DNA from: an uncultured Eubacteriales bacterium
GTDB taxonomy: Bacteria > Bacillota > Clostridia > Christensenellales > Aristaeellaceae
Assembly (NCBI GenBank): GCA_902764915.1
Contig: CACWXY010000067.1
Location: 1 to 45,066, forward strand
DNA length: 45,066 nt
Reading direction: 5' to 3'
Shown here: piece by piece, positions 1-45,066 of the stretch
Position numbering within the stretch: the first letter of the stretch is position 1
How the letters are laid out: each line of letters starts with the position of its first letter
Translations under genes and position numbers: made by a program
Notes under the pieces: generated by a model
The model's database searches: none
What the model saw: the letters and a program-made list of their open reading frames with translations, nothing else
What the model was told of the DNA's origin: nothing

Positions 1-345
1 GTCCAGTAGTTCTCCATACGTATTCTCCTTCAGAAGTTCAGCTTTTTCGGCCTTCTGAATCATCCGATTTGTAATGATTGAAGTGATCGTGTTGACGAAT
101 TCATTGCCGATGACGGTATAATCGTTCTGCACACAGGTCTGATCCAGTTGCTCAGTGTTTTTATAGAAGTCGAACACAAGTTCAATTTTCCATCTGGCGT
201 GATAGCTGAGATAAGCAATCCTTGGTTCCATGTCCACATCTGACTCCAGGATGATCACTCCGAACAAATTTTCTTTCTTGTTGTAATCCTCGATGGAAAA
301 ATCATTCTTCTTTTTTGCTCGGTCTATGTAGTCAATTTCTTCCTT
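1..345 (-). mobile_element. IS4/IS1634-family transposase, C-terminal fragment. N-terminal catalytic part is missing at ~pos 350 and the 3' end runs off the window.
   Basis: The minus-strand translation reads ...EEIDYIDRAKKKNDFSIEDYNKKENLFGVIILESDVDMEPRIAYLSYHARWKIELVFDFYKNTEQLDQT.... It contains Y-x2-R-x3-E-x6-K (YHARWKIELVFDFYK), the YREK signature of IS4-family DDE transposases. No upstream D-D region is present; an XRE gene occupies that space. Confidence 0.5.
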
Positions 346-359
346 ACCGGCTTTTTTTG

Positions 360-640
360 CAGCGGTTTTTGCGTACCCTCTGCGTACCCCTCGTGCGTAC
401 CCTTGGGGGTACGCAAAAGGGTACGCAAAAAAATCCGACAAGCGTTGATTCATAACGCCTACCGGATTTTTGAGTGGTGACAGTTGGACTCGAACCAACG
501 ACCCCTTCGATGTGAACGGAGTGCTCTCACTATGTGGTTGAAACATCAAACCGTTTTGGAGAGCCGCTGAAGCCGTTGATTTCAAAGGGGCTGCGGGTTG
601 TAGGGGTACGCAAATTCCCCTCAAAAAGGTACGCATTTGG
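360..640. repeat. Cluster of about seven GTACGCA / TGCGTAC heptamer repeats (3x TGCGTACCC, 2x GTACGCAAAA, then GTACGCAAATT, GTACGCATTTGG).
   Basis: Seen directly in the sequence: gcgtaccctctgcgtacccctcgtgcgtacccttgggggtacgcaaaagggtacgcaaaaaaa at 365–430 and ggggtacgcaaattcccctcaaaaaggtacgcatttgg at 601–640. Confidence 0.6.
475..527 (-). repeat. tRNA 3'-half-like fragment, copy 1 (discriminator, acceptor 3' strand, T-arm GGTTCGAGTCC, variable region, anticodon-arm remnant). No CCA and no 5' half.
   Basis: A 53-nt segment, tggtgacagttggactcgaaccaacgacccc(t)tcgatgtgaa...gtgctct, is nearly identical to 3862–3914. The reverse complement gives a canonical T stem-loop: GTTGG-TTCGAGT-CCAAC. Confidence 0.55.
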
Positions 641-668
641 TTGAACGTGCTCCGTTGCCCGACCATTC

Positions 669-694
669 CGTTCACATCTCGTCGATGTGAACGG
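669..694. promoter_or_regulatory. Perfect 11-bp inverted repeat CCGTTCACATC-n5-GATGTGAACGG, a candidate protein-binding palindrome. Two direct GTTGGACATAACA-GTTGC repeats follow at 727–770.
   Basis: Seen directly in the sequence. The half-site CGATGTGAACG recurs at 508, 683, 706, 3641 (reverse complement) and 3759. Confidence 0.5.
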
Positions 695-856
695 GTTGCT
701 TGCATCGATGTGAACGATTTGCTTGCGTTGGACATAACAGGTTGCCTTCGTTGGACATAACAAGTTGCTGACAATCGCCGAGTGGCATTTGCGGGCTTAA
801 CTTCCGGTTTTCCGGGGTATCATCTGCTCTTCAAACAGAGAATTCCCCGAGCAGAC

Positions 857-1462
857 TCATCTGACGATTATGTGTTTGCACATTCCGGTTTTTCCGCAGA
901 CTGGGCAGGTCAGTCTGCGTTTTGTAAACGTGTGATATGCTTTCACATAATCCTTCATTTCAGGAACAAACAGATGTCCGCAGTCCGGGCATTGAAAGTG
1001 TCCCGCATTCACATCCAGCGTAGCTGCTGCACTAATCCCGGCAGCTGCCGTAATGACAGCAATGACAATAAGCATGATCCTTATTACCGTGGGCATTTCA
1101 ATATATGCTGCGATGATAATGAGCGCGCATACCGCAATGATTGTGATAATCCCGCATACAATCGACTGGTACAGTCTTTTTTTGTTCTCTTTGTTTTCCT
1201 GCACAAGATTCATGATGGTAACCTCCGCTTTCTTTTTATAGTCGGCATCGGTCAGTTTCTCTCCTGTCAGCAGCTCGTTTACACTGATTTCAAGGGTTTC
1301 GCAAAGAGGAAGCATCAAAGAAACATCGGGCAAGCCCGCGCCGCGTTCCCATTTGCTGACCGTTTTATCACTTATGCCGAGACGATCAGCAAGCATCATT
1401 TGTGTGAGCCCTTTTTCTTTTCGTAGAGAAGCAATAAACTTTCCTATTTTGATCTGGTCCAT
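857..1462 (-). CDS. XRE-family HTH transcriptional regulator with a transmembrane segment and a C-terminal CxxC...CxxC zinc ribbon.
   Basis: The N-terminus reads MDQIKIGKFIASLRKEKGLTQMMLADRLGISDKTVSKWERG, a classic HTH_3 motif. A hydrophobic stretch, IVCGIITIIAVCALIIIAAY, follows. The C-terminus has HFQCPDCG...LTCPVCGKTG. The RBS is aaaaggagg before the ATG. Confidence 0.75.
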   Translation of the reverse strand: MDQIKIGKFIASLRKEKGLTQMMLADRLGISDKTVSKWERGAGLPDVSLMLPLCETLEISVNELLTGEKLTDADYKKKAEVTIMNLVQENKENKKRLYQSIVCGIITIIAVCALIIIAAYIEMPTVIRIMLIVIAVITAAAGISAAATLDVNAGHFQCPDCGHLFVPEMKDYVKAYHTFTKRRLTCPVCGKTGMCKHIIVR

Positions 1463-1615
1463 GATCCATGCCTCCTTTTACGAATGATACTATCATCTCT
1501 TATTTTTTCTTACACTCATGGACCGTAGAGTCGGTTGACTTTTCCTCGACGGACCGTAGAGTTAAGAAAATCCTGATTGTCGTTGCTTCAGTAAATTCAA
1601 ATTTATGGATCAGCT

Positions 1616-2095
1616 TCACAATTTCAGTACGGCAACAATTTCATCGCCATCCATTTCGCCAGTCTCCACGAATCCGAAGGAGGAGTACAGCTTTTTTGCA
1701 ATCTCATTCTCTGGTTCATAGGAGATCCAGCACAGATCCGCCTTACCACAGGGCCATGTTCTAATGAAATCGAGTGCGAGTTTCAGCGCGTCCTTGCCGT
1801 AACCCTTGCCTTGAAAACGTTTGTCGATCATAAAACGCCAGATCTCATAATTGTCCTTCTCTACGCTCACCCCATCCTGATCCGCGTTCTCACCATAACC
1901 AATTTGGATGAAGCCAACGAGCTTTTTGTCGTTGTAAATGGCGAAGGGAAAGACCTGGCCGCCGCTTATCATCGTAATGTAGGCTTCAGCAATGCTGTAA
2001 CAATTACTCGCCACAAAGCCGTACTGATCCTTTTTTACTTTGAGTTCAAAGACATCGTCAAAGTTTTCGTAAGTAAGCTTTTCAAGATGTATCAT
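1616..2095 (-). CDS. GNAT-family N-acetyltransferase (diamine/spermidine acetyltransferase-like).
   Basis: The protein reads MIHLEKLTYENFDDVFELKV ... RFQGKGYGKDALKLALDFI. The Q/RxxGxG/A acetyl-CoA binding motif is present. The RBS aaggaga sits 9 nt upstream of MIHLEKL. The ORF-track start at 2131 is likely too long. Confidence 0.8.
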   Translation of the reverse strand: MIHLEKLTYENFDDVFELKVKKDQYGFVASNCYSIAEAYITMISGGQVFPFAIYNDKKLVGFIQIGYGENADQDGVSVEKDNYEIWRFMIDKRFQGKGYGKDALKLALDFIRTWPCGKADLCWISYEPENEIAKKLYSSFGFVETGEMDGDEIVAVLKL

Positions 2096-2140
2096 ATTAA
2101 AACCCCCATCTCCTTCGGTCGGCCTGAACAATTTTGGACT

Positions 2141-2860
2141 TTAAACATCATATTTTTTCAATAACATATCGAGGGCTTCGCGCAGAAGGATCGCTTCGCC
2201 GATGCCTTCTTTTTTCGCAAGCTTGGCCAGGCGCTGGAGCTGGTCCTGGGTGTAGTGGCTGGTCTTGGGAACCATTTTTTCCTCCTTAGCCATGGCGACT
2301 TTGTTCCGGCCGCTGATCTTGGCCCGGTAGAGGGCACTGTCCGCCTTCCGGATCAGCTCGGCGCAGCGGGAGGCGTCCATAAAGGCGGTGGCCATGCCGA
2401 TGGTCATGCTCTGGCGGACACCATCCGGCGTTGTGACGTTGTAATTGCTCCGCACTTCGTTCAGGAGCAGGAAGATTTCTTCTCTTTCCATGGCACCGCG
2501 GAAGATGATGCCGAATTCATCCCCGCCGATGCGGTAGATCTTCGCTTCCGCGGGCAGGCTTTCCTTCAGGTAGGTGCCGGCGGCAATCAGGATCCGGTCT
2601 CCTTCCTCGCGCCCGAAGTCCTTGTTAATGTGGTCGAATTCGTCACAGTCGGTCAGGGCGATGACGACGGTTTCCCCCGCGGCTTCCGGATCGGAGGCCA
2701 GGATCTCCGTCAGGTCCTTCTCAAACTGATCCCCGCCGGGGAACTGCAGTGCGTCATTGACTGAGCTGATTTTCTTTTCCGCATGGATACGGGCAAGGGT
2801 CATGTGGTCTTCCACGGTAACCGGGTGAAAGTTTTCCGCTGCTTTCTTCTGGGATGACAT
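2141..2860 (-). CDS. GGDEF-domain diguanylate cyclase with a short C-terminal helical tail.
   Basis: The GGDEF motif is present in RIGGDEFGIIF. An RxxD-like region lies upstream. The RBS is aggagg before MSSQKK. Confidence 0.85.
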   Translation of the reverse strand: MSSQKKAAENFHPVTVEDHMTLARIHAEKKISSVNDALQFPGGDQFEKDLTEILASDPEAAGETVVIALTDCDEFDHINKDFGREEGDRILIAAGTYLKESLPAEAKIYRIGGDEFGIIFRGAMEREEIFLLLNEVRSNYNVTTPDGVRQSMTIGMATAFMDASRCAELIRKADSALYRAKISGRNKVAMAKEEKMVPKTSHYTQDQLQRLAKLAKKEGIGEAILLREALDMLLKKYDV

Positions 2861-3290
2861 CTTCTTTTCCTCCTCGTATTTATTGATATTATTCCACAGA
2901 TATTATCTGGCGACGCATATTATATAACACATCATTTTTTATATGTCAATACTTATAAAAATAATTTTTAGAATATTATTTTAGAAATAATATCATAATA
3001 CAAAAAACGGACCGGCGGATTCCCTTTACGCTGCAAATTCCGAAAAAACGGAACGTTTATTCCGCACCAGCGGTGCGCTCAGTACGTTTGAAACGGTGCA
3101 AGCATGACTTTCCCCTACGGCCTGCGGCATCGGGAGAAAAGGGGGTGCCCACCGCGGCAGGGGGAAGGGGGGAAAGCCCTTCCCCCGAGAGCGGTCTGCT
3201 GGGAATCAACCCGCTGGGAGATGAGCTCAACCTCGCATACTGCGGCCGTTCATCGACTATGCCCATAAAGAGAATTTCCAGTGGATTTCA

Positions 3291-3605
3291 GTGATCCGCC
3301 TGCCGGATTTTGTGACCAAAGCGGATTTTGACTGGGCTGTTGATGAGGCCACAAAGAAAAAGAAAACTGATTTCTCCAAGGTTGAATATATGGCTTATGA
3401 TGAAGGCCTTTGCGTGCAGTGTATGCATATCGGTTCCTACGACGATGAACCGAAGACCGTAGCATTGATGCACGAGTATCTTAAGCAGCAAGGCTATGCG
3501 TTGGATATCACAGACCGGCGGCTTCATCATGAGATCTACCTGAGCGATGCCAGAAAAGTTGCTCCGGCGAAACTAAAAACGGTGATACGGCATCCGATCA
3601 GATAA
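3291..3605 (+). pseudogene. 5'-truncated gene fragment resembling the C-terminal half of a GyrI-like / AraC effector-binding domain protein.
   Basis: The translation ends ...HHEIYLSDARKVAPAKLKTVIRHPIR, typical of GyrI-like domain C-termini. The in-frame ORF opens only at ~3225 with no ATG and no SD. Upstream is an unrelated GC-rich hairpin region. Confidence 0.4.
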
Positions 3606-3819
3606 ATCGGAAACTTCCAGAACAAGTAATTCCACCACTTCGTTCACATCGATTCTACCACTTCGTCAACATCGACAAGTATAGACGAAGTGGGGAATCA
3701 CTTTTGCCGCATAAAAAATGCACTCGCACACCCTGAATTGTCTAATGTACGGATTTCTCGATGTGAACGAGTCGCCGGGGGAAACTAGCGACACGAGTTA
3801 AACCGCGACATCCGGAAAT

Positions 3820-3858
3820 AAGAAAATCCCTTGCAAGCGTTATCCTGCAAGGGATTTT
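3820..3858. terminator. Bidirectional rho-independent terminator hairpin (10-bp stem CCCTTGCAAG / CTTGCAAGGG) flanked by T/A runs.
   Basis: The sequence is aaaatcccttgcaagcgttatcctgcaagggatttttgg. It lies immediately 3' of the minus-strand tRNA-like element. Confidence 0.6.
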
Positions 3859-3934
3859 TGGTGGTGACAGTTGGACTCGAACCAACGACCCCATCGATGT
3901 GAAAGATGTGCTCTACCAACTGAGCCAACAGATC
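3859..3934 (-). pseudogene. tRNA-like pseudogene / copy 2 of the tRNA 3' segment.
   Basis: - The reverse complement folds as a tRNA from the D-arm onwards: D-arm GCTCAGTTGGTAGAGC, anticodon loop TTCACAT (anticodon CAC), a normal T-arm, and encoded ACCA.
- The 7 nt where the 5' acceptor strand should be (GATCTGT) do not pair with the 3' strand TGTCACC.
- It shares 53 nt with 475–527. Confidence 0.5.
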
Positions 3935-4002
3935 ATACACTTTCCGTAACAGTTACCAGCGTGTTCTGCTTAGGAGGTAAAGTTTGCGAAAGACTTATGT
4001 TA

Positions 4003-4110
4003 GGTGTTCACTTGCCGAAAAGTGTTGATTCTACTGGGTTTCCATTCTTCCTGCCCCACCGGCCGGGTGTTCGCAGTATGGGTGTTCATTGGGTGTTCAT
4101 GGGTGTTCAC
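4003..4110. repeat. Five direct copies of GGGTGTTCA, three of them in tandem at 4080–4109.
   Basis: The sequence reads taggtgttcac ... ccgggtgttcgc ... tgggtgttcattgggtgttcatgggtgttcacgg. Confidence 0.55.
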
Positions 4111-4346
4111 GGCTCAGCGGGTTTTCAAGAAAATTCTTGGTGCAGTGGGTTATTGCCCAGTTTTAATGCATAAGCCGGAATGGAACCTACACATAGCATT
4201 GAGCTGCCAGAAACGTGATTTTTACTATCACACTGCCCAGTATTAGTTTTAGGAACACGATAATTCGTGCTCCTCTATAGCTCAAATAGTAGAAGGATTC
4301 AACCAAGACTTTGAGCTCGGTTCCTCCTCGATTTCGTCTTCTTTTC

Positions 4347-5234
4347 TCACTTTCTGTTTTTGAACGCGGATACCAGCGCAGCCACGTCCCATACAATCAG
4401 CACGGCGATTACCGCGGCAAATCCGCCTGGCGACAGCTCGATGGTCCTAAACAGCGTCATATACCCACGGCCGGAGGAATAGACGCTGGCGCCGTACAGG
4501 CCGATTATGACCGTAAAAATGATGCTGATGACCGCGTGGGTCATATTGCCTTTGCTGACCCGTTCCGCCTGCTCCTCCCGGGCATACGCTGCCTGCTGTT
4601 CCGCGGCTTCCTTTTCTTGCTTTCGCGCCGCCATGGCCTTCTGTTCTTCCTCGGTCAGGGGCATGCCGCTCTCTATGCGTTTGGCCAGGGCCTCGTCCTT
4701 TTCCCGTTCGGCCCGGCGTCCGGTCTCGGCTTCGGCTTTCAGGACGGAAGCGGATCGGGCGCAGCGGTTGATCTTTTTCGCCATGACAGCCAGCGCAAGC
4801 AGCCCCAGGAAGGGGAAGAACAGCGCAAAAATGGGCAGGAACATACGGCCCGGACTCAACTCAAATCGCGCCTTGAACACCAGAACGCATCCCGCGATCA
4901 GGGAAATGAGCCAGCCCGTGAACACCACGAAGATGCCCAGACCGTTTAATGTGCTGCTGGGATGCACGCCGGCGCAGATTGCGATACCCCCGATCATCAG
5001 CAAGTAGCCGATCAGAACGGCGATCCAGTTCCCTTTGGGGCTTGTGCCCTTTTCCCGGCTGCAGTCCTCGCAGGCGTGAAGGCAGAATTCGCCCGGATAA
5101 GTCACGTCACGTACACCCGTATATGGCTTTACGGTCACCGTATCCTTTCCCGCCTGGGGGATAAACCAGACGGTGGTGCATTCCTTTTCTCTGCCGCAGA
5201 TGCTGCAAAACCGGTTGTTGATGTATTTTGCCAT
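4347..5234 (-). CDS. Membrane protein with an N-terminal CxxC...CxxC zinc ribbon, 4–5 TM helices and a charged Lys/Glu/Ala-rich linker.
   Basis: The protein reads MAKYINNRFCSICGREKECTTV...CLHACEDCS and has several hydrophobic helices. The RBS is gagagg before the ATG. Confidence 0.6.
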   Translation of the reverse strand: MAKYINNRFCSICGREKECTTVWFIPQAGKDTVTVKPYTGVRDVTYPGEFCLHACEDCSREKGTSPKGNWIAVLIGYLLMIGGIAICAGVHPSSTLNGLGIFVVFTGWLISLIAGCVLVFKARFELSPGRMFLPIFALFFPFLGLLALAVMAKKINRCARSASVLKAEAETGRRAEREKDEALAKRIESGMPLTEEEQKAMAARKQEKEAAEQQAAYAREEQAERVSKGNMTHAVISIIFTVIIGLYGASVYSSGRGYMTLFRTIELSPGGFAAVIAVLIVWDVAALVSAFKNRK

Positions 5235-5500
5235 CGAAAGTCACATCCTCTCATTCATTGATTTGAGACCATTCACCGGCATCTGCCCGTTTCAGGAGCT
5301 CTTCCTGGCCGTTGAAATGAAGGATCAGCGTATCGCCCTCGATCCGGAAGCTTCCCTCAAGCAGCTGCCCCTGGGCCCTGATCTGCAGCAGATCCAGCTT
5401 CCTACCCAATGCCTGAAAGATGAGGCTTGCGGAATACAGGCTTTCACCGTCCCAAATGGCCGTCGTCGGGCGGTATCCCTCCTGATTGTTTGTCAGAAGT

Positions 5501-6127
5501 CTATCTATCGATCACCGGCAGCTTTTCCGGGTCGTTGGGCTCACCCGCCAGATGCTCCCGGAACCAGGCTGCGTCCTTGCGATCGTCGATGAGTGCGCCG
5601 ACCCTGTACAGTATGAGTCCCAGCACGGCCACGCCCAGCAGCGCGCAGGGCACCGCCGGAGGGATGCCCACGCCCTGGGCAAAGAGGAAGAAGAACGTAA
5701 AGAAGGCACTGATAAAGCCCAGCGCGCCTGCGATCAGGCCGACCACGCCAATGGGCTCCATGTGTCCGACCTTGATGCCGGGCCTCGTCCCGGGATTCCA
5801 CATCTGCTTCCTGCCGCAGTGCGCGCATTCGCTGTTCAACGCGATTCGACACAGCTTTTTATCGGTCGCAGCCTTGCCTTCGGCCAGCCTCTGACGATAC
5901 CTTTCGATTTCCCGGTTCTTCGCCCGGACTTCCTTTCCCACCTGCCTGTCGTGCTGGCGGTCAGCGGCCTCCTGAACCGCGCCGATGTCCCGCGCGCTGC
6001 CGTGAGCCTTCACGCTCACGAGGATCTCATAGGATTTCTGATTGACTTCGCCACAATAGTTGCAGGTGAAGTGGTAAGGAATGGGCTGCTTGTAGCCCTG
6101 CTCGATGTTCGCGACGTATCTCGCCAT
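5501..6127 (-). CDS. Zinc-ribbon membrane protein, a paralogous architecture to 4347..5234.
   Basis: The protein reads MARYVANIEQGYKQPIPYHFTCNYCGEVNQ ... ECAHCGRKQ, with two C-terminal TM helices. The RBS aaggagg lies 7 nt upstream. The ORF-track start at 6175 is likely too long. Confidence 0.6.
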   Translation of the reverse strand: MARYVANIEQGYKQPIPYHFTCNYCGEVNQKSYEILVSVKAHGSARDIGAVQEAADRQHDRQVGKEVRAKNREIERYRQRLAEGKAATDKKLCRIALNSECAHCGRKQMWNPGTRPGIKVGHMEPIGVVGLIAGALGFISAFFTFFFLFAQGVGIPPAVPCALLGVAVLGLILYRVGALIDDRKDAAWFREHLAGEPNDPEKLPVIDR

Positions 6128-6298
6128 GGTAATTGCCTCCTTTATACCGTCACGGGCACAAGACCCACGCCGCACACCGGGCAGAGTCCCGTTTCATCGT
6201 AATAGTAATCCGCGATCTTTTCATGGGTATCTCTCCTTGTCGATAGACGGGCATTACTTGTCGATAATCGACGCATTTCAATGACAGCATGAGGCAGG

Positions 6299-6946
6299 CT
6301 ACCGCTTCCGAACCAACTTGCGCGATTCTTCTGGAATCGCTGCTGCCATGACAATGAGCTGTGCCCGCAGTTCATCGCCCGGCTCGAAGTTCTGCCGCGC
6401 CGAGCTGAGATCCCCCTGCGCGGCCAATCGCGCCGGGACGCAGAAATACCCTGCGTAGCCTGCGCCCGTCTCGCCTAGCTCCGCCTTCCGGGCGGCGATC
6501 TCGGCGTCAAACACCTTTTCGTCCAAAGCCTTCTTGATGTAGGGTTCCAACGCCTCGAAGGAAGCGATGGACGCGATCTCCGGAGCCGCCTTGGCGCTCT
6601 TCACGGTGAGGTAGACGCCACCAATCAGCGCTGCGACTGCGCACACCAGAATGAGGTAATTGGGGCTCTCCTCCGGATTTTTCAGGATGAAGGTCAACGC
6701 GGCGGCAATTGCGCCAATGACGATCAGTGCGATGCCGAATGCCGGAGAGGCGCTGAACTCCAGGCTGTCCTTGATCTCCCTGCCCGTGATGGAGGCGTCC
6801 ACAGGGTCCTTCAGAAAGCGCTTGATGTAGACTCGATTGCCGTTGCGCGTCTCCTCCTTTCGGGCGACGACATAGGTCTCGCCCCAGACGGCGTCGTTCG
6901 GCACGTTCTCCCGCACCCACGCGGGCAGCTTGTCCTGCTTACTCAT
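6299..6946 (-). CDS. Hypothetical membrane protein: N-terminal soluble domain, 2 TM helices and a C-terminal coiled segment.
   Basis: The protein reads MSKQDKLPAWVRENVPNDAVWGETYVVARKEE.... The RBS aaggagg precedes the ATG at 6946. The upstream part of the listed 313-aa ORF has no coding character. Confidence 0.55.
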   Translation of the reverse strand: MSKQDKLPAWVRENVPNDAVWGETYVVARKEETRNGNRVYIKRFLKDPVDASITGREIKDSLEFSASPAFGIALIVIGAIAAALTFILKNPEESPNYLILVCAVAALIGGVYLTVKSAKAAPEIASIASFEALEPYIKKALDEKVFDAEIAARKAELGETGAGYAGYFCVPARLAAQGDLSSARQNFEPGDELRAQLIVMAAAIPEESRKLVRKR

Positions 6947-7199
6947 AAACAATCCTCCTTTTGATCCTATCGTTCCTTTGGGTGGCCTCAAAAAAACTGT
7001 TCCTGCATCCGATGGTACTGCTTCACTCCCCCGATCCCATGTGGATGCGATCCAGGCCGTAGGGGGACATATCGGCGTAGACGGCATCGTTGAGCACGCT
7101 CCTGAAGCGTTTCTCCAGCAATGCCGGGTCGCAGTAAGCCGATTTGGAACGCTTGCTGACGAATACGGACGCCAGCGTGATCCAGTCCATACCGGCTGA

Positions 7200-8591
7200 T
7201 CAGAGTTGCCACCGCGTCCTCTGTATCCAGCACGATCCACTCGATGGGTTCCAGCCCGTTGGCATCGTCGCCATCCTGCTCATAATGCCCGAAGGCACGA
7301 TGTCGCCGACTTCGATGGATGACAGTTCCTCCGCGGGCTCATCGACAGGTTCCTCCGCGGGTGTCTCAGCCGTTTCTTCGACAGAATCCTCCGCAGGCGT
7401 CGCCTCCATGGGGACGAAGCCCATGATGACCTCCAGGTTCGTTTCTCCCGCCTGGCTGGTCAGGCCGTTGTCCATGGACTGGCTCTGGATGTCCACATGG
7501 GTGACGTAGGTGAGTGACAGGGCGTCGTCCCCATACCCTACGGTCATCTCGATGTCCCCGGGCTCAAGGCGCAGGGTGTCGCCGTCCAGGGTATAGCTGT
7601 CATAGCCCGTCAATTCCAGCTCCGGCACGGAGAAGGGCAACTGGGGCACGGCCTGGATCAGCCCGTTCAGGTCGATGTCCGTGTCCACCGCGCCGTCCGC
7701 CAGGACCAGCCGATTGCCATAGGTGCTGCCGCCGTTCAGGCTCAGCCCGCCGTCGATGGAATAGGGGCTGTCTTCACTGAGGGTCTTGAAATGGATCGTA
7801 TCCAGCTGCCATTCCCGGCCTGCCCAGTCGGGGACGGCAGCGGTAGCATCCGCCCGTTTGCACTCGGCGGTGTAGGAATAGCTACCGCCATTGGCGAAGG
7901 TGGTGGTGATGTCCAGCTTCAAAACGCCGTCCTCCAGCACCCAGGTGCCGCCGCACGCGCTGATGCCCAGGGTGTTGTCCGCGGGGATGTCCACGGAGAA
8001 GGCGCTGTCGTCGCTGGAGATGGTGAAGGGATAGCTCTCGTGATAGCCGCTCTGGTCGAAGGTGTATTCGCCGCTGCCGTCAGCGTTGATGGTCGCAGTC
8101 AGGTCGATGGACGGGCCGCCGTTCTTCGGCGTGCCTACGCCTGTCCATTCGCCCACAAGATCGTCTGGAACAGCTGCGTCATCATCTGCGCTGGAAGAAA
8201 CATCCGCGCCTTCGGACGTGCTGTTCTCCTTCGTGAGAACGATTTCGCCGCTCACCAGCCGTATGCCTGTTTCATCAGTGAATGCTCTGAAGTCTCTGAA
8301 ATAAACACTGGTGGAGCTTTCCTGTCTGACGGAGAGTATATCGCTATTCAGACTGTATTCCACCTGTCCGTATATCCTGTCATTGATATTAAATGTTCCT
8401 TTGCCGCCTTCTTCAAATTGATAGACATAGCTCGTTTCATCGGTCTCGAATTTCCACGTGCCGATGAGCATGGCTTCATTCAGAACGGTGGCACGGTGGA
8501 CAGAATCCTCTGCCTCGCCCATTTCGGCCATAGTCGGCAGGGTGCAGAGCAGCAGGGAAAGGGTTAGCAGGATCGCAAGCAGCTTTTTCAT
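7200..8591 (-). CDS. Secreted Ser/Thr/Asp-rich protein with a signal peptide and a C-terminal acidic Pro/Glu repeat region. Function unknown.
   Basis: The signal peptide is MKKLLAILLTLSLLLCTLPTMA. The rest is beta-rich and low in charge, with the tail ...PAEDSVEETAETPAEEPVDEPAEE. Confidence 0.6.
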   Translation of the reverse strand: MKKLLAILLTLSLLLCTLPTMAEMGEAEDSVHRATVLNEAMLIGTWKFETDETSYVYQFEEGGKGTFNINDRIYGQVEYSLNSDILSVRQESSTSVYFRDFRAFTDETGIRLVSGEIVLTKENSTSEGADVSSSADDDAAVPDDLVGEWTGVGTPKNGGPSIDLTATINADGSGEYTFDQSGYHESYPFTISSDDSAFSVDIPADNTLGISACGGTWVLEDGVLKLDITTTFANGGSYSYTAECKRADATAAVPDWAGREWQLDTIHFKTLSEDSPYSIDGGLSLNGGSTYGNRLVLADGAVDTDIDLNGLIQAVPQLPFSVPELELTGYDSYTLDGDTLRLEPGDIEMTVGYGDDALSLTYVTHVDIQSQSMDNGLTSQAGETNLEVIMGFVPMEATPAEDSVEETAETPAEEPVDEPAEELSSIEVGDIVPSGIMSRMATMPTGWNPSSGSCWIQRTRWQL

Positions 8592-8648
8592 GGTTATGGC
8601 CTCCTTTGTTCTGTCACGAAAGGCAACACGGATCGTCATGGGTCACTT

Positions 8649-10385
8649 TCAATTCGACTCCAGATCCGCCCAGGGAATGTTCCCGCTCTCGCAGGCCACC
8701 TTCACCGGTGAGGCCGCCGGGGCGTACACCGTGCACTCCGGGCATTCACTGATAGGCGCGCCCACGCACCTTTCCACGGCGCCGGGAATGTACAGCGCCT
8801 CCAGGTATTTCATGTTGGCGACACATCCTGCTTCGATCAGCTTCACCGTGTCCGGCAGGCGCAGCGCGCGGATGCCGTCCCAGAAATTGTTCTCATTCAG
8901 CCTTGTGAACGCGGCGCTTTTGATCACGGCAACGGGCGCTCCGCCCAGCGCGGCGGGAACGGTAACCTCGGCTTCTTTCCCATAATACTTGAGCAGCACG
9001 GCCTCGCCGTCCAGGATCAGGTATTCGTAATCGCCTTCCCTTTGGATTTCAGGCTTGGGCATGTCATCGGCGCTGTCGCAGGGACGCCAGGCGATGCCGC
9101 GTTCCTCCGCCCACTGGGAGGCGGGGCTTCCCTCGGGGGTGTAGACGTAGATGAAGCCCTCGTTGAGTGCATTCATGGCAAAGTCGGTGATGCTGGCGGG
9201 CATGAACACGCACGCCACATAGCCGGAGGTGCTCAGGAACTGCCCGGGCAGCTTCTCCAGCCCATCGGGCAGCGCCACCCAGGAACAGCCGAGGCCGTTC
9301 TTCAAAAACCCCGTGTCGAGGCTGCGCAGTGTGGAGGGCAGCGTGATGGACCGGATGTCCCGACTGCCGTACAGACTATCCTCGCCGATCTCCTCCAGGC
9401 CCTCGTTGAAATCCAGGGTATCCAGCGGATGTCCGGGCCAGGGGGTGTACCAGAACACGTCCTCGCCGGTGATGCGCCTCAGCGTGGAGGGAAACTGTAT
9501 GTGCTTCAGGAACTGGCACTCGATGGCGTTCCTGCCCTCGATCCACTCCAGGCCCTCGGGAAGGATCAGCTCCACGAGATCGCTGCTCTTGATCTTCTCG
9601 ATGCCCACGACGGTCCGCCCCTCCACCTCCGCGGGGACCTCGAACCGGGTGAATTCGCCCTCCAGCCCGATCATGCAGCAGCCGCCATCCGTGACGCGGA
9701 AGGAGGCCGTGCCCTCGGGATATTCGACGACCAGCGGGACATTCAGAATGGCGGGCTCAAACCGCTTCCAAAGCGATCCCCATGCGAGCCTTGCTCCAGC
9801 CAGTACGCCAAAGCCGGATTGAGGCGGCGTGGTGGTGGTGCCGGCAATTTGCCAGACCTTCCCGCTGTCCAACGCCTTGGCGTACAGGGTGTACACACGG
9901 TTGTAGGCCGTGCCGATGTAGTCGCCCCGCTTCTGGTAGCTTTCGGTGATGTAGAGCACCGCGTCCGCCTCCGCAAGCGACCGCGCCCGGTTAGCCTCCG
10001 GCAGGCGCGCCAGAAAGCTGCCGGACAAGGCGCGGCGCATCAGCAGGAGGCTTCCGTCCGTCTCAAAGTCATCGCGCACGACGATGAATCGCGCGTCCCG
10101 CAGCGTCTCCGGCAATCCGTCGGCCTTTTCGGCATCGTCCACATTGGGGATCAGTTCCGCCGGCAGCTCCCCGGCGGGCGCGACGTTCAGTTCCGCGGCC
10201 CGTTGGGCGTCCTCCAGCTCCGCGGCATCCTCGGCGGAGATTTCGCTGAGCGCCGCCAGCTGTTCATCGAGGGTGGTAGCGGCCTGTATGGCCTCGGCGG
10301 CGGCTTTGAGCGTGCCCTCAGCCATCGCGGGCAGGGCGCAGAGCAGCAGAAAAAACGCGATCAGGATCGTAAGCAGCTTCTTCAT
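8649..10385 (-). CDS. Secreted leucine-rich-repeat (BspA-like) surface protein.
   Basis: The signal peptide is MKKLLTILIAFFLLLCALPAMA. LRR-like repeats follow: LPSTLRSLDTGFL, LPDGLEKLPGQFL, ITLPSTLR, ILPEGLEWIEGRNAIE. Confidence 0.6.
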   Translation of the reverse strand: MKKLLTILIAFFLLLCALPAMAEGTLKAAAEAIQAATTLDEQLAALSEISAEDAAELEDAQRAAELNVAPAGELPAELIPNVDDAEKADGLPETLRDARFIVVRDDFETDGSLLLMRRALSGSFLARLPEANRARSLAEADAVLYITESYQKRGDYIGTAYNRVYTLYAKALDSGKVWQIAGTTTTPPQSGFGVLAGARLAWGSLWKRFEPAILNVPLVVEYPEGTASFRVTDGGCCMIGLEGEFTRFEVPAEVEGRTVVGIEKIKSSDLVELILPEGLEWIEGRNAIECQFLKHIQFPSTLRRITGEDVFWYTPWPGHPLDTLDFNEGLEEIGEDSLYGSRDIRSITLPSTLRSLDTGFLKNGLGCSWVALPDGLEKLPGQFLSTSGYVACVFMPASITDFAMNALNEGFIYVYTPEGSPASQWAEERGIAWRPCDSADDMPKPEIQREGDYEYLILDGEAVLLKYYGKEAEVTVPAALGGAPVAVIKSAAFTRLNENNFWDGIRALRLPDTVKLIEAGCVANMKYLEALYIPGAVERCVGAPISECPECTVYAPAASPVKVACESGNIPWADLESN

Positions 10386-10573
10386 AGAATCAGCCCCCTT
10401 GCTTTCATGAAATCCCCATCGAAAAATACCTGATACTTCCAACCTGTAATCTTTTACAGAAAAAAAGGCTCCACTTATCTGTATAAATTGTAATATGTCG
10501 ACAATAAAAAAACAGTGCCGATGGTCATTCCATTCGGCACTGAACTTTGGCACTATGGGTTTTTCTAAAGTAT

Positions 10574-11206
10574 CTAAGCAACAAAATGCTTTTCGACGGC
10601 GTACTTGGCCAGCTGGGCACGGCTGATACAGCCGGTTTTGCTGAACAGCAGGGAAATCATGTTCTTGACCGTTCCGGGACGCAGATTCAGCCGGCCGGCA
10701 ATCTCTGCGTTGGTCATGCCCTGGCAGACGAAACGGAGAATCTCCATCTCGCGCTGAGTAAAATCGACCTCTGTCTTCCGGGTCAGGCTTTGCTTCAGAT
10801 GTGCCATGACATCCTTATCGTAAACGTTCATGCCTCCCAGAATAGAAAGCAGCGAGGCCTTCAGCTTATCTGGCTCGATCACTTTTAACAGAAAGCCGTT
10901 GCAGCCCGCTTCCATAGCCTGCCGCACCGTTTCCTCATCATCAAAGGTGGTCAATGCCACAAAGCGCATTTCAGGCATCTCCGACTTGACATTGACAATA
11001 ACCTCCGGGCCGGACAGCTTCGGCATCTGCATATCCAGGATAACGATGTCCGGCTTGAGCTTCCTGCACAGTTCTACGGCTTCTGCACCGTCTGATGCCA
11101 CGCCGACGACATCAAACTCCTCCCATCCGCCAATCGTCAGCCGCAGTCCTTCCGTCATCAGCGGATGATCGTCCGCAAGCAGTACCCGGATTTTCTTGCT
11201 CATCAT
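10574..11206 (-). CDS. Response regulator of the NarL/LuxR family (REC domain plus LuxR HTH).
   Basis: The protein reads MSKKIRVLLADDHPLMTEGL ... PDIVILDMQMP ... LTQREMEILRFVCQGMTNAEIAGRLNLRPGTVKNMISLLFSK. The RBS is ggaggt. Confidence 0.85.
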   Translation of the reverse strand: MMSKKIRVLLADDHPLMTEGLRLTIGGWEEFDVVGVASDGAEAVELCRKLKPDIVILDMQMPKLSGPEVIVNVKSEMPEMRFVALTTFDDEETVRQAMEAGCNGFLLKVIEPDKLKASLLSILGGMNVYDKDVMAHLKQSLTRKTEVDFTQREMEILRFVCQGMTNAEIAGRLNLRPGTVKNMISLLFSKTGCISRAQLAKYAVEKHFVA

Positions 11207-12153
11207 GTGCACCTCCATTCTGCTACAATGCCAAAGCACTTGTCTTCTTCCGCCTCAAAGTGAACCTGACCGCCCGAATTGTGGACGTTTTCCTCCATGG
11301 TTTTCAGGCCGAATCCCTTTTCAAGGACACCGTGAAAATGCCCGTTATCTGTAATTCGCAGCGTCAGTTTCCCCTGTGTCATATGCGCCTGGATGTCCAG
11401 CTGATCCGCCATGGAATGTGAGAGGGTATTGTGATACGCCTCCCTGCAAACACCCAGGATCACATCATACAAACCGGCGGCAAAGGGCGGCTCTTTTCCG
11501 GTAATACGCAGACGGATCGGAAACGGGCTGGTACTTCGAAACACCTCCAGCATTTCCGCCAGTGAATTGTAATCGCTCCCGGTTCGGTCCTTTTCCACAC
11601 GGCGGCAGATGGCGATGCCATCGTCGATCAGACCGTTGTATTTCTCCTCGTCATTGTCCCGAAGTTCCAAACACATCTGGGAAATCGTGTTCAGCGCGGT
11701 AATCGCGTGTCCCATCCCGTCATGGATCGTACGCGCGATGCGCAGCTGCTCTTCATAGTCAGTCAGCATCTTGACCTGGCGGGCATATTCCTCCAGTTCC
11801 GCATTCGCATGCATCTGTTTCTGCGTTAACGCATCCAGTTCTACTCTTCTTTGGCGGTGCTGGTCCACAAGCCGCTCTTTTTCCGTAATATCGACGAGAT
11901 AAACAACATGCCCGCCCTGAATGCCTTCCGCGCTTACATTCGATATGCTGCGCTGGTAAACCCTGCCCTGACAGGCATATACATCACAGGGCATATCCCT
12001 GCAGTCCGGCATATACCGGGAAAGGTTTTTCCCCTTTTTCAGCCCTTCAAACGGCCCCGGGCGATTGTAATCGAGGATATACCAATAAACATCCGTAATG
12101 ATCACCGTATCCGGCAATAATCGGTAGGCCTGCTCAAACTGTTCCATTTTCAT
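11203..12153 (-). CDS. Cytoplasmic histidine kinase catalytic unit (HisKA_3-type dimerisation/H-box plus HATPase_c). No TM region.
   Basis: The H-box is RIARTIHDGMGHAITAL. The C-terminus has ATP-lid G-boxes, ITDNGHFHG...GFGLKTMEENV. Its start overlaps the stop of the upstream 7TM gene in ATGA. Confidence 0.8.
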   Translation of the reverse strand: MKMEQFEQAYRLLPDTVIITDVYWYILDYNRPGPFEGLKKGKNLSRYMPDCRDMPCDVYACQGRVYQRSISNVSAEGIQGGHVVYLVDITEKERLVDQHRQRRVELDALTQKQMHANAELEEYARQVKMLTDYEEQLRIARTIHDGMGHAITALNTISQMCLELRDNDEEKYNGLIDDGIAICRRVEKDRTGSDYNSLAEMLEVFRSTSPFPIRLRITGKEPPFAAGLYDVILGVCREAYHNTLSHSMADQLDIQAHMTQGKLTLRITDNGHFHGVLEKGFGLKTMEENVHNSGGQVHFEAEEDKCFGIVAEWRCT

Positions 12154-13418
12154 TCTCCTCTGAGCTGCATCACGGCGTTTCGGATCGCTTCGATGCTTTG
12201 CCGCGTCAGGTCCAGATTCTCCCGGAGCACCGCCTCCGCGTTTCCAGGATCCAACTTTGCCGTATGGAGGTTTTCTTCCACTCTTCGGAACACATCGCCG
12301 GCCAGTTTCCGTGTGGAGGCTATCAGGTCCTGTTTGCGCCGGATCTTTTCCGGATCCGGTAAGGTCTCAAGATAGGCGTCGATGTTTCGCCTTACGTCGT
12401 CAAGATCCCTGTGAAGGGATTCCAGTTCGCAGATCTGACCTTCCAGCACAGATTGTTCCCTGTAGGTTTCACTCATGTCCGTAGCGGCAACCAGAATGAA
12501 TGTGCCGCCGGCCAGAGGCATGACGTCAGCAGTCATATGTTTGCCATCAAAGTCATCTTCGAGTTTGGCCGGCACATCGGACAATCGCGCGGTCAGCTGC
12601 CGCATAACCCCTTCATATTCACATGCTGCGGCGCGATTGACATAGCTCCAATTCCCTTTTGACGAATCATATATGCCGATGGGGTGTTCCGTCTGATCGA
12701 TGACTTCTCGGATTGACAGAGAAACGATGTTGACATAGTGATGCTTAAAGATGATCTGATACAGGCTGGCGATGCAAACGGTCATGACGATCGGTGTGTA
12801 ATCAAAACGGTCAATGCCGCTGATGGACCGAATAAGGATTGCCGCAACCGGAAGAAGCGGGAACAGGGAAAACATGACAAGCTGCCTCAGCCGGTCACGC
12901 TCAGTCCTGAGAACAAACCGGACAGAGACAATATAGCCTGCCAGCAGTAATAGAAAAGACCCCAAAAGACAGGGAATAAAAAGCGGACCATGACCTACGC
13001 GCTGCCCCATATCAAGCTTCGTATAAAATAGATGATGCCATGGGTTGGTGAACACCAATAAACATGTAATGAACGGACTGAAGAAAACCAACACCTGAAA
13101 CCATCCGGATGAAGCCAGGCGATCCTGTCCGGACAGATAGAGTACCCACAAAAGATAAAAAGCCGCCGCGGTCGTGTCTCCAATATACTGATAGTTCGCC
13201 GCAAATTGATAGAAACTATTGTTCGTGGGAAAGAACAGATACACAATCGTCTCCAGAAATCTGCCTGAAACCCACATCCATGTCGCAATGCAGAAGCAGA
13301 AAAACCAAGTCCATACCGGAGAAGACTGCCTCCTGCGGAACAGAACTATGATAAACAGAAGGTGCATGATCAGGTAGGCAGACTGCATGATAAAGTTGAC
13401 GATTCGATACGGCTCCAT
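12150..13418 (-). CDS. Multi-pass membrane sensor protein (about 7 TM helices) with a cytoplasmic coiled-coil tail. Putative input module of the split sensor kinase.
   Basis: The first ~230 aa are seven hydrophobic segments. The tail is ...LEGQICELESLHRDLDDVRRN.... The RBS is gggagg. It is translationally coupled (ATGA) to the kinase gene. Confidence 0.65.
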   Translation of the reverse strand: MEPYRIVNFIMQSAYLIMHLLFIIVLFRRRQSSPVWTWFFCFCIATWMWVSGRFLETIVYLFFPTNNSFYQFAANYQYIGDTTAAAFYLLWVLYLSGQDRLASSGWFQVLVFFSPFITCLLVFTNPWHHLFYTKLDMGQRVGHGPLFIPCLLGSFLLLLAGYIVSVRFVLRTERDRLRQLVMFSLFPLLPVAAILIRSISGIDRFDYTPIVMTVCIASLYQIIFKHHYVNIVSLSIREVIDQTEHPIGIYDSSKGNWSYVNRAAACEYEGVMRQLTARLSDVPAKLEDDFDGKHMTADVMPLAGGTFILVAATDMSETYREQSVLEGQICELESLHRDLDDVRRNIDAYLETLPDPEKIRRKQDLIASTRKLAGDVFRRVEENLHTAKLDPGNAEAVLRENLDLTRQSIEAIRNAVMQLRGE

Positions 13419-13478
13419 TAAAGCCCCTCCCTTCCGCGTCGGATATGGTCTGCAGCCGGTAGAAGGTGGTTTTTCAGC

Positions 13479-14690
13479 CTACGCCCTGACATACTTCTGC
13501 TTGCTGCTGTTGGGCTTGTCTGGGATCGTACGCTTCAGCCTGCCGCTTTTGACAAGCGGTGCGAGGATATTTTTCCGGAAGTATTCCCTGAAACTGATCT
13601 CACAGAATTGCTGAAGCTCAGCTGCGGTTCTTTCATTCGTGCAATATTCAAGCAGTGCACTGATCCTGCTGATATCCAGCTTGACCGTGACAGCCTCATC
13701 AACTTGCACACTTGACTTGCCCACTTGCGCACTCACTTGCGCACTTGCCACAGCTGAAGTCCCCGGACCGACCTTTGTCATGGAGCCGAAGGATAGAGGG
13801 ATAATGATTTTAAACACATCACCCTCAATGAATTCCGGCTCTGCGCCGCTGTACATCATGGTGTACTTATAGCTGTTCCGCATGCCGGAGCCCAGCTCGT
13901 CAGCATATCCGATTTCCCGGAACACCTTGCTGATGGCGGGGTTCTTGGCAAAGGGCTCAAAGCTTCTGATGTCCAACGCGCCGATGCCGTGCACTCGGTT
14001 TCCGTTCTCCACAGTGATCCTGTCCCGTTCGATCAGCAGCTTTGCCACATATCCGCTGGAGTAATCCCGGTGGGCCAGGGAATTTGAGATGATCTCGCGA
14101 AGGATCTTGTCCCTGGCGCTGACACTCTGGATGCCGTCCAGCACAAACAGATCATTCAGATGCTTCTGTCCGAAGGCGAACATCTGCTCATAGGATTCCA
14201 GCAGGTTCGTTAAAATGACCTCCCGGTCGTCATAACGATCCACATTGTAGACCCGGTAGATGCAGTCCGTCTTATGATGGGCACAGGCTGAGGCGATCAT
14301 GTTGTCCGTGCCGAACAGCAGAACCGCCGCCAGGGTGATGCCGGTCCTTCCTTCCTTCCTCATCCGTCAGGATCAGGCCGCTCGTTCGGAGCAACTCCTT
14401 GTTTGCCATATCCGCCTAGGGATGACGCTGCCTGTCAAAAAGCTGTTTCCGGGTGATCGCCATCTCCCTGGCTTTTTCGATCAGGTCAGCGCGGAGATCG
14501 GATACACTCCAATGCGGGTAGACTCTGTTCACATAATAGGTGCTTTGCTTGCGGGCATAGCACTGAAAGACCCGGTCAGAAAGGTCGGTAATATCCATAT
14601 CCGCGTCATCGTTCCTGTCGAAGATCTGCTCTTTATGACGAATGACCGATGGACTGACGGGAACATGAATATGGATGATATGATATCCGC
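13479..14690 (-). pseudogene. Disrupted gene for an AlbA_2 (divergent AAA_4) plus HATPase_c_4 putative transcriptional regulator, annotated in databases as RecG-like C-terminal domain protein.
   Basis: - The C-terminal 294-aa ORF reads ...ISNSLAHRDYSSGYV...GSGMRNS.
- The N-terminal AlbA_2-like part at 14416–14690 ends in an in-frame TAG.
- The downstream part continues in a different frame, so the gene carries a stop plus a frameshift. Confidence 0.55.
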
Positions 14691-14862
14691 CGGGCGATCA
14701 CAATTTGCGGGGGCGTCAAAAGCCTGATCCAAAGATTCAAAGGGATCAGTCTGCCCAAATTGCCCAAATTAGCGGAAATCTGAGGGGAAAGCCCCTTTTT
14801 TATTGTCAAAAATCGCTTTCTGAAGCCACATAAGCGATTCTATGATGTAAAAAATGACATTG

Positions 14863-14938
14863 TGGTGGAGCATACCGGAGTCGAACCGGTGGCCTCTACA
14901 ATGCGAATGTAGCGCACTACCAACTGTGCCAATGCCCC
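14863..14938 (-). tRNA. tRNA-Ala (anticodon CGC).
   Basis: - The reverse complement reads GGGGCATTGGCACAGTTGGTAGTGCGCTACATTCGCATTGTAGAGGCCACCGGTTCGACTCCGGTATGCTCCACCA.
- It forms a clean cloverleaf.
- The G3:U70 Ala identity pair is present.
- The anticodon loop is TTCGCAT.
- CCA is encoded. Confidence 0.85.
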
Positions 14939-16645
14939 GCAACAAAATGAAATATATCACTTTTCCAGGCACTTGTAAAGTCAAAAAGCAGAAATGATTT
15001 AAAAAAAATAGTGAAACATAATAAAAGTACGATCAAAAGTGTCCACACGGGAACAAAGAAAGAGGGGACTGCGCTGGTCATTTTCCAGGGATTATTTTTC
15101 GGCTTTCAGTGCAGACACCGTGCCAATAGACCTGTTTTTCTTGCAACCATCGCCCCCACAGGATGCGATGCGACAAGGGTCAGACTTGTGGAGAGCAGAT
15201 ATGCAGACAGTCGGATCGAAGTCATCATTTCATACTCGGACGCCAGCATGTCAATGCAGCGGTGTGCCCCGCGGAATACCAGGTACTGTGAGCCACAGGC
15301 CCTGTGTGATCAGAAGTTTTCCAATCCTGCGGCCTTTGAACCGGATGACCCTGCGTGTTGCCATCTCCCGATACGGTTCCCCATAGCGCAAACCCCCGGA
15401 TTGCAGAGAACTGCAATACCGGGAATGATGGATGCGGGAAAGCGCAGAAAGGCCATGACGACAATCTGTGCTTTAAACGTGTCAAAGGAATCCATGATGG
15501 ACTGCATGCCTGCAATGAACAGATGCGTTCCGATGTCTGTTGTGTCGGTGTATGTGACGGAGGAAACAGAGGAAAGGGACAATGCTTCTGCACAGGCATC
15601 CATCATGACCATGCCTTCGGCCATGGAATGGAGAATCCCGGAAACACGCGTAGTATAGACGGGATGAACCGTACGGGGAGAAGGCAATGGTGCCACCTGG
15701 CTGTATAGGTTCTGGTCTCGCTCTGTGCTCACAGATAGACACGCCGCTGTCAGAAAGCGGTGTGAACCGCATGCCCCGGGAAGGATACCTTACCATATCA
15801 TGGGTTACATGACAGAATTCCAGACTGACGGGGCAGTCCTGCAGATGGACGGAAGACGCAGCGCACCAGTCCAGGACCGTTCGCCGCACGGCGCGCAGGC
15901 GCTTTCCGGCGTTGCCTGCGCCGTGTCCAGATTGATACGTCGGGTATAATGGAGGGTATTCTCATAGAATGTCTGCATATAGGCATGCATGGTGTCATGC
16001 ATGCCAGGCTCTCCCACCAGAAGAACCATGCAGCGGACTGCACCCGGCAGCGCTATCAGCGGGCATGCCCGCGGGACCCGTTTCGTTCCAGAGGAAAGAC
16101 GCCTGAAGAAAGGCGTCTCTTCTGCAGAGGGATGACATATGGCTTTGGGCGTGCAGGGCTTCAGGACGTCGGCTGTCCACCTGGCATGCCATGGCCGGAC
16201 CGCCGCGATTTCCTTTACAGGGGCGTCACCGTCCGGTACCGTGAGCGTGGGAATCCGTCAGCGCATCCCGGACAGTGGCGCAATATTCTGGCAGCCCGCG
16301 GCAATGGTGCCGGAAGTGGGACTGTTCAGTCCGCCGGGAAGGTGCAGATGCGTACTTTTCCGGCACTGCCGGGGCCGAGTACAGCATGATCTTTTCCTCG
16401 GGCCAGGAAAAAACTGACAGGAACCAGGGCTTTCCGGGTATGCACGCCGGCCTGGCAGACGCGGGATACGTTCTTGCATTCCATCATGGCACAGGATCGC
16501 CGCTGCTGAAAGTGAGATGTTACGAAAGAAAGCACGAATCACAGATTATGATCCGGGAATTGCAAACTGTCCTTTCCAAGCTTGTCATATGGTGGCAAAT
16601 ATGGCAGAATTTCCACAGGATAATTCCATGAAAGGGAGAATACAT

Positions 16646-17947
16646 ATGAATCGACTGTTTCAGAAACTGAATCAGTCCCGGATCTTCCGGGATCTGAATC
16701 CGCAGGAATTTTCCTGGGTCCTCTATGATGTGGGCAATTCCGCCTATACGATGCTGGCCTGTTCGCTGATTCCCATATGGTTCAAGAACCTGGCCATCGG
16801 AACGGGACAGGGGCAGATTACGGGGGACCAGGCGACCGCGTACTATTCCATCGCCATTTCCATCGTGACCATTGCGGTGGCGCTTCTGGGTCCTGTCTGC
16901 GGCGCGCTGGCGGACCGCAAGGACCGGAAAAAGATCTTCTTTTCCACAGCCATGGCATTGGGCGCCATCGGGTGCATACTCAACGGCTTTGCCTCCACAT
17001 GGATGATTTTCCTGGTCATCTATGTGCTCACGAAGATCCTCTATTCCACATCCCTGACCTTCTATGACTCCATGCTCAACGATGTGACTACCGAGGAACG
17101 CATGGACCAGGTGTCTTCTTACGGGTTTGCATGGGGCTACATCGGATCCTGCTTCCCCTTCCTGATTGCCCTGATCGCCTATGTCCTGGGCCCGGACATG
17201 ATGGGCAAGCTCTCCGAAAACGTTTCCAAGATCATCGGTTTTACGGTGACGGCCGCATGGTGGTGTCTGGTAACACTGCCCCTGATCCGCAATTACCGGC
17301 AGAAGAACTATGTGGACGCCAGCGAGACGAGCGTGAGAAAGGTGTTCGGCGGTATTTTCCATACCCTCAAGACCATTGCGCTGCATGACCGGAAAGTGCT
17401 GTTCTTCCTGATTGCCTTCTTCCTCTATATTGACGGCGTGGGCACCATCATTGACAACTGCATCAATATTGGGACCGACCTGGGTCTTCCCACAGTGGGA
17501 CAGGTCATCTTCCTTCTGGCCACACAGGTCGTGGCGTGGATCGGTTCCCTGGTCTTTGCCAGGCTGTCCCGCAAACATCAGACGGTGCCGCTGATTCTCA
17601 TCTGCATTGCCGGATACTTCTGCGTATGCTTGTATGCCCTGACACTGAAGACGCTCTTGCACTTTGGCATTCTCGCCTTTGGCGTGGGCTGCTTCCAGGG
17701 CTCCATTCAGTCGCTGTCGCGCTCCTATTACTCCAAGATCATTCCGCCGGAAAACTCCGGGGAATACTTCGGCATCTATGATATTTTTGCCAAAGGCGCA
17801 TCTTTCCTGGGCTCTGCAGTGATCGCCTCCGTAAAGCTGGCGGGCGGCACCATCAATATCGCTGTGGCGTCCCTGGCGATCTTCTTTGCCCTGGGCTTTG
17901 TATTCCTGCTCATTTCCTCCCGGCAGAAGAAAATGGTCCGCGCCTGA
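16646..17947 (+). CDS. MFS transporter (UMF1/Atg22-like subfamily).
   Basis: It has 12 predicted TM helices and the motif GPVCGALADRKDRKK. The RBS is aaagggag before MNRLFQKL. Confidence 0.8.
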   Translation: MNRLFQKLNQSRIFRDLNPQEFSWVLYDVGNSAYTMLACSLIPIWFKNLAIGTGQGQITGDQATAYYSIAISIVTIAVALLGPVCGALADRKDRKKIFFSTAMALGAIGCILNGFASTWMIFLVIYVLTKILYSTSLTFYDSMLNDVTTEERMDQVSSYGFAWGYIGSCFPFLIALIAYVLGPDMMGKLSENVSKIIGFTVTAAWWCLVTLPLIRNYRQKNYVDASETSVRKVFGGIFHTLKTIALHDRKVLFFLIAFFLYIDGVGTIIDNCINIGTDLGLPTVGQVIFLLATQVVAWIGSLVFARLSRKHQTVPLILICIAGYFCVCLYALTLKTLLHFGILAFGVGCFQGSIQSLSRSYYSKIIPPENSGEYFGIYDIFAKGASFLGSAVIASVKLAGGTINIAVASLAIFFALGFVFLLISSRQKKMVRA

Positions 17948-18013
17948 GCGCGACTGCCGGCAACATCAAAAAAGCGGAAGGCATCCCTTTCACAGGGGGG
18001 TGCCTTCCGTTTT

Positions 18014-18409
18014 TTACGGCAGTGCAAAGTATGCAGGAAGCCGGGGCAGCAGCTGTCTGTCGGCGGGAAGAAAGGGCAGGGATTCCAGCTCATCCTGCGC
18101 AATCCACCGGGCGTCGGTGGCCTCCACCAGTGCCAGGTGCGGCGAGCGCAGCCGGCAGAGGAAGCAGTCCATGGTGAGATGAAAGGCAGGATAGTCGTAC
18201 TCGACCGTCCCCACCAGTTCCTCCACGGCGATATCGGCTTCCAGCTCCTCCCGGATTTCCCGCTTCAGGGCTTCCTGCGGCGTTTCGCCGCTTTCGATCT
18301 TCCCGCCGGGAAACTCCCAGCCGCCCTTGAAGTCACCATAGCCGCGCTGGGTGACAAAGAGCCGCTGGTTCTGCATGATTAGGGCAGCAACGACGTGTAT
18401 GTTTTTCAT
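18014..18409 (-). CDS. NUDIX hydrolase (MutT-like).
   Basis: The Nudix box is GGWEFPGGKIESGETPQEALKREIREELE. The ORF-track start at 18475 is too long. Confidence 0.8.
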   Translation of the reverse strand: MKNIHVVAALIMQNQRLFVTQRGYGDFKGGWEFPGGKIESGETPQEALKREIREELEADIAVEELVGTVEYDYPAFHLTMDCFLCRLRSPHLALVEATDARWIAQDELESLPFLPADRQLLPRLPAYFALP

Positions 18410-18416
18410 GACAGCC

Positions 18417-19409
18417 TCATTTCTGTGTATAGCCCATGGCCAGGAGCCGGGCGTTGTGGGCGGTGATTTCCTCATCGGACTCCGCCTTGGACCATCCGCT
18501 CAGGGAGAGAAGGGCGGTATCCTGGGATTCCACGCCCATGTTCCGCCACAGGGACGGCGTGCATCCGATGAGTTCCTTGAAGTGACGGTTGTAGCAGCTC
18601 AGTGAGGTGTAGCCCACCTGTGCGCTGATCTGTGCGATGTCCAGGGAGGACGTGCGCAGAAGGGCGCAGCTTTTGAGAATCCGCACTTGATGCAGGAATG
18701 CCAGGGGACTGGTGCCCGTCTGTTCCTGGAACAGCCGCCGGAAATGGGTGGGACTGATATGGCACAGGCGCGAGAGCGTATCCAGGGGAAAGTTCTCGTC
18801 ATAGTGTGCGCTGATATAGTCAAGGGCCGGCGCCAGACTGAGAGAGGGGACCATGCTTTTTTCCAGGCGCTGGGAAGTACGCGCGTGGAGACGGAGCAGA
18901 TGGGTAAAGAATACACTGCACAGGTCCCGGATGCAGGTCTCGTATCCCATGTCCTGCCGGTTCTGCTCATCGATCATGGCGCGCAGAAGCGTGGCAGCCC
19001 AGGGACAGTCCGCCGCCCTGACCAGCATGGCAGCGGAGGAAAACAGTTTCAGCATGCCGGGCGGGTCCGGCATGGATGCGATGCGGTCCGTCCCCAGAAG
19101 CGCTGCCGGATCCAGGTGCACAAAGGTCCACAGCGCACGTTTTTCCGGCGCGGACCAGATGGTGTGGGGCACATTCGGCGCCAGGCACAGCACATCGCCC
19201 TTCGCGTAGGCGAGACGCTCATCGCCGATGCGCACGGTTCCGCTGTCCGTGTGGCACAGTCCGATCTCAAAGCAGTTGTGAAAATGCAGCTGCAGGCTTT
19301 CCACGGGACTGATGTGCCAGTCGCTGCCCTGGTCAATGTGCAGTGGCGCGTTTCGCCCTGTCATTTCATAGGTCCGGTACTCCACCATCGCTTTTCGGGG
19401 CCTTCCCAT
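18417..19409 (-). CDS. AraC-family transcriptional regulator (cupin-like N-terminal domain plus HTH_18).
   Basis: The C-terminus has ...LDTLSRLCHISPTHFRRLFQEQTGTSPLAFLHQVRILKSCALL.... The RBS is gaggtgagg before MGRPRK. Confidence 0.85.
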   Translation of the reverse strand: MGRPRKAMVEYRTYEMTGRNAPLHIDQGSDWHISPVESLQLHFHNCFEIGLCHTDSGTVRIGDERLAYAKGDVLCLAPNVPHTIWSAPEKRALWTFVHLDPAALLGTDRIASMPDPPGMLKLFSSAAMLVRAADCPWAATLLRAMIDEQNRQDMGYETCIRDLCSVFFTHLLRLHARTSQRLEKSMVPSLSLAPALDYISAHYDENFPLDTLSRLCHISPTHFRRLFQEQTGTSPLAFLHQVRILKSCALLRTSSLDIAQISAQVGYTSLSCYNRHFKELIGCTPSLWRNMGVESQDTALLSLSGWSKAESDEEITAHNARLLAMGYTQK

Positions 19410-19637
19410 TTTCCTCACCTCGCTTCCATCATACCATGTCCTGTAAATTGGACAAGGGGTGGATATTCCATTTATGGTCGAAATCAGTCAGTATTTGACC
19501 AAAACAGAGTGGAACGAGAGCCGTTTTGACGGTATCATTGGTTCTGAAATATATATCGGATATCAGTGTGCATAACCCAGAAATCAAAAGTCGTGTCTGC
19601 CCCTGTTTCTTACAGCGGCGCACAAGAAGGGGATCCT

Positions 19638-20582
19638 ATGCAAAAGAACAAGACAAAAACGCGCCGCGAGAGAACTTCATGGAAGAAAGCCCTCTCCCGT
19701 GACTGGCATCTGTATCTGATGCTGCTGGTGCCTGTCCTTCTGGTGGTTATCTTCAACTATGCCTCCTATCCCGGACTGCGCATGGCCTTCATGGACTATA
19801 AGCCGGCCAAGGGCTATGCGGGCAGCAAATGGGTGGGCTGGGATACCTTTGCCAAGGTATTCCGGGACCGGGATTTCACCCGTGCGCTGAAGAACTCCCT
19901 GGTCTTCAATCTTCTGGACCTGGTGGTCAGCTTCCCGATGCCGATCATACTGGCACTGATGCTCAACGAACTTCGGTTCCCGCGCTTCAAGAAAGTGACG
20001 CAGACGGTACTCTATCTGCCGCACTTCCTCAGCTGGGTTATCATCGGGTCCGTGGCCTATCAGCTGTTCAAGCCCACCACCGGTATCGTTAACGTGCTGT
20101 TCATGAACTGGGGATGGATCCAGCAGGGCATACCGTTCCTGACGGAGAAATGGCACTGGGCAGCCACCTACCTGCTCATCGGCGTATGGCAGGGCATGGG
20201 CTGGGGCACCATCATCTACCTGGCAGCCATTACCGGCATCAGCGGCGAGCTCTATGAGGCGGCCATGATTGACGGCGCCACCCGTCTGCAGCGCATCTGG
20301 CATATTACGCTGCCCGGCATCCGCAGCACGATCGTTATTCTTCTGATCATGAATCTGGGCAAGATCATGGGAAGCAATTACGAGCGTCTGGACGTGTTCG
20401 GCAACACGCAGGTCAAGGATTTCCAGTATCAGCTGGCCATCTATATCTATGAAAAGGGTCTTGCCAGCTCCAAGTTCAGCATGGCAACGGCTGTGGGTCT
20501 CTTCCAGTCCCTGGTGGGGCTGATCCTGGTTCTGGCCAGCGATCGCTTTGCCAAGGCCCTGGGCGAAGACGGACTGCTGTAA
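19638..20582 (+). CDS. Carbohydrate ABC transporter permease (LplB/YtcP-like, long-N-terminus type).
   Basis: It has 6 TM helices and the EAA-like motif YEAAMIDGATRLQRIWHITLP. Confidence 0.85.
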   Translation: MQKNKTKTRRERTSWKKALSRDWHLYLMLLVPVLLVVIFNYASYPGLRMAFMDYKPAKGYAGSKWVGWDTFAKVFRDRDFTRALKNSLVFNLLDLVVSFPMPIILALMLNELRFPRFKKVTQTVLYLPHFLSWVIIGSVAYQLFKPTTGIVNVLFMNWGWIQQGIPFLTEKWHWAATYLLIGVWQGMGWGTIIYLAAITGISGELYEAAMIDGATRLQRIWHITLPGIRSTIVILLIMNLGKIMGSNYERLDVFGNTQVKDFQYQLAIYIYEKGLASSKFSMATAVGLFQSLVGLILVLASDRFAKALGEDGLL

Positions 20583-20595
20583 GGAGGTGGAGAGC

Positions 20596-21516
20596 ATGGC
20601 AAAAGAAAAAGTCAAGGAGTTTGACACGGTCAATGACGGCACCCATGCCATTCATAAGTTTGGCGTCGGCGATTTCCTGATGATGGCCTTCCTGGTGCTG
20701 CTGTGTCTTACCTGTATCCTGCCCTTTGTCCACCTGGCGGCCAAGTCCATTTCCAGTAATACGGCGGTCATGCAGAAGTCCGTCGTACTCTGGCCCAAGG
20801 GCATCAACATGGACGCGTACAATACCATTTTTGAGGACGGCTCCCTGGTGCGCTCCTTCGGGTTCAGCGTCATGGTGACCATTATCTTTACCGCCATGGG
20901 CATGGTCGCCTGCATTTGCGCTGCGTATCCGCTGTCCAAGAAGCGCCTGAAGGGGCGGACGTTCTTCACCTTTATCCTGATGTTCCCCATGTACTTCGGT
21001 GCGGGCCTGATCCCGACCTATCTGCTCTACAAGAACCTGCATCTGCTCAATACCATGTGGGTGCTGATTCTGCCGCTGATCTACTCAGCCTATAACATGC
21101 TGATCATGAAGAGCTATTTCCAGTCCACGATCCCGGACAGCATGGAGGAGGCCGCGTTCCTGGACGGCGCCAATAACTTCCAGATCCTGTTCAGAATTGT
21201 ACTGCCCCTGTCCAAGCCGATCCTGGCCACACTGGCGCTGTTCTATGCCGTGGGCCGCTGGAACGCGTATGCGGACAACAAGTACTACACGACGGCAGAA
21301 GGCCTGAAACTGGTCCAGTACAAGCTCTATCAGCTGGTGGCCTCCGCCACCGAGGCGCAGACGGCCACGCTGTCCGAAGCCATTGAAGTGACCAGTACGC
21401 CGGAAGTGCTGCAGGCTGCGTGCATCATGTTCACCACCATCCCGATTATCTGCATCTATCCCTTCCTGCAGAAGTACTTTGTAAAGGGCGTCATGATCGG
21501 CGCCGTGAAGGGCTGA
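20596..21516 (+). CDS. Carbohydrate ABC transporter permease (LplC/YtcQ-like).
   Basis: The EAA-like motif is EEAAFLDGANNFQILFRIVLPLSKP. The RBS is aaggagg. Confidence 0.85.
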   Translation: MAKEKVKEFDTVNDGTHAIHKFGVGDFLMMAFLVLLCLTCILPFVHLAAKSISSNTAVMQKSVVLWPKGINMDAYNTIFEDGSLVRSFGFSVMVTIIFTAMGMVACICAAYPLSKKRLKGRTFFTFILMFPMYFGAGLIPTYLLYKNLHLLNTMWVLILPLIYSAYNMLIMKSYFQSTIPDSMEEAAFLDGANNFQILFRIVLPLSKPILATLALFYAVGRWNAYADNKYYTTAEGLKLVQYKLYQLVASATEAQTATLSEAIEVTSTPEVLQAACIMFTTIPIICIYPFLQKYFVKGVMIGAVKG

Positions 21517-21568
21517 TACCGTTTTTCAGGGGCAGGTGCCCTGAAAATAGATGAAGGAGGATATACCT

Positions 21569-23206
21569 ATGAAGAAGATCCTGTCACTGGTGCTGGCAGC
21601 TGCCATGCTGCTGACCCTGATGCCTCTGGCCATGGCCGAAGGCACCACCGATTGGGAACCCTTTGCCGAGAACGTGTCCATCACAATCCCTGTGTATGAC
21701 CGCGGCCAGGCCGGCGTACCCAATGTGGAAGGCAACTATTGGACCGAGTGGATTCAGAAGAACTTCGGCGACAAGTACAACATTACCGTGAACTATGTCG
21801 CGATCCCGCGTACCGACGTTATGACCAAGTATTCCATGCTGGCGGCAGCCGAAGACCTGCCCACCATCCTGATGGAATATGACTATCCGAAGGTCACCCA
21901 GTGGGCCGCTGACGGCTATCTGACCGAGTTCGACATGGACGAGTTCGCCAAGGTCGCTCCGACCTACTACAACCGCATGGTCGAAATGAATCAGCTGACC
22001 TATACCAAGATCAATGGCGATACCTACTTTGTCGCCGCCTATCGTCCCTACTATGACACCAGCTATACCTTCCAGAGCTTCGTGCGTATGGACTGGCTCC
22101 GTCAGGTCGGCTATGACCATGTGCCGGTAACCACTTCCGAGTACAATGACGCCATGCAGAAGATCATGGACGCCGGCATTGCCGCGCATCCCGCCGGCGG
22201 CGTCATGGTTACGGGCGTGGGCTCTGACCAGAACTATCAGTGGCGCACCTGGCCGCTGGATGAAAAAGAGTGGGCCATGTATGGCGATTACAACATCCCG
22301 GCTCTGGGTTGGGAGCCGAACTATCGCCTGCTGAAGAACGAGAACCACAAGTACAATATCGGCATGACCAACCCCGAGTACTATCTGACCGGAACCGAAG
22401 ATGAAAAGACCAACTTCATCAACGGCGAAACCTATCAGTATGGTGCCTACATTTCCGCTTCCATGGACTGGCTCACTGCCTTCTATGAGGCGAATCCCGA
22501 CGCCGAGCTGGCCATTGTTCCCGTCAACGGCAAGATTGACGCCGAATACGGCACCACCCCCGGCTACCGCACCGACAACCCCTTCGGCATGATGGTCGGC
22601 TTCTCCAGCTTTGCCACCGAAGACCAGATCAAGGCTGCCTGGATGTACATGGAATGGCTGACCCAGCCTGAAAACCTCTTTACCTTCCAGTGGGGCATTG
22701 AGGGCGAAAACTTCAACTATGACGAAGAAGGCCTGCCGCAGACCGACAGCAATTACAACGGCGAGTATAAGATGGGCTTCAGCAATAACAAGGACTACTG
22801 GTGCGTGACCATCGAAGCACGCCAGGCCGGTACCATCGAAGACGTCATCGCCAATAACCTGCCGCATGACCTGCCCCAGGACTTCACGCAGGACATCATC
22901 GACTGGTACTATGACAAGGTCGCCGTCCGTGATGCGGGCTGGGCCATTGCCAATGCGCTCTATTCCGTGTCCATGGAATCCGAAGCGGAATACCAGACCA
23001 CACTGACCAACCTGTACAAGGAATATCGCGATAAGCTGACCATGTGCAGCGAGGAAGAATTCGACGCGCTGTATGCACAGTATGCCCAGGAATACCTCGA
23101 TGCCGGCTATCAGGCCGTTATCGACGAGCGTGCCGAGGCGTACGAAGCCGGCAACTCCACGCATCTGCTGAACCAGACCGCGACGGAAGTTGACCTGAAC
23201 AAGTAA
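21569..23206 (+). CDS. Extracellular solute-binding lipoprotein of the sugar ABC transporter (LplA-like, ~545 aa).
   Basis: The signal peptide is MKKILSLVLAAAMLLTLMPLAMA. The RBS is ggagga. Confidence 0.85.
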   Translation: MKKILSLVLAAAMLLTLMPLAMAEGTTDWEPFAENVSITIPVYDRGQAGVPNVEGNYWTEWIQKNFGDKYNITVNYVAIPRTDVMTKYSMLAAAEDLPTILMEYDYPKVTQWAADGYLTEFDMDEFAKVAPTYYNRMVEMNQLTYTKINGDTYFVAAYRPYYDTSYTFQSFVRMDWLRQVGYDHVPVTTSEYNDAMQKIMDAGIAAHPAGGVMVTGVGSDQNYQWRTWPLDEKEWAMYGDYNIPALGWEPNYRLLKNENHKYNIGMTNPEYYLTGTEDEKTNFINGETYQYGAYISASMDWLTAFYEANPDAELAIVPVNGKIDAEYGTTPGYRTDNPFGMMVGFSSFATEDQIKAAWMYMEWLTQPENLFTFQWGIEGENFNYDEEGLPQTDSNYNGEYKMGFSNNKDYWCVTIEARQAGTIEDVIANNLPHDLPQDFTQDIIDWYYDKVAVRDAGWAIANALYSVSMESEAEYQTTLTNLYKEYRDKLTMCSEEEFDALYAQYAQEYLDAGYQAVIDERAEAYEAGNSTHLLNQTATEVDLNK

Positions 23207-23334
23207 TTGCGATACGCTTTGGGACCGAGGGGAAACCCTTGGTCCCTTTTTTCGCGCGCAGGCAGGAATTGGAAAACGCGGAAAGAATGAACCGGGGGAC
23301 GGGCGTGCAACAGGAAACAGGAGGCGACGAAACA

Positions 23335-25629
23335 ATGGAGAGACGCGAGCGGGTTCTGAAACAGTGGATGTTTGCCAGAGGCGAGACACAGCCGGCAGCG
23401 AATGCCTGGGAAGAAGTGACAGTGCCCCATGACTGGTGCGCCGCGGAAACCGTGACGCAGTCAGCAGCCCTGGGCATGGCGCAGGGCTTTTTCCCGCGCG
23501 GCGGGATCGGCTGGTATGCCTGTGAAGTGAGCGTGGCGGACAGACAGCCGGACCGGCGGTATGTGCTGGACTTTGACGGCGTGTTTGAGTGCAGTACGGT
23601 CTGGGTCAACGGAATCGAGGCCGGCGGGCAGCGGTATGGGTATACGCCCTTTGCGCTGGACGTGACCGAAGCCATACGCGCGGGCCATAACCGGATCCTG
23701 GTGCGCGTGGATAATACACGGCAACCGGCGGACCGCTGGTATTCCGGCTGCGGGATCTATCGCCCGGTGCGCTTTTGGGAAATGGACGCGGTATGCCTGA
23801 ACCCGGAAAAGGTCTGTATTACCGCGGATGTCACGGACGCATGCGCCGGGATCCGTATACAGACTGGCTGCGCGGAACCGGTGCAGGCCCGGCTGTTTGA
23901 CGCAGCGCATCAGCTGGTGGCGGAAACGGAAGGCACGGAGGAACTGACGCTTACCCTCACGTCCCCGCACCGCTGGTCGGCGGATGACCCCTACCTGTAT
24001 ACGCTCCGGCTTTCGCTTGCCTCCGGGGACGCCATAGAGATGCGCACCGGCCTTCGGGACGTACGGTTTGACCGGGACAGAGGGCTTTTGATCAACGGCG
24101 AGAGCGTAACACTGCGCGGCGTCTGTCTGCACCAGGACCTGGGCGCGCTGGGGATTGCGCAGAGCCCGGAAATGTGGCGCGACAGGCTCTGGCAGCTGAA
24201 GAAGCTGGGCGTCAATGCACTGCGCCTGGCACATCATGTGTACAGCCGGGAAATGCTGGACCTGTGCGATGAAATGGGCTTTTATGTCTACAGCGAATGC
24301 TTTGACAAGTGGCACAGTGGGCTGTACGGCCGGTACTTTGACGAGGACTGGGCGCATGATCTGTCAGCCATGATTCTGCGGAACCGAAACCGTCCGTGTA
24401 TCCTGATCTGGGGCGTGGGCAATGAAGTGGAAAACCAGGGCCAGATGTCCATGCTGGAAACACTGCGTATGCTGACGGACAAGGCACGGGCGCTGGATCC
24501 CACGCGTCCTGTGACCTATGCCATGAACCCGCACTTCAAGCGCGAAGGCAGGAAAATCGATTTTTCCAAGGTCATGGATATTCAGAAGATCGTGGATGAA
24601 GCGGATGAGCAGGAGATTGAGGACGCGGATGAGCGCGTGGAGCGCATCTGCGGGATTGCGCAGTATGTGGATATCCTCTCCTGTAATTATCAGGAGCAGT
24701 GGTTTGACCGGATTCACAGACGAATCCCGGATAAGCTGATCCTGACCACGGAAGCCTATCCCTTCTTTGTGGGGCATACGGACAGCATGCAGAACTATAC
24801 ACAGCAGATCCCGGCCCTGATCCCGGAAAAGGCGCCGTATACCATCGGCAGCTTCATCTGGACCGGGTACGATTACCTGGGCGAGTCCATGGACTGGCCC
24901 AGCAAGGGCTGGACAGGCAGTCTTCTGCGGCTGGACAATACCATGCGCTGCGCCGCCTATATACTCAGGGGCCAGTGGGTCAGGGAACCCATGGTGCATA
25001 TCTCGGTGCTGGACAATGTACTGGGTGACGAGCTCACCAAGGGCCACTGGGCATGCCCGCCCTATGAGGATGTCTGGGACTTCCCGCAGCTGCATCAGGG
25101 CGTTGTGCCCTACCTGATCGCGACCAACTGCGAGCGCGTGGAGATTCATGTGGCCGGGCGCGTGTTCCATCCGGACATGCGCGGTCTGCGGGACGGGTAT
25201 ATGCAGGGCTTCATTCCCTGGCTTCCGGGTACACTGGAAGTATGGGGATTCATGGGTGAAAAGCGCGTGTGCACGCATGCGCTGGTGACGCCCGGTCCGG
25301 CAGCTGCGCTGACACTCTCCAGCGCCGGATCGCGCCGTGTACTGCCCGGGGAAAGACAGCTTCTGACAGCGGAGGTCACGGACCGGGACGGCCATCCGTG
25401 CATCCGCTCCGTGGCCCCGGTGACGTTCACGGCCAAGGGGGATGTGCGTATTGTGGCCACGCAGAGCGCCAACCTGATGGACCACACCCCGTTTACCGCG
25501 CATACACTGCCGGCATGGCACGGAAAGGCCAGTGTCATTATCGAGCGCACAGGCAGCGGAAGCGCGGAGGTGCGGGCGTCCAGCGCAGGCATGGCAGACG
25601 GCGTGTATGTGCTGGCAGACAGGGCATAG
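23335..25629 (+). CDS. Glycoside hydrolase family 2 (beta-galactosidase / beta-glucuronidase-like).
   Basis: It has a GH2 sugar-binding N-domain (VPHDW), a TIM barrel with NEV...E and WSGL... motifs, and ILIWGVGNE. The RBS is aggagg before MERRER. Confidence 0.8.
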   Translation: MERRERVLKQWMFARGETQPAANAWEEVTVPHDWCAAETVTQSAALGMAQGFFPRGGIGWYACEVSVADRQPDRRYVLDFDGVFECSTVWVNGIEAGGQRYGYTPFALDVTEAIRAGHNRILVRVDNTRQPADRWYSGCGIYRPVRFWEMDAVCLNPEKVCITADVTDACAGIRIQTGCAEPVQARLFDAAHQLVAETEGTEELTLTLTSPHRWSADDPYLYTLRLSLASGDAIEMRTGLRDVRFDRDRGLLINGESVTLRGVCLHQDLGALGIAQSPEMWRDRLWQLKKLGVNALRLAHHVYSREMLDLCDEMGFYVYSECFDKWHSGLYGRYFDEDWAHDLSAMILRNRNRPCILIWGVGNEVENQGQMSMLETLRMLTDKARALDPTRPVTYAMNPHFKREGRKIDFSKVMDIQKIVDEADEQEIEDADERVERICGIAQYVDILSCNYQEQWFDRIHRRIPDKLILTTEAYPFFVGHTDSMQNYTQQIPALIPEKAPYTIGSFIWTGYDYLGESMDWPSKGWTGSLLRLDNTMRCAAYILRGQWVREPMVHISVLDNVLGDELTKGHWACPPYEDVWDFPQLHQGVVPYLIATNCERVEIHVAGRVFHPDMRGLRDGYMQGFIPWLPGTLEVWGFMGEKRVCTHALVTPGPAAALTLSSAGSRRVLPGERQLLTAEVTDRDGHPCIRSVAPVTFTAKGDVRIVATQSANLMDHTPFTAHTLPAWHGKASVIIERTGSGSAEVRASSAGMADGVYVLADRA

Positions 25630-25707
25630 GCCCGTGAAAGCGGTGCGTCCTGTACTGTCTCGGACAGGCAAGGCGCAGTCTTTTCACTGTACAGGGAGGG
25701 AAGCGAC

Positions 25708-26013
25708 ATGCAATATGACAAGCTCGTCCGGGACCGGATTCCGCAGATCATACAGGACAGCGGAAAGATTGCGGTGACAGCGCCTGTTAAAGACATAGAC
25801 CAGGCACTGGACCGCAAGCTCCGGGAGGAGACAGACGAATACCTGGAGAGCCACAGCCCGGAGGAGATGGCGGATATCCTGGAAGTCCTGCACGGGATTG
25901 CATACCATGCGGGCATGGACTGGGACGCGCTGGAAGCGCTACGGCTGAAAAAGCGCGCGGAACGGGGCGGGTTTGAAAAGGGAATCCGTCTTCTGGAAGT
26001 CAGAGATAGGTAA
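25708..26013 (+). CDS. Small MazG-like nucleoside triphosphate pyrophosphohydrolase (phosphoribosyl-ATP pyrophosphohydrolase fold).
   Basis: The protein reads KLVRDRIPQI...EE..DE..E... and is ~100 aa. The RBS is gggaggg. Confidence 0.65.
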   Translation: MQYDKLVRDRIPQIIQDSGKIAVTAPVKDIDQALDRKLREETDEYLESHSPEEMADILEVLHGIAYHAGMDWDALEALRLKKRAERGGFEKGIRLLEVRDR

Positions 26014-26031
26014 GGGAAGGAGGCGTCCGGC

Positions 26032-26358
26032 ATGCCGGCCAGAATGAGCAGCAAAGGCAACAGCGGTGCAGAAGACCGGTTTATTTCGCTGTTTGCGGAG
26101 ACATTCGGCCCGGAGAAGGCGCAGTACCTGCACATGCAGTACCCGACACTGGACATCTCCTTCTCGCGTTCCTGGATCATATGGACCGGGATGGGAAAGC
26201 CTGGCTGGAGGATATCACGGCATCCTTCCGCACGTTCTATGATGCGCGGATCGAGCGCGGACAGCCGGCGGAAAAGCGCTCCTGTATACTGACCCGGGGC
26301 GGGTATACGGATAAGGATGTGGAGCGGCTGATCCTGAGCATGCCCCTACAGGCGCTTT
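26032..26358 (+). pseudogene. Hypothetical ORF with an apparent +1 frameshift near 26170. The second frame continues ...AWLEDITASFRTFYDARIERGQPAEKRSCILTRGGYTDKDVERLILSMPLQAL.
   Basis: Coding-like translation switches frame mid-ORF. Confidence 0.3.
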
Positions 26359-26577
26359 GAACAGATGAACATCATGCATCACGCAAGACAGCTCGGCTAT
26401 ATCCAATTGCATGACGCCATAGCCAGGCGGATGGATGCGGATACCGTTGCCATCCTCCGGGAACGCTGCCGGCGAGTGCTGCGGAAGTACTTCGGAGAAA
26501 ACACTGACTGTGATCCTGCGTAGCGGACAGCGCGGCGGGGCAGAATACCGGTAAGGCGAGGAAAGAAGGGGAAAGGC

Positions 26578-27300
26578 ATGCAGGATACGCTGCTGATTCG
26601 TGAAGTCCGCATGGACTGGGACAGGATCGCGCAGGACAGCTATCTGCGGCGCATTCCCGCTCTGTGCGGCAGAAGCACGCTTGCGTTCCATAAGGCGGTT
26701 ACCTTCTTTGCGGGCGAGAACGGCAGCGGTAAGTCGACGCTCCTGGAAGCAATTGCTGTCGCGGCGGGGTTTAACCCGGAGGGCGGAACCAGGAATTATC
26801 ACTTCTCCACCTATGACTCGCATTCCGCGCTCTGGAATGCCGTTCGCCTGGTGCGTGGCGTGCGCCCGCTACAGTGGGGCTATTTTCTGCGGGCGGAGAG
26901 CTTTTACAATGTGGCTACGCAGGAGGAAGCCTACAGCCGGGAACAGGGCGGCCGGCCGCAGCACTTTCATAAGCGGTCCCACGGCGAGAGCTTTCTGGCA
27001 CTGATGCAGGATACCTTCCGCGGGGAAGGCCTGTACATACTGGATGAGCCGGAGGCAGCCCTTTCGCCCCAGCGGCAGCTGACACTGCTTATGGAGATGG
27101 ATCGGTGCAGGCGGGCTGGGGCGCAGTTCCTGATAGCGACGCACTCGCCTGTTCTGCTGGGACTGCCGGATGCGGAGATTCTTTCGTTCGATCAGGGAAG
27201 TATTCAGCCGATCGCCTATGAGGAAACAGAGAGCTATCGGGTAACGTCAATGTTCATTGCGCATAGGGAACAGCTGCTGCGGCAGATTCTGGACGCATGA
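26578..27300 (+). CDS. AAA-family ATPase (ABC/RecF-like P-loop, AAA_21-type).
   Basis: Walker A is FFAGENGSGKSTLLEAI. Walker B and D-loop are GLYILDEPEAALSP. The H-loop is IATHSP. Confidence 0.7.
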   Translation: MQDTLLIREVRMDWDRIAQDSYLRRIPALCGRSTLAFHKAVTFFAGENGSGKSTLLEAIAVAAGFNPEGGTRNYHFSTYDSHSALWNAVRLVRGVRPLQWGYFLRAESFYNVATQEEAYSREQGGRPQHFHKRSHGESFLALMQDTFRGEGLYILDEPEAALSPQRQLTLLMEMDRCRRAGAQFLIATHSPVLLGLPDAEILSFDQGSIQPIAYEETESYRVTSMFIAHREQLLRQILDA

Positions 27301-27418
27301 GGCATACCGCGGAACGGGGCGTGACAGCGGGGCAGGGAAGAGCGAACAGAGACAACAGGAATGTGATATTCTATATATGAAGCATATGCGAGAGGAAAAG
27401 CCTTCGCAAAATAAACAG

Positions 27419-27446
27419 TTGACAATCACGGGAAAAGCAGTATAAT
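27419..27446 (+). promoter_or_regulatory. Consensus sigma-A promoter (TTGACA-16-TATAAT) for tRNA-Ser.
   Basis: The boxes are ttgaca at 27419 and tataat at 27441. The tRNA starts at 27474. Confidence 0.5.
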
Positions 27447-27473
27447 CTTTGCTACCGGCCAGCAGCAATGCGT

Positions 27474-27561
27474 GCAGAAGTACCCAAGTGGCCGAAGGGG
27501 CTCCCCTGCTAAGGGAGTAGGCGGGTTAAACCGCGCCCGGGTTCAAATCCCGGCTTCTGCG
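27474..27561 (+). tRNA. tRNA-Ser (anticodon GCT), class II with a long variable arm. CCA is not encoded.
   Basis: - The gene reads GCAGAAG-TA-CCCAAGTGGCCGAAGGGG-CTCCC-CTGCTAA-GGGAG-TAGGCGGGTTAAACCGCGCC-CGGGTTCAAATCCCG-GCTTCTGC-G.
- The acceptor stems pair perfectly. Confidence 0.85.
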
Positions 27562-27567
27562 CATCCA

Positions 27568-27610
27568 AACCTCGAGAACCCTGATATTTCGGGCATTCCC
27601 GAGGTTTTTC
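27568..27610 (+). terminator. Putative terminator after tRNA-Ser (CCTCG...CGAGG stem followed by TTTTT).
   Basis: The sequence is aacctcgagaaccctgatatttcgggcattcccgaggttttt. Confidence 0.4.
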
Positions 27611-27692
27611 TATTGCAAATTTGAGTAACACGTGATGACCGAATCGTACATCAAACATAGCCAAAAATCGATCATTTTGGCACGTTATTTTT

Positions 27693-27739
27693 CTATTGAC
27701 ACCTCTATTGACACCTCTATTGACACCTTATTGACACCT
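27693..27739. repeat. Tandem 12-bp repeat CTATTGACACCT x4, each unit containing a TTGACA hexamer.
   Basis: The sequence is ctattgacacctctattgacacctctattgacaccttattgacacct. Confidence 0.7.
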
Positions 27740-28180
27740 GAGCTATTTTATTTGAATGCCGTGAGATATCAGGATAAAAATAAAGAGGAGCCAATGAAAA
27801 TATGACGGTAGCGCACGGAAGACTGGAAAAATGGTGCCGGGAAGGCATATAAAGCTGTACTCAGTTGTGGAGTAGGTGAGAAAATTTAAAGTACAATAAA
27901 GTACAAAATCAGATCAGGGCTCATGGGCATATTGAACATAGAACGCATTTGAGAATAAAACAAGTGAAAAAAGATATTGCGGTTTCGACGTTGATAATGG
28001 ATTCCATGAGCATGCAGAAACATTGAAAAGCACCAGCCGGATGACTGGTGCTCGGATAGACATTATATGATCAATTGAGATGTATCAGGTAAGAACGAGG
28101 ACTTCATCATTCAGCCCGCGTTTTGAAAACAGGAATATGTTGAAACGACGAAACACATAAGAATTCGCTGCGATCCATGC

Positions 28181-28618
28181 TCAGTTCTTTTCATTTTTCA
28201 CTTTCCGGATCAGTTCACGGATTTGTTTTTCATCATTCGCTGTTTCCTTCACAGCCAGTCCGATGCCGTTGAAGCCTTTTACGGAGGCGTCACCTTCATT
28301 AGAACAACGCGCATATTCTACGTTTAATACGGTGGACACGGTGTGGATCCCCTTTTCATCCAAAGTCTTCAGCTTGTCGTACAGGTCCAGGAAACGATCA
28401 TCAAACAGAATGAGGCGGGAACTGAATGCCTGATGAATATTCAGCATGCCGCATATTTTCACAACGGTGTCATAGCCCATGGTTCCGATGCCTTTATTCA
28501 GCGCGTTCATGATTGTTGGGTAGGGGATTCCGCTTGCTTCTGAGAATTTGGAGATCGTGCCGTACTGCTGCCGGATTTCTGCTTTTATCAGATTTGTAAT
28601 GGTATCGATGGACGCCAT
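28181..28618 (-). CDS. HTH transcriptional regulator (phage-repressor-like N-terminal HTH; C-terminal domain unknown). Divergent from the SPFH gene.
   Basis: The protein reads MASIDTITNLIKAEIRQQYGTISKFSEASGIPYPTIMNAL.... A perfect RBS, aggagg, lies before the ATG at 28618. A minus-strand terminator hairpin is at ~28035–28062. Confidence 0.6.
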   Translation of the reverse strand: MASIDTITNLIKAEIRQQYGTISKFSEASGIPYPTIMNALNKGIGTMGYDTVVKICGMLNIHQAFSSRLILFDDRFLDLYDKLKTLDEKGIHTVSTVLNVEYARCSNEGDASVKGFNGIGLAVKETANDEKQIRELIRKVKNEKN

Positions 28619-28888
28619 CCTCCTTTCTATTCGTGCATGTTGACATTGTATCACCAAATAATATAATGGAAAACAGTTTGTTGATCACTTATGGTGAGGA
28701 TTGAAGGCCGAGGTGATATGGACGATCCGGTTGTTTGCCATGTACAGACAACTGTAATTTTACGATTCTCGTTGATGAATCCTGAGTATAACATTATAAT
28801 AGTTCCTGACGCAGAGACACATTTCATGATTGTGTCTCGAAGACAGAAAAATACAAATATACAGCCCCATGCAGTATATCTCATTTCC

Positions 28889-30691
28889 ATGGAAACATAC
28901 AGCAATTTCTGCATTTGTCACAATTATGCTGAGGCAAGCAAAGGCTTTTTTGCAAGCAGGCGCATCCGCTGTGCCTGCGGGAATATCATCGATGTCAAAA
29001 CCGATCGAATGGCTACCATGACCTGTCCTTCATGCGGTAATGATGTGGTATATGATCAGGCAAAGGGCCGGGATGCCAAATGCCCGGTCTGTCATGCAAA
29101 CCTGATTTCCGATGCGTCCTTCAGCAACCTGGTTCATTTCCGCTGTGCCACCTGCGGCTGCCAGCTGCATGCCGACAAGGCGGCTGCCACAATCACCTGC
29201 CCGGTGTGCGACGCTGTCAGTGATGTGCAGCAGGAGCTCAAAAAGGCGGAAATGCGCGAGCAGGGGATCCCCGCGGTCATCAGCTATGAAGGGGACAATA
29301 CTGTCTTTGTGTGGAAGCATCCCATGACGGACTTTGTCACAGGCAGCCAGCTGATCGTTCATGAGAGCCAGGAAGCAGTCTTCTTCCGCAATGGAGAAGC
29401 ACTGGATTCGTTTGGCCCCGGCCGTTATACCCTGGAGACAGGGATCCTTCCGAAAATGAATCAGCTGTACCGTATACCGGTCCAGGGACAGCCCTTCCAT
29501 GCGGAGGTCTATTTCGTCAACCTGACCACCCAGATGGGAATCAAATGGGGGACCGCCAGCAAGGTGGGACTCTTTGATCCGGCCACAGGGCTGCATGTGG
29601 AACTGGGCGCCTCCGGCTCCTTTAACCTGCGCGTGACAGATCCCAGAAAACTGCTGATCAAGCTGGTCGGTACGACAGGCAGTCTCACCCAGCGCGATCT
29701 GTACGACAGCGGGAATACAGGGGTCTCCGCGGGCGCGTCCACAGGCGTTCAGAAGGGCTACTTCCGCACCATGATTGCCACCAGGGTCAAGGGAAACCTG
29801 GCCAGGATCATCAAGACGAATCAGTTCAATGTGCTGGAACTGGATGAACATGTGGATAGCATCAGTACGGCGCTGAAGGATGCCATCAATCCGGAACTCG
29901 AGGAATATGGCCTTGAGATGCCGGAGTTCTATGTGGCCAATATTGTCACTCCGGACGATGATCCCAACTTCCGCCGGCTGAAACAGCAGCACGCGGAAAT
30001 GTATCTGAAAGTCCGGGAGGAAGCAATCCGCAAGGCAGAAGCGGAAGCCGCGTTTGAACGCAAGGCTGTGGAAGCCCAGACGGCGGCCCGCATGAAAGTG
30101 ATCGGCGCACAGGGCGAAGCGGATGCGGCCCGTATTACCGGACAGGCACAGGCGGACGTGTACCGTATGCAGGCTGAGGCAGAAGCACAGGAAATGCGCA
30201 TGAAGGGATACACATACCAGCAGGAGACAGCACGTCAGGTGGGCGTCGAGGCCATGCGCAATGGCGGAGGTGCAGGTGTCACCGGTATCGCAGGCGAAGC
30301 GATGCAGCTGGGTGTGGGCCTTGGCGCTGTGGGCGGTGTGATTGGCATGACCCGTGAGGCGATTCAGCCGATGATGCAGTCTGTTGGAGAGATGGCACAG
30401 CCTGCCGGGACGCAGCCTGTCGGGACGCAGCCTGCCGCGGCCCAGCCGGAGAGCTGGAACTGTACGTGCGGCAAGACCGGTATTACCAGCAGATTCTGCC
30501 CGGAGTGCGGCGCGAAGAAACCGGAACCGCCCAAGCCCTGGGACTGCAGCTGCGGGGAGAAGGGCATTACCAGCAAATTCTGCCCCAACTGTGGTGCGAA
30601 ACGACCGGAGACCTGGGACTGCCCAGCCTGCGGTGCAAAGAGACTGAGCGGCAAGTTCTGCCCGGAGTGCGGCGCGAAGAAGCCTGAATAA
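28889..30691 (+). CDS. SPFH/band-7 (YdjI-like, 'virion core protein' type) protein with N-terminal zinc ribbons and three C-terminal zinc-ribbon repeats.
   Basis: - The N-terminus has CxxC pairs: CPSCGNDVV...CPVCHANLI, CATCGCQ...CPVCDAV.
- The central region is an SPFH-like beta/alpha core plus a long Ala/Glu/Gln coiled coil: ISYEGDNTVFVWKHPMTDFVTGSQLIVHESQEAVFFRNGEALDSFGPGRYTLETG....
- The C-terminus has three repeats of W(N/D)CxCG(K/E)xGITS(R/K)FCPxCGAK.
- The start is uncertain: ATG at 28889 or 29009. The ORF-track start at 28691 lies in AT-rich promoter DNA. Confidence 0.7.
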   Translation: METYSNFCICHNYAEASKGFFASRRIRCACGNIIDVKTDRMATMTCPSCGNDVVYDQAKGRDAKCPVCHANLISDASFSNLVHFRCATCGCQLHADKAAATITCPVCDAVSDVQQELKKAEMREQGIPAVISYEGDNTVFVWKHPMTDFVTGSQLIVHESQEAVFFRNGEALDSFGPGRYTLETGILPKMNQLYRIPVQGQPFHAEVYFVNLTTQMGIKWGTASKVGLFDPATGLHVELGASGSFNLRVTDPRKLLIKLVGTTGSLTQRDLYDSGNTGVSAGASTGVQKGYFRTMIATRVKGNLARIIKTNQFNVLELDEHVDSISTALKDAINPELEEYGLEMPEFYVANIVTPDDDPNFRRLKQQHAEMYLKVREEAIRKAEAEAAFERKAVEAQTAARMKVIGAQGEADAARITGQAQADVYRMQAEAEAQEMRMKGYTYQQETARQVGVEAMRNGGGAGVTGIAGEAMQLGVGLGAVGGVIGMTREAIQPMMQSVGEMAQPAGTQPVGTQPAAAQPESWNCTCGKTGITSRFCPECGAKKPEPPKPWDCSCGEKGITSKFCPNCGAKRPETWDCPACGAKRLSGKFCPECGAKKPE

Positions 30692-30866
30692 GAGAAACAG
30701 TGGATGGCTTGCAACGGCGAGAACCACATAGTTCTGAAGAACCAAAACCAGTACTGTGATGGATAAGTCCCGATGCTTTCTGTTTTCAGGATTACCACGC
30801 GAAGCAATATGCAGACGATGTCTTCAGAATAAGTTAGACATAGTATGACTTCAAGGAGAAAATACG

Positions 30867-33452
30867 ATGGCAGCATTGACCTGTAAGATGTGCGGCGGAA
30901 ACCTGGTGCTGACAGCAGACAGCAACGTCTGTGAGTGTGAATTCTGCGGAACCCGGCAAACAGTGCCCAATGCGGACAATGAGAAGAAGACCACACTCTT
31001 TAACGAGGCGAACCGTCTGCGGATGAACGCAGAATTTGATAAGGCGGCAGCAGTGTACGAGAGCATTGTCGCTGAATTCCCGGAGGAGGCTGAGGCCTAC
31101 TGGGGCCTTTGTCTGTGTACTTACGGCATTGAGTATGTGGATGATCCTGCAACGGGAGAAAAGAAACCCACCTGTCATCGGACGATGCCGCTGTCCATTA
31201 TGGAGGACAGCAATTTTGAGCAGGCCTGTGACTGTGCGGATGTTGTCGCCCGGCGGGTCTACCGGGATGAGGCAAAGGCCATTGACCGCATTCAGAAGGA
31301 TATCCTGTCCATCGTGAGTAACGAAGCGCCTTATGACGTATTTATCTGCTACAAGGAGACCAGTGAGGAAGGCAGCCGTACAGAGGACAGTGTGCTGGCA
31401 CAGGACATCTATGATGCTCTGACAGCAAAGGGACTGAAGGTGTTCTTCAGCCGGATTACGCTGGAGGATAAGCTGGGACAGCAGTACGAGCCGTATATCT
31501 ACGCGGCGCTTGCCTCGGCAAAGGTGATGGTCGCGGTGGGTACACAGTATGAGTATTACGATGCCGTGTGGGTGAAGAACGAATGGATGCGGTTCCTGGC
31601 CATGATGAAGAACGACCGGACCAAGACGCTGATTCCCTGCTTCAAGGATCTGGATGCCTATGACATGCCCAAAGAGTTCAAGCAGCTGCAGGCGCAGGAC
31701 ATGGGAAAGCTGGGCTGGCTGCAGGATCTGACGCGGGGCATTCTGAAACTGTGCGGGAAAGAAAACGGCACTGTGGGAAACAGTGCGGAACATGGGCCGC
31801 AGTCAGTGGTGCAGCAAACAGTGATCGGCGGCAATCCCACAGCGGTGGGTCTGCTGCAGAGGGCGAAGCTTTTCCTGGAGGATCAGAAATGGGAAGAAGC
31901 AGATCAGTATGCGGAACGTGTATTGGATATCGAACCAATGAACGCGGAAGCGTATCTGGTAAAGCTGATGGCGGAACTGAATGTCAGCAAGGAAGAAGCA
32001 CTGGCAGAACAGAAAATGCCTTTTGGTCAGTATGACAATTATCAAAAAGCTGTTCGTTTTGCGGATGAGGCGCGGAAGCAGCAGATCAAAGCGTTGAACG
32101 AAAAGGTGGAACAGCGCTACAGAGAAGAAAAAGAAAGGGCAGAAAACGCTCGAAAAACAGCCGTATTGGAAAAAGCAAAGACTGCATTGAAAGCGGCAGA
32201 ATCGCTGGAAGAATGCCAGGCGGTAACAGATATGCTGGGATCCATTGCCGGTTTTGCTGGCGTGACGGATATCATGGCGGGATGCACAGCAAAAGCTGCT
32301 GAAATCGAAGCGGTTAATGCTCGAATTGCAACAATGGAAACCGAATTAAAGGAGCAGCAGGAGAGATATCAGCAGGCATCAGAAAAAGCAATGGTTATTC
32401 ATCGTCAGCTCCAAGATACAGAAAAGGACAGAGACCGAATCGCTGCGTTACTGAAGAATGCCGAAAATGAGCTGAGCAATCTTCGGGGGCTTTTCACAGG
32501 AAAAAAGAGAGCAGAATTGGAGGCGGTAATCGCAACGAAAAGCAAAGAGCTCGCTAATGTTGAGGACCAGCTGGCAAAGGAGCAGTACGCTTACCAAACC
32601 GCACAAAACGGAATTCCTGAACAGCCAAACGAAACAGAAGTGAAATACATTATTGCAAACGAATATATGCAGGCCGGTCTTTATCGGAAAGCCTATAAGC
32701 GGTATAAACAGATTGTGGGATATAAAGACGTTGAAAGTCTGTTGAAAGATGATGATAATCTTGCAGCAGCAGTAGCAGCGGCACAGGAAGCAAAACGTGC
32801 ATCTTATCGCAATGTAGGGGGTTACGCAGTTTTTGGAAGTTATCCTCAAACTGCTGACGGTGTAGACAGCACTCCCATTGAGTGGCTTGTGCTGGACTAT
32901 GATGCGGAAAAGGACTGTGCATTGCTTATCAGTCGATACGGATTGGATGCGCAGCCATACAATAAAGAATGGACAAGCATTACTTGGGAACAGTGCACGC
33001 TGCGGACTTGGCTGAATGATACATTCCTGAACAAGGCATTTACAGCGCAGGAACAAACAGGAATTCTGGTGACCAACGTAGACAACAGCAGCAGTCAGGG
33101 ATACAGCAAGTGGAGTACCAGTGGAGGAAACAATACACAGGACAGGATTTTCCTGTTGAGCTATGCGGAGGCGAACAAGTATCTTGATGTTACGCATGAT
33201 AACAGTAACAACATGAAATCGAGAGTAGCACCGACAAACTATGCGAAAAAGCAGGGAGCCGTGACATGCAGCGACGACAAAACTGCGGATGGTGCAGCTG
33301 CAGGGCAGTGGTGGCTGCGTTCCCCCGGCTACTATCAGAGCCATGCCGCGCTCGTGTTCTGCGTCGGCTCTCTCGTCAACAGCAATGCCAGCGATGAAAA
33401 TGGTTGTGTTCGCCCTGCTTTGTGGATCAATCTGGAATCTGATATCTTCTGA
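30867..33452 (+). CDS. Zinc-ribbon / TIR-domain / coiled-coil / C-type-lectin-fold protein. This is the DGR target (variable) protein.
   Basis: - N-terminus: the zinc ribbon MAALTCKMCGGNLVLTADSNVCECEFCGTRQTV.
- TIR domain at aa ~156–290: YDVFICYKETSEEGSRTEDSVLAQDIYDALTAKGLKVFFSRITLEDKLGQQ...VMVAVGTQYEYYDAVWVKNEWMRFL. It has the DVFISY-like betaA, the G-L-K-VF alphaA/betaB and the W-x-x-x-E region.
- Coiled coil at aa 380–600.
- The C-terminal ~220 aa have a DUF1566/FGE-like C-type-lectin fold ending ...GQWWLRSPGYYQSHAALVFCVGSLVNSNASDENGCVRPALWINL. The VR is here.
- The RBS is aaggag. Confidence 0.8.
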   Translation: MAALTCKMCGGNLVLTADSNVCECEFCGTRQTVPNADNEKKTTLFNEANRLRMNAEFDKAAAVYESIVAEFPEEAEAYWGLCLCTYGIEYVDDPATGEKKPTCHRTMPLSIMEDSNFEQACDCADVVARRVYRDEAKAIDRIQKDILSIVSNEAPYDVFICYKETSEEGSRTEDSVLAQDIYDALTAKGLKVFFSRITLEDKLGQQYEPYIYAALASAKVMVAVGTQYEYYDAVWVKNEWMRFLAMMKNDRTKTLIPCFKDLDAYDMPKEFKQLQAQDMGKLGWLQDLTRGILKLCGKENGTVGNSAEHGPQSVVQQTVIGGNPTAVGLLQRAKLFLEDQKWEEADQYAERVLDIEPMNAEAYLVKLMAELNVSKEEALAEQKMPFGQYDNYQKAVRFADEARKQQIKALNEKVEQRYREEKERAENARKTAVLEKAKTALKAAESLEECQAVTDMLGSIAGFAGVTDIMAGCTAKAAEIEAVNARIATMETELKEQQERYQQASEKAMVIHRQLQDTEKDRDRIAALLKNAENELSNLRGLFTGKKRAELEAVIATKSKELANVEDQLAKEQYAYQTAQNGIPEQPNETEVKYIIANEYMQAGLYRKAYKRYKQIVGYKDVESLLKDDDNLAAAVAAAQEAKRASYRNVGGYAVFGSYPQTADGVDSTPIEWLVLDYDAEKDCALLISRYGLDAQPYNKEWTSITWEQCTLRTWLNDTFLNKAFTAQEQTGILVTNVDNSSSQGYSKWSTSGGNNTQDRIFLLSYAEANKYLDVTHDNSNNMKSRVAPTNYAKKQGAVTCSDDKTADGAAAGQWWLRSPGYYQSHAALVFCVGSLVNSNASDENGCVRPALWINLESDIF
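33308..33417 (+). other. DGR variable repeat (VR) at the 3' end of the target gene.
   Basis: The 110 bp are collinear with the TR at 36464–36573. Most mismatches sit where the TR has A (AAC/AAT codons). Confidence 0.6.
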
Positions 33453-33493
33453 TCTTTAATCTTTTGCGGGCAGTATACGGAAGAATGGGTAAA

Positions 33494-33630
33494 GCTGCAT
33501 GTGACTATGCAATTATGCGCCAATGAAAAGACGCTGCCCTGGATCAGGTGATGCAGATTACCTGCGTATATTATAAAAGCCATATATCTTGCTAGTTTTG
33601 CAGGATGTATGGCTTTTATGTTCTTATTCA
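33494..33630. repeat. ~140-bp direct repeat, copy A (~90% identical to 39664–39803). It contains a rho-independent terminator hairpin at ~33577–33622.
   Basis: The repeat reads gctgcatgtgactatgcaattatgcgccaatgaaaagacgctgccctggatcaggtgatgcagattacctgcgtatat...aaagccatatatcttgctagttttgcaggatgtatggcttttatgttcttattca. Confidence 0.7.
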
Positions 33631-34212
33631 CAATATAAGGAATGGATGCTTATGAAGACGGATGGCACACGATCCGTCCACGAATGCTTTGCATGAAGAG
33701 ATATCTATTAAATCACCATGTAAAGCAAGAAAATAGCTACGAGATCCCCATCTGATGTATGAGATTATTCATAAAATCAACAACAGAGGCGCGCAATTAT
33801 CCATAAAATCATCAATCAGACAGGAATAATATATAATGAACGAAAAGACAAAAGAGAACATCAAATAAATATCTACAAAGCATATACTATATGCATAATA
33901 AACGAATAAAATATTAACATAATAGCTATAATCTACTGCAATATCAAAGAAATATATAAAAATACCATGTCAAATGGTATCGACAGGTCTATTGCATCAG
34001 CAGTCCTGCCCATACAGTGTGGCCTATGGCTGACAATGGGACTTCCATAGAACATAAAGGATTACAGAATATGATAATAGCGCCTATATAGATACAAAAT
34101 ATCAATAAAATATATTAAAAATAGTAAATCATAATGATAGAAATATTGATATTTTCACATATTTCGCATACAATCTCAGCATGTGGTATTGCAACAGACA
34201 GGAGGCCACAAG

Positions 34213-34500
34213 ATGCAATTAATGGGACTCACAGTTGTGTTTACTGGGAAAATGCAGCGCTTGACCCGGGCACAGTGCAGAGAACTTGTGCTTTTGGCCG
34301 GCGGCATTGTTCAAAGCAATGTCAGCAGATATACAGATATCCTGGTTGTCGGCGCTTTTCGAAAAAGTCAACCGTGTGGTATCAGCTACAAACTGGAGCG
34401 AGCACTCTTCCTGTCTCGATCAGGATATCACATAAGAATAATACACGAGGATGAGTTTTATGAGATGCTGGGGATCCAACACTGGACCAACTGGTTGTGA
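34213..34500 (+). CDS. Stand-alone BRCT-domain protein (~95 aa).
   Basis: The protein reads MQLMGLTVVFTGKMQRLTRAQCRELVLLAGGIVQSNVSRYTDILVVG.... It resembles the LigA C-terminal BRCT (GxxxVxTG...R.E......GG.V..SVS.KTD.LV.G). The RBS is ggagg. It lies in a 30%-GC insert. Confidence 0.55.
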   Translation: MQLMGLTVVFTGKMQRLTRAQCRELVLLAGGIVQSNVSRYTDILVVGAFRKSQPCGISYKLERALFLSRSGYHIRIIHEDEFYEMLGIQHWTNWL

Positions 34501-34694
34501 AATCTTGATGCACAACAGCATGGTATGTCTTCCGTGCAGCCCTGTTGTGCAATTAGGCTGTCCGCCATTTATGGCACATGCAAAAAATACATTCACGACT
34601 CCAGGTGCACAAAAATCAGCTAGGAGAGGATGTGCATATAGAGTAAACCCTAGATGCGCACATCCAGTTAGTCCTGGAGAGGAGAAGATCGACG

Positions 34695-35276
34695 ATGGCA
34701 CGAATCGCATACATCAGAGTAAGCACAGAAGAACAAAACACCGCCCGTCAGGATTCCATGATGGATAAGCAGAATATCGATAAGACATTCACTGAAAAGA
34801 TCAGCGGTAAGAATACGGCACGGCCAGAGCTGCAGAGGATGCTGGAGTATATTCGAGAAGGTGACGTAGTCATCGTGGAAAGTTACAGCCGGTTAGCCAG
34901 GAGCACCAAGGATCTTCTCACACTTGTTGAGCAGATTCACGGTAAAGGTGCTGATTTCGTGTCTCTCAAAGAGAACGTAGATACCTCCACACCACAGGGA
35001 AAGCTTATGATGACAATCTTCGCTGGCCTTGCCCAGTTTGAGCGTGAACAATTGCTGCAGAGACAAAAAGAAGGCATCGCTGAAGCTAAAAAGCGCGGTG
35101 CCTATAAAGGTCGAAAACCCATCGTAATTGATGAAGATAGATGGAAGGAAGAAACATCTGCGTGGCGGGCAGGGAAACAATCCGCAGTGGTTACCATGCA
35201 GCATCTTGGGCTGAAACCACGCACATTCTACAATCGGGTGAAGGCGGAAGAATGTGACAGCGGTGGAAAAGAATGA
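34695..35276 (+). CDS. Small serine recombinase (resolvase/invertase family).
   Basis: The protein begins MARIAYIRVSTEEQNTARQ with a catalytic Ser at position 10. It has the ...GDVVIVESYSRLARSTKDL...KLMMTIFAGLAQFERE... core and a C-terminal HTH. The RBS is ggagaggag. Confidence 0.85.
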   Translation: MARIAYIRVSTEEQNTARQDSMMDKQNIDKTFTEKISGKNTARPELQRMLEYIREGDVVIVESYSRLARSTKDLLTLVEQIHGKGADFVSLKENVDTSTPQGKLMMTIFAGLAQFEREQLLQRQKEGIAEAKKRGAYKGRKPIVIDEDRWKEETSAWRAGKQSAVVTMQHLGLKPRTFYNRVKAEECDSGGKE

Positions 35277-35531
35277 GGGCACAAACTACTTTCATAGCGA
35301 TACAAGCATAATAGGAAGAAACGCATACACGGTAACCAATGTTTTGAATCCAAACGCTGCTCCATCGGTTATTATTGCGTCATCCGAAAATGAAGCGCTG
35401 GAGATTTATGCTGCGCTATATCATGAGATAACGATGCAAGTCGTAACTACTGAATTGCATTCCTTTCTTCGCGCTCAATTCTATCCTTTATGGTGTGTGG
35501 CGGATCTTAATTACGTGGATCCTAATTGATT

Positions 35532-35951
35532 CTATGCGGAACGCATGACCTCTTCATTCTCTGCAGATGGATCGAGCGCCTTTTCGATGTCGATGTAGTA
35601 ATAGCGGTCGATCTCCTTGCCCTTGTCCGTTTTCGTATGGACGGGCTTGTCGCTGTACAGAGCGTTGAAGATGGACGTCAGCCGCTGCTGGCCGTCAAGA
35701 ATAAGCTCACTGGGCACAGTCCCTTCAGGAACAACGGCGCCTTCGATGGGCTTGTACTTGAACTGAATCTCAGGGTTTCCATAGGTCAGGAACATTGCCG
35801 CGCCGACCGGGAAATTGTGGATGATGCTGGCAATCAGGGCCTTGATGCGGTTATCGTCCCATACCCAGCCGCGCTGAAAGTCCGGGAGCTGTGCTGCGCC
35901 TGACTGAACTGCCTTCATCAGATCCGTAATGGTTCTGTCGTTTGTTCTCAT
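35532..35951 (-). pseudogene. Truncated N-terminal DUF262 (ParB/Srx-like, GmrSD-type) fragment. The C-terminal nuclease half is absent.
   Basis: The translation has LPDFQRGWVWDDNRIKALIASIIHNFPVG...LDGQQRLTS, the DUF262 hallmark (DGQQR). Full-length members are ~550–600 aa. This fragment stops after 139 aa. Confidence 0.6.
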
Positions 35952-36056
35952 TGTCTAATTCTCGCTTTAGATGTACAATAATCACTCTCTTTAATCCTCT
36001 TTAATCCTCTTACTTTTTTAGCCAATTTAAGAGATTAAGAAGATTCATGCAATTAC

Positions 36057-36290
36057 GTGATGACCATCACACAGAAATCTCCAAAACAGTTCCGCTTCTC
36101 ATTGATTGGCCGCATGCAGGGCTATGTGATGGACATCGTGGAAGAACTGTATTATGCCAACGACATCTATGTCACACCCGCGAGCCGCTCGGGCTGGGCG
36201 CAGCGCCAGGCGCACCAGCGGAAAGCGATGGCGCCCCTGAAACTTCTCTCCTGGGTGGCGCAGGTCAGTATGGAACAGGGAGCGATTTAG
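36057..36290 (+). CDS. Small basic ORF immediately upstream of the TR. Weak candidate for the DGR accessory variability determinant (Avd).
   Basis: The only basis is position, upstream of the TR in a DGR. It is 77 aa, shorter than typical Avd (~110–130 aa), with no recognisable four-helix signature by eye. Confidence 0.2.
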   Translation: MMTITQKSPKQFRFSLIGRMQGYVMDIVEELYYANDIYVTPASRSGWAQRQAHQRKAMAPLKLLSWVAQVSMEQGAI

Positions 36291-36463
36291 CCGAAACAGT
36301 TTCAGCAGATCAGTGAGCAGTGCTGGAATACGCAGAATCTGCTTGGCGCGTGGATCATCAGCGATCAGAAGCGACTGAGCGGCGGAAAACAGAAGCAGGA
36401 ATCATCAGATCAGGGATCAGCACCCGAATAGGGTGTTCATCTGGGTACGGTATTGTACGGGTG

Positions 36464-36573
36464 GTGGTGGCTGCGTTCCCCCGGCACCAATCAGGACAAT
36501 GCCGCGAACGTCAACAATGACGGCTCTCTCAACAACAACAATGTCAACAATGACAGCGGTTGTGTCCGCCCCG
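36464..36573 (+). other. DGR template repeat (TR).
   Basis: Within this region, tggtggctgcgttcccccggcaccaatcaggacaatgccgcgaacgtcaacaatgacggctctctcaacaacaacaatgtcaacaatgacagcggttgtgtccgcccc is collinear with the VR. It is rich in AAC/AAT where the VR varies. A GC-rich structured spacer with a GNRA-looped hairpin (ctgcccgtGCGAacggcag) follows at 36590–36820. Confidence 0.65.
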
Positions 36574-36821
36574 TTTCCCCTTGCTTGCCAGCAGTCTGCC
36601 CGTGCGAACGGCAGCCAGTGCCCTGGGGAGAAGGAATACCGCTCCCTTTCGCAGGGAATTCCTCCGCAAGCGCTGCGGAGCCCTCGGAAAAACATGCCGA
36701 CGGAGGCCCGGACGGCGGGTGAAACAGACCGCCTTTCGCAATGCCTTTGGGACGCAGGGTTTGGCTTTATTCCTCTCGCCCTGCGTCCCCCGAGCGGCGA
36801 CTTTAAAACAGGAGGTTCATC

Positions 36822-37259
36822 ATGCTGAACATATGGTTTGGCGATATGCCGGATGTCATCTACGACACATCCACCTACTTCAGGCATTCTTACCGGGATC
36901 AATGGATCACCGACCCGCTGTCCGTGGAAATGATTCGTGATGTGGACCAGTCTGAAGTGGTCGATGCCAATCTGATTCAGAGCCCGGTCTTCGGTGCGAT
37001 TTCCCCTGTCCAACTGTCCGGTGGTGTCAAGACACTGATCCTGATCAGCAAGGTCAGGGATCAGGTCTTCAACGCGTCCAAATGCGGAGACAATTGCGCG
37101 AAGTGGCTGCTGAGGATCGCTGCAGACAGGAAAGTCGTTGTCAATCTCCGCCACCTTATGGACTTTGGGAATGAAGAGTTCAAAATCATGGTGATGAACA
37201 AAAAGAAGATTGCGCACAATATGCGGGAGCTCGTCCTGCTCGCGGGCGAGTATGTGTGA
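36822..37259 (+). CDS. Hypothetical 145-aa protein, first gene of the TR-downstream operon. It contains an LSGG-like motif (QLSGGVKTLILISK).
   Basis: The RBS is a strong aggagg. It lies 7 nt upstream of the ATPase gene. I recognise no family by eye. Confidence 0.5.
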   Translation: MLNIWFGDMPDVIYDTSTYFRHSYRDQWITDPLSVEMIRDVDQSEVVDANLIQSPVFGAISPVQLSGGVKTLILISKVRDQVFNASKCGDNCAKWLLRIAADRKVVVNLRHLMDFGNEEFKIMVMNKKKIAHNMRELVLLAGEYV

Positions 37260-37265
37260 GGCGTC

Positions 37266-38237
37266 ATGAACGGAAAGCATGCAGTAAAAGTCTCTGATAA
37301 GAGAGTTCGGTACAGCTTCGAGCTGGTGCGGAATATCACCGTCGTTCAGGGCAACAGCGGCACGGGCAAAACGACACTGTTTGATATGATATCTGCCTAT
37401 ACCAGGCTCAAGGAAAGAAGCGGCGTACAGATTGTCTGCGACAAGGCATGCGTTGCTCTTCACGCCGATTCAGACTGGCAGGCAAGGCTCAGAAGTATTC
37501 ATGACAGCATTGTCTTCATTGACGAGGATGCAGAATACATCGCGTCACATGCCTTTGCCTCATCCATCTGTCATACGGATAACTACTATGTCATCTTCTG
37601 CAGGGAATCCCTTCACGAACTCCCGTACAGTGTGGAGGAGATTTACGAAATCAAGACCAGTAAAAGGCTTCATACTTTCAAGAAGATGTATCGCCGGCAG
37701 AAGGATTATGTGTACGCCAAAGCTGAGGGAAGGGCAAAGACTTCTGCTTTACTGACAGAAGACTCGCATGCAGGGTATCAGTTTTACCTGCATCATTACG
37801 ATGGCACATCGGTTGTCTGCAGTTCTGCCGGCTCAAATTCAAGCATCTTTTCATGGCTTCAGGTGCATCACGATGAAAAAGTGTTTGTTGTTGCCGATGG
37901 TGCTGCTTTCGGCTCGGAGATGAACCGCGTCATGAAATTGCAGCACCAGTTTCCTGACAAGATCACCCTATGCCTGCCAGAATGCTTTGAGTGGCTGATC
38001 CTGCAATCGGGACTGATCGATATACCAGGCCTGGATGCACTGCTCGAAAGCCCAAGCGAAAGCATCGATTCACAGCGGTATTTCAGTTGGGAGAACTTTT
38101 TCGAAGAATACTTGATTCAGCAGACAGCCGGTACTCATTACGCATATTCCAAGTCGCAGATTCACAGGTTCTACACAGTGCGGGAGAACAGCAACAGAAT
38201 CGTAGCGCTGATCGCAGCCAATATGCCGAAATCATGA
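37266..38237 (+). CDS. P-loop NTPase (ABC/SMC-like Walker A).
   Basis: Walker A is VVQGNSGTGKTTLFDMI. A Walker-B-like SIVFIDEDAEYI is present. A C-terminal ~150-aa domain reads ...KVFVVADGAAFGSEMNRV.... The stop is 2 nt before the RT start. Confidence 0.6.
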   Translation: MNGKHAVKVSDKRVRYSFELVRNITVVQGNSGTGKTTLFDMISAYTRLKERSGVQIVCDKACVALHADSDWQARLRSIHDSIVFIDEDAEYIASHAFASSICHTDNYYVIFCRESLHELPYSVEEIYEIKTSKRLHTFKKMYRRQKDYVYAKAEGRAKTSALLTEDSHAGYQFYLHHYDGTSVVCSSAGSNSSIFSWLQVHHDEKVFVVADGAAFGSEMNRVMKLQHQFPDKITLCLPECFEWLILQSGLIDIPGLDALLESPSESIDSQRYFSWENFFEEYLIQQTAGTHYAYSKSQIHRFYTVRENSNRIVALIAANMPKS

Positions 38238-38238
38238 C

Positions 38239-39303
38239 ATGCGCAAGTTTGATTATGATAGGATTTGTGACTTTGGCAATCTCTACCGCGCCTATCTTGC
38301 TTCAAGACGAAGCAAGCGCGGTACTCGGGAAGTCATTCAATTCGAGATGAATGTAGGCCCAAATCTCTGTCAGTTACAGGAAGAACTCAGGAACCAGACT
38401 TATCGGCTTAGCGGTTACTACCACTTTACCATCCATGATCCGAAGGTCAGGGAGATCTACGCCCTGCACTATCGTGACCGGATTCTGCAGCACAGCCTTT
38501 GTGATAATGTGCTGGCTCCATATTTTGAGAATCATCTCATCTATGACAACGCAGCCTGTCGGACCGGAAAAGGAACCCTCTTTGCAATTAACCGGCTCAA
38601 CGGATTTATGCATGATCATTTCCGACAGCATGGAACTGACGGCTACTTTCTGAAGTGTGACATCCGCAAGTTCTTTGACAGTATTGATCATCAGATCTTG
38701 CAGCAGAGACTTGCGGCGATTGTTGACGATCCGAGAACGCTGCAGCTTCTCTTTCACATCATTGACAGTTACAAGGTGTCTCCCGGGAAAGGGATTCCCA
38801 TGGGGAACCAGACCAGCCAGTGGTTTGCCCTGTTTTATCTGGATCCGCTCGATCGTCTTGTCAAAGAAAAGCTCCGAATCAAATACTATACCCGATACAT
38901 GGATGACTGCATTCTGGTGCATCACAGCAAGGAGGCGCTCCACCAAGCTCTGTCTCAGATGCGGGAATTGGTTGAAAGCCTTGGGCTTTCTTTCAACGAA
39001 AAGACCCAGGTTTTCCCCATTGTTCACGTTGTTGAGTATTTGGGATGGCGTTTCTATCTGACGGAAACCGGCGCTGTGGTTCGCAGGCTGAAGAAGCACA
39101 GCAAGATCCGATGGAAGCATAGGCTGCGGAAGCTCAAGGCCCTCTATGCTTCAGGCGATGTAGAAGTCTCAAAGATCCTTGAAAGCGTTCAGAGCTTTCA
39201 TAACCACATGAGTTACGGGAATACATGGAAATTGTATCACGGCGTCATGGACAACTATGTTTTGACAAGAGAAACAAGAAACCCGAGAGTACCTCCTTCA
39301 TAA
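38239..39303 (+). CDS. Diversity-generating retroelement (DGR) reverse transcriptase.
   Basis: - The N-terminus reads ICDFGNLYRAYLASRRSKRGTREVIQFE....
- RT motifs: FTIHDPKVREIYALHYRDRILQHSL (1/2), FLKCDIRKFFDSIDH (A), GIPMGNQTSQWFALFYLDPLD (DGR-specific I/MGxxxSQ motif), YTRYMDDCIL (YxDD). Confidence 0.9.
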   Translation: MRKFDYDRICDFGNLYRAYLASRRSKRGTREVIQFEMNVGPNLCQLQEELRNQTYRLSGYYHFTIHDPKVREIYALHYRDRILQHSLCDNVLAPYFENHLIYDNAACRTGKGTLFAINRLNGFMHDHFRQHGTDGYFLKCDIRKFFDSIDHQILQQRLAAIVDDPRTLQLLFHIIDSYKVSPGKGIPMGNQTSQWFALFYLDPLDRLVKEKLRIKYYTRYMDDCILVHHSKEALHQALSQMRELVESLGLSFNEKTQVFPIVHVVEYLGWRFYLTETGAVVRRLKKHSKIRWKHRLRKLKALYASGDVEVSKILESVQSFHNHMSYGNTWKLYHGVMDNYVLTRETRNPRVPPS

Positions 39304-39338
39304 TCGCTGAATGAGAGTCAAAACAGATGATCGTCCGC

Positions 39339-39376
39339 AACCGCTGCTCAGCATTTGTCTGGCAGCGGTTTTTCTC
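39339..39376 (+). terminator. Rho-independent terminator after the RT (AACCGCTGC ... GCAGCGGTT followed by TTTTTCT).
   Basis: Seen directly in the sequence. Confidence 0.6.
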
Positions 39377-39663
39377 TGCTGTCATTTGGGTCTTGACAAC
39401 TACTCAGCCATGATACAGTTCTTCGTATAGGACGGTTGTCTTTCCGTGTGTTACTGCACCGTAGATAGAGGGGACAGGAATACAGCGCCTGCGCATTTCC
39501 AACATTGTCCCCCGTTCAATTTCTGTTGTGATCTTCGCCACAAATACCTGCGGGAACACACCATCTTACGACACCAACGGCTTACCTTTCGTAGTGACCT
39601 TTACGCATTTATAGTCACTGGTAAATGCTGTGCCCTGGAACAGTATACTGCATAGTGGATAAG

Positions 39664-39803
39664 GTTGCATGTGACTATGCAATTATGCGCCAATGAAAAA
39701 ACGATGCCCTGGATCAGGTGATGCAGATTACCTGCGTATATGATAATAGCCATACATCTTGTTTGATTTTTGCAGGATGTATGGCTTTTATGTTCTTATT
39801 CAA
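39664..39803. repeat. ~140-bp direct repeat, copy B (see 33494–33630). It contains a perfect terminator hairpin, AGCCATACATC...GATGTATGGCT-TTT.
   Basis: Seen directly in the sequence. Confidence 0.7.
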
Positions 39804-39814
39804 TTCTATCAATA

Positions 39815-40075
39815 TTAGGAATGTTGGATGGAACCAGGCATGTCGATCTTCCCGCGAATCACAGACAGATCTTCTTTGTGGCTGAGGTATTCGCGATACA
39901 GCCCCTGTTTCAATTGCCGTCCGATGCCTTTTGCAAGGATGGCGGCAAAAAGGTTGTGCAGGTTCTCAAATGCCTCTGTCTCTACGCTTTCGTAGCCGCC
40001 CTGATGCAGCGCCGTGAAAGCATAGGACAGCATGTAGTAAATGTTCCTGATGAAGATACTCTTATCCTTCGTCAT
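39815..40075 (-). pseudogene. N-terminal fragment (86 aa) of an McrC-like subunit of the McrBC restriction system.
   Basis: The fragment reads MTKDKSIFIRNIYYMLSYAFTALHQ...RGKIDM. It matches the conserved McrC N-terminus (E. coli: IPVRNIYYMLTYAWGYLQ...IKGRIEF). The remaining ~260 aa are missing. Confidence 0.55.
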
Positions 40076-40316
40076 TGAAACACACCACGCAGTATATTCT
40101 CCCAGCGCTGCAGCCTGCCTGCGTCATCGAACCAGTACTCGCTCAGCATGGGAAGAATCTTATCGAGCTCCGGCACCACCCGGTAAATGCGGAAGGGCTG
40201 ATCCCGCAACTGGCGGGATTCCACCATGGAGGAGGTCGCCTCGGATGCGAAGCCCTCCGTGTGATCCAGCACCAGGTAGGTGGTGGACATATACCCGTGC
40301 TTTCCGTCAGGGGCGG

Positions 40317-40721
40317 TCACCTCATACCAGCTGCTGTTGGTCTTGGCGATGACCTGTACAAAGGAGCCGTTTTATAGGTCGCCAGCACCTTGTACTTGGT
40401 GCCCGGCCCGGAGTGCAGGCGCAGGGTGCCTTTCCGGGTTTCCGCGCCGGAAAAGTCCGTGTTCACCCGCCAGACCTCCGTCCGGTTATCGTCACCAGGA
40501 GCGGTAAAGTTCACGCGGGGCGTCATGGCGGCAGGCACCGGAGCGCGAAGAATGCAGCCCTCCGCCAGCCGCTGCCATTTCCCAGCTTCATCGATGGGAT
40601 GCACCAGAGTCAATTCATATTCGCCGTTCAGCGTTTCCGTGACCTCCGCCGACAACGGAGCCAGGGTTCCGTTGCCGTTAGTAGAGAAGTCGGTGCAGTC
40701 GGCGGGATAGACGCAGATCAT
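40317..40721 (-). pseudogene. Phage tail-fibre / tail-endopeptidase (Tal-like) N-terminal fragment. The adjacent ORF 40072..40320 is an unassigned fragment.
   Basis: The fragment reads MICVYPADCTDFSTNGNGTLAPLSAEVTETLNGEYELTLVHPIDEAGKW.... This resembles the N-terminus of siphovirus Tal / prophage-tail proteins (M.I.LYD..F..NG.G.L......V.EELNGEYEL). The RBS is ggaggtg. Confidence 0.4.
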
Positions 40722-40799
40722 GGGGATCACCTCCAGATGGGTATGAAAATAGCCCCGTCCATGCTGAACGAGGCTTGAGTATTAAATCGCTGTAGACGA

Positions 40800-41209
40800 T
40801 TATGCCTGCATTTTTTGATTAATCCGATTGACCTTCATCCGAATGCTTACATAGATAATCAGCCAGATTGCAGCAAAGGCTGCAATAAATATCAGGGTAA
40901 ATGCTCCGATCCTTTCAACGGGAAGCCAGCCGTTCAGAAGATAGATTCCCATATAGTCAATATAAAGCACTGCCATTTGGATAAGCGCTGCCATTGGCTT
41001 GGGCAGGGTTTCGATCTGATAGACAATGGAAACACCAGCGGCAATAAACGCCATTACTGTTGTTGAAATAATTCCAAGCACGACCTGGTCAACCGCCAAT
41101 GTTTCCAGAACGCCAGCTGCTTTCAGGCACAGCCATACAATCGCCATAATCACAGGGCCACCCCATGCGGCAACCAGTCCTCGCTTACAGAAATTCTTCA
41201 CATGCTTAT
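40800..41209 (-). CDS. DUF3021-type 4-TM membrane protein, the usual partner of LytTR regulators.
   Basis: The protein reads MNKHVKNFCKRGLVAAWGGPVIMAIVWL.... It sits immediately downstream of, and abutting, the LytTR gene. Confidence 0.65.
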
Positions 41210-41650
41210 TCATAATCCGTACCTCCTCTTCAAATCCGAGAAGCATCTTCTTGAAATGCATTCGGTATATCCGCTTTTGAAAACAGCATCGACAGCCCCG
41301 GAAAGCTGCACGCGGAATCGACCTATGTGTGACCAGTTGGCAATCGCTGATTTGCTGATCCGCTCATAATGGCCCGGCAGATTCTTCTCTAACTCGTACA
41401 GTCTTTTCCTGATCAGGTACTGTTTTCCGTCCTGACAATGAGCATAAGTCCGCTCCCCTTCAACGAAGAAACAATCAATCTCCCTCAGATCGAGCATGAC
41501 GATTTCTTCTTCCTCATAACCGGGAATCTGGTCTGTCAGACTGTCCTGTGTCACAAGGCGTTCTATCTCATCGATCAATGGCGTCCGTTGATGAACGGTT
41601 GCTACGATTTCCTCTTCATGGTTCCGATCCAGCTGCAGCTTGAAGATCAT
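41210..41650 (-). CDS. LytTR-family DNA-binding protein (stand-alone).
   Basis: The protein reads ...IVMLDLREIDCFFVEGERTYAHCQDGKQYLIRKRLYELEKNLPGHYERISKSAIANWSHI.... The RBS is ggaggtg. Confidence 0.7.
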   Translation of the reverse strand: MIFKLQLDRNHEEEIVATVHQRTPLIDEIERLVTQDSLTDQIPGYEEEEIVMLDLREIDCFFVEGERTYAHCQDGKQYLIRKRLYELEKNLPGHYERISKSAIANWSHIGRFRVQLSGAVDAVFKSGYTECISRRCFSDLKRRYGL

Positions 41651-41761
41651 CTATCTGATCACCTCCTACAGTTGGCATTATACAAAGAGAAAATCAGTTT
41701 GTCAGGAAATTTCGGTATTCGGTATTTTTGAAGAGGTAAACGGTCATTTTTCGTACTGCTA

Positions 41762-42460
41762 TTAAAGATATCGCCAATTCGGCTTGATAACCACCTTCGT
41801 CACTACTCCCGTCCACGATATGGCATTCGTGCCGGGCTTCAGCACCGGGAACTCACCGTTCATGTGATCGTTCATCAGGGTAGTACCCTGATAGGCTTCC
41901 TGCAGCATGGAGTCGATAACGATGCTCCCGGAGATGTTCTCCAGTTCCACGATGGTCGTGCCCACCATGAGCGTGATGTTCCCGGAGCCTGTGACCGTCA
42001 GGATCGGCTCAGAATGCACGCAGCCCGGATTCGTGATGATCGTCCCGGATGCGGTGACTGTGATGTCAGTGGCAGCGTCGGCATAGAAGAACGGATAGCA
42101 GCGGAAGTTGACGGCAAAGGTACAGTGCGGATTGCCCCGGAGCACCTTTTCAAAAGGGACCTGGTTGGCGATCCGCGCTTTATAGTAGCCACCCGTCCGG
42201 TTGGCAAAGGTCACGGTGCCGCTGCCTTTCAGCCAGGCGGCAATAGCCGGGATCTGCGCCGGATCGGAGATAAAGCAAGTGGCAGTCAGGATCATGTCGT
42301 CATACACGTCTTCGCCTTCCAGCTGCGTCAGGCTCCCCGGCCTGCCGGGCACATTGGTCTGGGTGCTTCGCTCCAGCGGGATGGTAATAGGCGGCTGCTC
42401 CGTCACGTGGATGCCGTAGGTGCGGCAGTCCACCCCGTTCCAGAGAAAATAGTCCTGCAT
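41762..42460 (-). CDS. Siphovirus-type distal tail protein (Dit / Sipho_tail family).
   Basis: The 232-aa protein is beta-rich: MQDYFLWNGVDCRTYGIHVTEQPPITIPLERSTQTNVPGRPGSL.... Length and motifs are typical of the Dit N-domain. The RBS is ggagag. Confidence 0.55.
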   Translation of the reverse strand: MQDYFLWNGVDCRTYGIHVTEQPPITIPLERSTQTNVPGRPGSLTQLEGEDVYDDMILTATCFISDPAQIPAIAAWLKGSGTVTFANRTGGYYKARIANQVPFEKVLRGNPHCTFAVNFRCYPFFYADAATDITVTASGTIITNPGCVHSEPILTVTGSGNITLMVGTTIVELENISGSIVIDSMLQEAYQGTTLMNDHMNGEFPVLKPGTNAISWTGVVTKVVIKPNWRYL

Positions 42461-42505
42461 ATAGACTCTCCTCGCGCTTTGAATGATTGTATGATATGAT
42501 TCTTA

Positions 42506-42524
42506 TATCCCCCCAGGGGGGATA
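42506..42524. promoter_or_regulatory. Perfect 19-bp GC palindrome TATCCCCCCAGGGGGGATA, a CsoR/RcnR-type operator overlapping the csoR-like promoter/RBS region.
   Basis: Seen directly in the sequence. CsoR-family operators are GC-tract inverted repeats of this form. Confidence 0.55.
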
Positions 42525-42537
42525 AGGAGGATGCGTT

Positions 42538-42816
42538 ATGAGTGAACACGCGCATAAGCATACGGAAACCAAAAACGTCATCAACCGCATATCCAGAGCT
42601 TCCGGGCATCTGGAAGCAATCAAGAAGATGGTGGAGGAAGAACGGGACTGCAGCGAGATTCTGATCCAACTTGCAGCTGTGCGCTCCGCGATCAACAGCA
42701 TCGGAAAAATCGTTCTTGCCGATCATATGGAGCACTGCATTGCGGAGGCTGTTGAGCACGGGGATCACGACGCACTGGACCGCTTCAACGACGCCATCGC
42801 CAAATTCCTGAAGTGA
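42538..42816 (+). CDS. CsoR/RcnR/FrmR-family metal-sensing transcriptional repressor.
   Basis: The 92-aa protein has ...RISRASGHLEAIKKMVEEERDCSEILIQLAAVRSAINSIGKIVLADHMEHCI.... The conserved C-x-H-C ligand pattern is present (C47, H73, C77 by approximate count). The RBS is aaggagg. Confidence 0.8.
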   Translation: MSEHAHKHTETKNVINRISRASGHLEAIKKMVEEERDCSEILIQLAAVRSAINSIGKIVLADHMEHCIAEAVEHGDHDALDRFNDAIAKFLK

Positions 42817-42825
42817 GGCTACGAC

Positions 42826-43692
42826 ATGAACCGTGCAATCTTTTATGCGGTGCTGGCTGCAGCACTGTATGCTTTGAATTCACCGTTGTCAAAGCTCCTG
42901 CTGAACAGTGTGCCGCCGACCATGATGGCTGGCTTTCTGTATCTTGGCGCTGGAATTGGCATGGCTCTCATGGGTCTTGCCCGAAGAAAAACAGGGTATG
43001 GGAAGCAGGAAATGTGTCTGACGAAAAAAGACCTGCCGTATACGCTTGGGATGGTCGCGCTGGATATTGCCGCTCCGATCTTCCTGATGATTGGCCTGAC
43101 CCGCACCACAGCGGCAAACGCCTCTCTGCTGAACAGTTTTGAGATCGTCGCCACTTCTCTCATTGCATTGCTGGTTTTCAAAGAAATAATCGGCAAACAG
43201 CTGTGGATCGCTATTGGTCTGATCACCCTGTCCAGTATTTTGCTTTCCGTTGAGGATGCCAGCAGCTTTCAGTTCTCCTTCGGCTCGCTTTTCGTGTTGG
43301 GTGCCTGCGTCTGCTGGGGTCTGGAGAACAACTGCACCCGCTGCCTGTCCAGGAGCGATCCGCTGGAGATTGTGGTCATCAAGGGATTCGGCTCCGGTAT
43401 CGGCTCAGTCATTATTGGACTGATCGTCGGTGAAGCGCTGCCCCTGTGGAGTGACATTCTGAAAATCATGCTCCTGGGCTTTGTTGCCTACGGCCTCAGC
43501 ATCTACTTTTATGTATACGCGCAGCGTGATCTCGGCGCGGCAAAAACCAGCGCCTATTATGCAATCGCGCCCTTTATTGGTGTACTTTTGTCCTTTATCA
43601 TCTTCCGGGAGATCCCCGGTGTGCTGTTCTTTATTGCGCTGGGTATTATGATCGCGGGCGCCTGGCTGGTAAACCGTGATCAACCAGACTGA
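42826..43692 (+). CDS. DMT-superfamily (EamA-like) transporter, 10 TM helices.
   Basis: It has two EamA-like repeats and is hydrophobic throughout. Confidence 0.8.
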   Translation: MNRAIFYAVLAAALYALNSPLSKLLLNSVPPTMMAGFLYLGAGIGMALMGLARRKTGYGKQEMCLTKKDLPYTLGMVALDIAAPIFLMIGLTRTTAANASLLNSFEIVATSLIALLVFKEIIGKQLWIAIGLITLSSILLSVEDASSFQFSFGSLFVLGACVCWGLENNCTRCLSRSDPLEIVVIKGFGSGIGSVIIGLIVGEALPLWSDILKIMLLGFVAYGLSIYFYVYAQRDLGAAKTSAYYAIAPFIGVLLSFIIFREIPGVLFFIALGIMIAGAWLVNRDQPD

Positions 43693-44070
43693 AAAGAAGC
43701 CGCCCGAAAGCGGCCTCCTCTCAGCCATTCTTCAGTCGATTCTGCGGACGCGGTCTATCCCATGGATCGCCGCCAGTGTTGAGCCGTTGGCCCAGGCAAT
43801 ATTCATTGCATATTTTCCGAGGCATTTTCCGAAATTGAGATCCGTGTTTTGTCCCTCGGTAAAATGAAAGATATTGCAGGAACAGCAGAAATACTTGAAT
43901 CTGCCACCTTTGTTAGCTGAGTTTTCCACGAATCCTTGCTGGGGATTTCTTCGTTTGCCCGTTCCAGCGTTAGCAATCTAACAATTATACAGCTGGCATG
44001 ATGCCCATCTCCAGATCTGAAAGAGGCGCGAAATCCTTATGTAGAGCCAGTTTCCGCCATCACATCCGCT

Positions 44071-44421
44071 TTGGATAGAGATTGGTCACAGGAAAAGAGC
44101 TCAAAGCAAACAAATGTGACAGTCGTTAGCAGAGTCGTTAGACCCCGTGACAACCAAGACAAACAGAACATTCAGGCATCCATTGACCGGACCTCCTTTG
44201 TGGGAAATCGCACAGGGCTGGCAAGTGCAAAGGGTGCCTATTTTAAGTCCAGGAACATTGGTCTCGCCGAGGCGCTGACGCTGCTGTTCATTGGGCTCAA
44301 GCTGTGCGAGGTTATCGACTGGCCGTGGCTGTGGGTTCTCAGTCCCATCTGGATTACCCTGGCCTTCGTCCTCTCTGTCGCAGTTTTGATTTTCATTCTG
44401 AAGAAGATTGCGGAGAAATAA
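44071..44421 (+). CDS. Hypothetical small protein with a C-terminal 2-TM region. The start is uncertain.
   Basis: The ORF is ...LTLLFIGLKLCEVIDWPWLWVLSPIWITLAFVLSVAVLIFILKKIAEK. Confidence 0.3.
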   Translation: MDRDWSQEKSSKQTNVTVVSRVVRPRDNQDKQNIQASIDRTSFVGNRTGLASAKGAYFKSRNIGLAEALTLLFIGLKLCEVIDWPWLWVLSPIWITLAFVLSVAVLIFILKKIAEK

Positions 44422-44938
44422 AAACTGAAACTGGCTGACTTTACTTGGGTGAAGTGGTGGCGTGGGGGCGGGGTCACTTCTCCACGGTGAAGTCCCCTGA
44501 AGACCGGCGGCCCCTCTTGTGTGGAAAAACGCAAAATTGAGGCCCGGGGGTCCATTGGGTATTCGGCGAAATATGAAATACCTGATTCGGCGCGTCATGA
44601 GAAGCAGACAGTTCCGCCGGATGAGCCCGCAGAAAACCAGAAAACCGCTTGAAACGGCCATGAATCACTTGAAATCAAGCCGTTTTAAGCGATTTTTCTT
44701 TGAGAAGACTGTGATTCAGATTTCCGGCGCAGAATGGAAAGGGCGGGAGCAAGCACCGCCATATATGCACTGTGACAGCCTTCCGATTTTCGGGTGGTTT
44801 TTGAAGGAATATCGGGTGTTTTTTGAGAAAACGGACGGACTCTTGGCGCGACATGAAAAAAATGTTTTATCGACCTTGTAAAACAGCCCCTCCCACGACA
44901 GTATATGGGAGGAACTTTTTCTGGAAGGAGGGCAGGAT

Positions 44939-45066
44939 GATGGAGCTGCTGACAACCCAGGAGAAACAGGAATTCTTGATCGCAGCAGCGACACGGTTTT
45001 GCCCGAACTGCGGTGCGGCGATCATACAGCCGCCGAGAGGCAGGATGAAAAGGTTTTGCTCAGATG
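44939..45066 (+). CDS. 5' end of an ORF encoding a zinc-ribbon protein (RFCPNCGAAI...KRFC). It runs off the window.
   Basis: The ORF begins MMELLTTQEKQEFLIAAATRFCPNCGAAIIQPPRGRMKRFCSD, preceded by ggaagg-agg. Confidence 0.3.

Follow-up and report, generated by a model that had tools for sequence, protein, structure and literature searches.

A conserved Clostridial operon joins zinc-ribbon TIR proteins to a YdjI-like SPFH protein and a four-helix membrane protein

[quoted passage not shown] Together with its membrane partners, YdjI (SamI) forms a sensor of membrane stress with effects on biofilm formation and motility, and YdjG too has a Cys-x-x-Cys motif at its start (PMC8581546; 10.64898/2026.02.06.704340). 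Band7-like domains have also been proposed as scaffolds in other conflict systems (PMC7159879). Conflict systems have been described in which a DGR rewrites the lectin-type variable domain at the C-terminus of a sensor; this domain is fused or linked to effectors that include TIR domains, and here too Band7-like domains are proposed as scaffolds. Some of the sensors are predicted to act in the cytoplasm and others beyond it. The systems are built around NTPases of the STAND, MoxR-vWA or GTPase kind and are found for the most part in multicellular Proteobacteria, Cyanobacteria and Actinobacteria (Kaur et al. 2020 eLife; Doré et al. 2024 PNAS). In Faecalibacterium prophages, DGRs target DUF6273 proteins of a structural or receptor-binding type, with the variable region at the C-terminal tip (PMC11792537).

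The present study concerns a contig of an uncultured Eubacteriales bacterium (GenBank assembly GCA_902764915.1, contig CACWXY010000067.1; 45,066 nt, analysed whole and called the window below), in which a preliminary description had noted an SPFH gene beside a TIR gene. Both genes are parts of a conserved, horizontally mobile Clostridial operon that consists of three parts: one to four sensors combining a zinc ribbon, a helical module, a TIR domain and a variable C-terminus; one YdjI-like zinc-ribbon SPFH protein; and one four-helix membrane protein of ~215 aa (4TM protein), which is devoid of annotation and of a Pfam family and whose gene directly follows the SPFH gene. The operon is previously undescribed and has no entry in the catalogues searched; PADLOC, NCBIfam and PHROGs hold no model for the SPFH or the 4TM protein.

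Genomes of gut and rumen Clostridia representing at least 270 species encode an SPFH relative (at least 52% identity). We sampled the loci of the best 80 of these species representatives, 39 of which are adequately flanked, with at least 3.5 kb upstream and 4.5 kb downstream of the SPFH gene. In all 39, zinc-ribbon TIR genes (one to four per locus, 98 in total, every one on the SPFH strand) are co-directional neighbours of the SPFH gene; co-conservation of the pair, which the preliminary description had made the test of its own proposal, is thereby borne out. Most TIR genes abut the SPFH-4TM pair, sitting 1-90 bp before the SPFH gene or immediately behind the 4TM gene, with additional paralogues farther out. 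A reverse look-up likewise linked two of three TIR proteins to SPFH. The 4TM gene is present in 37 of the 39 loci and follows the SPFH gene in 73 of the 80, and these three families are the only ones that recur in the best 80 loci. The genes around the operon vary by locus, some of them being recombinases, integrases, DRT-type RTs or Leo-like genes. Co-conservation of the pair amid differing flanks means that the SPFH gene is no housekeeping flotillin, the case that the preliminary description had named as refuting its proposal. A SIR2/AbiH-like gene or a DRT-type RT is occasionally inserted within the operon.

With pspA-ydjGHI (samGHI) the operon shares an SPFH gene adjoining integral membrane partners, which in the case of YdjI are needed for membrane recruitment. 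Like YdjI, the SPFH protein of the window is soluble, without a TM helix of its own (peak 19-residue hydropathy 1.43, in the Gly-rich segment), and has C-terminal Cys4 ribbons. It matches Band_7_1 (PF13421; E 1.9e-37, 129.4 bits, cut-off 24), the family termed YdjI-like in the preliminary description. It differs in length, being roughly double the size, and in having three additional N-terminal and three to four C-terminal ribbons. Moreover, the membrane partner is a 4TM protein that has no Pfam family, TIR proteins take up adjoining positions, and a PspA/ESCRT-III gene is lacking: no PspA family member occurs in the loci inspected or in the top families listed for 124 flanking proteins. Compared with the DGR-diversified conflict sensors, with which a rewritten C-terminal lectin-type domain is shared, the operon has no NTPase, its partners being SPFH and 4TM proteins, and its hosts are gut and rumen Clostridia. 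Its DUF6273 domain is that of the Faecalibacterium prophage proteins, but is fused to a cellular, SPFH-linked zinc-ribbon TIR protein.

What remains in the window (Table 1) is a copy in decay. Its SPFH gene no longer has a translation start, the 4TM gene (absent across the entire window by tblastn) and further TIR paralogues are missing, Avd is a pseudogene, and VR has diverged from TR. It was because of the loss of the 4TM gene that this component had been overlooked. Two sister strains, L087 and L098, differ from the window at no more than one position over the more than 8 kb compared, a 44-nt deletion aside. Both read ...TTCTGCAACTTGGAGGAACTGCC-ATG-AGCAAG..., corresponding to MSKFIIACPVCH, and all other homologues agree. 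The 44 nt are missing from the window, so that the ribosome binding site, the ATG and the first eight codons are gone; cross-species homology starts at 28914-28916. The apparent start at 28889 (METYSNFCICH) is therefore an artefact, and CxC stands in the first knuckle in place of CPxC.

Table 1. Features of the window and of the proteins it encodes
Feature	Position	Strand	Basis or remark
tRNA-Ser(gct)	27474-27562	+	ARAGORN; flank, outside conserved module
Divergent 146-aa ORF, weak HTH signal	28181..28621	-	GGAGG RBS before ATG at 28621; species-specific flank
Perfect sigma-70 consensus TTGACA-16-TATAAT, facing SPFH gene	28640..28667	+	Consensus match only
SPFH gene (Band_7_1, YdjI-like)	28889..30691	+	Frame intact, 5'-truncated
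44-nt deletion site (ACTTGGAGGAACTGCCATGAGCAAGTTTATTATCGCGTGTCCGG)	28913..28914	+	Versus sister strains L087 and L098 and versus L099
SPFH protein: zinc ribbons	residues 8-107		
SPFH protein: SPFH domain	residues 148-357		Extent of Band_7_1 match
SPFH protein: long helix	residues 359-438		
SPFH protein: conserved Gly-rich hydrophobic segment	residues 466-488		
SPFH protein: three C-terminal ribbons	residues 523-600		
Zinc-ribbon TIR-DUF6273 gene	30867-33452	+	Pfam TIR_2 E 4e-12, DUF6273 E 1e-28
TIR protein: N-module (Cys4 zinc ribbon, helical/beta-hairpin domain), residues 1-150	30867..31316	+	AF2 pLDDT 89
TIR protein: TIR domain, residues 158-280	31338..31706	+	Pfam TIR_2, invariant columns, Foldseek
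TIR protein: TPR-like module and coiled coil	31824..32906	+	
TIR protein: DUF6273 domain, tip = VR 33308-33409	32919..33431	+	Pfam; VR/TR comparison
160-nt element with 20-bp-stem hairpin	33471..33630	+	Repeated at 39641-39802
Avd (DGR accessory protein) pseudogene	36009..36428	+	84% identity to L001 Avd
DGR template repeat (TR)	36464..36565	+	VR/TR comparison
DGR reverse transcriptase, 354 aa, intact	38239..39303	+	86% identity to L001 RT

The three repeats described at the end of the SPFH protein are present as W-[DN]-C-x-C-G...F-C-P-x-C-G-A-K, and are mirrored in the DNA as a three-copy repeat (30489-30688). The count of five zinc ribbons needs revision, the intact protein having three N-terminal and three to four C-terminal Cys4 clusters. 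M472, G475, G477 and G482 of the Gly-rich segment are invariant. For the SPFH protein, AF2 gave a poor model (pLDDT 54).

The HTH gene and the tRNA-Ser, which the preliminary description had taken into the system as regulator and integration site, are flank and not operon parts. A divergent ORF does precede the SPFH gene, but it resembles HTH proteins only weakly (E 5e-4 to a PHROG repressor; E 0.009 to Pfam DUF2089-HTH, which is below the cut-off), and none of the 80 related loci has a homologue. The tRNA lies 0.6 kb from this ORF but 1.3 kb from the SPFH gene, and no repeat of its 3' end was found downstream. Two contigs of the same species, L099 and L100, keep the tRNA and the upstream flank through the HTH gene, yet are without the module: both have a lost or disrupted SPFH gene, which in L099 is cut after codon 18, and beyond this point the sequence has no match in the window.

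The TIR protein begins with a ribbon, C6xxC9...C24xxC27, that is invariant in 45 homologues, and its N-module is matched by 2214 clusters (50% identity clusters, E at most 1e-30). Its TIR domain scores 47 bits against a Pfam TIR_2 cut-off of 28, and residues 151-290 are 51-79% identical between species. Glu239 (codon 31581-31583, WVKNEW motif), invariant in 96 and in 45 homologous sequences, aligns with the Glu of the 'WPARE' motif of Brucella TcpB (BtpA), a catalytic residue in BtpA. An AF2 model (pLDDT 89) matches the TIR domains of SARM1, AbTir and SPARTA in Foldseek, with target-normalised TM-scores of 0.7-0.78 to AbTir, MAL and SARM1. Judged by sequence and model, the domain has the family, the fold and the catalytic-position Glu of NADase TIRs, and its NADase activity is putative.

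In relatives, the TIR proteins are of 550-1700 aa and carry the zinc ribbon, a coiled coil, often a TM helix, and predicted ligand-binding domains that are swapped at the C-terminus: RCC1 in 35 proteins, DUF6273 in 16, as well as TPR, Sel1, LRR_5 and Flg_new. A hydropathy script, rather than a dedicated predictor, called hydrophobic TM segments in 61 of 90 proteins and a single TM helix in 54. In all 54, Lys and Arg are richer on the TIR side (282 versus 101), in keeping with the positive-inside rule, which predicts a cytoplasmic TIR domain and C-terminal domains outside the cell. The membrane association formerly proposed gains from these paralogues and from the conserved 4TM partner; it does not extend to the TIR protein of the window, which is soluble and has no TM helix (hydropathy maximum 1.27).

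The operon is probably a membrane-based immune or sensing system, with the immune role inferred. On balance, we lean towards a membrane-associated TIR conflict or sensing system assembled on a YdjI-like SPFH scaffold, of which the window holds a decaying remnant. The 4TM partner would recruit the soluble SPFH protein to the membrane, as YdjH and YdjG recruit YdjI in B. subtilis, and the SPFH protein would oligomerise there into a platform. This platform would keep the TIR proteins pre-clustered and inactive, probably through the zinc-ribbon and coiled-coil modules that they share. The variable C-terminal domains would recognise a non-self ligand or sense damage to the envelope; a single TM helix would place most of them on the cell exterior, while others are cytosolic and some are DGR-diversified. 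Binding would lead to TIR oligomerisation and NAD+ cleavage, upon which the infected cell would arrest or die, or a signal would be produced.

It is also conceivable, though we find it fairly unlikely, that the operon has no part in immunity and serves SamGHI-like envelope-stress sensing, or surface sensing and adhesion, with ectodomains that bind host or community ligands and a TIR domain that provides a signalling or NAD-metabolic output. RCC1, BspA-type LRR, Flg_new and Sel1 domains, the types met here, are common in Firmicute surface proteins. The stress-sensing role of YdjI/SamI points the same way, as does one report of gut Bacteroides DGRs that diversify adhesins (10.1101/2024.11.15.621889); mobile and defence genes are just modestly enriched in the neighbourhoods, where housekeeping genes are many. 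The absence of PspA from every locus inspected argues against this alternative, as do several traits of conflict systems: the Glu at the catalytic position never varies, paralogues have multiplied and exchanged domains, and the operon is patchily distributed amid varying flanks. Further counter-evidence comes from repeated independent inactivation within one species and from the SIR2/AbiH-like and DRT-type insertions.

We give somewhat less credit to a Thoeris-like scheme, in which the TIR sensors would make a nucleotide second messenger and the SPFH/4TM pair would be an effector that permeabilises the membrane, for instance via a glycine-zipper-like segment. Thoeris loci hold several ThsB per ThsA, a layout that several TIR paralogues beside a single invariant SPFH-4TM pair resemble; the TIR domain has the catalytic-type Glu and NADase fold found in Thoeris and other TIR anti-phage systems; the TIR protein matches PADLOC ThsB1, if marginally (E 0.0036, 14 bits); and the Gly-rich hydrophobic segment of the SPFH protein is conserved. 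However, the operon has no ThsA-type SIR2/SLOG or Macro effector: no SLOG, Macro, SAVED or STALD domain was found in the SPFH or 4TM protein (Pfam, PADLOC, NCBIfam), and no window protein matches ThsA in PADLOC. The TIR proteins are, besides, large, often membrane-anchored and share zinc-ribbon and coiled-coil modules, which suggests direct assembly over a diffusible signal.

That the TIR protein is a host-directed, Tcp-like effector interfering with animal TLR signalling, in the manner of Brucella TcpB/BtpA, is very improbable. The carriers are gut bacteria and, of the solved structures, TcpB TIR domains match best in sequence (E 0.02-0.04), but the N-terminus is a zinc ribbon and not a signal peptide, the TIR side is cytoplasmic in all 54 single-TM proteins, and an obligate link to SPFH and 4TM proteins and swapped sensor domains fit a secreted effector poorly. 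Chance adjacency of the TIR gene to a generic flotillin would draw on the abundance of SPFH proteins and on the strong conservation of this one (66-100% identity in the top 120 matches), but is refuted by the 39 of 39 loci, from different species with unrelated flanks, that keep the pair on one strand. The loss or disruption of SPFH in L099 and L100 with the HTH-side flank kept also argues against it.

The membrane-associated TIR system that we favour invites a bolder and quite tentative proposal: gut Clostridia may carry a counterpart of Toll-like receptors, in which arrays of single-pass proteins with a catalytically competent cytoplasmic TIR domain and exchangeable, in some lineages DGR-rewritten, ectodomains assemble on an SPFH/flotillin-like platform, an anticipatory repertoire that would detect phages and other threats at the surface before genome entry. 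The likeness lies in possible working only (single pass, variable ectodomain, LRR in one case, cytoplasmic TIR) and implies no common ancestry of the whole architecture. The orientation is reversed, with TIR N-terminal and ectodomain C-terminal, and the catalytic-type Glu is kept. This architecture is seen in the 54 related proteins, but not in the window protein. TLR signalling is reported to depend on flotillin-rich membrane microdomains, and plant HIR (SPFH) proteins associate with NLRs; the operon echoes both by coupling a membrane scaffold of the SPFH/flotillin type to bacterial TIR signalling. Many of its sensors are predicted to face outward; to our knowledge, nearly all of the bacterial immune sensors characterised so far respond once nucleic acid is inside the cell. 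Should it be a defence or sensing system, it would be a widespread addition to the catalogues searched. Cultured carriers (Allobaculum stercoricanis DSM 13633 and Ruminococcus sp. FC2018) make it experimentally accessible, the decaying window copy being unsuitable as a reference.

A DGR is present in just a minority of operon loci, where DGR-targeted sensors link hypermutation to TIR output in the human gut microbiome. The hypervariable sensor of the preliminary description is best seen in the related locus L001, whose DUF6273 tip is a perfect DGR target: all 16 VR/TR mismatches fall at TR adenines, and Avd and RT are adjacent. The window VR no longer matches its TR, with 24 mismatches of which only 16 are at TR adenines, a departure from the adenine-only DGR pattern. 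It is identical in three samples, and the window copy therefore gives no sign of active diversification; nor does the VR of a human-gut species. The window Avd has lost its N-terminus, start included, and has an in-frame stop when translated against L001 Avd, while Avd remnant, TR and spacer together (36048-36800) are 88% identical to L001 13250-14002. The two copies of the 160-nt hairpin element bracket a 6.2-kb segment that holds the DGR and a resolvase.

The SPFH gene, the TIR gene and a gene for an unannotated four-helix membrane protein of about 215 residues (4TM) form a conserved, mobile three-component operon. In all five encoding contigs looked up, whose flanks are unrelated, the order is the same: an SPFH protein, a protein of about 215 aa without a Pfam family, and TIR_2 proteins in which a DUF6273 domain is often present. 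Scanning one genome per GTDB species with an SPFH alignment identified relatives in 270 species, and we inspected the 80 loci that matched best (identity 52-78%), found in Oscillospiraceae, Lachnospiraceae, Christensenellales, Ruminococcus and Allobaculum; ORFs, transmembrane (TM) helices and topology were called by our own scripts. All-against-all ORF clustering of these 80 loci yielded three recurrent real gene families: SPFH, 4TM and the zinc-ribbon TIR proteins (ZnR-TIR). The other large clusters inspected were either alternative-frame or antisense ORFs inside these genes, or a resolvase family.

Every one of the 39 adequately flanked loci (at least 3.5 kb upstream and at least 4.5 kb downstream of SPFH) carries at least one ZnR-TIR gene, and 37 carry a 4TM gene. 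TIR genes number 98 over all 80 loci, with 0 to 4 copies per locus, and all lie on the SPFH strand: 47 upstream, the nearest usually 1-90 bp off and further paralogues kilobases away, and 51 downstream, where the 4TM gene is usually followed at once by the first of them. Where a locus lacks TIR genes, a contig end nearly always interrupts it, and pieces of RCC1 or LRR C-termini are visible at the border. In a reverse look-up, two of three TIR proteins adjoined SPFH and 4TM genes, the third being a split orphan. The SPFH-TIR pairing is therefore a genuine module, and neither refuting outcome named in the preliminary description applies: the two genes are co-conserved elsewhere, and the SPFH protein is not a generic housekeeping flotillin found at this locus without the TIR gene.

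An alignment with 22 homologues shows three cysteine clusters at the SPFH N-terminus (CPxCH...CxCG; CPSCG...CPVC; CxTCGC...CPVCD), followed in order by the SPFH domain, a helix of about 80 residues, a conserved Gly-rich hydrophobic segment, a variable linker and three or four C-terminal W-D-C-x-C-G...F-C-P-x-C-G ribbons. No TM helix was found in the window's SPFH protein, and an AF2 model of its full length (23-sequence alignment) reached a pLDDT of 54, too low for a fold search. Relatives exceed 5850 at 90% clustering, the top 120 being 66-100% identical. Phage and plasmid collections contained no close relative, the best plasmid match being a shorter SPFH protein of Butyrivibrio pNP21 (33% identity, no TIR annotated nearby), and PADLOC, NCBIfam and PHROGs hold no model for either the SPFH or the 4TM protein.

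In the TIR protein of the window, a Cys4 ribbon at the N-terminus is followed by TIR_2 (residues 158-280) and by DUF6273 (residues 685-855). Residues 1-290, comprising the ribbon, a helical/beta-hairpin domain and TIR, are 51-79% identical between species, and a full HMMER search with residues 1-150 against 1.84 billion representatives retrieved 2214 clusters at E<=1e-30. Judged from its sequence, the TIR domain is catalytically plausible: invariant residues include Asp157, Phe159, a CYKE motif, Arg171 and W235-V-x-N-E239-W, and the alignment pairs Glu239 with the Glu in the 'WPARE' motif of Brucella TcpB, the position at which NADase TIR domains have their catalytic Glu. The AF2 model of residues 1-299 (pLDDT 89) matches the TIR domains of SARM1, C. 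elegans TIR-1, AbTir, MAL, TIR-STING and SPARTA.

A conserved TPR-like module and a coiled coil precede C-termini that are swapped between proteins: among 84 TIR proteins we counted RCC1 propellers in 35, TPR in 32 and DUF6273 in 16, and Sel1, BspA-type LRR and Flg_new once each. Hydrophobic TM segments occur in 61 of the 90 proteins of at least 450 aa, usually as a single segment around residues 540-660; some proteins are soluble, among them that of the window and its counterpart in the related locus L088. All 54 single-TM proteins have more Lys/Arg before the helix than after it (282 versus 101), and a cytoplasmic TIR with an extracytoplasmic variable domain is therefore predicted. Beyond the helix the median length is 349 aa; a few proteins are tail-anchored. 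Between SPFH and 4TM, four loci (L026, L054, L057, L059) have a further paralogue that lacks TIR and is built of ZnR, a TPR-like module, RCC1 and a coiled coil; such paralogues share with the TIR proteins an 'LRGLFxGKKRxELEA' motif as well as the ZnR and TPR-like module.

In the related locus L001, a TM-anchored TIR-DUF6273 gene is followed by the accessory gene (Avd), template repeat (TR) and reverse transcriptase (RT) of a diversity-generating retroelement (DGR). Of the 16 mismatches between its variable repeat (VR) and the TR, every one falls at a TR adenine, a signature that marks the gene as a bona fide DGR target. The predicted sensors are variable, often extracellular and sometimes DGR-diversified. 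VRs are near-identical, with nearly no change, between strains of a human-gut species (L090-L092).

The window copy is a degenerate member of the operon. Homologous SPFH proteins all begin MSKFIIACPVCH, whereas the window's reads METYSNFC-ICH and has no ribosome-binding site (RBS). Two contigs of the same species from other samples (L087 and L098) match the window with 0 and 1 differences, respectively, from about SPFH codon 10 to their ends (7.4 and 8.3 kb), and both read ...TTCTGCAACTTGGAGGAACTGCCATGAGCAAG... at the SPFH start; the window therefore lacks 44 nt, holding the RBS, the ATG and eight codons that include Cys-Pro of the first knuckle. Its SPFH start is an artefact of this deletion, which could be an assembly error in the source. 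In two further contigs of the species (L099 and L100), the native start is kept, the gene ends after 18 codons and unrelated DNA lies beyond. The species thus has no fewer than three alleles, of which two are inactivated.

The downstream half is rearranged as well. In the closest multi-gene relative, L088, genes for SPFH, a soluble TIR-DUF6273 protein, 4TM and a TM-anchored TIR-DUF6273 protein follow one another in this order; after them comes one more gene, truncated where the locus ends, with DNA that matches the TIR region. Beyond the first TIR gene of the window, this remainder is replaced by a BRCT protein, a resolvase and a GmrSD_N fragment, probably left over from a mobile or defence element that displaced it, and no 4TM homologue was found anywhere in the window. 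A pair of 160-nt direct repeats (88-100% identical) brackets 6.2 kb containing the BRCT, resolvase and GmrSD_N genes, an Avd pseudogene, the TR, DUF4869, ATPase and RT genes, and may delimit a DGR cassette that is mobile or has recombined.

Tail-gene remnants at 40-42 kb had raised the suspicion that the window's DGR came from a prophage; we reject this origin because its Avd-TR block (88% DNA identity) and RT (77%) match the cellular, TIR-linked DGR of L001. Its Avd has lost the N-terminus and contains an in-frame stop, and only 16 of the 24 VR/TR mismatches fall at adenines. Active diversification was likewise discarded, the VR being the same in three samples of the species and, in the human-gut species, nearly the same from strain to strain. 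In L001 the RT directly follows the TR region, whereas in the window DUF4869 and ATPase genes lie between them, which looks like a two-gene cassette inserted into the DGR.

Two flanking elements that the preliminary description had listed with the pair do not belong to the conserved module. The divergent ORF, with weak HTH matches (a PHROG repressor, E 5e-4; Pfam DUF2089-HTH under cut-off), has no homologue in any of the 80 related loci, and its proposed role as regulator is rejected on that ground. An integration island at tRNA-Ser is not supported, since the sequence downstream in the window contains no direct repeat of the 3' end of the tRNA, and same-species contigs keep the tRNA and the HTH gene though their SPFH gene is truncated and the downstream sequence differs. 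Both are flank.

Features of the window and of related loci (L-numbers)
Feature	Position	Strand	Remarks
AAA_21/AbiEii-type ATPase	26578-27300		short, 240 aa; directly upstream of tRNA-Ser; AriA/PtuA/GajA-like PADLOC matches; kept in all same-species contigs
tRNA-Ser(gct)	27474-27562
Four tandem 12-mers TCTATTGACACC	27692-27739		immediately 3' of tRNA-Ser; TTGACA in every copy; looks iteron- or operator-like
Divergent ORF	28181-28621	minus	146 aa; GGAGG RBS
Sigma-70 consensus	28640-28667	plus	perfect
SPFH ORF	28889-30691	plus	Band_7_1, E 1.9e-37
Missing 44 nt	28913/28914
15-nt tandem repeat	30398-30437		2.7 copies; encodes SPFH linker PAGTQPVGTQP, of varying length among homologues
TIR ORF	30867-33452	plus	861 aa; starts 176 nt beyond SPFH ORF
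160-nt direct repeat	33471-33630, 39641-39802		20-bp-stem hairpin at 33573-33619
BRCT-domain ORF, small serine resolvase, GmrSD_N-terminal fragment	34183-35951		resolvase 193 aa; fragment 139 aa, on opposite strand
DUF4869 protein, P-loop ATPase	36822-38237		between TR and RT; DUF4869 E 4e-54; ATPase with weak nSTAND/LmuB-like matches
Prophage tail remnants	40317-42460		137-aa N-terminal tail-protein fragment, Dit distal tail protein; unrelated small genes between
RVT_1 reverse transcriptase, small ZnR protein	L035:1741-3388		wedged beside SPFH
SIR2_2/AbiH-like proteins	L036:586-1962, L093:11899-12771		wedged beside SPFH
TIR-less paralogue	L054:11840-13519		example

We propose that the 4TM protein would recruit the SPFH protein, which has no membrane anchor of its own, much as YdjH/YdjG recruit YdjI (PMC8581546); YdjI is delocalised when YdjH is missing. 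An SPFH oligomer could then scaffold or restrain the TIR proteins, a scaffolding function having been suggested for the Band7-like domains of further conflict systems (PMC7159879), and ligand binding by the variable domains might free or cluster the TIR domains, leading to NAD+ cleavage. Several genomic traits speak for a role in conflict (defence). Paralogues have expanded and swapped domains, the operon is patchily distributed and its flanks vary, and it has been inactivated repeatedly within one species. SIR2/AbiH-like genes and DRT-type RTs occasionally lie in the operon or next to it, and some recombinases and integrases occur nearby. Counting against certainty, defence-system libraries gave no match and many operon neighbours are housekeeping genes. 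The same operon has two rival readings: a Thoeris-like arrangement in which SPFH/4TM would be the effector, and a SamGHI-related system that would sense the envelope or surface and have no immune role.

Full-text searches combining SPFH with TIR, DGR or phage defence retrieved no account of the operon, and among the papers found only Kaur et al. 2020 was relevant. We class the operon with kinds that are already established, namely those of TIR conflict systems, DGR-diversified sensors and SPFH scaffolds. The biology of YdjI is known already (PMC8581546; 10.64898/2026.02.06.704340), DUF6273 is a known DGR target in Faecalibacterium prophages (PMC11792537), and DGR-diversified sensors linked to TIR effectors are known in NTPase-centred systems of multicellular bacteria.

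Individual loci provide some further observations. An intact operon is carried by L001 and L090 as well as by two cultured bacteria, Allobaculum stercoricanis DSM 13633 (L027) and Ruminococcus sp. FC2018 (L044). One 7.3-kb contig that was binned as Alloprevotella sp. (L010, CAVEOA010000054.1) carries the whole operon in its Clostridia-type form; this contig is probably mis-binned rather than from a Bacteroidota carrier. A UG26-class DRT match (E 3e-166) probably belongs to the RT of L035, an assignment made from pooled flanking proteins and not per protein. The human-gut metagenome contigs L090, L091 and L092 display strain-level polymorphism: all three strains have a downstream TIR gene broken into two parts, TIR (463 aa) and DUF6273 (293 aa), and in L091 the upstream TIR-DUF6273 gene is down to a 335-aa DUF6273 remnant adjoined by unrelated opposite-strand genes.

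Follow-up and report, generated by a model that had tools for sequence, protein, structure and literature searches.

DGR targets with TIR domains were reported by Dore et al. 2024 (PMC10907252), an example being the target of Thiohalocapsa DGR 2, which combines CHAT and TIR, and TIR-like domains were found among the variable proteins of cyanobacteria by Vallota-Eastman et al. 2020 (PMC7517822). Kaur et al. 2020/2021 (PMC7159879, PMC8195603) proposed that DGR-diversified lectin-fold domains act as adaptive-immunity-like sensors. None of the TIR or sensor targets published in these papers is biochemically characterised, and none of the cases shares the domain architecture or the host group of the target described here, which is encoded by a rumen Clostridia bacterium in a window of 45,066 nucleotides (the whole stretch of DNA that was analysed). 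A preliminary description of this DNA held that the target goes beyond the usual adhesin-type ones, its author being aware of no characterised TIR-containing target. This was overstated in view of the Thiohalocapsa and cyanobacterial proteins.

The DGR antigen sensors of the four papers resemble the window target in that a variable C-terminus of C-type-lectin fold is fused to effectors of conflict systems, TIR included. The logic proposed for those of multicellular bacteria, leading from a hypervariable sensor to a death or signalling effector, is also the same. Their lectin domain is FGE-sulfatase, whereas that of the window target is DUF6273, with a coiled coil as the linker and an SPFH protein as the partner. 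The STAND/NACHT NTPase, the MoxR-vWA ternary partner, and the CHAT, kinase and caspase domains of the published sensors are lacking. STAND and ternary systems are recognised by a central NTPase in the target or a MoxR-vWA-VMAP triad nearby; a Pfam scan of the window target gave no NTPase domain, and there is no MoxR or vWA gene in the window. The hosts of the window family are gut and rumen Clostridia, unlike the filamentous cyanobacteria and aggregate-forming sulfur bacteria that carry the antigen sensors.

The canonical DGRs, those of Bordetella phage BPP-1 (Mtd/Avd/TR/bRT) and of Treponema (TvpA), are similar in their cassette: bRT is the nearest solved relative of the window reverse transcriptase (RT), an avd homologue lies upstream of the template repeat (TR), and the TR is rich in AAY codons. 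In contrast to them, the window has a pseudogene in place of avd and insertions that break up the cassette, and the mismatches between the TR and the variable region (VR) are only 55% adenine-specific. Its target is a multidomain TIR protein of the cytoplasm, where the canonical elements diversify phage tail fibres or surface lipoproteins. DUF6273 with a VR at its C-terminal end and a C-type-lectin-like fold is also found in DGR targets of phages (Faecalibacterium prophages, PMC11792537; tentaclins, PMC10743442). Those proteins serve in virion receptor binding or decoration, whereas in the window DUF6273 forms one polypeptide with an intracellular Zn-ribbon/TIR module, encoded in a chromosomal island. 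With the TIR effectors Thoeris ThsB, Brucella BtpA/TcpB and SPARTA TIR-APAZ the target shares the TIR fold and a W-x-x-x-E Glu that aligns with that of TcpB/BtpA. Unlike them, it has no ThsA, Argonaute or other known partner nearby, and sensing would fall to the fused, mutable lectin-fold domain. The pairing of a ThsB-type TIR protein with a ThsA (SIR2/Macro-SLOG) gene, by which Thoeris is recognised, is not found: a scan of nine neighbouring ORFs (28691-40075) gave no match to ThsA.

The target protein and its family

The target gene, its parts and its upstream neighbour are as follows.

28691-30691, + strand: SPFH/Band-7 protein with several zinc ribbons (Pfam Band_7_1, E 2e-37; zinc-ribbon matches)
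30867-33452, + strand: DGR target, ORF of 861 aa (Pfam TIR_2 and DUF6273)
31338-31706, + strand: TIR domain of the target (Pfam TIR_2), with the candidate catalytic Glu239 at 31581-31583
33305-33420, + strand: VR, encoding aa ~813-852 of the lectin-fold domain (match to TR)

The target is a cytoplasmic protein comprised of a Zn-ribbon (aa 6-27), a helical region, a TIR domain (aa 158-280), a TPR/coiled-coil linker (aa ~325-648) and a C-type-lectin-fold domain (DUF6273, aa ~650-861; Pfam match to aa 685-855, E 1e-28), and its 861 residues contain no transmembrane segment. The matches to TIR_2 and DUF6273 and the TR/VR pair bear out the architecture, and the link to a DGR, that had been read from the sequence at the outset. 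The TIR_2 match scores 47 bits against a cut-off of 28, and Foldseek searches with a low-confidence model of the TIR region (pLDDT 45-76 in the full-length model) return the TIR domains of MAL and SPARTA. The Glu of the WVKNEW motif, put forward earlier as a candidate catalytic residue, is Glu239. It stands opposite the WPARE Glu of Brucella TcpB/BtpA in a weak phmmer match (E 0.02-0.04) and is invariant among the 118 cluster representatives compared. The WPARE Glu is what we take to be the catalytic residue of BtpA.

In ~4,000 protein clusters the N-terminus is formed by the Zn-ribbon/TIR module, while the binding domain at the C-terminus can be exchanged (DUF6273, RCC1, ankyrin, LRR). Genes with the module occur as tandem paralogues. 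In the window target, aa 1-300 have a dN/dS of 0.135 against the 95% orthologue in locus L145 (loci compared with the window are numbered with L). The SPFH/zinc-ribbon gene is usually present as a conserved neighbour of the TIR family: of 78 species loci with the module, 49 have an SPFH homologue inside the fetched locus. Gene callers start the window copy at about 28886, which gives a protein of 601 aa.

The DGR cassette

The following features lie downstream of the target gene.

33471-33644, + strand: direct repeat copy A, ~180 nt, with a 20-nt hairpin at 33573-33619 (87% identity to copy B)
34183-34500, + strand: BRCT-like ORF, probably a gene fragment (Pfam BRCT, E 3e-5)
34695-35276, + strand: small serine recombinase of the resolvase/invertase type (Pfam Resolvase, E 1e-44)
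35532-35951, - strand: N-terminal fragment, 139 aa, of a GmrSD-type restriction enzyme (Pfam GmrSD_N, E 2e-19)
36039-36377, + strand: avd pseudogene (tblastn E 6e-36, three-frame translation; weak match to NCBIfam DivGenRetAVD)
36461-36576, + strand: TR, rich in AAC/AAT codons (match to VR)
36577-36805, + strand: spacer 3' of the TR, which in relatives leads straight to the RT start codon
36806-38244, + strand: insertion with DUF4869 (36822-37259; Pfam E 4e-54) and a P-loop ATPase (37266-38237; weak STAND/AAA)
38239-39303, + strand: DGR reverse transcriptase, intact ORF of 354 aa (Pfam RVT_1)
39641-39823, + strand: direct repeat copy B, ~180 nt, just past the stop codon of the McrBC-like fragment
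39815-40075, - strand: McrBC-like fragment

The RT is a DGR enzyme, as claimed: in addition to the RVT_1 match, its GIPMGNQTSQ and RYMDD motifs align with those of solved bRT, and its closest solved relative is the Bordetella phage DGR RT 8ub7 (E 1e-38, aa 7-337). The TR/VR pair is equally real. Positions 36464-36571 match 33308-33415 with 77% identity (blastn E 1.5e-18), no further TR/VR copy occurs elsewhere in the window, and the VR lies at the C-terminal end of the lectin-fold domain, as in DGRs. The pair has 29 mismatches, 16 at TR adenines and 13 at other bases. The bias towards adenines is significant (Fisher p 2e-5), but 45% of the mismatches are at non-adenines, whereas in DGRs they are expected exclusively, or almost so, at TR adenines. 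Most relatives, in a scan with an adenine cut-off of 75%, have a share of 83-100%, and the weakest pairs of the same scan 78-81%; non-adenine mismatches number 0/14, 0/9, 0/7, 1/26 and 1/19 in relatives against 13/29 in the window. Several of the 13 are synonymous third-position changes or changes derived in the TR. Part of the excess is due to drift of the window TR, which has come to differ at 8 positions from those of its relatives, with AAC>ACC and AAC>GAC among the changes. Selection on the VR, or an RT of imperfect specificity, may account for some of the non-adenine mismatches in place of the time since the last homing. Across the family, the entropy in the VR is 1.78 bits at TR A-codons and 0.48 elsewhere.

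The cassette is damaged. The initial view that all core DGR parts are present, with the intactness it implied, fails for the accessory gene, and it disagrees also with the split cassette, the non-adenine mismatches and a VR that is invariant in the assemblies of the strain. The avd remnant is homologous to aa 15-127 of the intact 129-aa Avd found in L012, L088 and L106. Its first ~14 codons are lost, a stop codon (36036-36038) lies just upstream and no start codon occurs before 36057. An in-frame TAG at 36288-36290 occupies a site that is CAG (Gln) in the 95% relative L095. The intact Avd beside the TR that marks a DGR is thus not found in the window.

The target and avd are parted by 2.6 kb of foreign or fragmentary DNA, compared with about 160-180 nt in L088, L106 and L012. 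The serine recombinase lies within this DNA, and the GmrSD fragment, which matches the PADLOC HEC-05 profiles (~600 positions) at their start only, adjoins the truncated avd. The BRCT-like ORF has NCBIfam matches limited to the C-terminal ends of the PolIII-epsilon and LigA models. Homology to L102/L093 covers 36054-36805 and is picked up again at 38245, so that the 1.44-kb insertion with DUF4869 and the ATPase sits precisely at the junction of the TR spacer with the start of the RT. The insertion is missing from L102/L093 and from L088-type cassettes, is found in the 95% relatives L094/L095, and has a dN/dS of about 0.10. The 323-aa P-loop protein, for which only sub-threshold STAND matches were obtained, belongs to this inserted module.

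Activity of the element and function of the target

Several relatives have retained the whole arrangement. In human-gut loci with an RT 80% identical to that of the window, the parts run target-avd-TR-RT, all mismatches fall on adenines and the VRs vary between samples. A target of the window kind stands directly 5' of avd-TR-RT in L012, L088-L091 and L106. The TRs of L088, L089 and L091 are near-identical (L088 is one base off) and their VRs differ only at adenine positions, and in L106, with its TIR/DUF6273 target, 25 of 26 mismatches are at adenines. These four count as intact, active systems with a TIR/DUF6273 target. Related RTs are also paired with DUF6273 proteins that have no TIR module.

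The orthologue in L145, 95-96% identical, differs from the window target mainly in the VR. Of the 97 nt differences between the two genes, 22 fall in the VR, 14 of these at TR-adenine positions (p 5e-6); the density of differences is 18% in the VR as against 3% over the remainder of the gene (p 2e-10), and dN/dS is 2.4 for aa 796-850. This comparison suggests that the pairing of the DGR with its target was once productive, and dN/dS values of 0.10-0.12 for the RT (against L095/L094) and 0.03 for avd indicate that both genes were functional for long. About ten assemblies or sequencing runs supplied contigs, which were reached via the RT, the target or the McrBC fragment. Over about 12 kb that include the VR these contigs are 99.99-100% identical, with one substitution, somewhere along the compared stretch, in one assembly. 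They represent in essence a single clone, possibly from a single rumen study throughout, and a consensus hides low-frequency VR variants. Population data without adenine-directed VR variation, together with an RT devoid of catalytic residues, had been named beforehand as the result that would speak against a DGR. The assembled consensus sequences indeed lack VR variation, whereas the RT keeps its catalytic motifs.

We lean towards a genuine but recently disabled DGR whose target is the cytoplasmic Zn-ribbon/TIR/coiled-coil/DUF6273 protein. The window copy is probably inactive. Its VR is most likely frozen in view of the avd lesions, the foreign DNA, the drift of the TR, the non-adenine changes in the VR and the identical assembled consensus; the target gene itself is still under purifying selection. 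It is unlikely that the DGR still acts on the VR at a low rate, the RT working with the truncated Avd, with no Avd or with Avd from elsewhere, and the VR seeming fixed since the assemblies are the consensus of one clone. The RT is intact in all its motifs and has been under purifying selection, and it could keep the element working if Avd can be dispensed with or comes from another DGR in the genome. The TR has kept 28 adenines, the VR divergence from L145 is adenine-biased, and assemblies so nearly identical sample very little evolutionary time. Continued activity is nevertheless hard to reconcile with two disabling lesions in avd, the product of which is reportedly essential in the Bordetella phage system (Alayyoubi 2013, Handa 2018), and with the 13 non-adenine mismatches, including synonymous ones, which recent homing would have erased. 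Furthermore, the VRs of intact relatives differ even among strains of 98% identity, whereas sample ERZ1029116 contains the same VR on its target contig next to a contig 0.4% diverged in the RT region. In the sister lineage L094 the RT is frameshifted.

It is rather improbable that the target is not an immune effector at all, the TIR domain being a protein-interaction scaffold or a housekeeping signalling module and the lectin fold binding a host or self ligand. A function has yet to be demonstrated for many TIR proteins of bacteria, and no profile of a known defence system fits the target convincingly, PADLOC giving a marginal ThsB-like match only (E 0.004). The N-terminal module is unusually conserved, with 67-86% identity between 50%-identity clusters, which suggests a fixed cellular partner. 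A non-immune role is at odds with the invariant catalytic-type Glu, the interchangeable binding-repeat domains at the C-termini, the tandem paralogues, the diversifying evolution of the VR and the position of the locus amid restriction-system remnants and toxin-antitoxin genes.

It is very unlikely that the RT/TR cassette is foreign to the target, having come on a 6.2-kb segment that is bracketed by the 180-nt direct repeats and carries the serine recombinase; the TR/VR likeness would then be family-level homology only, and the true target, if any, would be elsewhere. The repeats do enclose the resolvase together with the avd remnant, TR and RT, the gene set of L145 differs immediately past the target stop codon, the window VR resembles the L102/L093 TRs at least as closely as its own, and the L102 TR matches a distal DUF6273 gene rather than the nearest one. 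Yet the same target type directly precedes avd-TR-RT in the relatives named above, the VR differences between the window and L145 cluster at adenines of the window TR in the same register, and no empty-site contig was found.

In an intact system, as reconstructed from the intact relatives and established DGR biology, the TR would be transcribed and the RT with Avd would make cDNA from it, misincorporating at template adenines. The cDNA would then replace the VR and rewrite about 17 codons, which belong to the face of the lectin-fold domain that binds the ligand. For the target we propose a defence role and NADase activity: binding of a ligand by the C-terminal domain would cluster the TIR domains via the coiled coil, and the clustered TIR domains would cleave NAD+ via Glu239, leading to a defence or abortive-infection response. 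The original reading of the protein as a diversifiable sensor joined to a TIR effector is consistent with the pattern of the whole family, in which the TIR domain is constant, the binding domains are swappable and the VR is diversifying.

The target protein and its family

The target open reading frame, the RT motifs and the TR/VR repeat of the preliminary description are all real sequence features. They are arranged in the window as follows.

30867-33452, + strand: target ORF, confirmed, 861 aa
33303-33420: VR, paired with the TR
36459-36576: TR, forming with the VR a 108-118-nt repeat of 75-77% identity (blastn, E 1.5e-18)
38239-39303, + strand: RT ORF, 354 aa; among solved structures, the Bordetella phage DGR RT is closest to it

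The TIR domain that had been proposed for the target is matched by Pfam TIR_2 at aa 158-280 with 47 bits (cut-off 28), and DUF6273 occupies aa 685-855 (Pfam, E 1e-28). Cysteines C6, C9, C22, C24 and C27 are unchanged across 22 homologues and fit a putative zinc ribbon; a second cluster, C82, C84, C103 and H104, is also invariant in these homologues. In a weak alignment with Brucella TcpB/BtpA, E239 falls on the Glu of their WPARE motif, and N238, E239 and W240 are unchanged in 118 representatives of the N-terminal module. The C-terminal domain has no match in the PDB by sequence and is matched by fold search only. In the full-length AlphaFold model, the N-terminal third (aa 1-320) is of low confidence.

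The idea that the target is a transmembrane receptor was rejected: it lacks a hydrophobic segment, its highest 19-residue hydrophobicity being 1.27, and a transmembrane helix is found in only 1 of 120 close homologues. A few family members carry such a helix between the coiled coil and DUF6273 (P0010, aa 553-571; locus L031, 10001-12370), and their sequences predict a Toll-like topology, in which the lectin domain would face outwards and the TIR domain would lie within the cell.

The TIR_2 plus DUF6273 architecture is shared by at least 8,000 whole-protein homologues, and the N-terminal 300 residues match 3,954 clusters at 50% identity (E <= 1e-30). Nearly all of the 150 matches listed are N-terminal, in proteins of about 370-1450 aa, and among them the module remains 67-86% identical even when the remainder differs. 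In 57 representatives, 56 of which have TIR_2 by Pfam, the C-terminus is DUF6273 (9), RCC1 (10), ankyrin (4), LRR (2-4), RHS (1) or, in the rest, nothing recognisable. PADLOC and NCBIfam assign the target to no convincing family, and PADLOC no convincing match to a known defence system.

A species-level genome scan returned at least 574 matches, the majority in metagenome-assembled genomes of gut and rumen Clostridia, and 78 loci were kept for neighbourhood counts. The TIR module often occurs there as 2-3 tandem paralogues. An SPFH/Band-7 gene like the one upstream of the target (28691-30691, + strand) is found in 49 of the 78 loci, and RT remnants lie within 10 kb in only two. The link to DGRs is thus sporadic, the pairing of TIR and SPFH is the conserved core, and the two genes look like a putative conserved pair. 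The SPFH protein of the window carries zinc ribbons at its N-terminus and a series of repeated CPxCG zinc-ribbon units at its C-terminus, the latter encoded by 84-nt and 39-nt DNA repeats at 30438-30688. An AAA_21 (AbiEii-like) ATPase gene followed by a tRNA-Ser gene (27474-27562) is located just upstream of the SPFH/TIR island, at 26578-27562.

The intact cassettes of relatives and the damaged cassette of the window

The window RT aligns with the Bordetella phage DGR RT (8ub7) over aa 7-337 (E 1e-38), including the GIPMGNQTSQ and RYMDD motifs. A metagenome scan with this RT gave 50 loci. Three of them, L088, L089 and L091, come from human-gut assemblies and encode an RT 80% identical to that of the window. 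Their gene order is the SPFH gene, two small genes, an 1830-aa protein running from Zn-ribbon/TIR to DUF6273, full-length Avd, the TR and the RT. The small genes (2876-3487 in L088) code for a protein with a HEPN domain and for an unannotated one of 216 aa. The three target genes are mutually 98.2-98.7% identical and the TRs are the same except for one base in L088, while the VRs depart from the TR and from one another at adenine positions only. A more distant locus, L106, encodes an RT 56% identical to that of the window; an 817-aa TIR/DUF6273 target precedes Avd, TR and RT there, and 25 of 26 mismatches are at adenines. Other TIR loci are partial: L012 retains a clean TR/VR pair (18 of 19 mismatches at adenines) and an RT reduced to its last 107 codons, and L031 mere scraps of avd, TR and RT. 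Many further RT relatives diversify DUF6273 proteins devoid of the TIR module, in agreement with the published phage DUF6273 DGR targets (PMC11792537, PMC10743442).

The DGR of the window had been described as complete. The RT, TR and VR are indeed present, but avd is a pseudogene and the cassette is split by inserted DNA. Lying between target and TR, the avd homologue is a small ORF with a weak match to NCBIfam DivGenRetAVD. Residues 15-127 of the intact 129-aa Avd of L012 align to window 36039-36377 (tblastn, E 6e-36). An in-frame TAG (36288-36290) lies within this alignment, another stop codon directly precedes the aligned part, and no start codon occurs ahead of 36057. In L095, a 95%-identical relative, CAG stands in place of the TAG. 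Judged from its reading frame, the window avd is a pseudogene; the lesion is present in every independent assembly and is therefore not a sequencing error. The avd remnant (36093-36377) has a dS of 0.68 against L095, compared with 0.12-0.20 for the flanking genes, with dN staying low, and may represent a recombination tract.

The distance from the target stop to the avd start is about 160-180 nt in the intact relatives L012, L088 and L106 and 2.6 kb in the window, where the gap is occupied by AT-rich DNA, a BRCT-like gene fragment, a serine recombinase gene and a piece (139 aa) of a GmrSD-type restriction enzyme. Homology to loci L102 and L093 covers window 36054-36805 and resumes at 38245 with just 14 nt between the two blocks in these loci, which indicates that the genes for DUF4869 and a P-loop ATPase (36806-38244) were inserted where the TR spacer meets the RT start codon. 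The same pair is found near other TIR/SPFH loci that have no RT (L025, L030 and L074), and the two genes appear to behave like a mobile two-gene module. The coding region of DUF4869 and the 323-aa ATPase spans 36822-38237 (+ strand); the pair is also present in L094 and L095, with dN/dS of about 0.1. A literature search found no paper on DUF4869.

A direct repeat of about 180 nt (33471-33644 and 39641-39823; 87% identical, with a 20-nt hairpin) brackets 6.2 kb comprising the serine recombinase, gene fragments, avd remnant, TR, DUF4869, ATPase and RT. The two repeats may be recombination sites or the scar of a duplication. Neither plasmids nor the fetched loci contain a match to them, and a search through the McrBC fragment for empty-site contigs lacking the 6.2-kb block found none, all contigs having the same arrangement. 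Gene fragments of the island include the BRCT-like one (34183-34500), the N-terminal GmrSD one (35532-35951, - strand) and short McrBC-like ORFs (39815-40320, - strand); owing to an indel at about 40017-40084, the McrBC ORF of the L004 assembly is longer, 155 aa. An Rfam scan of 28-41 kb for an RNA in the TR spacer or the 180-nt repeat gave only two chance-level snoRNA matches.

Probable past diversification of the VR

The TR and VR differ at 29 positions, 16 at TR adenines and 13 elsewhere. Mismatches affect 16 of 28 A positions and 13 of 90 others, a significant adenine bias (p 2e-5), and the same scan of relatives gave 14/14, 9/9, 7/7, 25/26, 15/15 and 17/17 mismatches at adenines, among others. 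At several of the non-adenine mismatches, TR and VR have synonymous codons that differ in the third position (GTG/GTC, GTT/GTC, CCT/CCC). Several others are derived in the window TR when compared with the TRs of L095 and L102 (AAC>ACC at 36487 and AAC>GAC at 36495, among others), and about five are private to the VR. The window contains no second VR or third TR-type copy (blastn, word size 7).

The VR, for which adenine-specific variation had been anticipated, shows adenine-biased variation against a close relative but none among the assembled consensus sequences of the window type. Starting from the RT, the target or the McrBC fragment downstream, contigs were recovered from about ten assemblies or runs; through the VR they match the window at 99.99-100% identity, with one substitution somewhere in the aligned sequence of one assembly. 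Sample ERZ1029116 is among those with the same VR, and it also holds a contig that differs by 0.4% around the RT. The sole other member of the target's 90%-identity cluster is P0121 of locus L145, an orthologue with 95% protein and 96% DNA identity; synteny with the window extends from 26158 to the target stop codon and is broken beyond. The 123-nt VR holds 22 of the 97 nucleotide differences between the two genes, a density of 18% versus 3% elsewhere (p 2e-10), and 14 of the 22 are at TR-adenine positions (p 5e-6). Across 120 homologues, mean column entropy is 1.78 bits at codons with a TR adenine in position 1 or 2 and 0.48 at other VR codons (p 3e-6).

dN/dS of the target, window versus L145
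aa 1-300: 0.135
linker, aa 301-640: 0.33
aa 641-795: not calculable (1 difference in 465 nt)
aa 796-850: 2.4

Immediately 5' of the TR-matched stretch, at 33255-33302 (target aa 797-812), is a second hypervariable patch, with strong differences between the window and L145 and a high entropy among family members. Possible causes are an ancestral TR that was longer and selection acting on a neighbouring loop.

The cassette could be read as an ancient fossil, but this reading was rejected. Measured against the window's 95% relatives L095 and L094, the RT has a dN/dS of 0.10-0.12 and the avd remnant one of 0.03, so that both were constrained during most of the divergence from these loci, and the divergence from L145 is adenine-biased. 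The sequence comparisons point instead to a DGR that was still working on the window target in the fairly recent past and has since begun to decay. Decay appears to have been independent in sister lineages: the RT of L094 has a 1-nt deletion in a T-run equivalent to window 39011 and ends after motif 7, which is either a true second inactivation or an assembly error. The window copy is most likely a recently disabled DGR adjoining a still-constrained TIR-lectin gene.

A possible immune receptor and its significance

By analogy with established DGR biology, the RT and Avd would copy the TR RNA with misincorporation at adenines, and the cDNA would replace the VR. The architecture suggests that the lectin-fold domain would bind a ligand, most plausibly a component of a phage or another invader, that the coiled coil would gather the TIR domains, and that Glu239-dependent processing of NAD+ would follow; the SPFH protein may serve as a scaffold.

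A broader reading, tentative and on balance rather doubtful, is that the Zn-ribbon/TIR module and its SPFH neighbour belong to a large undescribed family of immune receptors with swappable sensors, the DUF6273 subset being rewritten by DGR cassettes that are gained and lost. These would be intracellular receptors of gut and rumen Clostridia, in about 4,000 clusters at 50% identity, with recognition C-termini interchanging among DUF6273, RCC1, ankyrin and LRR. DGRs would "somatically" rewrite the DUF6273 subset, placing an antibody-like mutable sensor directly on a TIR effector, with no NTPase switch, in unicellular gut anaerobes. Repeated gain and loss of cassettes would leave frozen specificities, that of the window among them.

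A TIR-containing DGR target had been put forward as a novelty, a claim that was too strong. DGR targets with TIR domains include the Thiohalocapsa DGR 2 target (CHAT plus TIR) and STAND-NTPase targets with an N-terminal TIR (Dore et al. 2024, PMC10907252); TIR-like domains occur among cyanobacterial variable proteins (Vallota-Eastman et al. 2020, PMC7517822); and DGR-linked lectin-fold domains have been proposed as hypermutating sensors of conflict systems (Kaur et al. 2020/2021, PMC7159879, PMC8195603). With these reports the concept of a TIR/DGR sensor is already published. A non-exhaustive literature search did not find the NTPase-less combination of Zn-ribbon/TIR, coiled coil and DUF6273 with an SPFH partner in gut or rumen Clostridia. 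Overall, the initial observation is confirmed in part and its interpretation partly supported; the target family, together with its intact relatives from the gut, deserves further attention but is no new category.

The case for intracellular "antigen sensors" diversified by DGRs has until now been made chiefly for multicellular cyanobacteria and sulfur bacteria. The window locus and its intact human-gut relatives would extend the same sensor logic to abundant gut and rumen Clostridia, in a much simpler architecture in which a lectin-fold sensor is joined to TIR by a coiled coil alone. This simplicity makes the system experimentally tractable, with one gene and perhaps the SPFH partner, one predicted catalytic Glu and natural VR variants. 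The window itself captures a DGR in decay, with avd dead and the RT still intact. Adenine-purity thresholds like the one used here would miss such loci, and the case bears on the share of genomic DGR targets that are mutable today.

What the first reader, a model, noticed from the sequence alone, without database searches (positions are those of the whole stretch)
33308..36573. VR/TR mismatch spectrum is only partly adenine-specific, so the cassette may be decayed or the VR non-cognate
- My by-eye gap-free alignment of the 110-bp VR and TR gives about 16 substitutions at TR adenines (for example acc>tac, aat>tat, aac>ctc, aac>ttc, aac>gtc).
- It also gives about 9 at non-A positions (for example gtc>gtg, gac>gaa, agc>aat, synonymous c>t).
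- Active DGRs show essentially 100% A-specificity.
- This suggests drift after inactivation, a TR that evolved, or a second cognate VR elsewhere in the genome.
- VR and TR also lie ~3 kb apart because of an intervening insert.
Basis: seen in the sequence. Interest (0 to 1): 0.6.

Follow-up and report, generated by a model that had tools for sequence, protein, structure and literature searches.

The report
Decayed, mosaic diversity-generating retroelement
This is a diversity-generating retroelement (a system that rewrites one end of a gene from a template copy) that has stopped working: its helper gene avd is broken and its template no longer matches the gene it once rewrote, an ordinary, already-known fate for such elements.

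Summary
A gap-free alignment of the VR (33303-33420) and TR (36459-36576) gives 29 mismatches in 118 nt: 16 at TR adenines and 13 elsewhere.

- **Adenine bias:** it is real (p=2e-5) but far weaker than in relatives with an intact avd (81 A : 7 non-A pooled; Fisher p=7e-5).
- **avd is a pseudogene:** a 2.56-kb insert carrying a resolvase replaces its first 17 codons. An in-frame TAG (36288-36290) replaces Gln98.
- **The rest is intact:** the RT, the structured spacer RNA after the TR, and the target gene.
- **Origin of the non-A mismatches:** eight are sites where the VR, and the VR of a sister strain, keep the imprint of a different TR allele. Four are private VR substitutions. One is the repeat boundary.
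- **Recombination:** a breakpoint sits at the 3' end of the TR. Divergence from the nearest cassettes is about 12% to its left and about 1.5% to its right.
- **VR variation:** the VR is identical in four other assemblies, whereas relatives vary at adenine sites.

This is a known phenomenon of modest interest.

The parts
30867..33452 (+). DGR target gene (861 aa): N-terminal zinc-ribbon-like CxxC motifs, a TIR domain, a long helical/TPR-like middle, and a C-terminal DUF6273 (C-type-lectin-fold) domain that carries the VR. The ORF is intact.
   Evidence: Pfam: DUF6273 1e-28 (residues 685-855) and TIR_2 4e-12. Translation. A 95% identical orthologue with a different VR exists in sister strain L077.
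33303..33420 (+). Variable repeat (VR), the last 50 codons of the target gene. It differs from the TR by 16 A-site and 13 non-A differences. Its private non-A substitutions are at 33306-7, 33388 and 33398.
   Evidence: Identical in assemblies L001, L002, L003/L075 and L076.
33471..33644 (+). Direct repeat copy 1, which contains a 20-bp-stem terminator-like hairpin at 33573-33619. It starts where homology to relatives downstream of the VR ends, so it marks the left edge of the insert.
   Evidence: the repeat finder families D1 and D7 (88% then 100% identity), alignment, terminator scan, junction comparison with L059/L063.
33484..36047 (.). A 2.56-kb insert absent from all relatives. It holds a small ORF (34183-34500), a serine recombinase/resolvase (34695-35276, +), a 91-aa ORF (35254-35529) and a GmrSD_N nuclease fragment (35532-35951, -). 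It replaces the intergenic region and the first 17 codons of avd.
   Evidence: Pfam Resolvase 1e-44; PADLOC HEC-05/GmrSD-like match for the fragment; synteny breaks at about 33483 and 36048 against L006, L007, L046, L059, L063, L071 and L072.
36048..36431 (+). avd pseudogene (bAvd residues 18-144). The N-terminus is lost at the insert junction (upstream in-frame TAA at 36036-38), and a premature in-frame TAG at 36288-36290 stands where relatives have CAG (Gln98).
   Evidence: tblastn against intact 144-aa Avd proteins of L063 and L059, 81-83% identity; translation and DNA. The same sequence occurs in assemblies L001-L005.
36459..36576 (+). Template repeat (TR), 28 adenines, rich in AAC/AAT. 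Three states are private to it: C at 36487, G at 36495 and T at 36518. In every other family TR these sites are A, A and C.
36563..36599 (.). Recombination breakpoint at the conserved 3' end of the TR. To its left, divergence from L071/L072 is about 12%. To its right it is about 1.5%.
   Evidence: Mismatch density per 100 nt. avd dS 0.68 against RT dS 0.036 for the same pair.
36577..36795 (+). Spacer downstream of the TR: a conserved structured RNA, the counterpart of the Sp region of the DGR RNA. It is intact here.
   Evidence: Alignment of 11 relatives and RNAalifold: 63 pairs, 20 with compensatory changes. No Rfam family matches.
36822..38237 (+). A two-gene module lodged between the spacer and the RT: DUF4869 (36822-37259) and a P-loop ATPase (37266-38237). 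The block 36852-38224 is missing from L059/L063, which keep only the first ~12 codons of DUF4869.
   Evidence: Pfam DUF4869 4e-54; synteny; remnant in L059/L063; dN/dS 0.14-0.17 against L006; the same gene pair stands alone in a housekeeping context in L081-L086.
38239..39303 (+). DGR-type reverse transcriptase (354 aa), an intact ORF with IPMGNQTSQ and YMDD motifs.
   Evidence: Pfam RVT_1 5e-23; translation; dN/dS 0.05-0.2 against relatives.
39641..39810 (+). Direct repeat copy 2, the same terminator-containing sequence as 33471-33644. It lies about 220 nt beyond the right end of the cassette shared with relatives (39418).

Best explanation
This is a chromosomal DGR that no longer performs mutagenic retrohoming. 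Its layout is target-VR | insert | avd remnant - TR - spacer | DUF4869-ATPase | RT.

**How the mismatches arose.**
1. The VR was last rewritten by an earlier TR allele. That explains the 16 adenine-site differences, all at codon positions 1-2.
2. The segment between the VR and the 3' end of the TR was then rearranged. A 2.56-kb resolvase-bearing insert removed the 5' end of avd, avd also acquired a nonsense codon, and the avd-TR segment now present comes from a diverged lineage. It joins the rest of the cassette at a recombination breakpoint in the conserved 3' end of the TR.
3. Without Avd the RT cannot make or deliver cDNA, so the VR is not re-synchronised with the present TR.

**What the non-A mismatches are.**
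- Eight are differences between the TR that wrote the VR and the TR now present. Three of these TR states (C29, G37, T60) are private to this TR.
- Four are ordinary point substitutions in the frozen VR.
- One is the repeat boundary, which is universal in the family.

**Shown:** the counts, the avd lesions, the breakpoint, the shared VR imprint, and VR invariance.

**Inferred:** that loss of Avd abolishes homing here (by analogy with the Bordetella phage BPP-1 DGR), the order of events, and that the TR was swapped rather than drifting in place.
For: **Spectrum.** 16 A and 13 non-A mismatches. Adenine enrichment is real (p=1.8e-5).

**Family comparison.**
- Members with intact avd and RT give 17/2 (L007), 20/2 (L046), 14/1 (L059), 14/2 and 16/0 (L063) and 16/0 (L080).
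- The window is 16/12 over the same 115 nt. Against the first five pooled (81/7), Fisher p=7e-5.
- The two other members with many non-A differences also have a broken component. L006 has avd W86* and 18/14. L078 has an RT truncated after about residue 52 and 12/6.

**avd pseudogene.**. In the reconstituted BPP-1 DGR, avd nonsense mutants drop retrohoming to about 1e-9 (PMC12875486).

**Sister strain L077.** It is 95-96% identical to the window over 26158-33452 and has the orthologous target.
- Its VR shares A29, A37, G54, C60, T99, T108 and T114 with the window VR. Both VRs fit AAT at 97-99. All of these disagree with the window TR.
- The window TR states C54, G98, C99, C108 and C114 also occur in the TRs of L078 and L079. 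The L078 cassette is about 83% identical to the window's and the shorter L079 overlap about 86%. These are therefore old allele states and not recent in-place drift.

**Breakpoint.** It lies at 36563-36599.

**VR invariance.** The VR is identical in L001, L002, L003 and L076, and the exact target protein is recorded on 8 contigs. In relatives with the same RT, VRs differ between samples. The only difference in 2.9 kb between L059 and L061 is at a TR adenine.
Against: - The RT, spacer RNA, DUF4869, ATPase and target ORFs are all intact, and the RT shows purifying selection (dN/dS about 0.2 against L071, from only 14 substitutions). The machinery is therefore not uniformly decayed.
- L072/L073 carry an avd frameshift yet show 17 A / 2 non-A, and a TR-specific T>C is mirrored in their VR. 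Either that lesion is very recent or Avd loss is tolerated in this clade.
- The four other assemblies are at least 99.8% identical to the window, so VR invariance among them is weak evidence.
- No TR carrying the inferred writing allele was found anywhere, so the swap is inferred and not observed.
- The avd-TR segment is about 10% diverged from every relative found, so its donor lineage is not identified.
- Raw reads could not be examined.
Confidence: 0.75

Rival explanations
1. In-place decay only. The present TR is the direct descendant of the TR that wrote the VR, and after homing stopped both repeats simply accumulated point mutations. No template exchange took place.
For: - The window TR and VR share the rare states T69 and T93.
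- Three TR states (C29, G37, T60) are private to this TR and look like recent substitutions.
- Four VR substitutions are private to this VR.
- Neutral divergence per lineage since the split from L077 (dS 0.077 in total) is of the same order as 3-4% change per repeat.
Against: - Five of the eight sites where the TR differs from the VR imprint (C54, G98, C99, C108, C114) are shared with the TRs of L078 and L079, whose sequences are only about 83% (L078) and 86% (L079) identical to the window's. In-place drift would need five convergent changes.
- The avd-TR segment is about 12% diverged from L071/L072, while everything to the right of the TR is about 1.5% diverged. That pattern indicates recombination.
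Confidence: 0.15
2. The VR is still serviced in trans by another DGR elsewhere in the same genome. That DGR's TR would match the VR at non-A sites, and the local TR would be irrelevant to this VR.
For: - DGRs can act on remote targets, and matching at all non-adenine sites is the accepted criterion for pairing (PMC5758913; PMC10907252).
- The VR imprint (A29 A37 G54 C60 T69 T93 AAT97-99 T108 T114) is a coherent TR allele shared by two strains.
- Related genomes carry loci with several targets (L063).
- In L006 the VR fits the window's TR (7 non-A) better than its own TR (15 non-A). Pairings are therefore shuffled in this family.
Against: - The VR carries four private non-A substitutions absent from L077 and from every TR (33306-7, 33388, 33398). 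A recent rewrite would have erased them, at least the two inside the tract.
- The VR is invariant across assemblies.
- No matching TR was found in the window, in JGI metagenomes or in viral contigs. Those collections probably do not hold this genome.
Confidence: 0.08
3. The DGR is active, and the non-A differences come from non-canonical (non-adenine) mutagenesis by a low-fidelity RT or during cDNA integration.
For: A published survey proposed that non-A-to-N differences, found in 23% of DGRs and up to 11 in one target, might reflect extra mutagenic capability (PMC5758913).
Against: - Near-identical or closely related RTs (94-98% aa in L059, L071 and L072) give 0-2 non-A differences.
- Six of the 13 non-A differences are at third codon positions.
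- Eight are shared with the VR of another strain and coincide with allelic differences among family TRs.
- avd is broken.
Confidence: 0.02

Closest known systems
Diversity-generating retroelements of the Bordetella phage BPP-1 type (avd-TR-spacer-RT with a C-type-lectin-fold target)
   Same: - An RT with the DGR signature (IPMGNQTSQ, YMDD).
- An AAC/AAT-rich TR.
- A VR at the 3' end of a target ORF in a CLec-type (DUF6273) domain.
- Adenine-biased differences at codon positions 1-2.
- An avd homologue directly upstream of the TR.
- A structured spacer RNA between the TR and the RT.
   Different: - avd is a pseudogene.
- 45% of differences are at non-A sites.
- No GC-rich hairpin follows the VR (z=0).
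- An unrelated two-gene module sits between the spacer and the RT.
- VR and TR are separated by a 2.56-kb insert.
- There is no evidence of current diversification.
DGRs with non-canonical TR/VR differences, or with disrupted loci, described in surveys (Wu et al. 2018, PMC5758913; Thiohalocapsa DGRs, PMC10907252)
   Same: - Multiple non-A-to-N differences occur.
- Targets that have stopped varying, disrupted DGR components, and VRs that match a TR other than the adjacent one are all reported there.
   Different: Here the count (12-13) is at or above the maximum reported in that survey (11). The cause can also be traced to specific lesions and to a recombination breakpoint, which those surveys left open.
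DGR-diversified conflict-system sensors with TIR effector domains (PMC10907252, PMC7159879)
   Same: The target combines a TIR domain with a C-terminal DGR-diversified lectin-fold domain. It sits in a neighbourhood of defence-gene remnants.
   Different: - The published examples are mostly STAND-NTPase or MoxR/vWA systems of multicellular bacteria.
- This one is a zinc-ribbon/TIR/helical-repeat/DUF6273 protein next to an SPFH gene in anaerobic Clostridia. No NTPase domain was detected in it.
- No function was tested.

Membership tests
Diversity-generating retroelement (DGR) | A reverse transcriptase of the DGR clade, with the [I/L/V]GxxxSQ motif and the YxDD catalytic motif | tested here: met
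   IPMGNQTSQ and RYMDDC are present and the 354-aa ORF is intact. RVT_1 5e-23. Homologues at 50-98% identity sit next to adenine-specific TR/VR pairs in dozens of loci.
Diversity-generating retroelement (DGR) | A TR/VR repeat pair, with the VR at the 3' end of a target ORF and differences concentrated at TR adenines | tested here: met
   118-nt repeat. 16 of 28 A sites changed against 13 of 90 non-A sites, p=1.8e-5. All A changes are at codon positions 1-2.
Diversity-generating retroelement (DGR) | Near-exclusive A-to-N pattern: the VR matches the TR at essentially all non-adenine sites. This is the criterion used to call a cognate, active pair. | tested here: not met
   12-13 non-A differences, against 0-2 in relatives with intact components. 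Fisher p=7e-5.
Diversity-generating retroelement (DGR) | An intact accessory gene (avd) adjacent to the TR | tested here: not met
   avd lacks codons 1-17 and has a TAG at codon 98.
Diversity-generating retroelement (DGR) | IMH/IMH* boundary at the 3' end of the repeats and an inverted repeat downstream of the VR | tested here: inconclusive
   Homology ends sharply at repeat positions 116-118 in all family members. The differences at positions 108 and 114 could be IMH against IMH*. No stable hairpin lies downstream of the VR (-4.6 kcal/mol, z=-0.01). The stem-loop is not strictly required even in BPP-1 (PMC12875486).
Diversity-generating retroelement (DGR) | Ongoing diversification: VR variants within or between populations that carry the same TR | tested here: not met
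   The VR is identical in four other assemblies of the same strain, and the exact target protein is on 8 contigs. Raw reads could not be examined. The strains are nearly clonal, so this test is weak.
DGR accessory gene classes (Avd, HRDC, MSL, CH1) | The DUF4869/ATPase pair belongs to a described accessory class or occurs specifically with DGRs | tested here: not met
   - No literature mentions DUF4869.
- CH1 proteins are 160-169 aa with pI 4.7 and occur only without avd (PMC5758913). DUF4869 here is 145 aa with pI 6.3.
- The same gene pair occurs alone in a housekeeping context and the family has more than 5,000 homologues.
- Among the fetched RT relatives it is present only in this subclade.

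The most novel reading that the evidence does not exclude
In this clade of gut and rumen Clostridia DGRs, the avd-TR module may be exchanged between cassettes by homologous recombination at two conserved sequences: the 3' end of the TR with its spacer, and the flank downstream of the VR. Targets would then be periodically re-templated by foreign TR alleles.

- The window and L006 would be snapshots of such swaps, each with a VR carrying the imprint of another lineage's TR.
- Combined with the conserved pairing of an SPFH gene with TIR/DUF6273 targets, this would describe a DGR-diversified intracellular TIR sensor family in anaerobes, whose specificity evolves both by adenine mutagenesis and by template shuffling.
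Probability: 0.2. Interest if true: 0.5.

Novelty: new member of a known kind. Interest (0 to 1): 0.3.

Why it matters
The main value is practical. Automated DGR finders accept or reject TR/VR pairs on their adenine-specificity. This locus shows what a strongly mixed spectrum (55% A) means when traced with relatives.

- **What a mixed spectrum means here:** a genuine DGR that has stopped homing, with a dead avd and a template that has been exchanged or has drifted.
- **How to read such loci:** a sister-strain VR and the family's TR alleles can be used to decide which repeat changed at each non-A mismatch.
- **Caution on activity calls:** an intact RT ORF does not imply an active DGR.

The locus adds no new mechanism.

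Two side observations may deserve follow-up in their own right. One is the TIR/lectin-fold targets sitting next to SPFH genes in anaerobic Clostridia. The other is a structured spacer RNA with covariation support that has no Rfam family.

Tried and rejected
- **Second cognate VR or TR in the window.** The 22-mer with up to 3 mismatches, and an adenine-masked scan of both strands, found only the known pair.
- **Cognate VRs written by the present TR in JGI metagenomes.** The pattern CCCCCGGCNCCNNTCNGGNCNNTGCCGCG returned three hits, all unrelated high-GC chance matches. The strain is evidently not in that collection, so the test says nothing.
- **The inferred writing TR allele in viral contigs.** Two masked patterns gave 0 hits.
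- **IMH* differences as an explanation for the 3' non-A mismatches.** Active relatives (L063, L072, L080) are identical between TR and VR from position 100 to 115. At most positions 108 and 114 could be explained this way.
- **Hairpin downstream of the VR.** None beyond chance.
- **Known RNA families.** None in 28-42 kb at E<=0.1.
- **DUF4869-ATPase as a DGR accessory module, or as the cause of inactivation.** Rejected for three reasons.
  - The pair occurs alone elsewhere.
  - It has been under purifying selection within the cassette across dS>1.4.
  - L071 and L072, which carry it, have near-pure adenine spectra.
  - My first reading, that it was inserted in the window's lineage, was also wrong. 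L059 and L063 retain its first ~12 codons, so they deleted it.
- **The resolvase elsewhere, to define a mobile element.** The exact protein occurs only in this same context.
- **My own coordinate error.** I first placed the avd stop codon at 36314-36316, in the wrong reading frame. It is at 36288-36290.
- **PADLOC on the module and the target.** Only weak P-loop and ThsB-like matches.

Full report
**1. The observation**

The two repeats are real. The repeat finder reports a 118-nt direct repeat, 33303-33420 against 36459-36576, at 75% identity and an offset of 3156 nt. The 22-mer GTGGTGGCTGCGTTCCCCCGGC occurs exactly twice in the window, against 0 expected.

A gap-free alignment gives 29 mismatches, 16 at TR adenines and 13 at other bases.

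The adenine bias is genuine. Adenine sites changed at 16 of 28, non-A sites at 13 of 90 (p=1.8e-5). All adenine changes fall on codon positions 1-2, while six non-A changes are at third positions. No further copy exists in the window, even with TR adenines masked.

**2. Anatomy of the locus**

- **Target gene.** The VR is the end of an intact 861-aa ORF (30867-33452) with a TIR domain and a C-terminal DUF6273 lectin-fold domain.
- **Downstream of the TR.**
  - A conserved spacer.
  - DUF4869 (36822-37259).
  - A P-loop ATPase (37266-38237).
  - A 354-aa RT (38239-39303) with IPMGNQTSQ and YMDD motifs.
- **Between VR and TR.**
  - A small serine recombinase (34695-35276).
  - A GmrSD-type nuclease fragment on the minus strand.
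  - Small ORFs.
- **Wider context.** The surrounding genes are ordinary chromosomal genes plus defence-gene remnants. The nearest genomes are uncultured Oscillospiraceae/Clostridia MAGs.

**3. Relatives**

Exact-protein look-ups and one genome scan gave loci at several distances.

| Group | Loci | Relation to the window |
|---|---|---|
| Same strain | L001-L005, L075, L076 | at least 99.8% identical |
| Sister strain | L077 | 95-96% nt, orthologous target with a different VR |
| Near-identical from spacer to RT | L071, L072/L073, L074 | 96-98% identical |
| Cassettes lacking the DUF4869-ATPase module | L059-L062, L063-L067, L080 | RT 84-94% aa |
| More distant | L006, L007, L046, L078, L079 | |

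In all of them an intact bAvd gene (144 aa) ends about 30 nt before the TR, unless noted below.

**4. Mismatch spectra across the family**

Counts cover 115 nt, with the boundary positions excluded.

| Locus | A / non-A | Component status |
|---|---|---|
| L007 | 17 / 2 | intact |
| L046 | 20 / 2 | intact |
| L059 | 14 / 1 | intact |
| L063 (two VRs) | 14 / 2 and 16 / 0 | intact |
| L080 | 16 / 0 | intact |
| L071 | 18 / 1, plus one codon indel | intact |
| L072 | 17 / 2 | avd frameshift |
| L078 | 12 / 6 | RT truncated after about residue 52 |
| L006 | 18 / 14 | avd W86* |
| Window | 16 / 12 | avd truncated, plus nonsense codon |

The window differs from the pooled intact set (81/7, from L007, L046, L059 and L063) at p=7e-5. 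A strongly mixed spectrum therefore goes with a broken component in this family, though not in every case (L072).

**5. avd is a pseudogene**

Homology to Avd begins at residue 18 (window 36048), exactly where synteny with every relative resumes after the insert. The upstream frame holds a TAA at 36036-38. At 36288-36290 a TAG replaces the CAG (Gln98) of relatives. The same sequence is present in five independent assemblies, so it is not an assembly error.

In the BPP-1 system, avd nonsense mutants reduce retrohoming to about 1e-9 (PMC12875486).

**6. Which repeat changed at each non-A mismatch**

The VR of sister strain L077 agrees with the window's VR, and disagrees with the window's TR, at repeat positions 29, 37, 54, 60, 99, 108 and 114. 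Both VRs are also explained by AAT, not AGC, at positions 97-99. These eight sites therefore reflect the TR that last wrote the VRs.

Of the corresponding TR states:
- C29, G37 and T60 are private to the window's TR. Every other family TR has A, A and C at these sites.
- C54, G98, C99, C108 and C114 are shared with the TRs of L078 and L079. The L078 cassette is about 83% identical to the window's and the shorter L079 overlap about 86%.

Four differences (33306-7, 33388, 33398) are private to the window's VR. Position 116 is the repeat boundary in all members. Both repeats have thus moved away from the last homing event. For most TR-side sites, a different allele is a more economical explanation than convergent drift.

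**7. Mosaic structure**

Against L071/L072 the window shows 8-17 mismatches per 100 nt from 36048 to about 36562, and 0-5 per 100 nt from there to 39400. For the same pair, avd dS is 0.68 while RT dS is 0.036. The breakpoint lies in the 3' end of the TR and the spacer, a stretch conserved across the whole family.

L006 shows the same kind of mismatch in another form. Its VR fits the window's TR (7 non-A) better than its own TR (15 non-A).

**8. Population evidence**

The window's VR is identical in L001, L002, L003 and L076, and the exact target protein is recorded on 8 contigs.

In relatives, contigs with the same RT differ in the VR. The only difference in the 2.9-kb target between L059 and L061 is at a TR adenine. 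L063 and L064 differ mainly inside VR2, although the L064 copy may be an assembly collapse.

Because the window's strain is nearly clonal across samples, this evidence is supportive only.

**9. The insert and the direct repeats**

Relative to L059/L063, homology downstream of the VR ends at about 33483 and resumes at 36048. The insert begins with a ~170-nt sequence (33471-33644) that is repeated at 39641-39810, just beyond the right end of the shared cassette (39418). That sequence contains a strong terminator-like hairpin.

The two copies bracket a 6.2-kb unit made of the insert and the DGR core. This fits block insertion by a single crossover, or a duplication, but I could not resolve which. 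The resolvase was found only in this context.

**10. The DUF4869-ATPase module**

It lies between the spacer and the RT in the window, L006, L071-L074, L078 and L010. L059 and L063 keep its first ~12 codons, so they lost it by deletion. It has evolved under purifying selection (dN/dS 0.14-0.17).

The same gene pair occurs alone between housekeeping genes in L081-L086, and the family is large. I treat it as an autonomous passenger. I do not treat it as a DGR accessory or as the cause of inactivation.

**11. Conclusion**

The best-supported account has four parts.
- This is a genuine DGR that has ceased retrohoming.
- The VR keeps the adenine-mutagenised imprint of an earlier template.
- The present template, attached to a dead avd, came from or diverged into another allele.
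- Ordinary substitutions have since accumulated in the VR.

The phenomenon is known: non-A differences, disrupted loci and trans-matching VRs appear in PMC5758913 and PMC10907252. I therefore rate the finding as a well-documented but ordinary example.

Noticed in passing
33471-33644 and 39641-39810: Direct repeats of ~170 nt (88% identical over the first 129 nt, 100% over the next 35), each holding a 20-bp-stem terminator-like hairpin. They bracket the 6.2-kb unit made of the resolvase insert and the DGR core. They are absent from L006 and L077. They could mark block insertion or allow excision by recombination.
   Followed up: partly
36577-36795 (and the homologous stretches of L006-L009, L046, L050, L059, L063, L071, L072): The spacer downstream of the TR is a conserved structured RNA. 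RNAalifold predicts 63 pairs, 20 of them with compensatory double changes across 11 relatives. No Rfam family matches it. It is presumably the Sp element of the DGR RNA that recruits the RT.
   Followed up: partly
36822-38237; L081-L086 6001-7431: DUF4869 plus a ~325-aa P-loop ATPase form an autonomous two-gene module, with more than 5,000 DUF4869 homologues. It is found here inside the DGR operon and elsewhere alone between housekeeping genes. No paper in the searched library mentions DUF4869 and PADLOC has no model for it. Its function is unknown.
   Followed up: partly
28691-30691 (repeats at 30438-30688); L059 2283-4112, L080 3803-5605, L077 3065-4855: An SPFH/Band-7 protein lies immediately upstream of the TIR/DUF6273 DGR target in the window and in diverged loci, which suggests a conserved functional pairing. 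In the window it has a C-terminal array of zinc-ribbon repeats (39- and 84-nt tandem units). The repeat number varies between near-identical strains: 666 aa here, 601 aa in L001.
   Followed up: partly
L006 6903-7020 (VR) and 8217-8334 (TR): The closest species-level relative also has a mixed spectrum (18 A / 14-15 non-A) and an independent avd nonsense codon (W86*). Its VR matches the window's TR at non-A sites better than its own TR (7 against 15 non-A). Its own TR carries CGC>TAC in the conserved CVRP motif.
   Followed up: partly
avd codons 86-98: window 36288-36290; L006 about 8010; L072 about 2161: Three independent avd lesions (W86*, a frameshift near residue 95, and Q98*) in cassettes that carry the DUF4869-ATPase module all fall within a 13-codon stretch, leaving the N-terminal two thirds readable. 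This may be coincidence. It was not tested further.
   Followed up: no
35532-35951 (-), 39815-40730 (-), 26578-27300 (+): Defence-gene remnants and genes surround the locus: a GmrSD_N/HEC-05-like fragment, McrBC-like fragments downstream of the RT, and an AAA_21 ATPase resembling AriA/PtuA/GajA. The region looks like a degraded defence island.
   Followed up: partly
L010 1083-2143; L074 249-678; L078 4597-4924: Other members of the same cassette clade are also damaged: RT with three stops (L010), DUF4869 frameshift (L074), and RT interrupted after about residue 52 (L078). Decay seems common in this clade.
   Followed up: partly
L064 3294-3411 and 8821-8938: In L064 the two VRs of the two tandem target genes are identical to each other, whereas in the otherwise near-identical L063 they differ at many adenine sites. 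This could be an assembly collapse of paralogous ends or gene conversion between VRs.
   Followed up: no

What the first reader, a model, noticed from the sequence alone, without database searches (positions are those of the whole stretch)
33494..39803. ~140-bp direct repeats (each with a terminator hairpin) bracket a 6-kb module holding a serine recombinase, a BRCT protein and the DGR TR/RT
- Copy A (33494–33630) follows the target gene's stop. Copy B (39664–39803) follows the RT terminator.
- They are ~90% identical and in the same orientation.
- Between VR and TR sits a 30%-GC insert (33640–34180) followed by a BRCT-only protein and a resolvase-type serine recombinase.
- Resolvases act on directly repeated res sites. 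So the repeats could make the TR/RT module excisable (an on/off or mobilisation mechanism).
- They could equally be the scar of a duplicative insertion that separated VR from TR.
Basis: seen in the sequence. Interest (0 to 1): 0.65.

Follow-up and report, generated by a model that had tools for sequence, protein, structure and literature searches.

The report
Duplicated terminator flank around decayed DGR
The two ~180-nt direct repeats are real, but they look like two copies of the terminator-bearing stretch that normally follows this kind of hypervariable gene, left behind by rearrangements in a decaying defence locus, and not like a recombinase-driven on/off switch.

Summary
The repeats exist and run further than reported: A 33471-33648 and B 39641-39829, same strand, 89.5% identical. 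Each ends in a 20-bp-stem intrinsic terminator. There are only two copies. None was found in GTDB genomes, JGI metagenomes, viral contigs, plasmids or phages, so this is not a REP-like element.

The res-site/excision reading is not supported.
- The resolvase has its own res-like site just upstream of its gene (34509-34665). It holds six GCACA motifs and two dyads, and it is the best-conserved part of the module.
- The repeats contain none of those motifs.
- A 90%-identical BRCT-resolvase module elsewhere in the same metagenomes has no such repeat nearby.
- No contig of this strain shows a deletion or circle junction (four span both copies; samples from six assemblies plus two Logan runs).

Relatives have target, a ~200-aa ORF, bAvd, TR and RT in one uninterrupted block. 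Here about 2.6 kb of foreign mosaic sits between target and avd: an AT-rich spacer, the resolvase module and a GmrSD fragment.

The DGR looks dead. Avd lacks about 19 codons and carries a premature TAG, 13 of 29 TR/VR mismatches are not at adenines, and VR is invariant across samples.

The 5' end of the repeat resembles the post-target flank of relatives. Best reading: a duplicated 3' flank and terminator, a passive rearrangement scar. Ordinary, low interest.

The parts
30867..33452 (+). DGR target gene (TPR-TIR-DUF6273, 861 aa); VR about 33308-33420
   Evidence: Pfam TIR_2 and DUF6273. VR/TR repeat. 95-96% identical to L079 up to the stop codon.
33471..33648 (+). Repeat copy A. 5' part 33471-33494, near-identical core 33495-33572, terminator hairpin 33573-33619 plus T-run, short tail to 33648.
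33649..34145 (.). AT-rich (28-36% GC) non-coding spacer of unknown origin
   Evidence: Composition. No ORF called in any contig. No similarity to any fetched locus or protein.
34146..35506 (+). 1.36-kb BRCT-resolvase-91aa module with its own promoter-like site (34146-34174). BRCT gene 34213-34500, resolvase 34695-35276, 91-aa ORF 35254-35529.
   Evidence: Pfam. Promoter scan. 90% identical paralogue in L008-L015. Catalytic YIRVSTEEQ motif intact.
34509..34665 (.). Candidate res-like site of the resolvase. Six GCACA/TGTGC motifs. Dyads TGCACAACAG/CTGTTGTGCA (34509-34518 / 34542-34551) and GGATGTGC/GCACATCC (34628-34635 / 34658-34665).
   Evidence: 13-fold motif enrichment. The intergenic stretch is 96.4% identical between paralogues against 82-92% for the coding parts. 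Function is inferred.
35532..35951 (-). N-terminal fragment of a GmrSD-type restriction gene (139 aa, profile positions 2-106 of 199)
   Evidence: Pfam. PADLOC HEC-05/SspE-like hits.
36047..36431 (+). bAvd pseudogene. Homology to the 144-aa bAvd of relatives starts at about codon 20. Premature TAG at 36288-36290, where the three aligned relatives (L084, L074, L080) encode Gln.
   Evidence: tblastn and DNA alignment with L084, L074 and L080. bAvd Pfam hit for relatives only.
36459..36576 (+). Template repeat (TR)
36822..39303 (+). DUF4869 gene (36822-37259), P-loop ATPase (37266-38237) and DGR reverse transcriptase (38239-39303)
   Evidence: Pfam. The block 36048-39333 is 96.6% identical to L084.
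39340..39418 (+). RT terminator hairpin (39340-39376) and the conserved right edge of the DGR cassette. It ends in the left half (39405-39416) of a palindrome that is complete in L016.
   Evidence: Sequence. Comparison with L016 and L020.
39419..39640 (.). 222-nt stretch of unknown origin between the DGR edge and copy B
   Evidence: No similarity to any locus or protein fetched.
39641..39829 (+). Repeat copy B. Its right end covers the last four codons and the stop codon of the truncated McrC-like ORF.
39815..40075 (-). Truncated McrBC/McrC-like ORF (86 aa, profile positions 34-105 of 318)
   Evidence: Pfam.

Best explanation
Both copies are versions of the non-coding 3' flank (3' UTR plus a Rho-independent terminator) that follows DGR target genes of this family.

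- Copy A is in its natural place after the target gene.
- Copy B is an orphaned or duplicated copy that now lies after the RT block and abuts a truncated McrC gene.
- The copies are passive by-products of the recombination events that built this mosaic defence locus. About 2.6 kb of foreign DNA (AT-rich spacer, BRCT-resolvase-91aa module, GmrSD fragment) was inserted between target and avd. The TR-RT block may also have been exchanged (it is near-identical to that of a locus with a different target; below).
- Their only likely present function is to terminate plus-strand transcripts.
- The resolvase is unrelated to them and has its own res-like site in front of its gene.
- The DGR itself is decaying.

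Shown: the repeat, the insertion relative to relatives, the avd lesions, the lack of variants, and the lack of shared motifs. Inferred: the origin of the repeat as a target flank, the terminator function, and the order of events.
For: - Relatives carry target, a ~200-aa ORF, bAvd (144 aa), TR, sometimes DUF4869+ATPase, then RT, with no such repeat.
- Homology to them stops at about 33465-33483 and resumes at about 36047.
- The first 26 nt of copy B match the post-target flank of L080 in the same register (p=0.0006). Copy A matches L016 and L080 weakly (p about 0.055).
- Differences between A and B are clustered: identical runs of 37, 35 and 34 nt, p=0.002. That pattern is expected for two diverged alleles that recombined or were partly homogenised. 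It is not expected for a recent simple duplication.
- Two of the three substitutions in the terminator stem are U-G/C-G exchanges that keep pairing on the plus-strand RNA.
- More distant family members have targets on both sides of the RT (L034, L058), so a lost second target is plausible.
- The locus is chimeric. The target side is 95-96% identical to L079. The TR-RT side is 96.6% identical to L084, whose target is only 72% identical.
- The candidate res lies elsewhere.
- The paralogous module has no repeat nearby.
- The same structure is found in all contigs.
Against: - The core of the repeat (33495-33572) has no detectable counterpart in the flanks of relatives. The 'target flank' origin therefore rests on about 25 nt.
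- No relative with RT identity of 70% or more has a target downstream of the RT.
- The near-identity of the 80-nt core could reflect selection for an unknown function.
- Metagenome assemblies give consensus sequence and would miss rare excision products.
- Two contigs break inside the repeat.
Confidence: 0.55

Rival explanations
1. Campbell-type insertion. A circular 6.2-kb DNA carrying its own copy of the flank, the resolvase module and a TR-RT block integrated by recombination within the flank downstream of the target. The two repeats are then attL/attR-like hybrids, and the module can be lost again by homologous recombination.
For: - Direct repeats bound exactly one segment.
- Differences are clustered around long identical tracts, as expected near a crossover.
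- The TR-RT block is 96.6% identical to that of L084, which has a different target.
- TR and VR are poorly matched.
- The left end of copy A adjoins native target flank, and the right end of copy B adjoins the McrC remnant.
Against: - No empty site (target, single repeat, McrC) and no circle junction in any contig.
- No tyrosine or large serine integrase lies inside the segment.
- The 3' end of the window's TR matches the window's VR type rather than L084's TR, so the block is not simply foreign.
- The sister strain L079 diverges right at the stop codon and has a different downstream arrangement, not an empty site.
Confidence: 0.2
2. The repeats are directly repeated res sites, and the small serine recombinase excises the TR/RT module as an on/off or mobilisation switch.
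For: - Two copies in direct orientation enclose the resolvase gene.
- The resolvase looks catalytically intact and is related to Gin invertase and gamma-delta resolvase.
- Each repeat contains short dyads: TGCAT-N6-ATGCA and CAGGTGAT-N4-ATTACCTG.
- The tetranucleotide TGCA, which is part of the TGCACA form of the motif clustered upstream of the resolvase gene, is also 4-5-fold enriched in the repeats (4 and 5 copies against about 1 per 194 nt in the window).
Against: - The dyads share no common half-site.
- The repeats contain 0 GCACA, while 6 are clustered in dyads directly upstream of the resolvase gene. That is the canonical position of res and the best-conserved part of the module.
- The paralogous module (90% identical) has no such repeat within 10 kb.
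- More distant resolvase homologues sit in unrelated contexts.
- The structure is identical in all contigs.
- The DGR that would be switched is already disabled.
Confidence: 0.04
3. The repeat encodes a functional RNA (a 3'-UTR-derived sRNA or a cis-acting element) that is kept in two copies by selection. That would explain the 97.5%-identical 80-nt core.
For: - Both copies fold better than shuffles (z -4.8 and -4.1).
- The core is far more conserved than the flanks.
- A terminator lies at the 3' end.
Against: - No Rfam match, even at E up to 5.
- The outer stem predicted in A is broken in B.
- No homologue anywhere else.
- The only polymorphism seen in the population falls in the core (33510 C>T in L003).
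- No convincing promoter in the repeat.
Confidence: 0.1
4. The repeat is a dispersed REP/MITE-like intergenic element, or the end of a mobile element.
For: - Both copies start at the same base (CAGTATAC).
- Hairpin-rich structure.
Against: - Only two copies in 45 kb, and none in other contigs from the same samples.
- Zero exact matches to 21-24-nt core words in GTDB genomes, in JGI metagenomes (two different words) or in viral contigs, and no blastn match of the whole repeat in plasmids or phages.
- No terminal inverted repeats or target-site duplication visible.
Confidence: 0.03

Closest known systems
res sites of Tn3/gamma-delta-type resolvases (and Sin/beta 'six' sites)
   Same: - Two copies of 100-200 nt in direct orientation on one molecule.
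- A small serine recombinase gene between them.
   Different: - Known res sites lie directly next to the recombinase gene and consist of subsites built from one repeated half-site motif (established knowledge).
- Here that description fits 34509-34665, not the repeats.
- No recombination product seen.
attL/attR direct repeats of integrated genomic islands (Campbell model)
   Same: - Imperfect direct repeats bound a segment of foreign-looking mosaic DNA.
- Long identical tracts lie inside the repeats.
   Different: - No integrase of the usual kinds inside.
- No empty site found.
- The enclosed segment contains part of the resident DGR.
Multi-target DGR loci, where each target gene carries a similar VR and 3' flank
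   Same: - Relatives L074 and L079 have tandem targets. L074's two targets carry similar 3' flanks (L079's contig ends inside its second target). L034 and L058 have targets on both sides of the RT.
- The repeat starts at the end of the family-conserved post-target block.
   Different: Copy B has no target gene and no VR upstream.
Rho-independent (intrinsic) terminators
   Same: - 19-20-bp stem followed by a T-run after two convergent or co-directional gene blocks.
- Stem substitutions are wobble-compatible on the plus strand.
   Different: The repeat includes about 100 nt more than a terminator needs.

Membership tests
res site of a small serine resolvase | Lies immediately adjacent to (usually upstream of) the resolvase gene | tested here: not met
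   The right end of copy A's terminator core (33630) lies 1.06 kb upstream, with the AT-rich spacer and the BRCT gene in between. Copy B starts 4.4 kb downstream. The 34509-34665 region does meet this feature.
res site of a small serine resolvase | Several subsites made of inverted or direct copies of one half-site motif | tested here: not met
   The dyads in the repeat (TGCAT.., CAGGTGAT.., terminator arms) share no motif. GCACA count is 0 in each copy against 6 in the gene-proximal region.
res site of a small serine resolvase | Two copies in direct orientation on one replicon | tested here: met
res site of a small serine resolvase | Site co-occurs with the recombinase in related elements | tested here: not met
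   The paralogous module L008-L015 (90% identical) has no copy within 10 kb. Homologues at 65-67% identity sit in unrelated contexts.
res site of a small serine resolvase | Resolution products (deletion plus circle) exist | tested here: inconclusive
   None in the contigs of this strain: four contigs span both copies, and further partial contigs cover one copy and its flanks. Consensus assemblies cannot exclude rare products.
REP/MITE-like dispersed repeat | Many copies per genome, in unrelated intergenic regions | tested here: not met
   Two copies only in the window and none in the other contigs of the same samples. No hits in five public collections. The complete genome was not available.
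attL/attR of an integrative element | Empty site with a single copy in related genomes | tested here: inconclusive
   The sister strain L079 diverges at the target stop codon and has other genes there. No single-copy site was found.
attL/attR of an integrative element | Integrase (tyrosine or large serine) encoded inside | tested here: not met
   Only a 193-aa resolvase/invertase-type protein.
Active diversity-generating retroelement (context of the finding) | TR/VR differences confined to TR adenines | tested here: not met
   Window: 16 at TR adenines, 13 elsewhere. Relatives: 14-18 at adenines, 2-4 elsewhere.
Active diversity-generating retroelement (context of the finding) | Intact accessory gene (bAvd) and RT | tested here: not met
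   RT is intact. bAvd lacks about 19 N-terminal codons and has a premature TAG.
Intrinsic terminator | GC-containing stem-loop followed by a U-run on the transcribed strand | tested here: met
   Termination itself was not tested.

The most novel reading that the evidence does not exclude
The 6.2-kb segment bounded by the repeats is a plug-in cassette. A circularisable unit carrying a TR-RT block (and a resolvase) integrates by recombination at the conserved flank downstream of DGR target genes and can leave again. DGR template/RT modules would then be exchanged between target loci.
Probability: 0.07. Interest if true: 0.7.

Novelty: new member of a known kind. Interest (0 to 1): 0.2.

Why it matters
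If the repeats were recombinase sites, this would be the first DGR whose template/RT half can be switched off or moved by site-specific excision. The evidence points the other way.

What is there is an example of how DGR loci in gut Clostridia are broken up and reshuffled inside defence islands. A foreign resolvase module landed between target and avd. The avd gene was inactivated and the variable region froze. A TR-RT block near-identical (96.6%) to this one sits next to a quite different target gene in another locus (L084).

That is useful as a caution for DGR annotation, because an RT+TR+VR set is not necessarily active. It is also a small data point on modular exchange in DGRs. It opens no new question.

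Tried and rejected
- Rfam at gathering and at permissive thresholds: nothing for the repeats.
- Repeat searches in plasmids, phages, viral contigs, GTDB genomes and JGI metagenomes (two different words): all empty.
- nhmmer profile of the two copies against all 90 fetched loci: no third copy and no remote homologue.
- Free local alignment of the repeat to the flanks of relatives: not significant. Only the register-anchored 26-nt comparison was.
- Tested whether the stretch left of copy B (39419-39640) or the AT-rich spacer is a remnant of a target gene or any other fetched sequence: no. A weak 'EELY' match to avd on the minus strand was judged to be chance.
- A 16-nt inverted repeat (33751-33766 / 34703-34718) that could have marked an invertible BRCT segment. 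About 0.4 such pairs are expected by chance in 8 kb, and its left arm lies outside the conserved module. Not pursued.
- A second GCACA cluster with a 14-nt match at 19111-19124 lies inside a GC-rich coding region and lacks dyads. Judged to be chance.
- Search for the other half of the DGR-edge palindrome in the window: chance level.
- Attempt to extend the sister-strain locus L079 to see what follows its second target: only short contigs exist.
- 14-codon mini-ORF in the core (MQLCANEKTLPWIR): no ribosome-binding site, and only two substitutions to judge by. Not considered real.
Full report
**1. Observation**

The two repeats are real. The repeat finder reports 33471-33599 against 39641-39769 at 88%, plus an identical 35-mer at 33596-33630/39768-39802. 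blastn reports one 162-nt match at 90.1%, E about 7e-55.

The similarity continues to the right, across two indels, to 33648/39829 (p=0.001 against shuffles). There is no significant similarity further left or right. Over 181 aligned columns the copies are 89.5% identical.

Both copies end in a 19-20-bp stem followed by a T-run. Core words occur only twice in the window even with three mismatches allowed, with 0 expected. An nhmmer profile finds no third copy.

**2. Anatomy, left to right**

| Coordinates | Feature |
|---|---|
| 28691-30691 | Band7/SPFH protein with a zinc ribbon |
| 30867-33452 | Target gene |
| 33471-33648 | Repeat A |
| 33649-34145 | AT-rich spacer with no ORF |
| 34146-35506 | Module with its own promoter-like site: BRCT protein, 194-nt intergenic region, 193-aa small serine recombinase with intact YIRVSTEEQ motif and C-terminal helix-turn-helix, overlapping 91-aa ORF |
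| 35532-35951, minus strand | 139-aa N-terminal fragment of a GmrSD-type nuclease gene |
| 36047-36431 | Avd-like remnant |
| 36459-36576 | TR |
| 36822-37259 | DUF4869 gene |
| 37266-38237 | P-loop ATPase gene |
| 38239-39303 | RT |
| 39340-39376 | RT terminator |
| 39419-39640 | 222 nt of unknown origin |
| 39641-39829 | Repeat B |
| 39815-40075, minus strand | Truncated McrC-like ORF, profile positions 34-105 of 318 |

The last four codons and the stop codon of the McrC-like ORF lie inside repeat B.

**3. Relatives show what is native and what is inserted**

A scan of GTDB genomes with the RT gave 53 loci. Cluster members of the RT and of the target gave closer ones. The family order is:

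- Band7
- one or two TPR-TIR-DUF6273 targets
- a variable ORF of about 200 aa
- bAvd (144 aa)
- TR
- with or without DUF4869+ATPase
- RT

In every relative, homology to the window stops 10-30 nt after the target stop codon and resumes at about 36047. The stretch from about 33470 to 36046 is therefore an insertion into, or replacement of, the target-avd interval.

L084 is 96.6% identical to the window over 36048-39333, but its target is only 72% identical. L079 is 95-96% identical over 26158-33452. It diverges right after the stop codon, into a 214-aa ORF and a second TIR target. The locus is thus a chimera of two lineages joined across the inserted stretch.

The right edge of the DGR cassette (39418) is shared with L016 and L020. 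It falls in the middle of a palindrome that is complete in L016.

**4. The DGR looks inactive**

- Compared with the 144-aa bAvd of L084, L074 and L080, the window copy lacks about the first 19 codons. It also has TAG at 36288-36290, where those three relatives encode Gln.
- Of 29 TR/VR mismatches, 13 are not at TR adenines. Relatives have 2-4.
- The target protein, VR included, is identical in all eight contigs that carry it. The whole 15-kb locus shows at most one substitution among independent assemblies over 28990-44088, and that one is not in VR.
- VR does differ strongly from that of L079 (25 of 128 positions), so diversification happened in the past.

bAvd is required for mutagenic homing in the Bordetella phage system. 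This is established knowledge, not tested here. An excision switch would therefore control a retroelement that is already disabled.

**5. The resolvase has its own site**

The BRCT-resolvase intergenic region holds six GCACA/TGTGC motifs in 194 nt, against 0.45 expected from the window. They are arranged as two dyads (34509-34518/34542-34551 and 34628-34635/34658-34665) with two further copies between them.

A second copy of the 1.36-kb module exists in other contigs of the same samples (L008-L015, 90% identical). Between the two copies the intergenic region is 96.4% identical, while the coding parts are 82-92% identical.

Position, size (about 157 bp) and architecture are those of a res-like site. 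This assignment is an inference.

The repeats contain no GCACA at all, and their three dyads share no half-site. The second module has no copy of the repeat within 10 kb. More distant resolvase homologues sit in unrelated contexts. The protein is about equally related to Gin invertase and to gamma-delta resolvase.

**6. No structural variation**

- Four contigs from four samples span both repeats with the same structure (L001, L002, L003, L085).
- Further contigs cover one repeat and both of its flanks (L004/L087, L007, L070).
- Look-ups through the RT, the resolvase, the target and a gene to the right (LytTR) found no contig joining target to McrC or joining 39600 to 33660.
- Two contigs end inside a repeat (L071, L005). 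That is what assemblers do at repeats.

Consensus assemblies cannot exclude rare events.

**7. What the repeat is**

It is not dispersed. Exact 21-24-nt core words have no match in viral contigs, GTDB genomes or JGI metagenomes (two different words), and blastn of the whole repeat finds nothing in plasmids or phages. It matches no Rfam family.

It begins exactly where the block conserved after target genes ends (stop codon, then TCTTTAATCTTTTGCAGACAG). Aligned in that register, the first 26 nt of copy B resemble the flank of L080 (p=0.0006). Copy A resembles L016 and L080 weakly (p about 0.055). The 80-nt core has no detectable counterpart in relatives.

Differences between A and B are clustered: identical runs of 37, 35 and 34 nt, p=0.002. 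The 5' 26 nt differ at 7 positions and the next 80 nt at 2. This pattern is expected if two diverged alleles of a flank recombined, or were partly homogenised by gene conversion. It is not expected for a recent simple duplication.

Two of the three substitutions in the terminator stem keep pairing through G-U on the plus strand. That fits a terminator for the target and RT transcripts.

**8. Most likely explanation and rivals**

My preferred reading (0.55) is that the repeats are two copies of the target-type 3' flank with its terminator. They are passive products of the rearrangements that created this mosaic, and they now act only as terminators. Copy B may be the orphaned flank of a lost second target. 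More distant relatives have targets on both sides of the RT (L034, L058), but no close relative does.

| Rival | Weight | Comment |
|---|---|---|
| Campbell-type insertion of a circle carrying its own flank copy | 0.2 | Explains the bounded segment and the clustered differences. It lacks an integrase and lacks an empty site. |
| Functional RNA | 0.1 | |
| Resolvase res sites | 0.04 | |
| REP/MITE-like element | 0.03 | |

Identical tracts of 34-37 nt would allow rare RecA-type deletion under any model. That is a generic property, not a designed switch.

**9. Comparison with known systems and novelty**

The arrangement resembles res sites and att repeats only in being direct repeats around a recombinase gene. 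The defining features that could be tested for res membership were not met: adjacency to the gene, a shared half-site motif, and co-occurrence with the recombinase.

The literature searches found no report of a DGR coupled to resolvase-mediated excision. DUF6273 is already known as a DGR target domain.

This is a new instance of known kinds of things: duplicated flank or terminator sequence at rearrangement joints, and a decaying DGR in a defence island. Interest is low.

**10. Limits**

- The organism is known only from metagenome contigs. Its relatives are uncultured Clostridia/Oscillospiraceae MAGs.
- The complete genome, the raw reads and any expression data were not available.
- The origin of the repeat core, of the AT-rich spacer and of 39419-39640 remains unknown.

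Noticed in passing
L008-L015 (for example L008:8487-10835; L009:8450-10796): A second BRCT-resolvase-91aa module, 90% identical to window 34146-35506, from the same samples. It sits at the edge of a swapped defence island. To the left of a sharp breakpoint there is either BREX plus a tyrosine integrase or a Type I R-M system. The right flank is 99.9% identical (DUF772 fragment, AraC, ABC transporter).
   Followed up: partly
window 34509-34665: Res-like cluster of six GCACA motifs with two dyads directly upstream of the resolvase gene. It is more conserved between the two module copies (96.4%) than the genes themselves.
   Followed up: partly
window 28691-33452 and loci L016, L017, L021, L074, L079, L080: A large family of DGR loci in gut and rumen Clostridia. 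A Band7/SPFH zinc-ribbon protein is followed by one or two TPR-TIR-DUF6273 targets. It looks like a DGR-diversified TIR sensor or defence module.
   Followed up: partly
window 36822-38237; L016 8578-9999; L084 6594-8009: A DUF4869 gene plus a P-loop ATPase (weak LmuB / STAND-like hits) sits between TR and RT in some family members (window, L016, L084). It is absent in others with the same avd-TR-RT (L017, L074, L080).
   Followed up: no
window 39405-39418; L016 11163-11188; L020 about 2245-2275: The DGR cassette ends in a palindrome, CAGCCATGATCT-AC-AGATCATGGCTG. It is complete in L016 and imperfect in L020. The window keeps only the left half, and unrelated sequence starts at the centre, as if a joint had formed there.
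   Followed up: partly
window 36288-36290 and 36047: The bAvd gene is a pseudogene: the 5' ~19 codons are replaced, and there is a CAG>TAG nonsense codon. All same-strain contigs covering this gene share both lesions.
   Followed up: yes
window 36459-36576 vs L084 6215-6345: The TR differs from that of L084 at 16 of 118 positions, although the surrounding 3.3 kb is 96.6% identical. Several window TR bases look like mutations acquired after the last homing event.
   Followed up: partly
window 33507, 34213, 36047, 39677: The 9-mer ATGCAATTA occurs in both repeat copies, at the BRCT start codon and at the avd junction. About 0.04 such triples are expected by chance in 2.6 kb. It may be microhomology used in joint formation, or coincidence.
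   Followed up: no
window 468-527 and 3855-3914 (minus strand): Two 60-nt copies (90% identical) of a tRNA 3' half. Rfam calls only a partial tRNA at 3870-3927 and ARAGORN calls neither. They may be att-type remnants bounding a 3.4-kb segment.
   Followed up: no
window 30489-30688: Three 38-nt direct repeats (74-89% identical) encode repeated zinc-ribbon motifs (CPxCG) at the C-terminus of the Band7 protein.
   Followed up: no
window 28913/28914, 44089, 40017-40084: Small indels between otherwise identical strains. L001 and L002 have a 44-bp insertion at 28913/28914 and a 23-bp insertion at 44089. In L004, 66 nt are replaced by 28 nt, which fuses two McrC-fragment ORFs into a 155-aa ORF.
   Followed up: no
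window 19111-19124: A 14-nt exact match to the candidate res (CCAGGTGCACAAA region) and a local GCACA cluster, inside a GC-rich minus-strand ORF (18417-19418). Probably chance.
   Followed up: partly

What the first reader, a model, noticed from the sequence alone, without database searches (positions are those of the whole stretch)
36822..39303. Non-canonical DGR operon: a 145-aa protein and a 323-aa P-loop ATPase inserted between TR and RT, translationally coupled to the RT
- Canonical DGRs run avd-TR-RT, with the RT start within a few hundred bp of the TR.
- Here two genes (36822..37259, 37266..38237) sit between them. The intergenic gaps are 7 nt and 2 nt.
- The ATPase has a clean Walker A (GNSGTGKTT) and a Walker-B-like IVFIDE.
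- The small protein carries an LSGG-like segment that could supply an ABC-type signature in trans.
- This may be a novel DGR accessory module (a helicase/ATPase assisting retrohoming) or an embedded two-gene defence system.
Basis: partly seen in the sequence, partly recalled or inferred. Interest (0 to 1): 0.7.

Follow-up and report, generated by a model that had tools for sequence, protein, structure and literature searches.

The report
Nuclease-like gene pair inserted in DGR
The two genes between the template repeat and the reverse transcriptase are a widespread, uncharacterised, self-contained gene pair (a small ATP-binding-fold protein plus an ATPase–nuclease-like protein) that landed inside a decaying diversity-generating retroelement; they are not a new helper of that retroelement.

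Summary
ORFs 36822-37259 (145 aa) and 37266-38237 (323 aa) lie between TR (36459-36576) and the RT (38239-39303), separated by 6 nt and 1 nt.

The "DGR accessory" reading is not supported.
- The pair is Pfam DUF4869 plus a mini ABC-type P-loop fused to an OLD-like Toprim domain.
- It is a stand-alone two-gene module: 78 of 80 surveyed genome loci have no RT nearby, and several lie in defence islands.
- The closest pair-less DGRs (RT 76-84% identical) join the same spacer directly to the RT. The pair is therefore a clean 1.43-kb promoter-less insertion (~36808-38238) that replaced the RT's ribosome-binding region.
- Pair-carrying RTs form one clade nested among pair-less DGRs.
- Nearly every pair-carrying copy has a different DGR-inactivating lesion. 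Here avd is 5'-truncated with an in-frame TAG, and 13 of 29 TR/VR mismatches are not at adenines.

Most likely mechanism (inferred): DUF4869 supplies an LSGG signature in trans to the ATPase's Walker A/B, forming one composite ATP site that gates a Toprim nuclease. This would be an OLD/PARIS-like conflict module.

The family is uncharacterised, which gives moderate interest. A recurrent link of one sub-clade to DUF6273-type DGR loci remains unexplained.

The parts
30867..33452 (+). DGR-type target gene: zinc ribbon, TPR, TIR_2 domain and C-terminal DUF6273 domain that carries the VR
   Evidence: Pfam DUF6273 E=1.1e-28 and TIR_2 E=4.4e-12. It is only ~70% nt identical to the targets of the closest cassettes, L191 and L036.
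33303..33420 (+). Variable repeat (VR)
   Evidence: 75% identical to TR over 118 nt. Of 29 mismatches, 16 are at TR adenines and 13 are not. It is the only VR-like copy in the window.
36057..36431 (+). avd remnant: N-terminal helix missing, in-frame TAG at 36288-36290
   Evidence: Weak hits to NCBIfam Avd and PHROG 'Avd protein of DGR'. Relatives have an intact N-terminus, and L121 has CAG at the TAG position.
36459..36576 (+). Template repeat (TR)
   Evidence: Homologous to the TRs of L036, L115, L141 and L027.
36577..36807 (+). TR-RT spacer of the DGR, retained upstream of the insertion
   Evidence: Colinear with pair-less DGRs up to window ~36805-36814 (L027 at 88.7%, also L110, L115, L141). 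The left junction reads GGCGACTTTAAAAC|AGGAGG.
36808..38238 (+). Inserted promoter-less cassette: RBS, DUF4869 gene, ATPase-Toprim gene and stop. It replaces the ~30-nt RBS region that precedes the RT in pair-less relatives.
   Evidence: Boundaries from blastn against L027, L110, L115 and L141 and from junction sequences. The RBS AGGAGGTyCrTC-ATG is shared with stand-alone pairs L016 and L018.
36822..37259 (+). DUF4869 protein (145 aa): degenerate ABC-ATPase-like fold with QLSGG (37011-37025), an acid-less 'Walker B' strand VFNAS, CGDN, and NLRH with an invariant His
37266..38237 (+). 323-aa ATPase: N-terminal minimal ABC-type P-loop (Walker A 37350-37376, Walker B 37509-37526, no signature motif) and C-terminal Toprim-like domain (LLTEDS 37749-37766, VVADGAAFGSE 37887-37919, LPECFEW 37974-37994)
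38239..39303 (+). DGR reverse transcriptase, intact in this copy, starting 1 nt after the ATPase stop
   Evidence: RVT_1 E=4.9e-23, phrog_1423 E=1.9e-116, GNQTSQ and YMDD motifs, 84% aa identity to the RT of pair-less L027.
39304..39420 (+). Right end of the shared cassette. Homology to all relatives stops at ~39418-39425.
33471..33630 (+). Direct repeat, copy 1, just after the target gene stop
39641..39802 (+). Direct repeat, copy 2 (90% identical). With copy 1 it brackets a 6.2-kb block holding the resolvase, GmrSD fragment, avd remnant, TR, pair and RT.

Best explanation
The two genes are an autonomous two-gene module, not a DGR component. One protein (323 aa) is a miniature OLD-like enzyme: a minimal ABC-type P-loop with Walker A and B but no signature motif, fused to a Toprim-like nuclease domain with invariant acidic residues. 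The other (DUF4869, 145 aa) is a stripped-down ABC-fold protein that keeps the LSGG signature and an H-loop-like His but lacks Walker A and the Walker B acids.

Inferred mechanism: the two proteins form a heterodimer with one composite ATP site (Walker A/B from the ATPase, LSGG from DUF4869). ATP binding or hydrolysis at that site controls the Toprim nuclease, as in OLD, Gabija GajA and PARIS-type conflict systems. The module is most likely anti-phage or anti-mobile-element.

In one lineage of Clostridia DGRs that target DUF6273 proteins, a promoter-less copy (RBS plus two ORFs, ~36808-38238) was inserted once. It lies exactly between the TR spacer and the RT start codon and replaced the RT's own ribosome-binding region. 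The pair and the RT are therefore now read from the DGR transcript, and RT translation depends on coupling to the ATPase stop (TGAcATG).

The DGR around the pair is no longer maintained. This copy has been relocated as a fragment (36048-~39420) next to a non-cognate target. Its avd is truncated and carries a stop codon, and TR and VR differ at many non-adenine positions.

Shown: gene identity, distribution, insertion boundaries, the single clade of pair-carrying RTs, the lesions and the folds. Inferred: heterodimer formation, the composite ATP site, nuclease activity, a defence role, and co-transcription.
For: Stand-alone nature:
- DUF4869 and the ATPase are adjacent in about 77 of 80 species-representative genome loci, from Clostridia, Coriobacteriia, Bacteroidaceae and Flexilinea. 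An RT lies within 10 kb in only 2 of them.
- Eight inspected contexts of ATPase homologues at 54-83% identity have no RT.
- The family is large: 5481 clusters at 90% identity and 1785 at 50%.
- One natural fusion of DUF4869 to the ATPase N-domain exists, P0377.

Insertion:
- Pair-less relatives L027, L110, L115 and L141 align to window ..36805-36814 and then resume at 38239.
- In 80 loci found with an RT profile, the pair occurs only with RTs at least 93% identical to this one.
- Pair-carrying RTs are monophyletic and nested among pair-less DGRs.
- The junction is shared with L036 at 90% identity, while the interior of the pair is only 51-70% identical. This indicates a later allele swap.

Fold:
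- DUF4869: ABC/SMC/Rad50 heads.

Defence context:
- L012: the pair lies between PDC-M33A/C with a GajB-like helicase and a Mokosh-like helicase.
- L002: next to DpdG/DpdH.
- L017: near a CARF-PDDEXK gene.
- It is rare in phages: 1 of 2.9 M viral contigs and 5 of 50,697 phage records.

DGR decay:
- avd lesions: window (TAG plus 5' truncation), L036 (TGG>TGA), L014 (TGG>TAG), L191 (2-nt deletion).
- RT lesions: L121 (CAG>TAG), L030 (three 1-nt indels), L116 (1-nt deletion).
- TR/VR mismatches at non-adenines: 13 of 29 here and 15 of 33 in L036, against 0 of 15 in pair-less L115.
Against: - No sequence profile places the proteins in OLD, PARIS or any PADLOC family, so both defence and nuclease activity are guilt by association.
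- The pair is not clearly better preserved than the DGR parts in this lineage: a 5-nt deletion in DUF4869 in L026, an ATG>ATA start in L191, and a fragmented ATPase in stand-alone L192-195.
- One sub-clade of the pair (ATPase at least 63% identical to this one) lies next to DGR parts or DUF6273 genes in five separate configurations: the window group, L036, L014-16, L019-21 and L038. That is more than a one-off accident would predict.
- RT dN/dS stays low at 0.06-0.18.
Confidence: 0.65

Rival explanations
1. The pair is a genuine DGR accessory module: an ATPase or nuclease that assists cDNA synthesis or retrohoming in this DGR lineage, co-expressed with and coupled to the RT.
For: - The position between TR and RT, the 1-nt stop-start junction and the same strand are conserved in two diverged lineages, window and L036 (~76% nt identity).
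- Related pairs sit next to DGR parts in L014-16, L019-21 and L038.
- A MutS-like (ABC-type) accessory gene is already known in some DGRs (PMC5758913).
Against: - 78 of 80 pair loci lack any RT.
- The nearest DGR relatives lack the pair, and at least one of them (L115) looks active, with 15 of 15 TR/VR mismatches at adenines.
- Of the seven pair-carrying copies, all except L026 (whose avd is not on the contig) carry an inactivating lesion in avd or the RT.
- TR/VR mismatches in pair-carrying loci are not adenine-specific.
Confidence: 0.05
2. The pair and the RT have become a new functional unit derived from a DGR. This would be an RT-armed OLD-like system analogous to retron Eco8 (ncRNA, RT and OLD nuclease), using the TR-spacer RNA, with avd no longer needed.
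For: - The RT is intact and translationally coupled here, in L026, L191 and L036, while avd is broken.
- RT dN/dS is 0.06-0.18.
- The ATPase fold list includes the retron Eco8 OLD nuclease and the retron Ec83 ATPase.
Against: - The RT is itself disrupted in 3 of 6 close copies: L030, L116 and L121.
- In L014-16 the RT is absent while the pair persists.
- The pair works without an RT almost everywhere else.
- Low dN/dS mostly reflects history before the recent lesions.
Confidence: 0.05
3. The pair is autonomous but not an immune system. It could be a selfish addiction-type module or a DNA repair or maintenance factor of mobile islands. Its position in the DGR is a neutral accident in a decaying prophage or island region.
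For: - Neighbours are variable and often housekeeping (L008-L011, L017, L019).
- There are no PADLOC hits.
- It occurs on megaplasmids, annotated only as hypothetical.
- Genomes can carry several copies, and alleles are mosaic.
- The window region holds prophage remnants, a resolvase and a GmrSD fragment.
Against: - ABC-ATPase plus Toprim architectures characterised so far (OLD, Gabija, PARIS, retron effectors) act in conflict systems (established knowledge).
- Three contexts are defence islands.
- The distribution is patchy across phyla.
Confidence: 0.2

Closest known systems
OLD-family nucleases (P2 Old, class 2 OLD of Burkholderia pseudomallei, Gabija GajA, retron Eco8 effector)
   Different: - The ATPase part is only ~135 aa, has no signature motif and no dimerisation insert.
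- A separate 145-aa ABC-like protein carries the LSGG motif.
- No OLD, AAA_15, AAA_21 or Toprim profile reaches even E=5.
- The acidic motif is D-x6-E rather than a recognisable DxD.
PARIS (AriA ABC ATPase + AriB DUF4435/Toprim nuclease)
   Same: A two-gene module that combines ABC-type ATPase elements with a Toprim-type effector. AriA appears among the weak structural matches of DUF4869 and among the P-loop-level PADLOC hits of the ATPase.
   Different: The domains are partitioned differently: here the P-loop and Toprim are fused, and the partner is a catalytically dead ABC-like protein. There is no significant sequence match to AriA or AriB models.
Asymmetric ABC dimers with one degenerate nucleotide site (e.g. 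EcfA/EcfA', heterodimeric ABC exporters)
   Same: The proposed logic is the same: one consensus ATP site is built from the Walker A/B of one subunit and the signature of the other, while the second site is degenerate. EcfA-A' is among the fold matches.
   Different: Both subunits are far smaller than normal NBDs. One lacks a P-loop altogether, there is no transporter partner, and the dimer itself is only inferred.
Canonical avd-TR-RT DGRs with DUF6273 / C-type-lectin-fold targets, and known DGR accessory genes (avd, HRDC, MSL, CH1)
   Same: The surrounding cassette is an ordinary architecture-B DGR: target-VR, avd, TR, spacer, RT. Unrelated genes sandwiched between DGR components have been catalogued before (PMC5758913).
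   Different: This pair is not among the described accessory genes. It does not co-vary with DGR RTs, and its host DGRs are degenerate.

Membership tests
Pfam DUF4869 (PF16163) | Match to the family HMM above the gathering score | tested here: met
   182.4 bits against a cut-off of 28.9, E=4e-54, covering profile positions 1-126 of 128.
Functional DGR | RT of DGR type (I/LGxxxSQ-like motif, YxDD) | tested here: met
   MGNQTSQ at aa 188-194 and YMDD at aa 220-223. phrog_1423 E=1.9e-116. 76-84% identity to RTs of canonical DGR cassettes.
Functional DGR | TR/VR pair whose differences fall at TR adenines | tested here: not met
   Of 29 mismatches, 16 are at A and 13 at C, G or T. Pair-less relative L115 has 15 of 15 at A.
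Functional DGR | Intact accessory protein Avd (required by the Bordetella-type mechanism) | tested here: not met
   The N-terminal helix is missing and there is an in-frame TAG at 36288, where L121 has CAG.
DGR accessory gene (in the sense of avd, HRDC, MSL, CH1) | Recurrent co-occurrence with DGR RTs across DGR lineages | tested here: not met
   An RT lies near the pair in 2 of 80 pair loci. The pair lies near the RT in 2 of 80 RT loci, both at least 93% identical to this RT. All pair-carrying RTs form one small clade.
OLD-family nuclease | Full ABC ATPase domain (Walker A, Q-loop, signature, Walker B, H-loop, dimerisation insert) in the same polypeptide | tested here: not met
   Walker A and Walker B are only 45 aa apart with no LSGG between them. 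Only sub-threshold P-loop hits were found.
OLD-family nuclease | C-terminal Toprim domain with catalytic acidic residues | tested here: inconclusive
PARIS (AriA/AriB) | AriA-type ABC ATPase and separate AriB DUF4435 nuclease, detectable with PADLOC models | tested here: not met
   AriA E=0.0086 over aa 18-50 only; there is no AriB hit, and DUF4869 has no hit at all.
Any catalogued anti-phage system (PADLOC-DB v2) | Significant match of both proteins to the system's models | tested here: not met
   DUF4869 has 0 families. The ATPase has only P-loop-region hits, the best being LmuB at E=1.9e-5 over aa 12-46.
Anti-phage defence system (functional class) | Protection against phage or mobile elements when expressed | not testable with these tools
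   Only context is available: defence-island neighbours in L012, L002 and L017.
ABC-type heterodimer with a composite ATP site | Physical complex in which the DUF4869 LSGG contacts ATP bound to the ATPase Walker A | not testable with these tools
   No complex prediction was available. Support is indirect: complementary motif loss, strict adjacency and one fusion protein, P0377.

The most novel reading that the evidence does not exclude
In this lineage the DGR has been converted rather than merely broken. The RT, the TR-spacer RNA and the DUF4869/ATPase-Toprim pair would now work together as an RT-armed OLD-like conflict system, a retron-Eco8-like logic evolved from a DGR. This would explain why the pair sits exactly at the RT start codon, why that junction is conserved between lineages ~76% identical, why avd is lost repeatedly, and why one sub-clade of the pair keeps turning up beside DGR parts.
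Probability: 0.05. Interest if true: 0.8.

Novelty: new variant of a known kind. Interest (0 to 1): 0.45.

Why it matters
For DGR biology the result is mostly a caution. A tidy-looking "non-canonical operon" is here a hitchhiking cassette in a dying DGR. Gene order and translational coupling alone do not make an accessory gene.

The more useful product is the pair itself.
- It is a very common module (thousands of sequence clusters, hundreds of gut and rumen species) that is completely uncharacterised. DUF4869 has no literature at all.
- It looks like the smallest OLD/PARIS-type ATPase-Toprim machine yet seen, with the ABC signature motif supplied by a separate dead-ATPase subunit.
- If confirmed, it would add a compact two-gene candidate to the defence-system catalogue.
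- It would also be a simple model for how one composite ATP site can gate a Toprim nuclease.

The repeated, independent avd and RT lesions in pair-carrying DGRs give a testable case of how a DGR is inactivated by insertion at its RT ribosome-binding site.

Tried and rejected
- Sequence searches of both proteins, and of the ATPase profile, against PDB chains gave only P-loop-level hits.
- PADLOC, NCBIfam and PHROGs gave nothing beyond the P-loop for the pair.
- A Pfam scan of 32 ATPase homologues at E up to 5 found no family for the C-terminal half.
- hhalign of the DUF4869 profile against the ATPase profile showed no relationship (probability 0.7%).
- The afdb50 fold library was unavailable.
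- Literature searches for DUF4869 and PF16163 found 0 papers.
- The promoter and terminator scan found nothing above shuffled expectation.

Ideas considered and dropped:
- TAG recoding as an explanation for the avd stop. Rejected because L121 has CAG there, and the other lineages carry TGA, TAG at other codons, or indels.
- L030 as an RT chimera. It is colinear with the window at 93% identity with three 1-nt indels.
- Two independent insertions in the window and L036. The junction is shared at 90% identity and the RTs are sister lineages, so one insertion followed by an internal allele swap fits better.
- The pair as a phage-borne DGR accessory. It is almost absent from viral collections.
- The pair-less state as a secondary loss. 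The pair-carrying RTs are nested within many pair-less DGRs.
Full report
**1. What is in the sequence**

- 36822-37259 (145 aa)
- 37266-38237 (323 aa)
- 38239-39303 (354 aa)

Six nucleotides separate the first stop from the second start. One nucleotide (TGAcATG) separates the ATPase stop from the RT start.

The DGR parts are also present:
- TR 36459-36576 matches VR 33303-33420 at 75% over 118 nt. The VR lies at the 3' end of an 861-aa gene with TIR_2 and DUF6273 domains.
- The RT has RVT_1, matches phrog_1423 at E=1.9e-116, and carries the DGR-type GNQTSQ and YMDD motifs.
- An avd-like ORF lies at 36057-36431.

The stated motifs are correct: Walker A GNSGTGKTT and Walker B IVFIDE in the ATPase, and QLSGG in the small protein.

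**2. What the two proteins are**

The small protein is a full-length member of Pfam DUF4869 (E=4e-54). No paper in the searched library mentions DUF4869 or PF16163.

The 323-aa protein has no Pfam family.
- Only its first ~100 residues give sub-threshold P-loop hits (nSTAND, AAA_23, AAA_29, ABC_tran). This holds for 32 homologues scanned down to E=5.
- Its PADLOC hits are confined to the P-loop hairpin of ABC/SMC-type defence ATPases (LmuB, PbeC, AriA, PtuA). DUF4869 has no PADLOC hit.

- MutS, UvrA, PtuA, the retron Ec83 ATPase and the retron Eco8 OLD nuclease also appear.

In an alignment of 32 homologues the C-terminal half has invariant acidic residues: E165, D166, D211, E218, E239 and E242.

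The DUF4869 model (pLDDT 93.3) matches almost only ABC/SMC/Rad50-type ATPase heads.
- Foldseek ranks PtuA, AriA and ABC NBDs first, none significantly.

The conserved motifs of DUF4869 line up with the second half of an ABC domain:
- QLSGG at the start of a helix
- a 'Walker B' strand without acids (VFNAS)
- CGDN
- NLRH with an invariant His

DUF4869 has no P-loop. The ATPase has Walker A and B only 45 residues apart and no signature motif. The two proteins have therefore lost complementary halves of the ABC ATP site.

Three further observations link the two proteins:
- They are almost always adjacent (see section 3).
- One database protein fuses DUF4869 to the ATPase N-domain (P0377).
- The gap between the two genes is usually 6-8 nt.

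From this I infer a heterodimer with one composite ATP site controlling a Toprim nuclease. This is an inference. No complex model or experiment was available, and profile-profile comparison shows no homology between the two proteins.

**3. Is the pair tied to DGRs? Survey from the pair's side**

The ATPase has 3616 homologue clusters and DUF4869 has 5481. At 50% clustering, DUF4869 has 1785 representatives, nearly all 140-160 aa.

Eight genomic contexts of ATPase homologues at 54-83% identity all show DUF4869 immediately upstream and no RT.

A scan of one genome per species found at least 385 species with a relative, and the best 80 loci were fetched with 10-kb flanks.
- DUF4869 is adjacent in 73 loci by a crude best-hit measure, and in four more on inspection.
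- A relative of the window RT is present in only two: L030, which is the same cassette as the window, and L036.
- Hosts include Lachnospiraceae, Oscillospiraceae, Ruminococcus, Christensenellales, Collinsella and other Coriobacteriia, Bacteroidaceae and Flexilinea.

Some contexts are defence islands:
- In L012 the pair sits between PDC-M33A/C with a GajB-like UvrD helicase and a Mokosh MkoA/C-like helicase.
- In L002 it follows DpdG/DpdH.
- In L017 a CARF-PDDEXK gene is 4 kb away.

Other contexts are ordinary chromosomal neighbourhoods.

The pair is nearly absent from viruses and poorly annotated on plasmids:
- One of 2.9 million viral contigs carries it (L190, beside an endolysin).
- Five of 50,697 phage records carry it.
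- Three large plasmids carry it, annotated as hypothetical.

**4. Survey from the RT's side**

The closest RTs with usable flanks that lack the pair are L027-29 (84% aa), L110-114 (80%), L115 (76%), L141 (81% over the part present) and L132 (91% over aa 15-218).

- L027 aligns to window 36333-36811 (88.7%) and then directly to 38239-39256.
- L110, L115 and L141 break at window 36805-36814 and resume at about 38245-38262.
- Junction sequences place the left edge at GGCGACTTTAAAAC|AGGAGG and the right edge between the ATPase stop and the RT ATG.
- Pair-less relatives have a ~30-nt RBS region in that position.
- The RBS now in front of DUF4869 (AGGAGGTyCrTC-ATG) is the one seen in stand-alone pairs.

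The inserted unit is therefore a promoter-less RBS-ORF-ORF cassette of about 1.43 kb.

In an RT-profile scan of metagenome contigs (171 relatives, best 80 examined), only L116 and L121 carry the pair. Both have RTs at least 93% identical to this one.

A neighbour-joining tree places all pair-carrying RTs with a usable sequence (window, L026, L116, L121, L036) in one clade. L030's frameshifted RT could not be placed. That clade is sister to pair-less L027/L132 and nested among pair-less DGRs. One insertion is the simplest history.

Window and L036 are colinear from avd to the RT end at ~76% nt identity, but the identity is uneven:
- 80-94% in avd, TR and spacer, including the left junction
- 51-70% across DUF4869 and the first two thirds of the ATPase
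- 74-92% from the ATPase C-terminus into the RT

The window's pair is closer to stand-alone pairs (79-83% ATPase identity) than to L036's (64%). The interior of the pair was therefore probably exchanged by recombination with another allele. Genomes can hold more than one copy, for example Ruminococcus sp. YE71 (L060 and L071).

**5. State of the host DGRs**

Pair-less L115 has 15 TR/VR mismatches, all at TR adenines. The window has 16 at A and 13 elsewhere, and L036 has 18 and 15.

Lesions in avd:

| Locus | Lesion |
|---|---|
| L110, L115, L141 (pair-less) | intact |
| Window | lacks the N-terminal helix; CAG>TAG at 36288 (L121 retains CAG) |
| L036 | TGG>TGA |
| L014 | TGG>TAG |
| L191 | 2-nt deletion |

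Lesions in the RT:

| Locus | Lesion |
|---|---|
| L121 | CAG>TAG at codon 169 |
| L030 | three 1-nt indels |
| L116 | 1-nt deletion |

In L014-16 there is no RT at all, and the 'TR' is a TR/VR hybrid running into a target 3' end.

Every lesion is different, so they arose independently after the insertion. Pairwise dN/dS is low for both the pair (0.03-0.17) and the RT (0.06-0.18). This mostly reflects earlier history.

The pair is not immune to decay:
- L026 has a 5-nt deletion in DUF4869.
- L191 has ATG>ATA at the ATPase start.
- Stand-alone L192-195 have a fragmented ATPase.

With these numbers I cannot claim that the pair is better preserved than the RT in this lineage.

**6. The window copy in particular**

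Homology to all relatives runs only from 36048 to about 39418-39425. L026, L030, L116 and L036 each have a different downstream flank. L191 and L036 share an upstream flank (target plus a 169-175-aa ORF) that the window lacks.

In the window the cassette fragment sits in a 6.2-kb block bracketed by ~160-nt direct repeats (33471-33630 and 39641-39802, 90% identical). The block also holds a BRCT-like ORF, a serine resolvase and a GmrSD N-terminal fragment.

The adjacent target gene is only ~70% nt identical to the targets of L191 and L036. The TR here is therefore probably not the template that shaped this VR.

Downstream lie prophage remnants: a Dit-like gene and a truncated tail gene. The wider window is ordinary chromosome, with glycoside hydrolase, solute-binding protein and EamA genes.

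**7. Interpretation**

The pair is an autonomous module, and the DGR location is secondary.

Mechanistically it works most like OLD, Gabija or PARIS-type ATPase-Toprim systems. It is not a member of those families by any sequence criterion tested. It also differs in architecture, with a mini P-loop fused to Toprim and the signature motif on a separate dead-ABC subunit.

**8. What remains unexplained**

Relatives of this particular pair allele (ATPase at least 63% identical) lie beside DGR parts or DUF6273 genes in five configurations:
- the window group
- L036
- L014-16, with avd and a TR/VR hybrid
- L019-21, following DUF6273 genes
- L038, also following a DUF6273 gene

No DUF6273 hit occurs elsewhere in the flanks of the other pair loci.

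Common descent from one DGR-embedded ancestor, followed by TR x VR recombination and ectopic exchange between pair copies, can account for this. I have not shown it. A functional link, or a conversion of the DGR RT into a partner of the pair, is not excluded, though it is unlikely given the RT lesions and the RT-less copies.

**9. Comparison with the literature**

The large DGR survey recognises avd, HRDC, MSL and CH1 as accessory genes. It treats genes shared by a few DGRs, or merely sandwiched between DGR components, as weak evidence of function (PMC5758913). The present pair belongs in that last category.

Noticed in passing
window 30867-33452: The DGR-type target protein combines a zinc ribbon, TPR, a TIR_2 domain (aa 158-280), a long coiled coil and a DUF6273 variable C-terminus. 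It looks like a TIR-effector protein with a hypervariable sensor end, and it has no PADLOC match.
   Followed up: partly
window 33471-33630 and 39641-39802: Direct repeats of ~160 nt (90% identical, last 35 nt identical, each containing a hairpin) bracket a 6.2-kb block with a BRCT-like ORF, a serine resolvase, a GmrSD fragment and the truncated DGR cassette. This suggests the block entered or was duplicated by recombination at this repeat.
   Followed up: partly
window 36048 and ~39418-39425; loci L026, L030, L116, L036, L191: Cassettes 93-99% identical to the window's have a sharp common right end but completely different downstream flanks. The avd-TR-pair-RT unit has therefore moved or been recombined recently in several genomes.
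   Followed up: partly
window 36288-36290; L036, L014, L191 avd; L121, L030, L116 RT: Six loci carry seven different inactivating lesions in avd or the RT (nonsense codons, small indels and, in the window, a 5' truncation of avd). The three pair-less relatives examined have intact avd.
   Followed up: yes
L014:7307-7453 (also L015, L016): Downstream of avd the 'TR' is a hybrid. Its 5' part is TR-like and its 3' part is the end of a DUF6273 target gene, including its stop codon. It is followed by the pair with no RT, apparently the product of TR x VR recombination.
   Followed up: partly
L019:3113-7497, L038:247-786: Close relatives of the pair sit directly downstream of DUF6273-domain genes without avd, TR or RT. 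DUF6273 hits occur nowhere else in the flanks of the ~99 pair loci examined.
   Followed up: partly
P0377 (271 aa): A database protein fuses a complete DUF4869 domain to the N-terminal P-loop domain of the partner ATPase. The sequence ends shortly after Walker B and may be truncated.
   Followed up: no
window 40317-40730(-), 41762-42460(-), 40800-41650(-): Prophage remnants lie downstream of the cassette: a Dit-like distal tail protein and the first ~66 residues of a large tail protein. They are separated by a LytTR regulator and a DUF3021 membrane protein.
   Followed up: no
window 28691-30691 and repeats 30398-30688: The gene upstream of the target encodes an SPFH/Band-7 protein ending in tandem zinc-ribbon repeats (84-nt DNA repeats encoding CPECGAKK-like units), preceded by 15-nt tandem repeats.
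   Followed up: no
L082, L099, L101, L109 (Collinsella loci): Some genomes carry a second, divergent copy of an ATPase (~35% identity) or of DUF4869 (46%) about 8 kb from the main pair on the opposite strand.
   Followed up: no
L190:6551-12672: In the single viral contig carrying the pair, it lies between an amidase-type endolysin and a 1227-aa protein, the position typical of prophage cargo genes.
   Followed up: no
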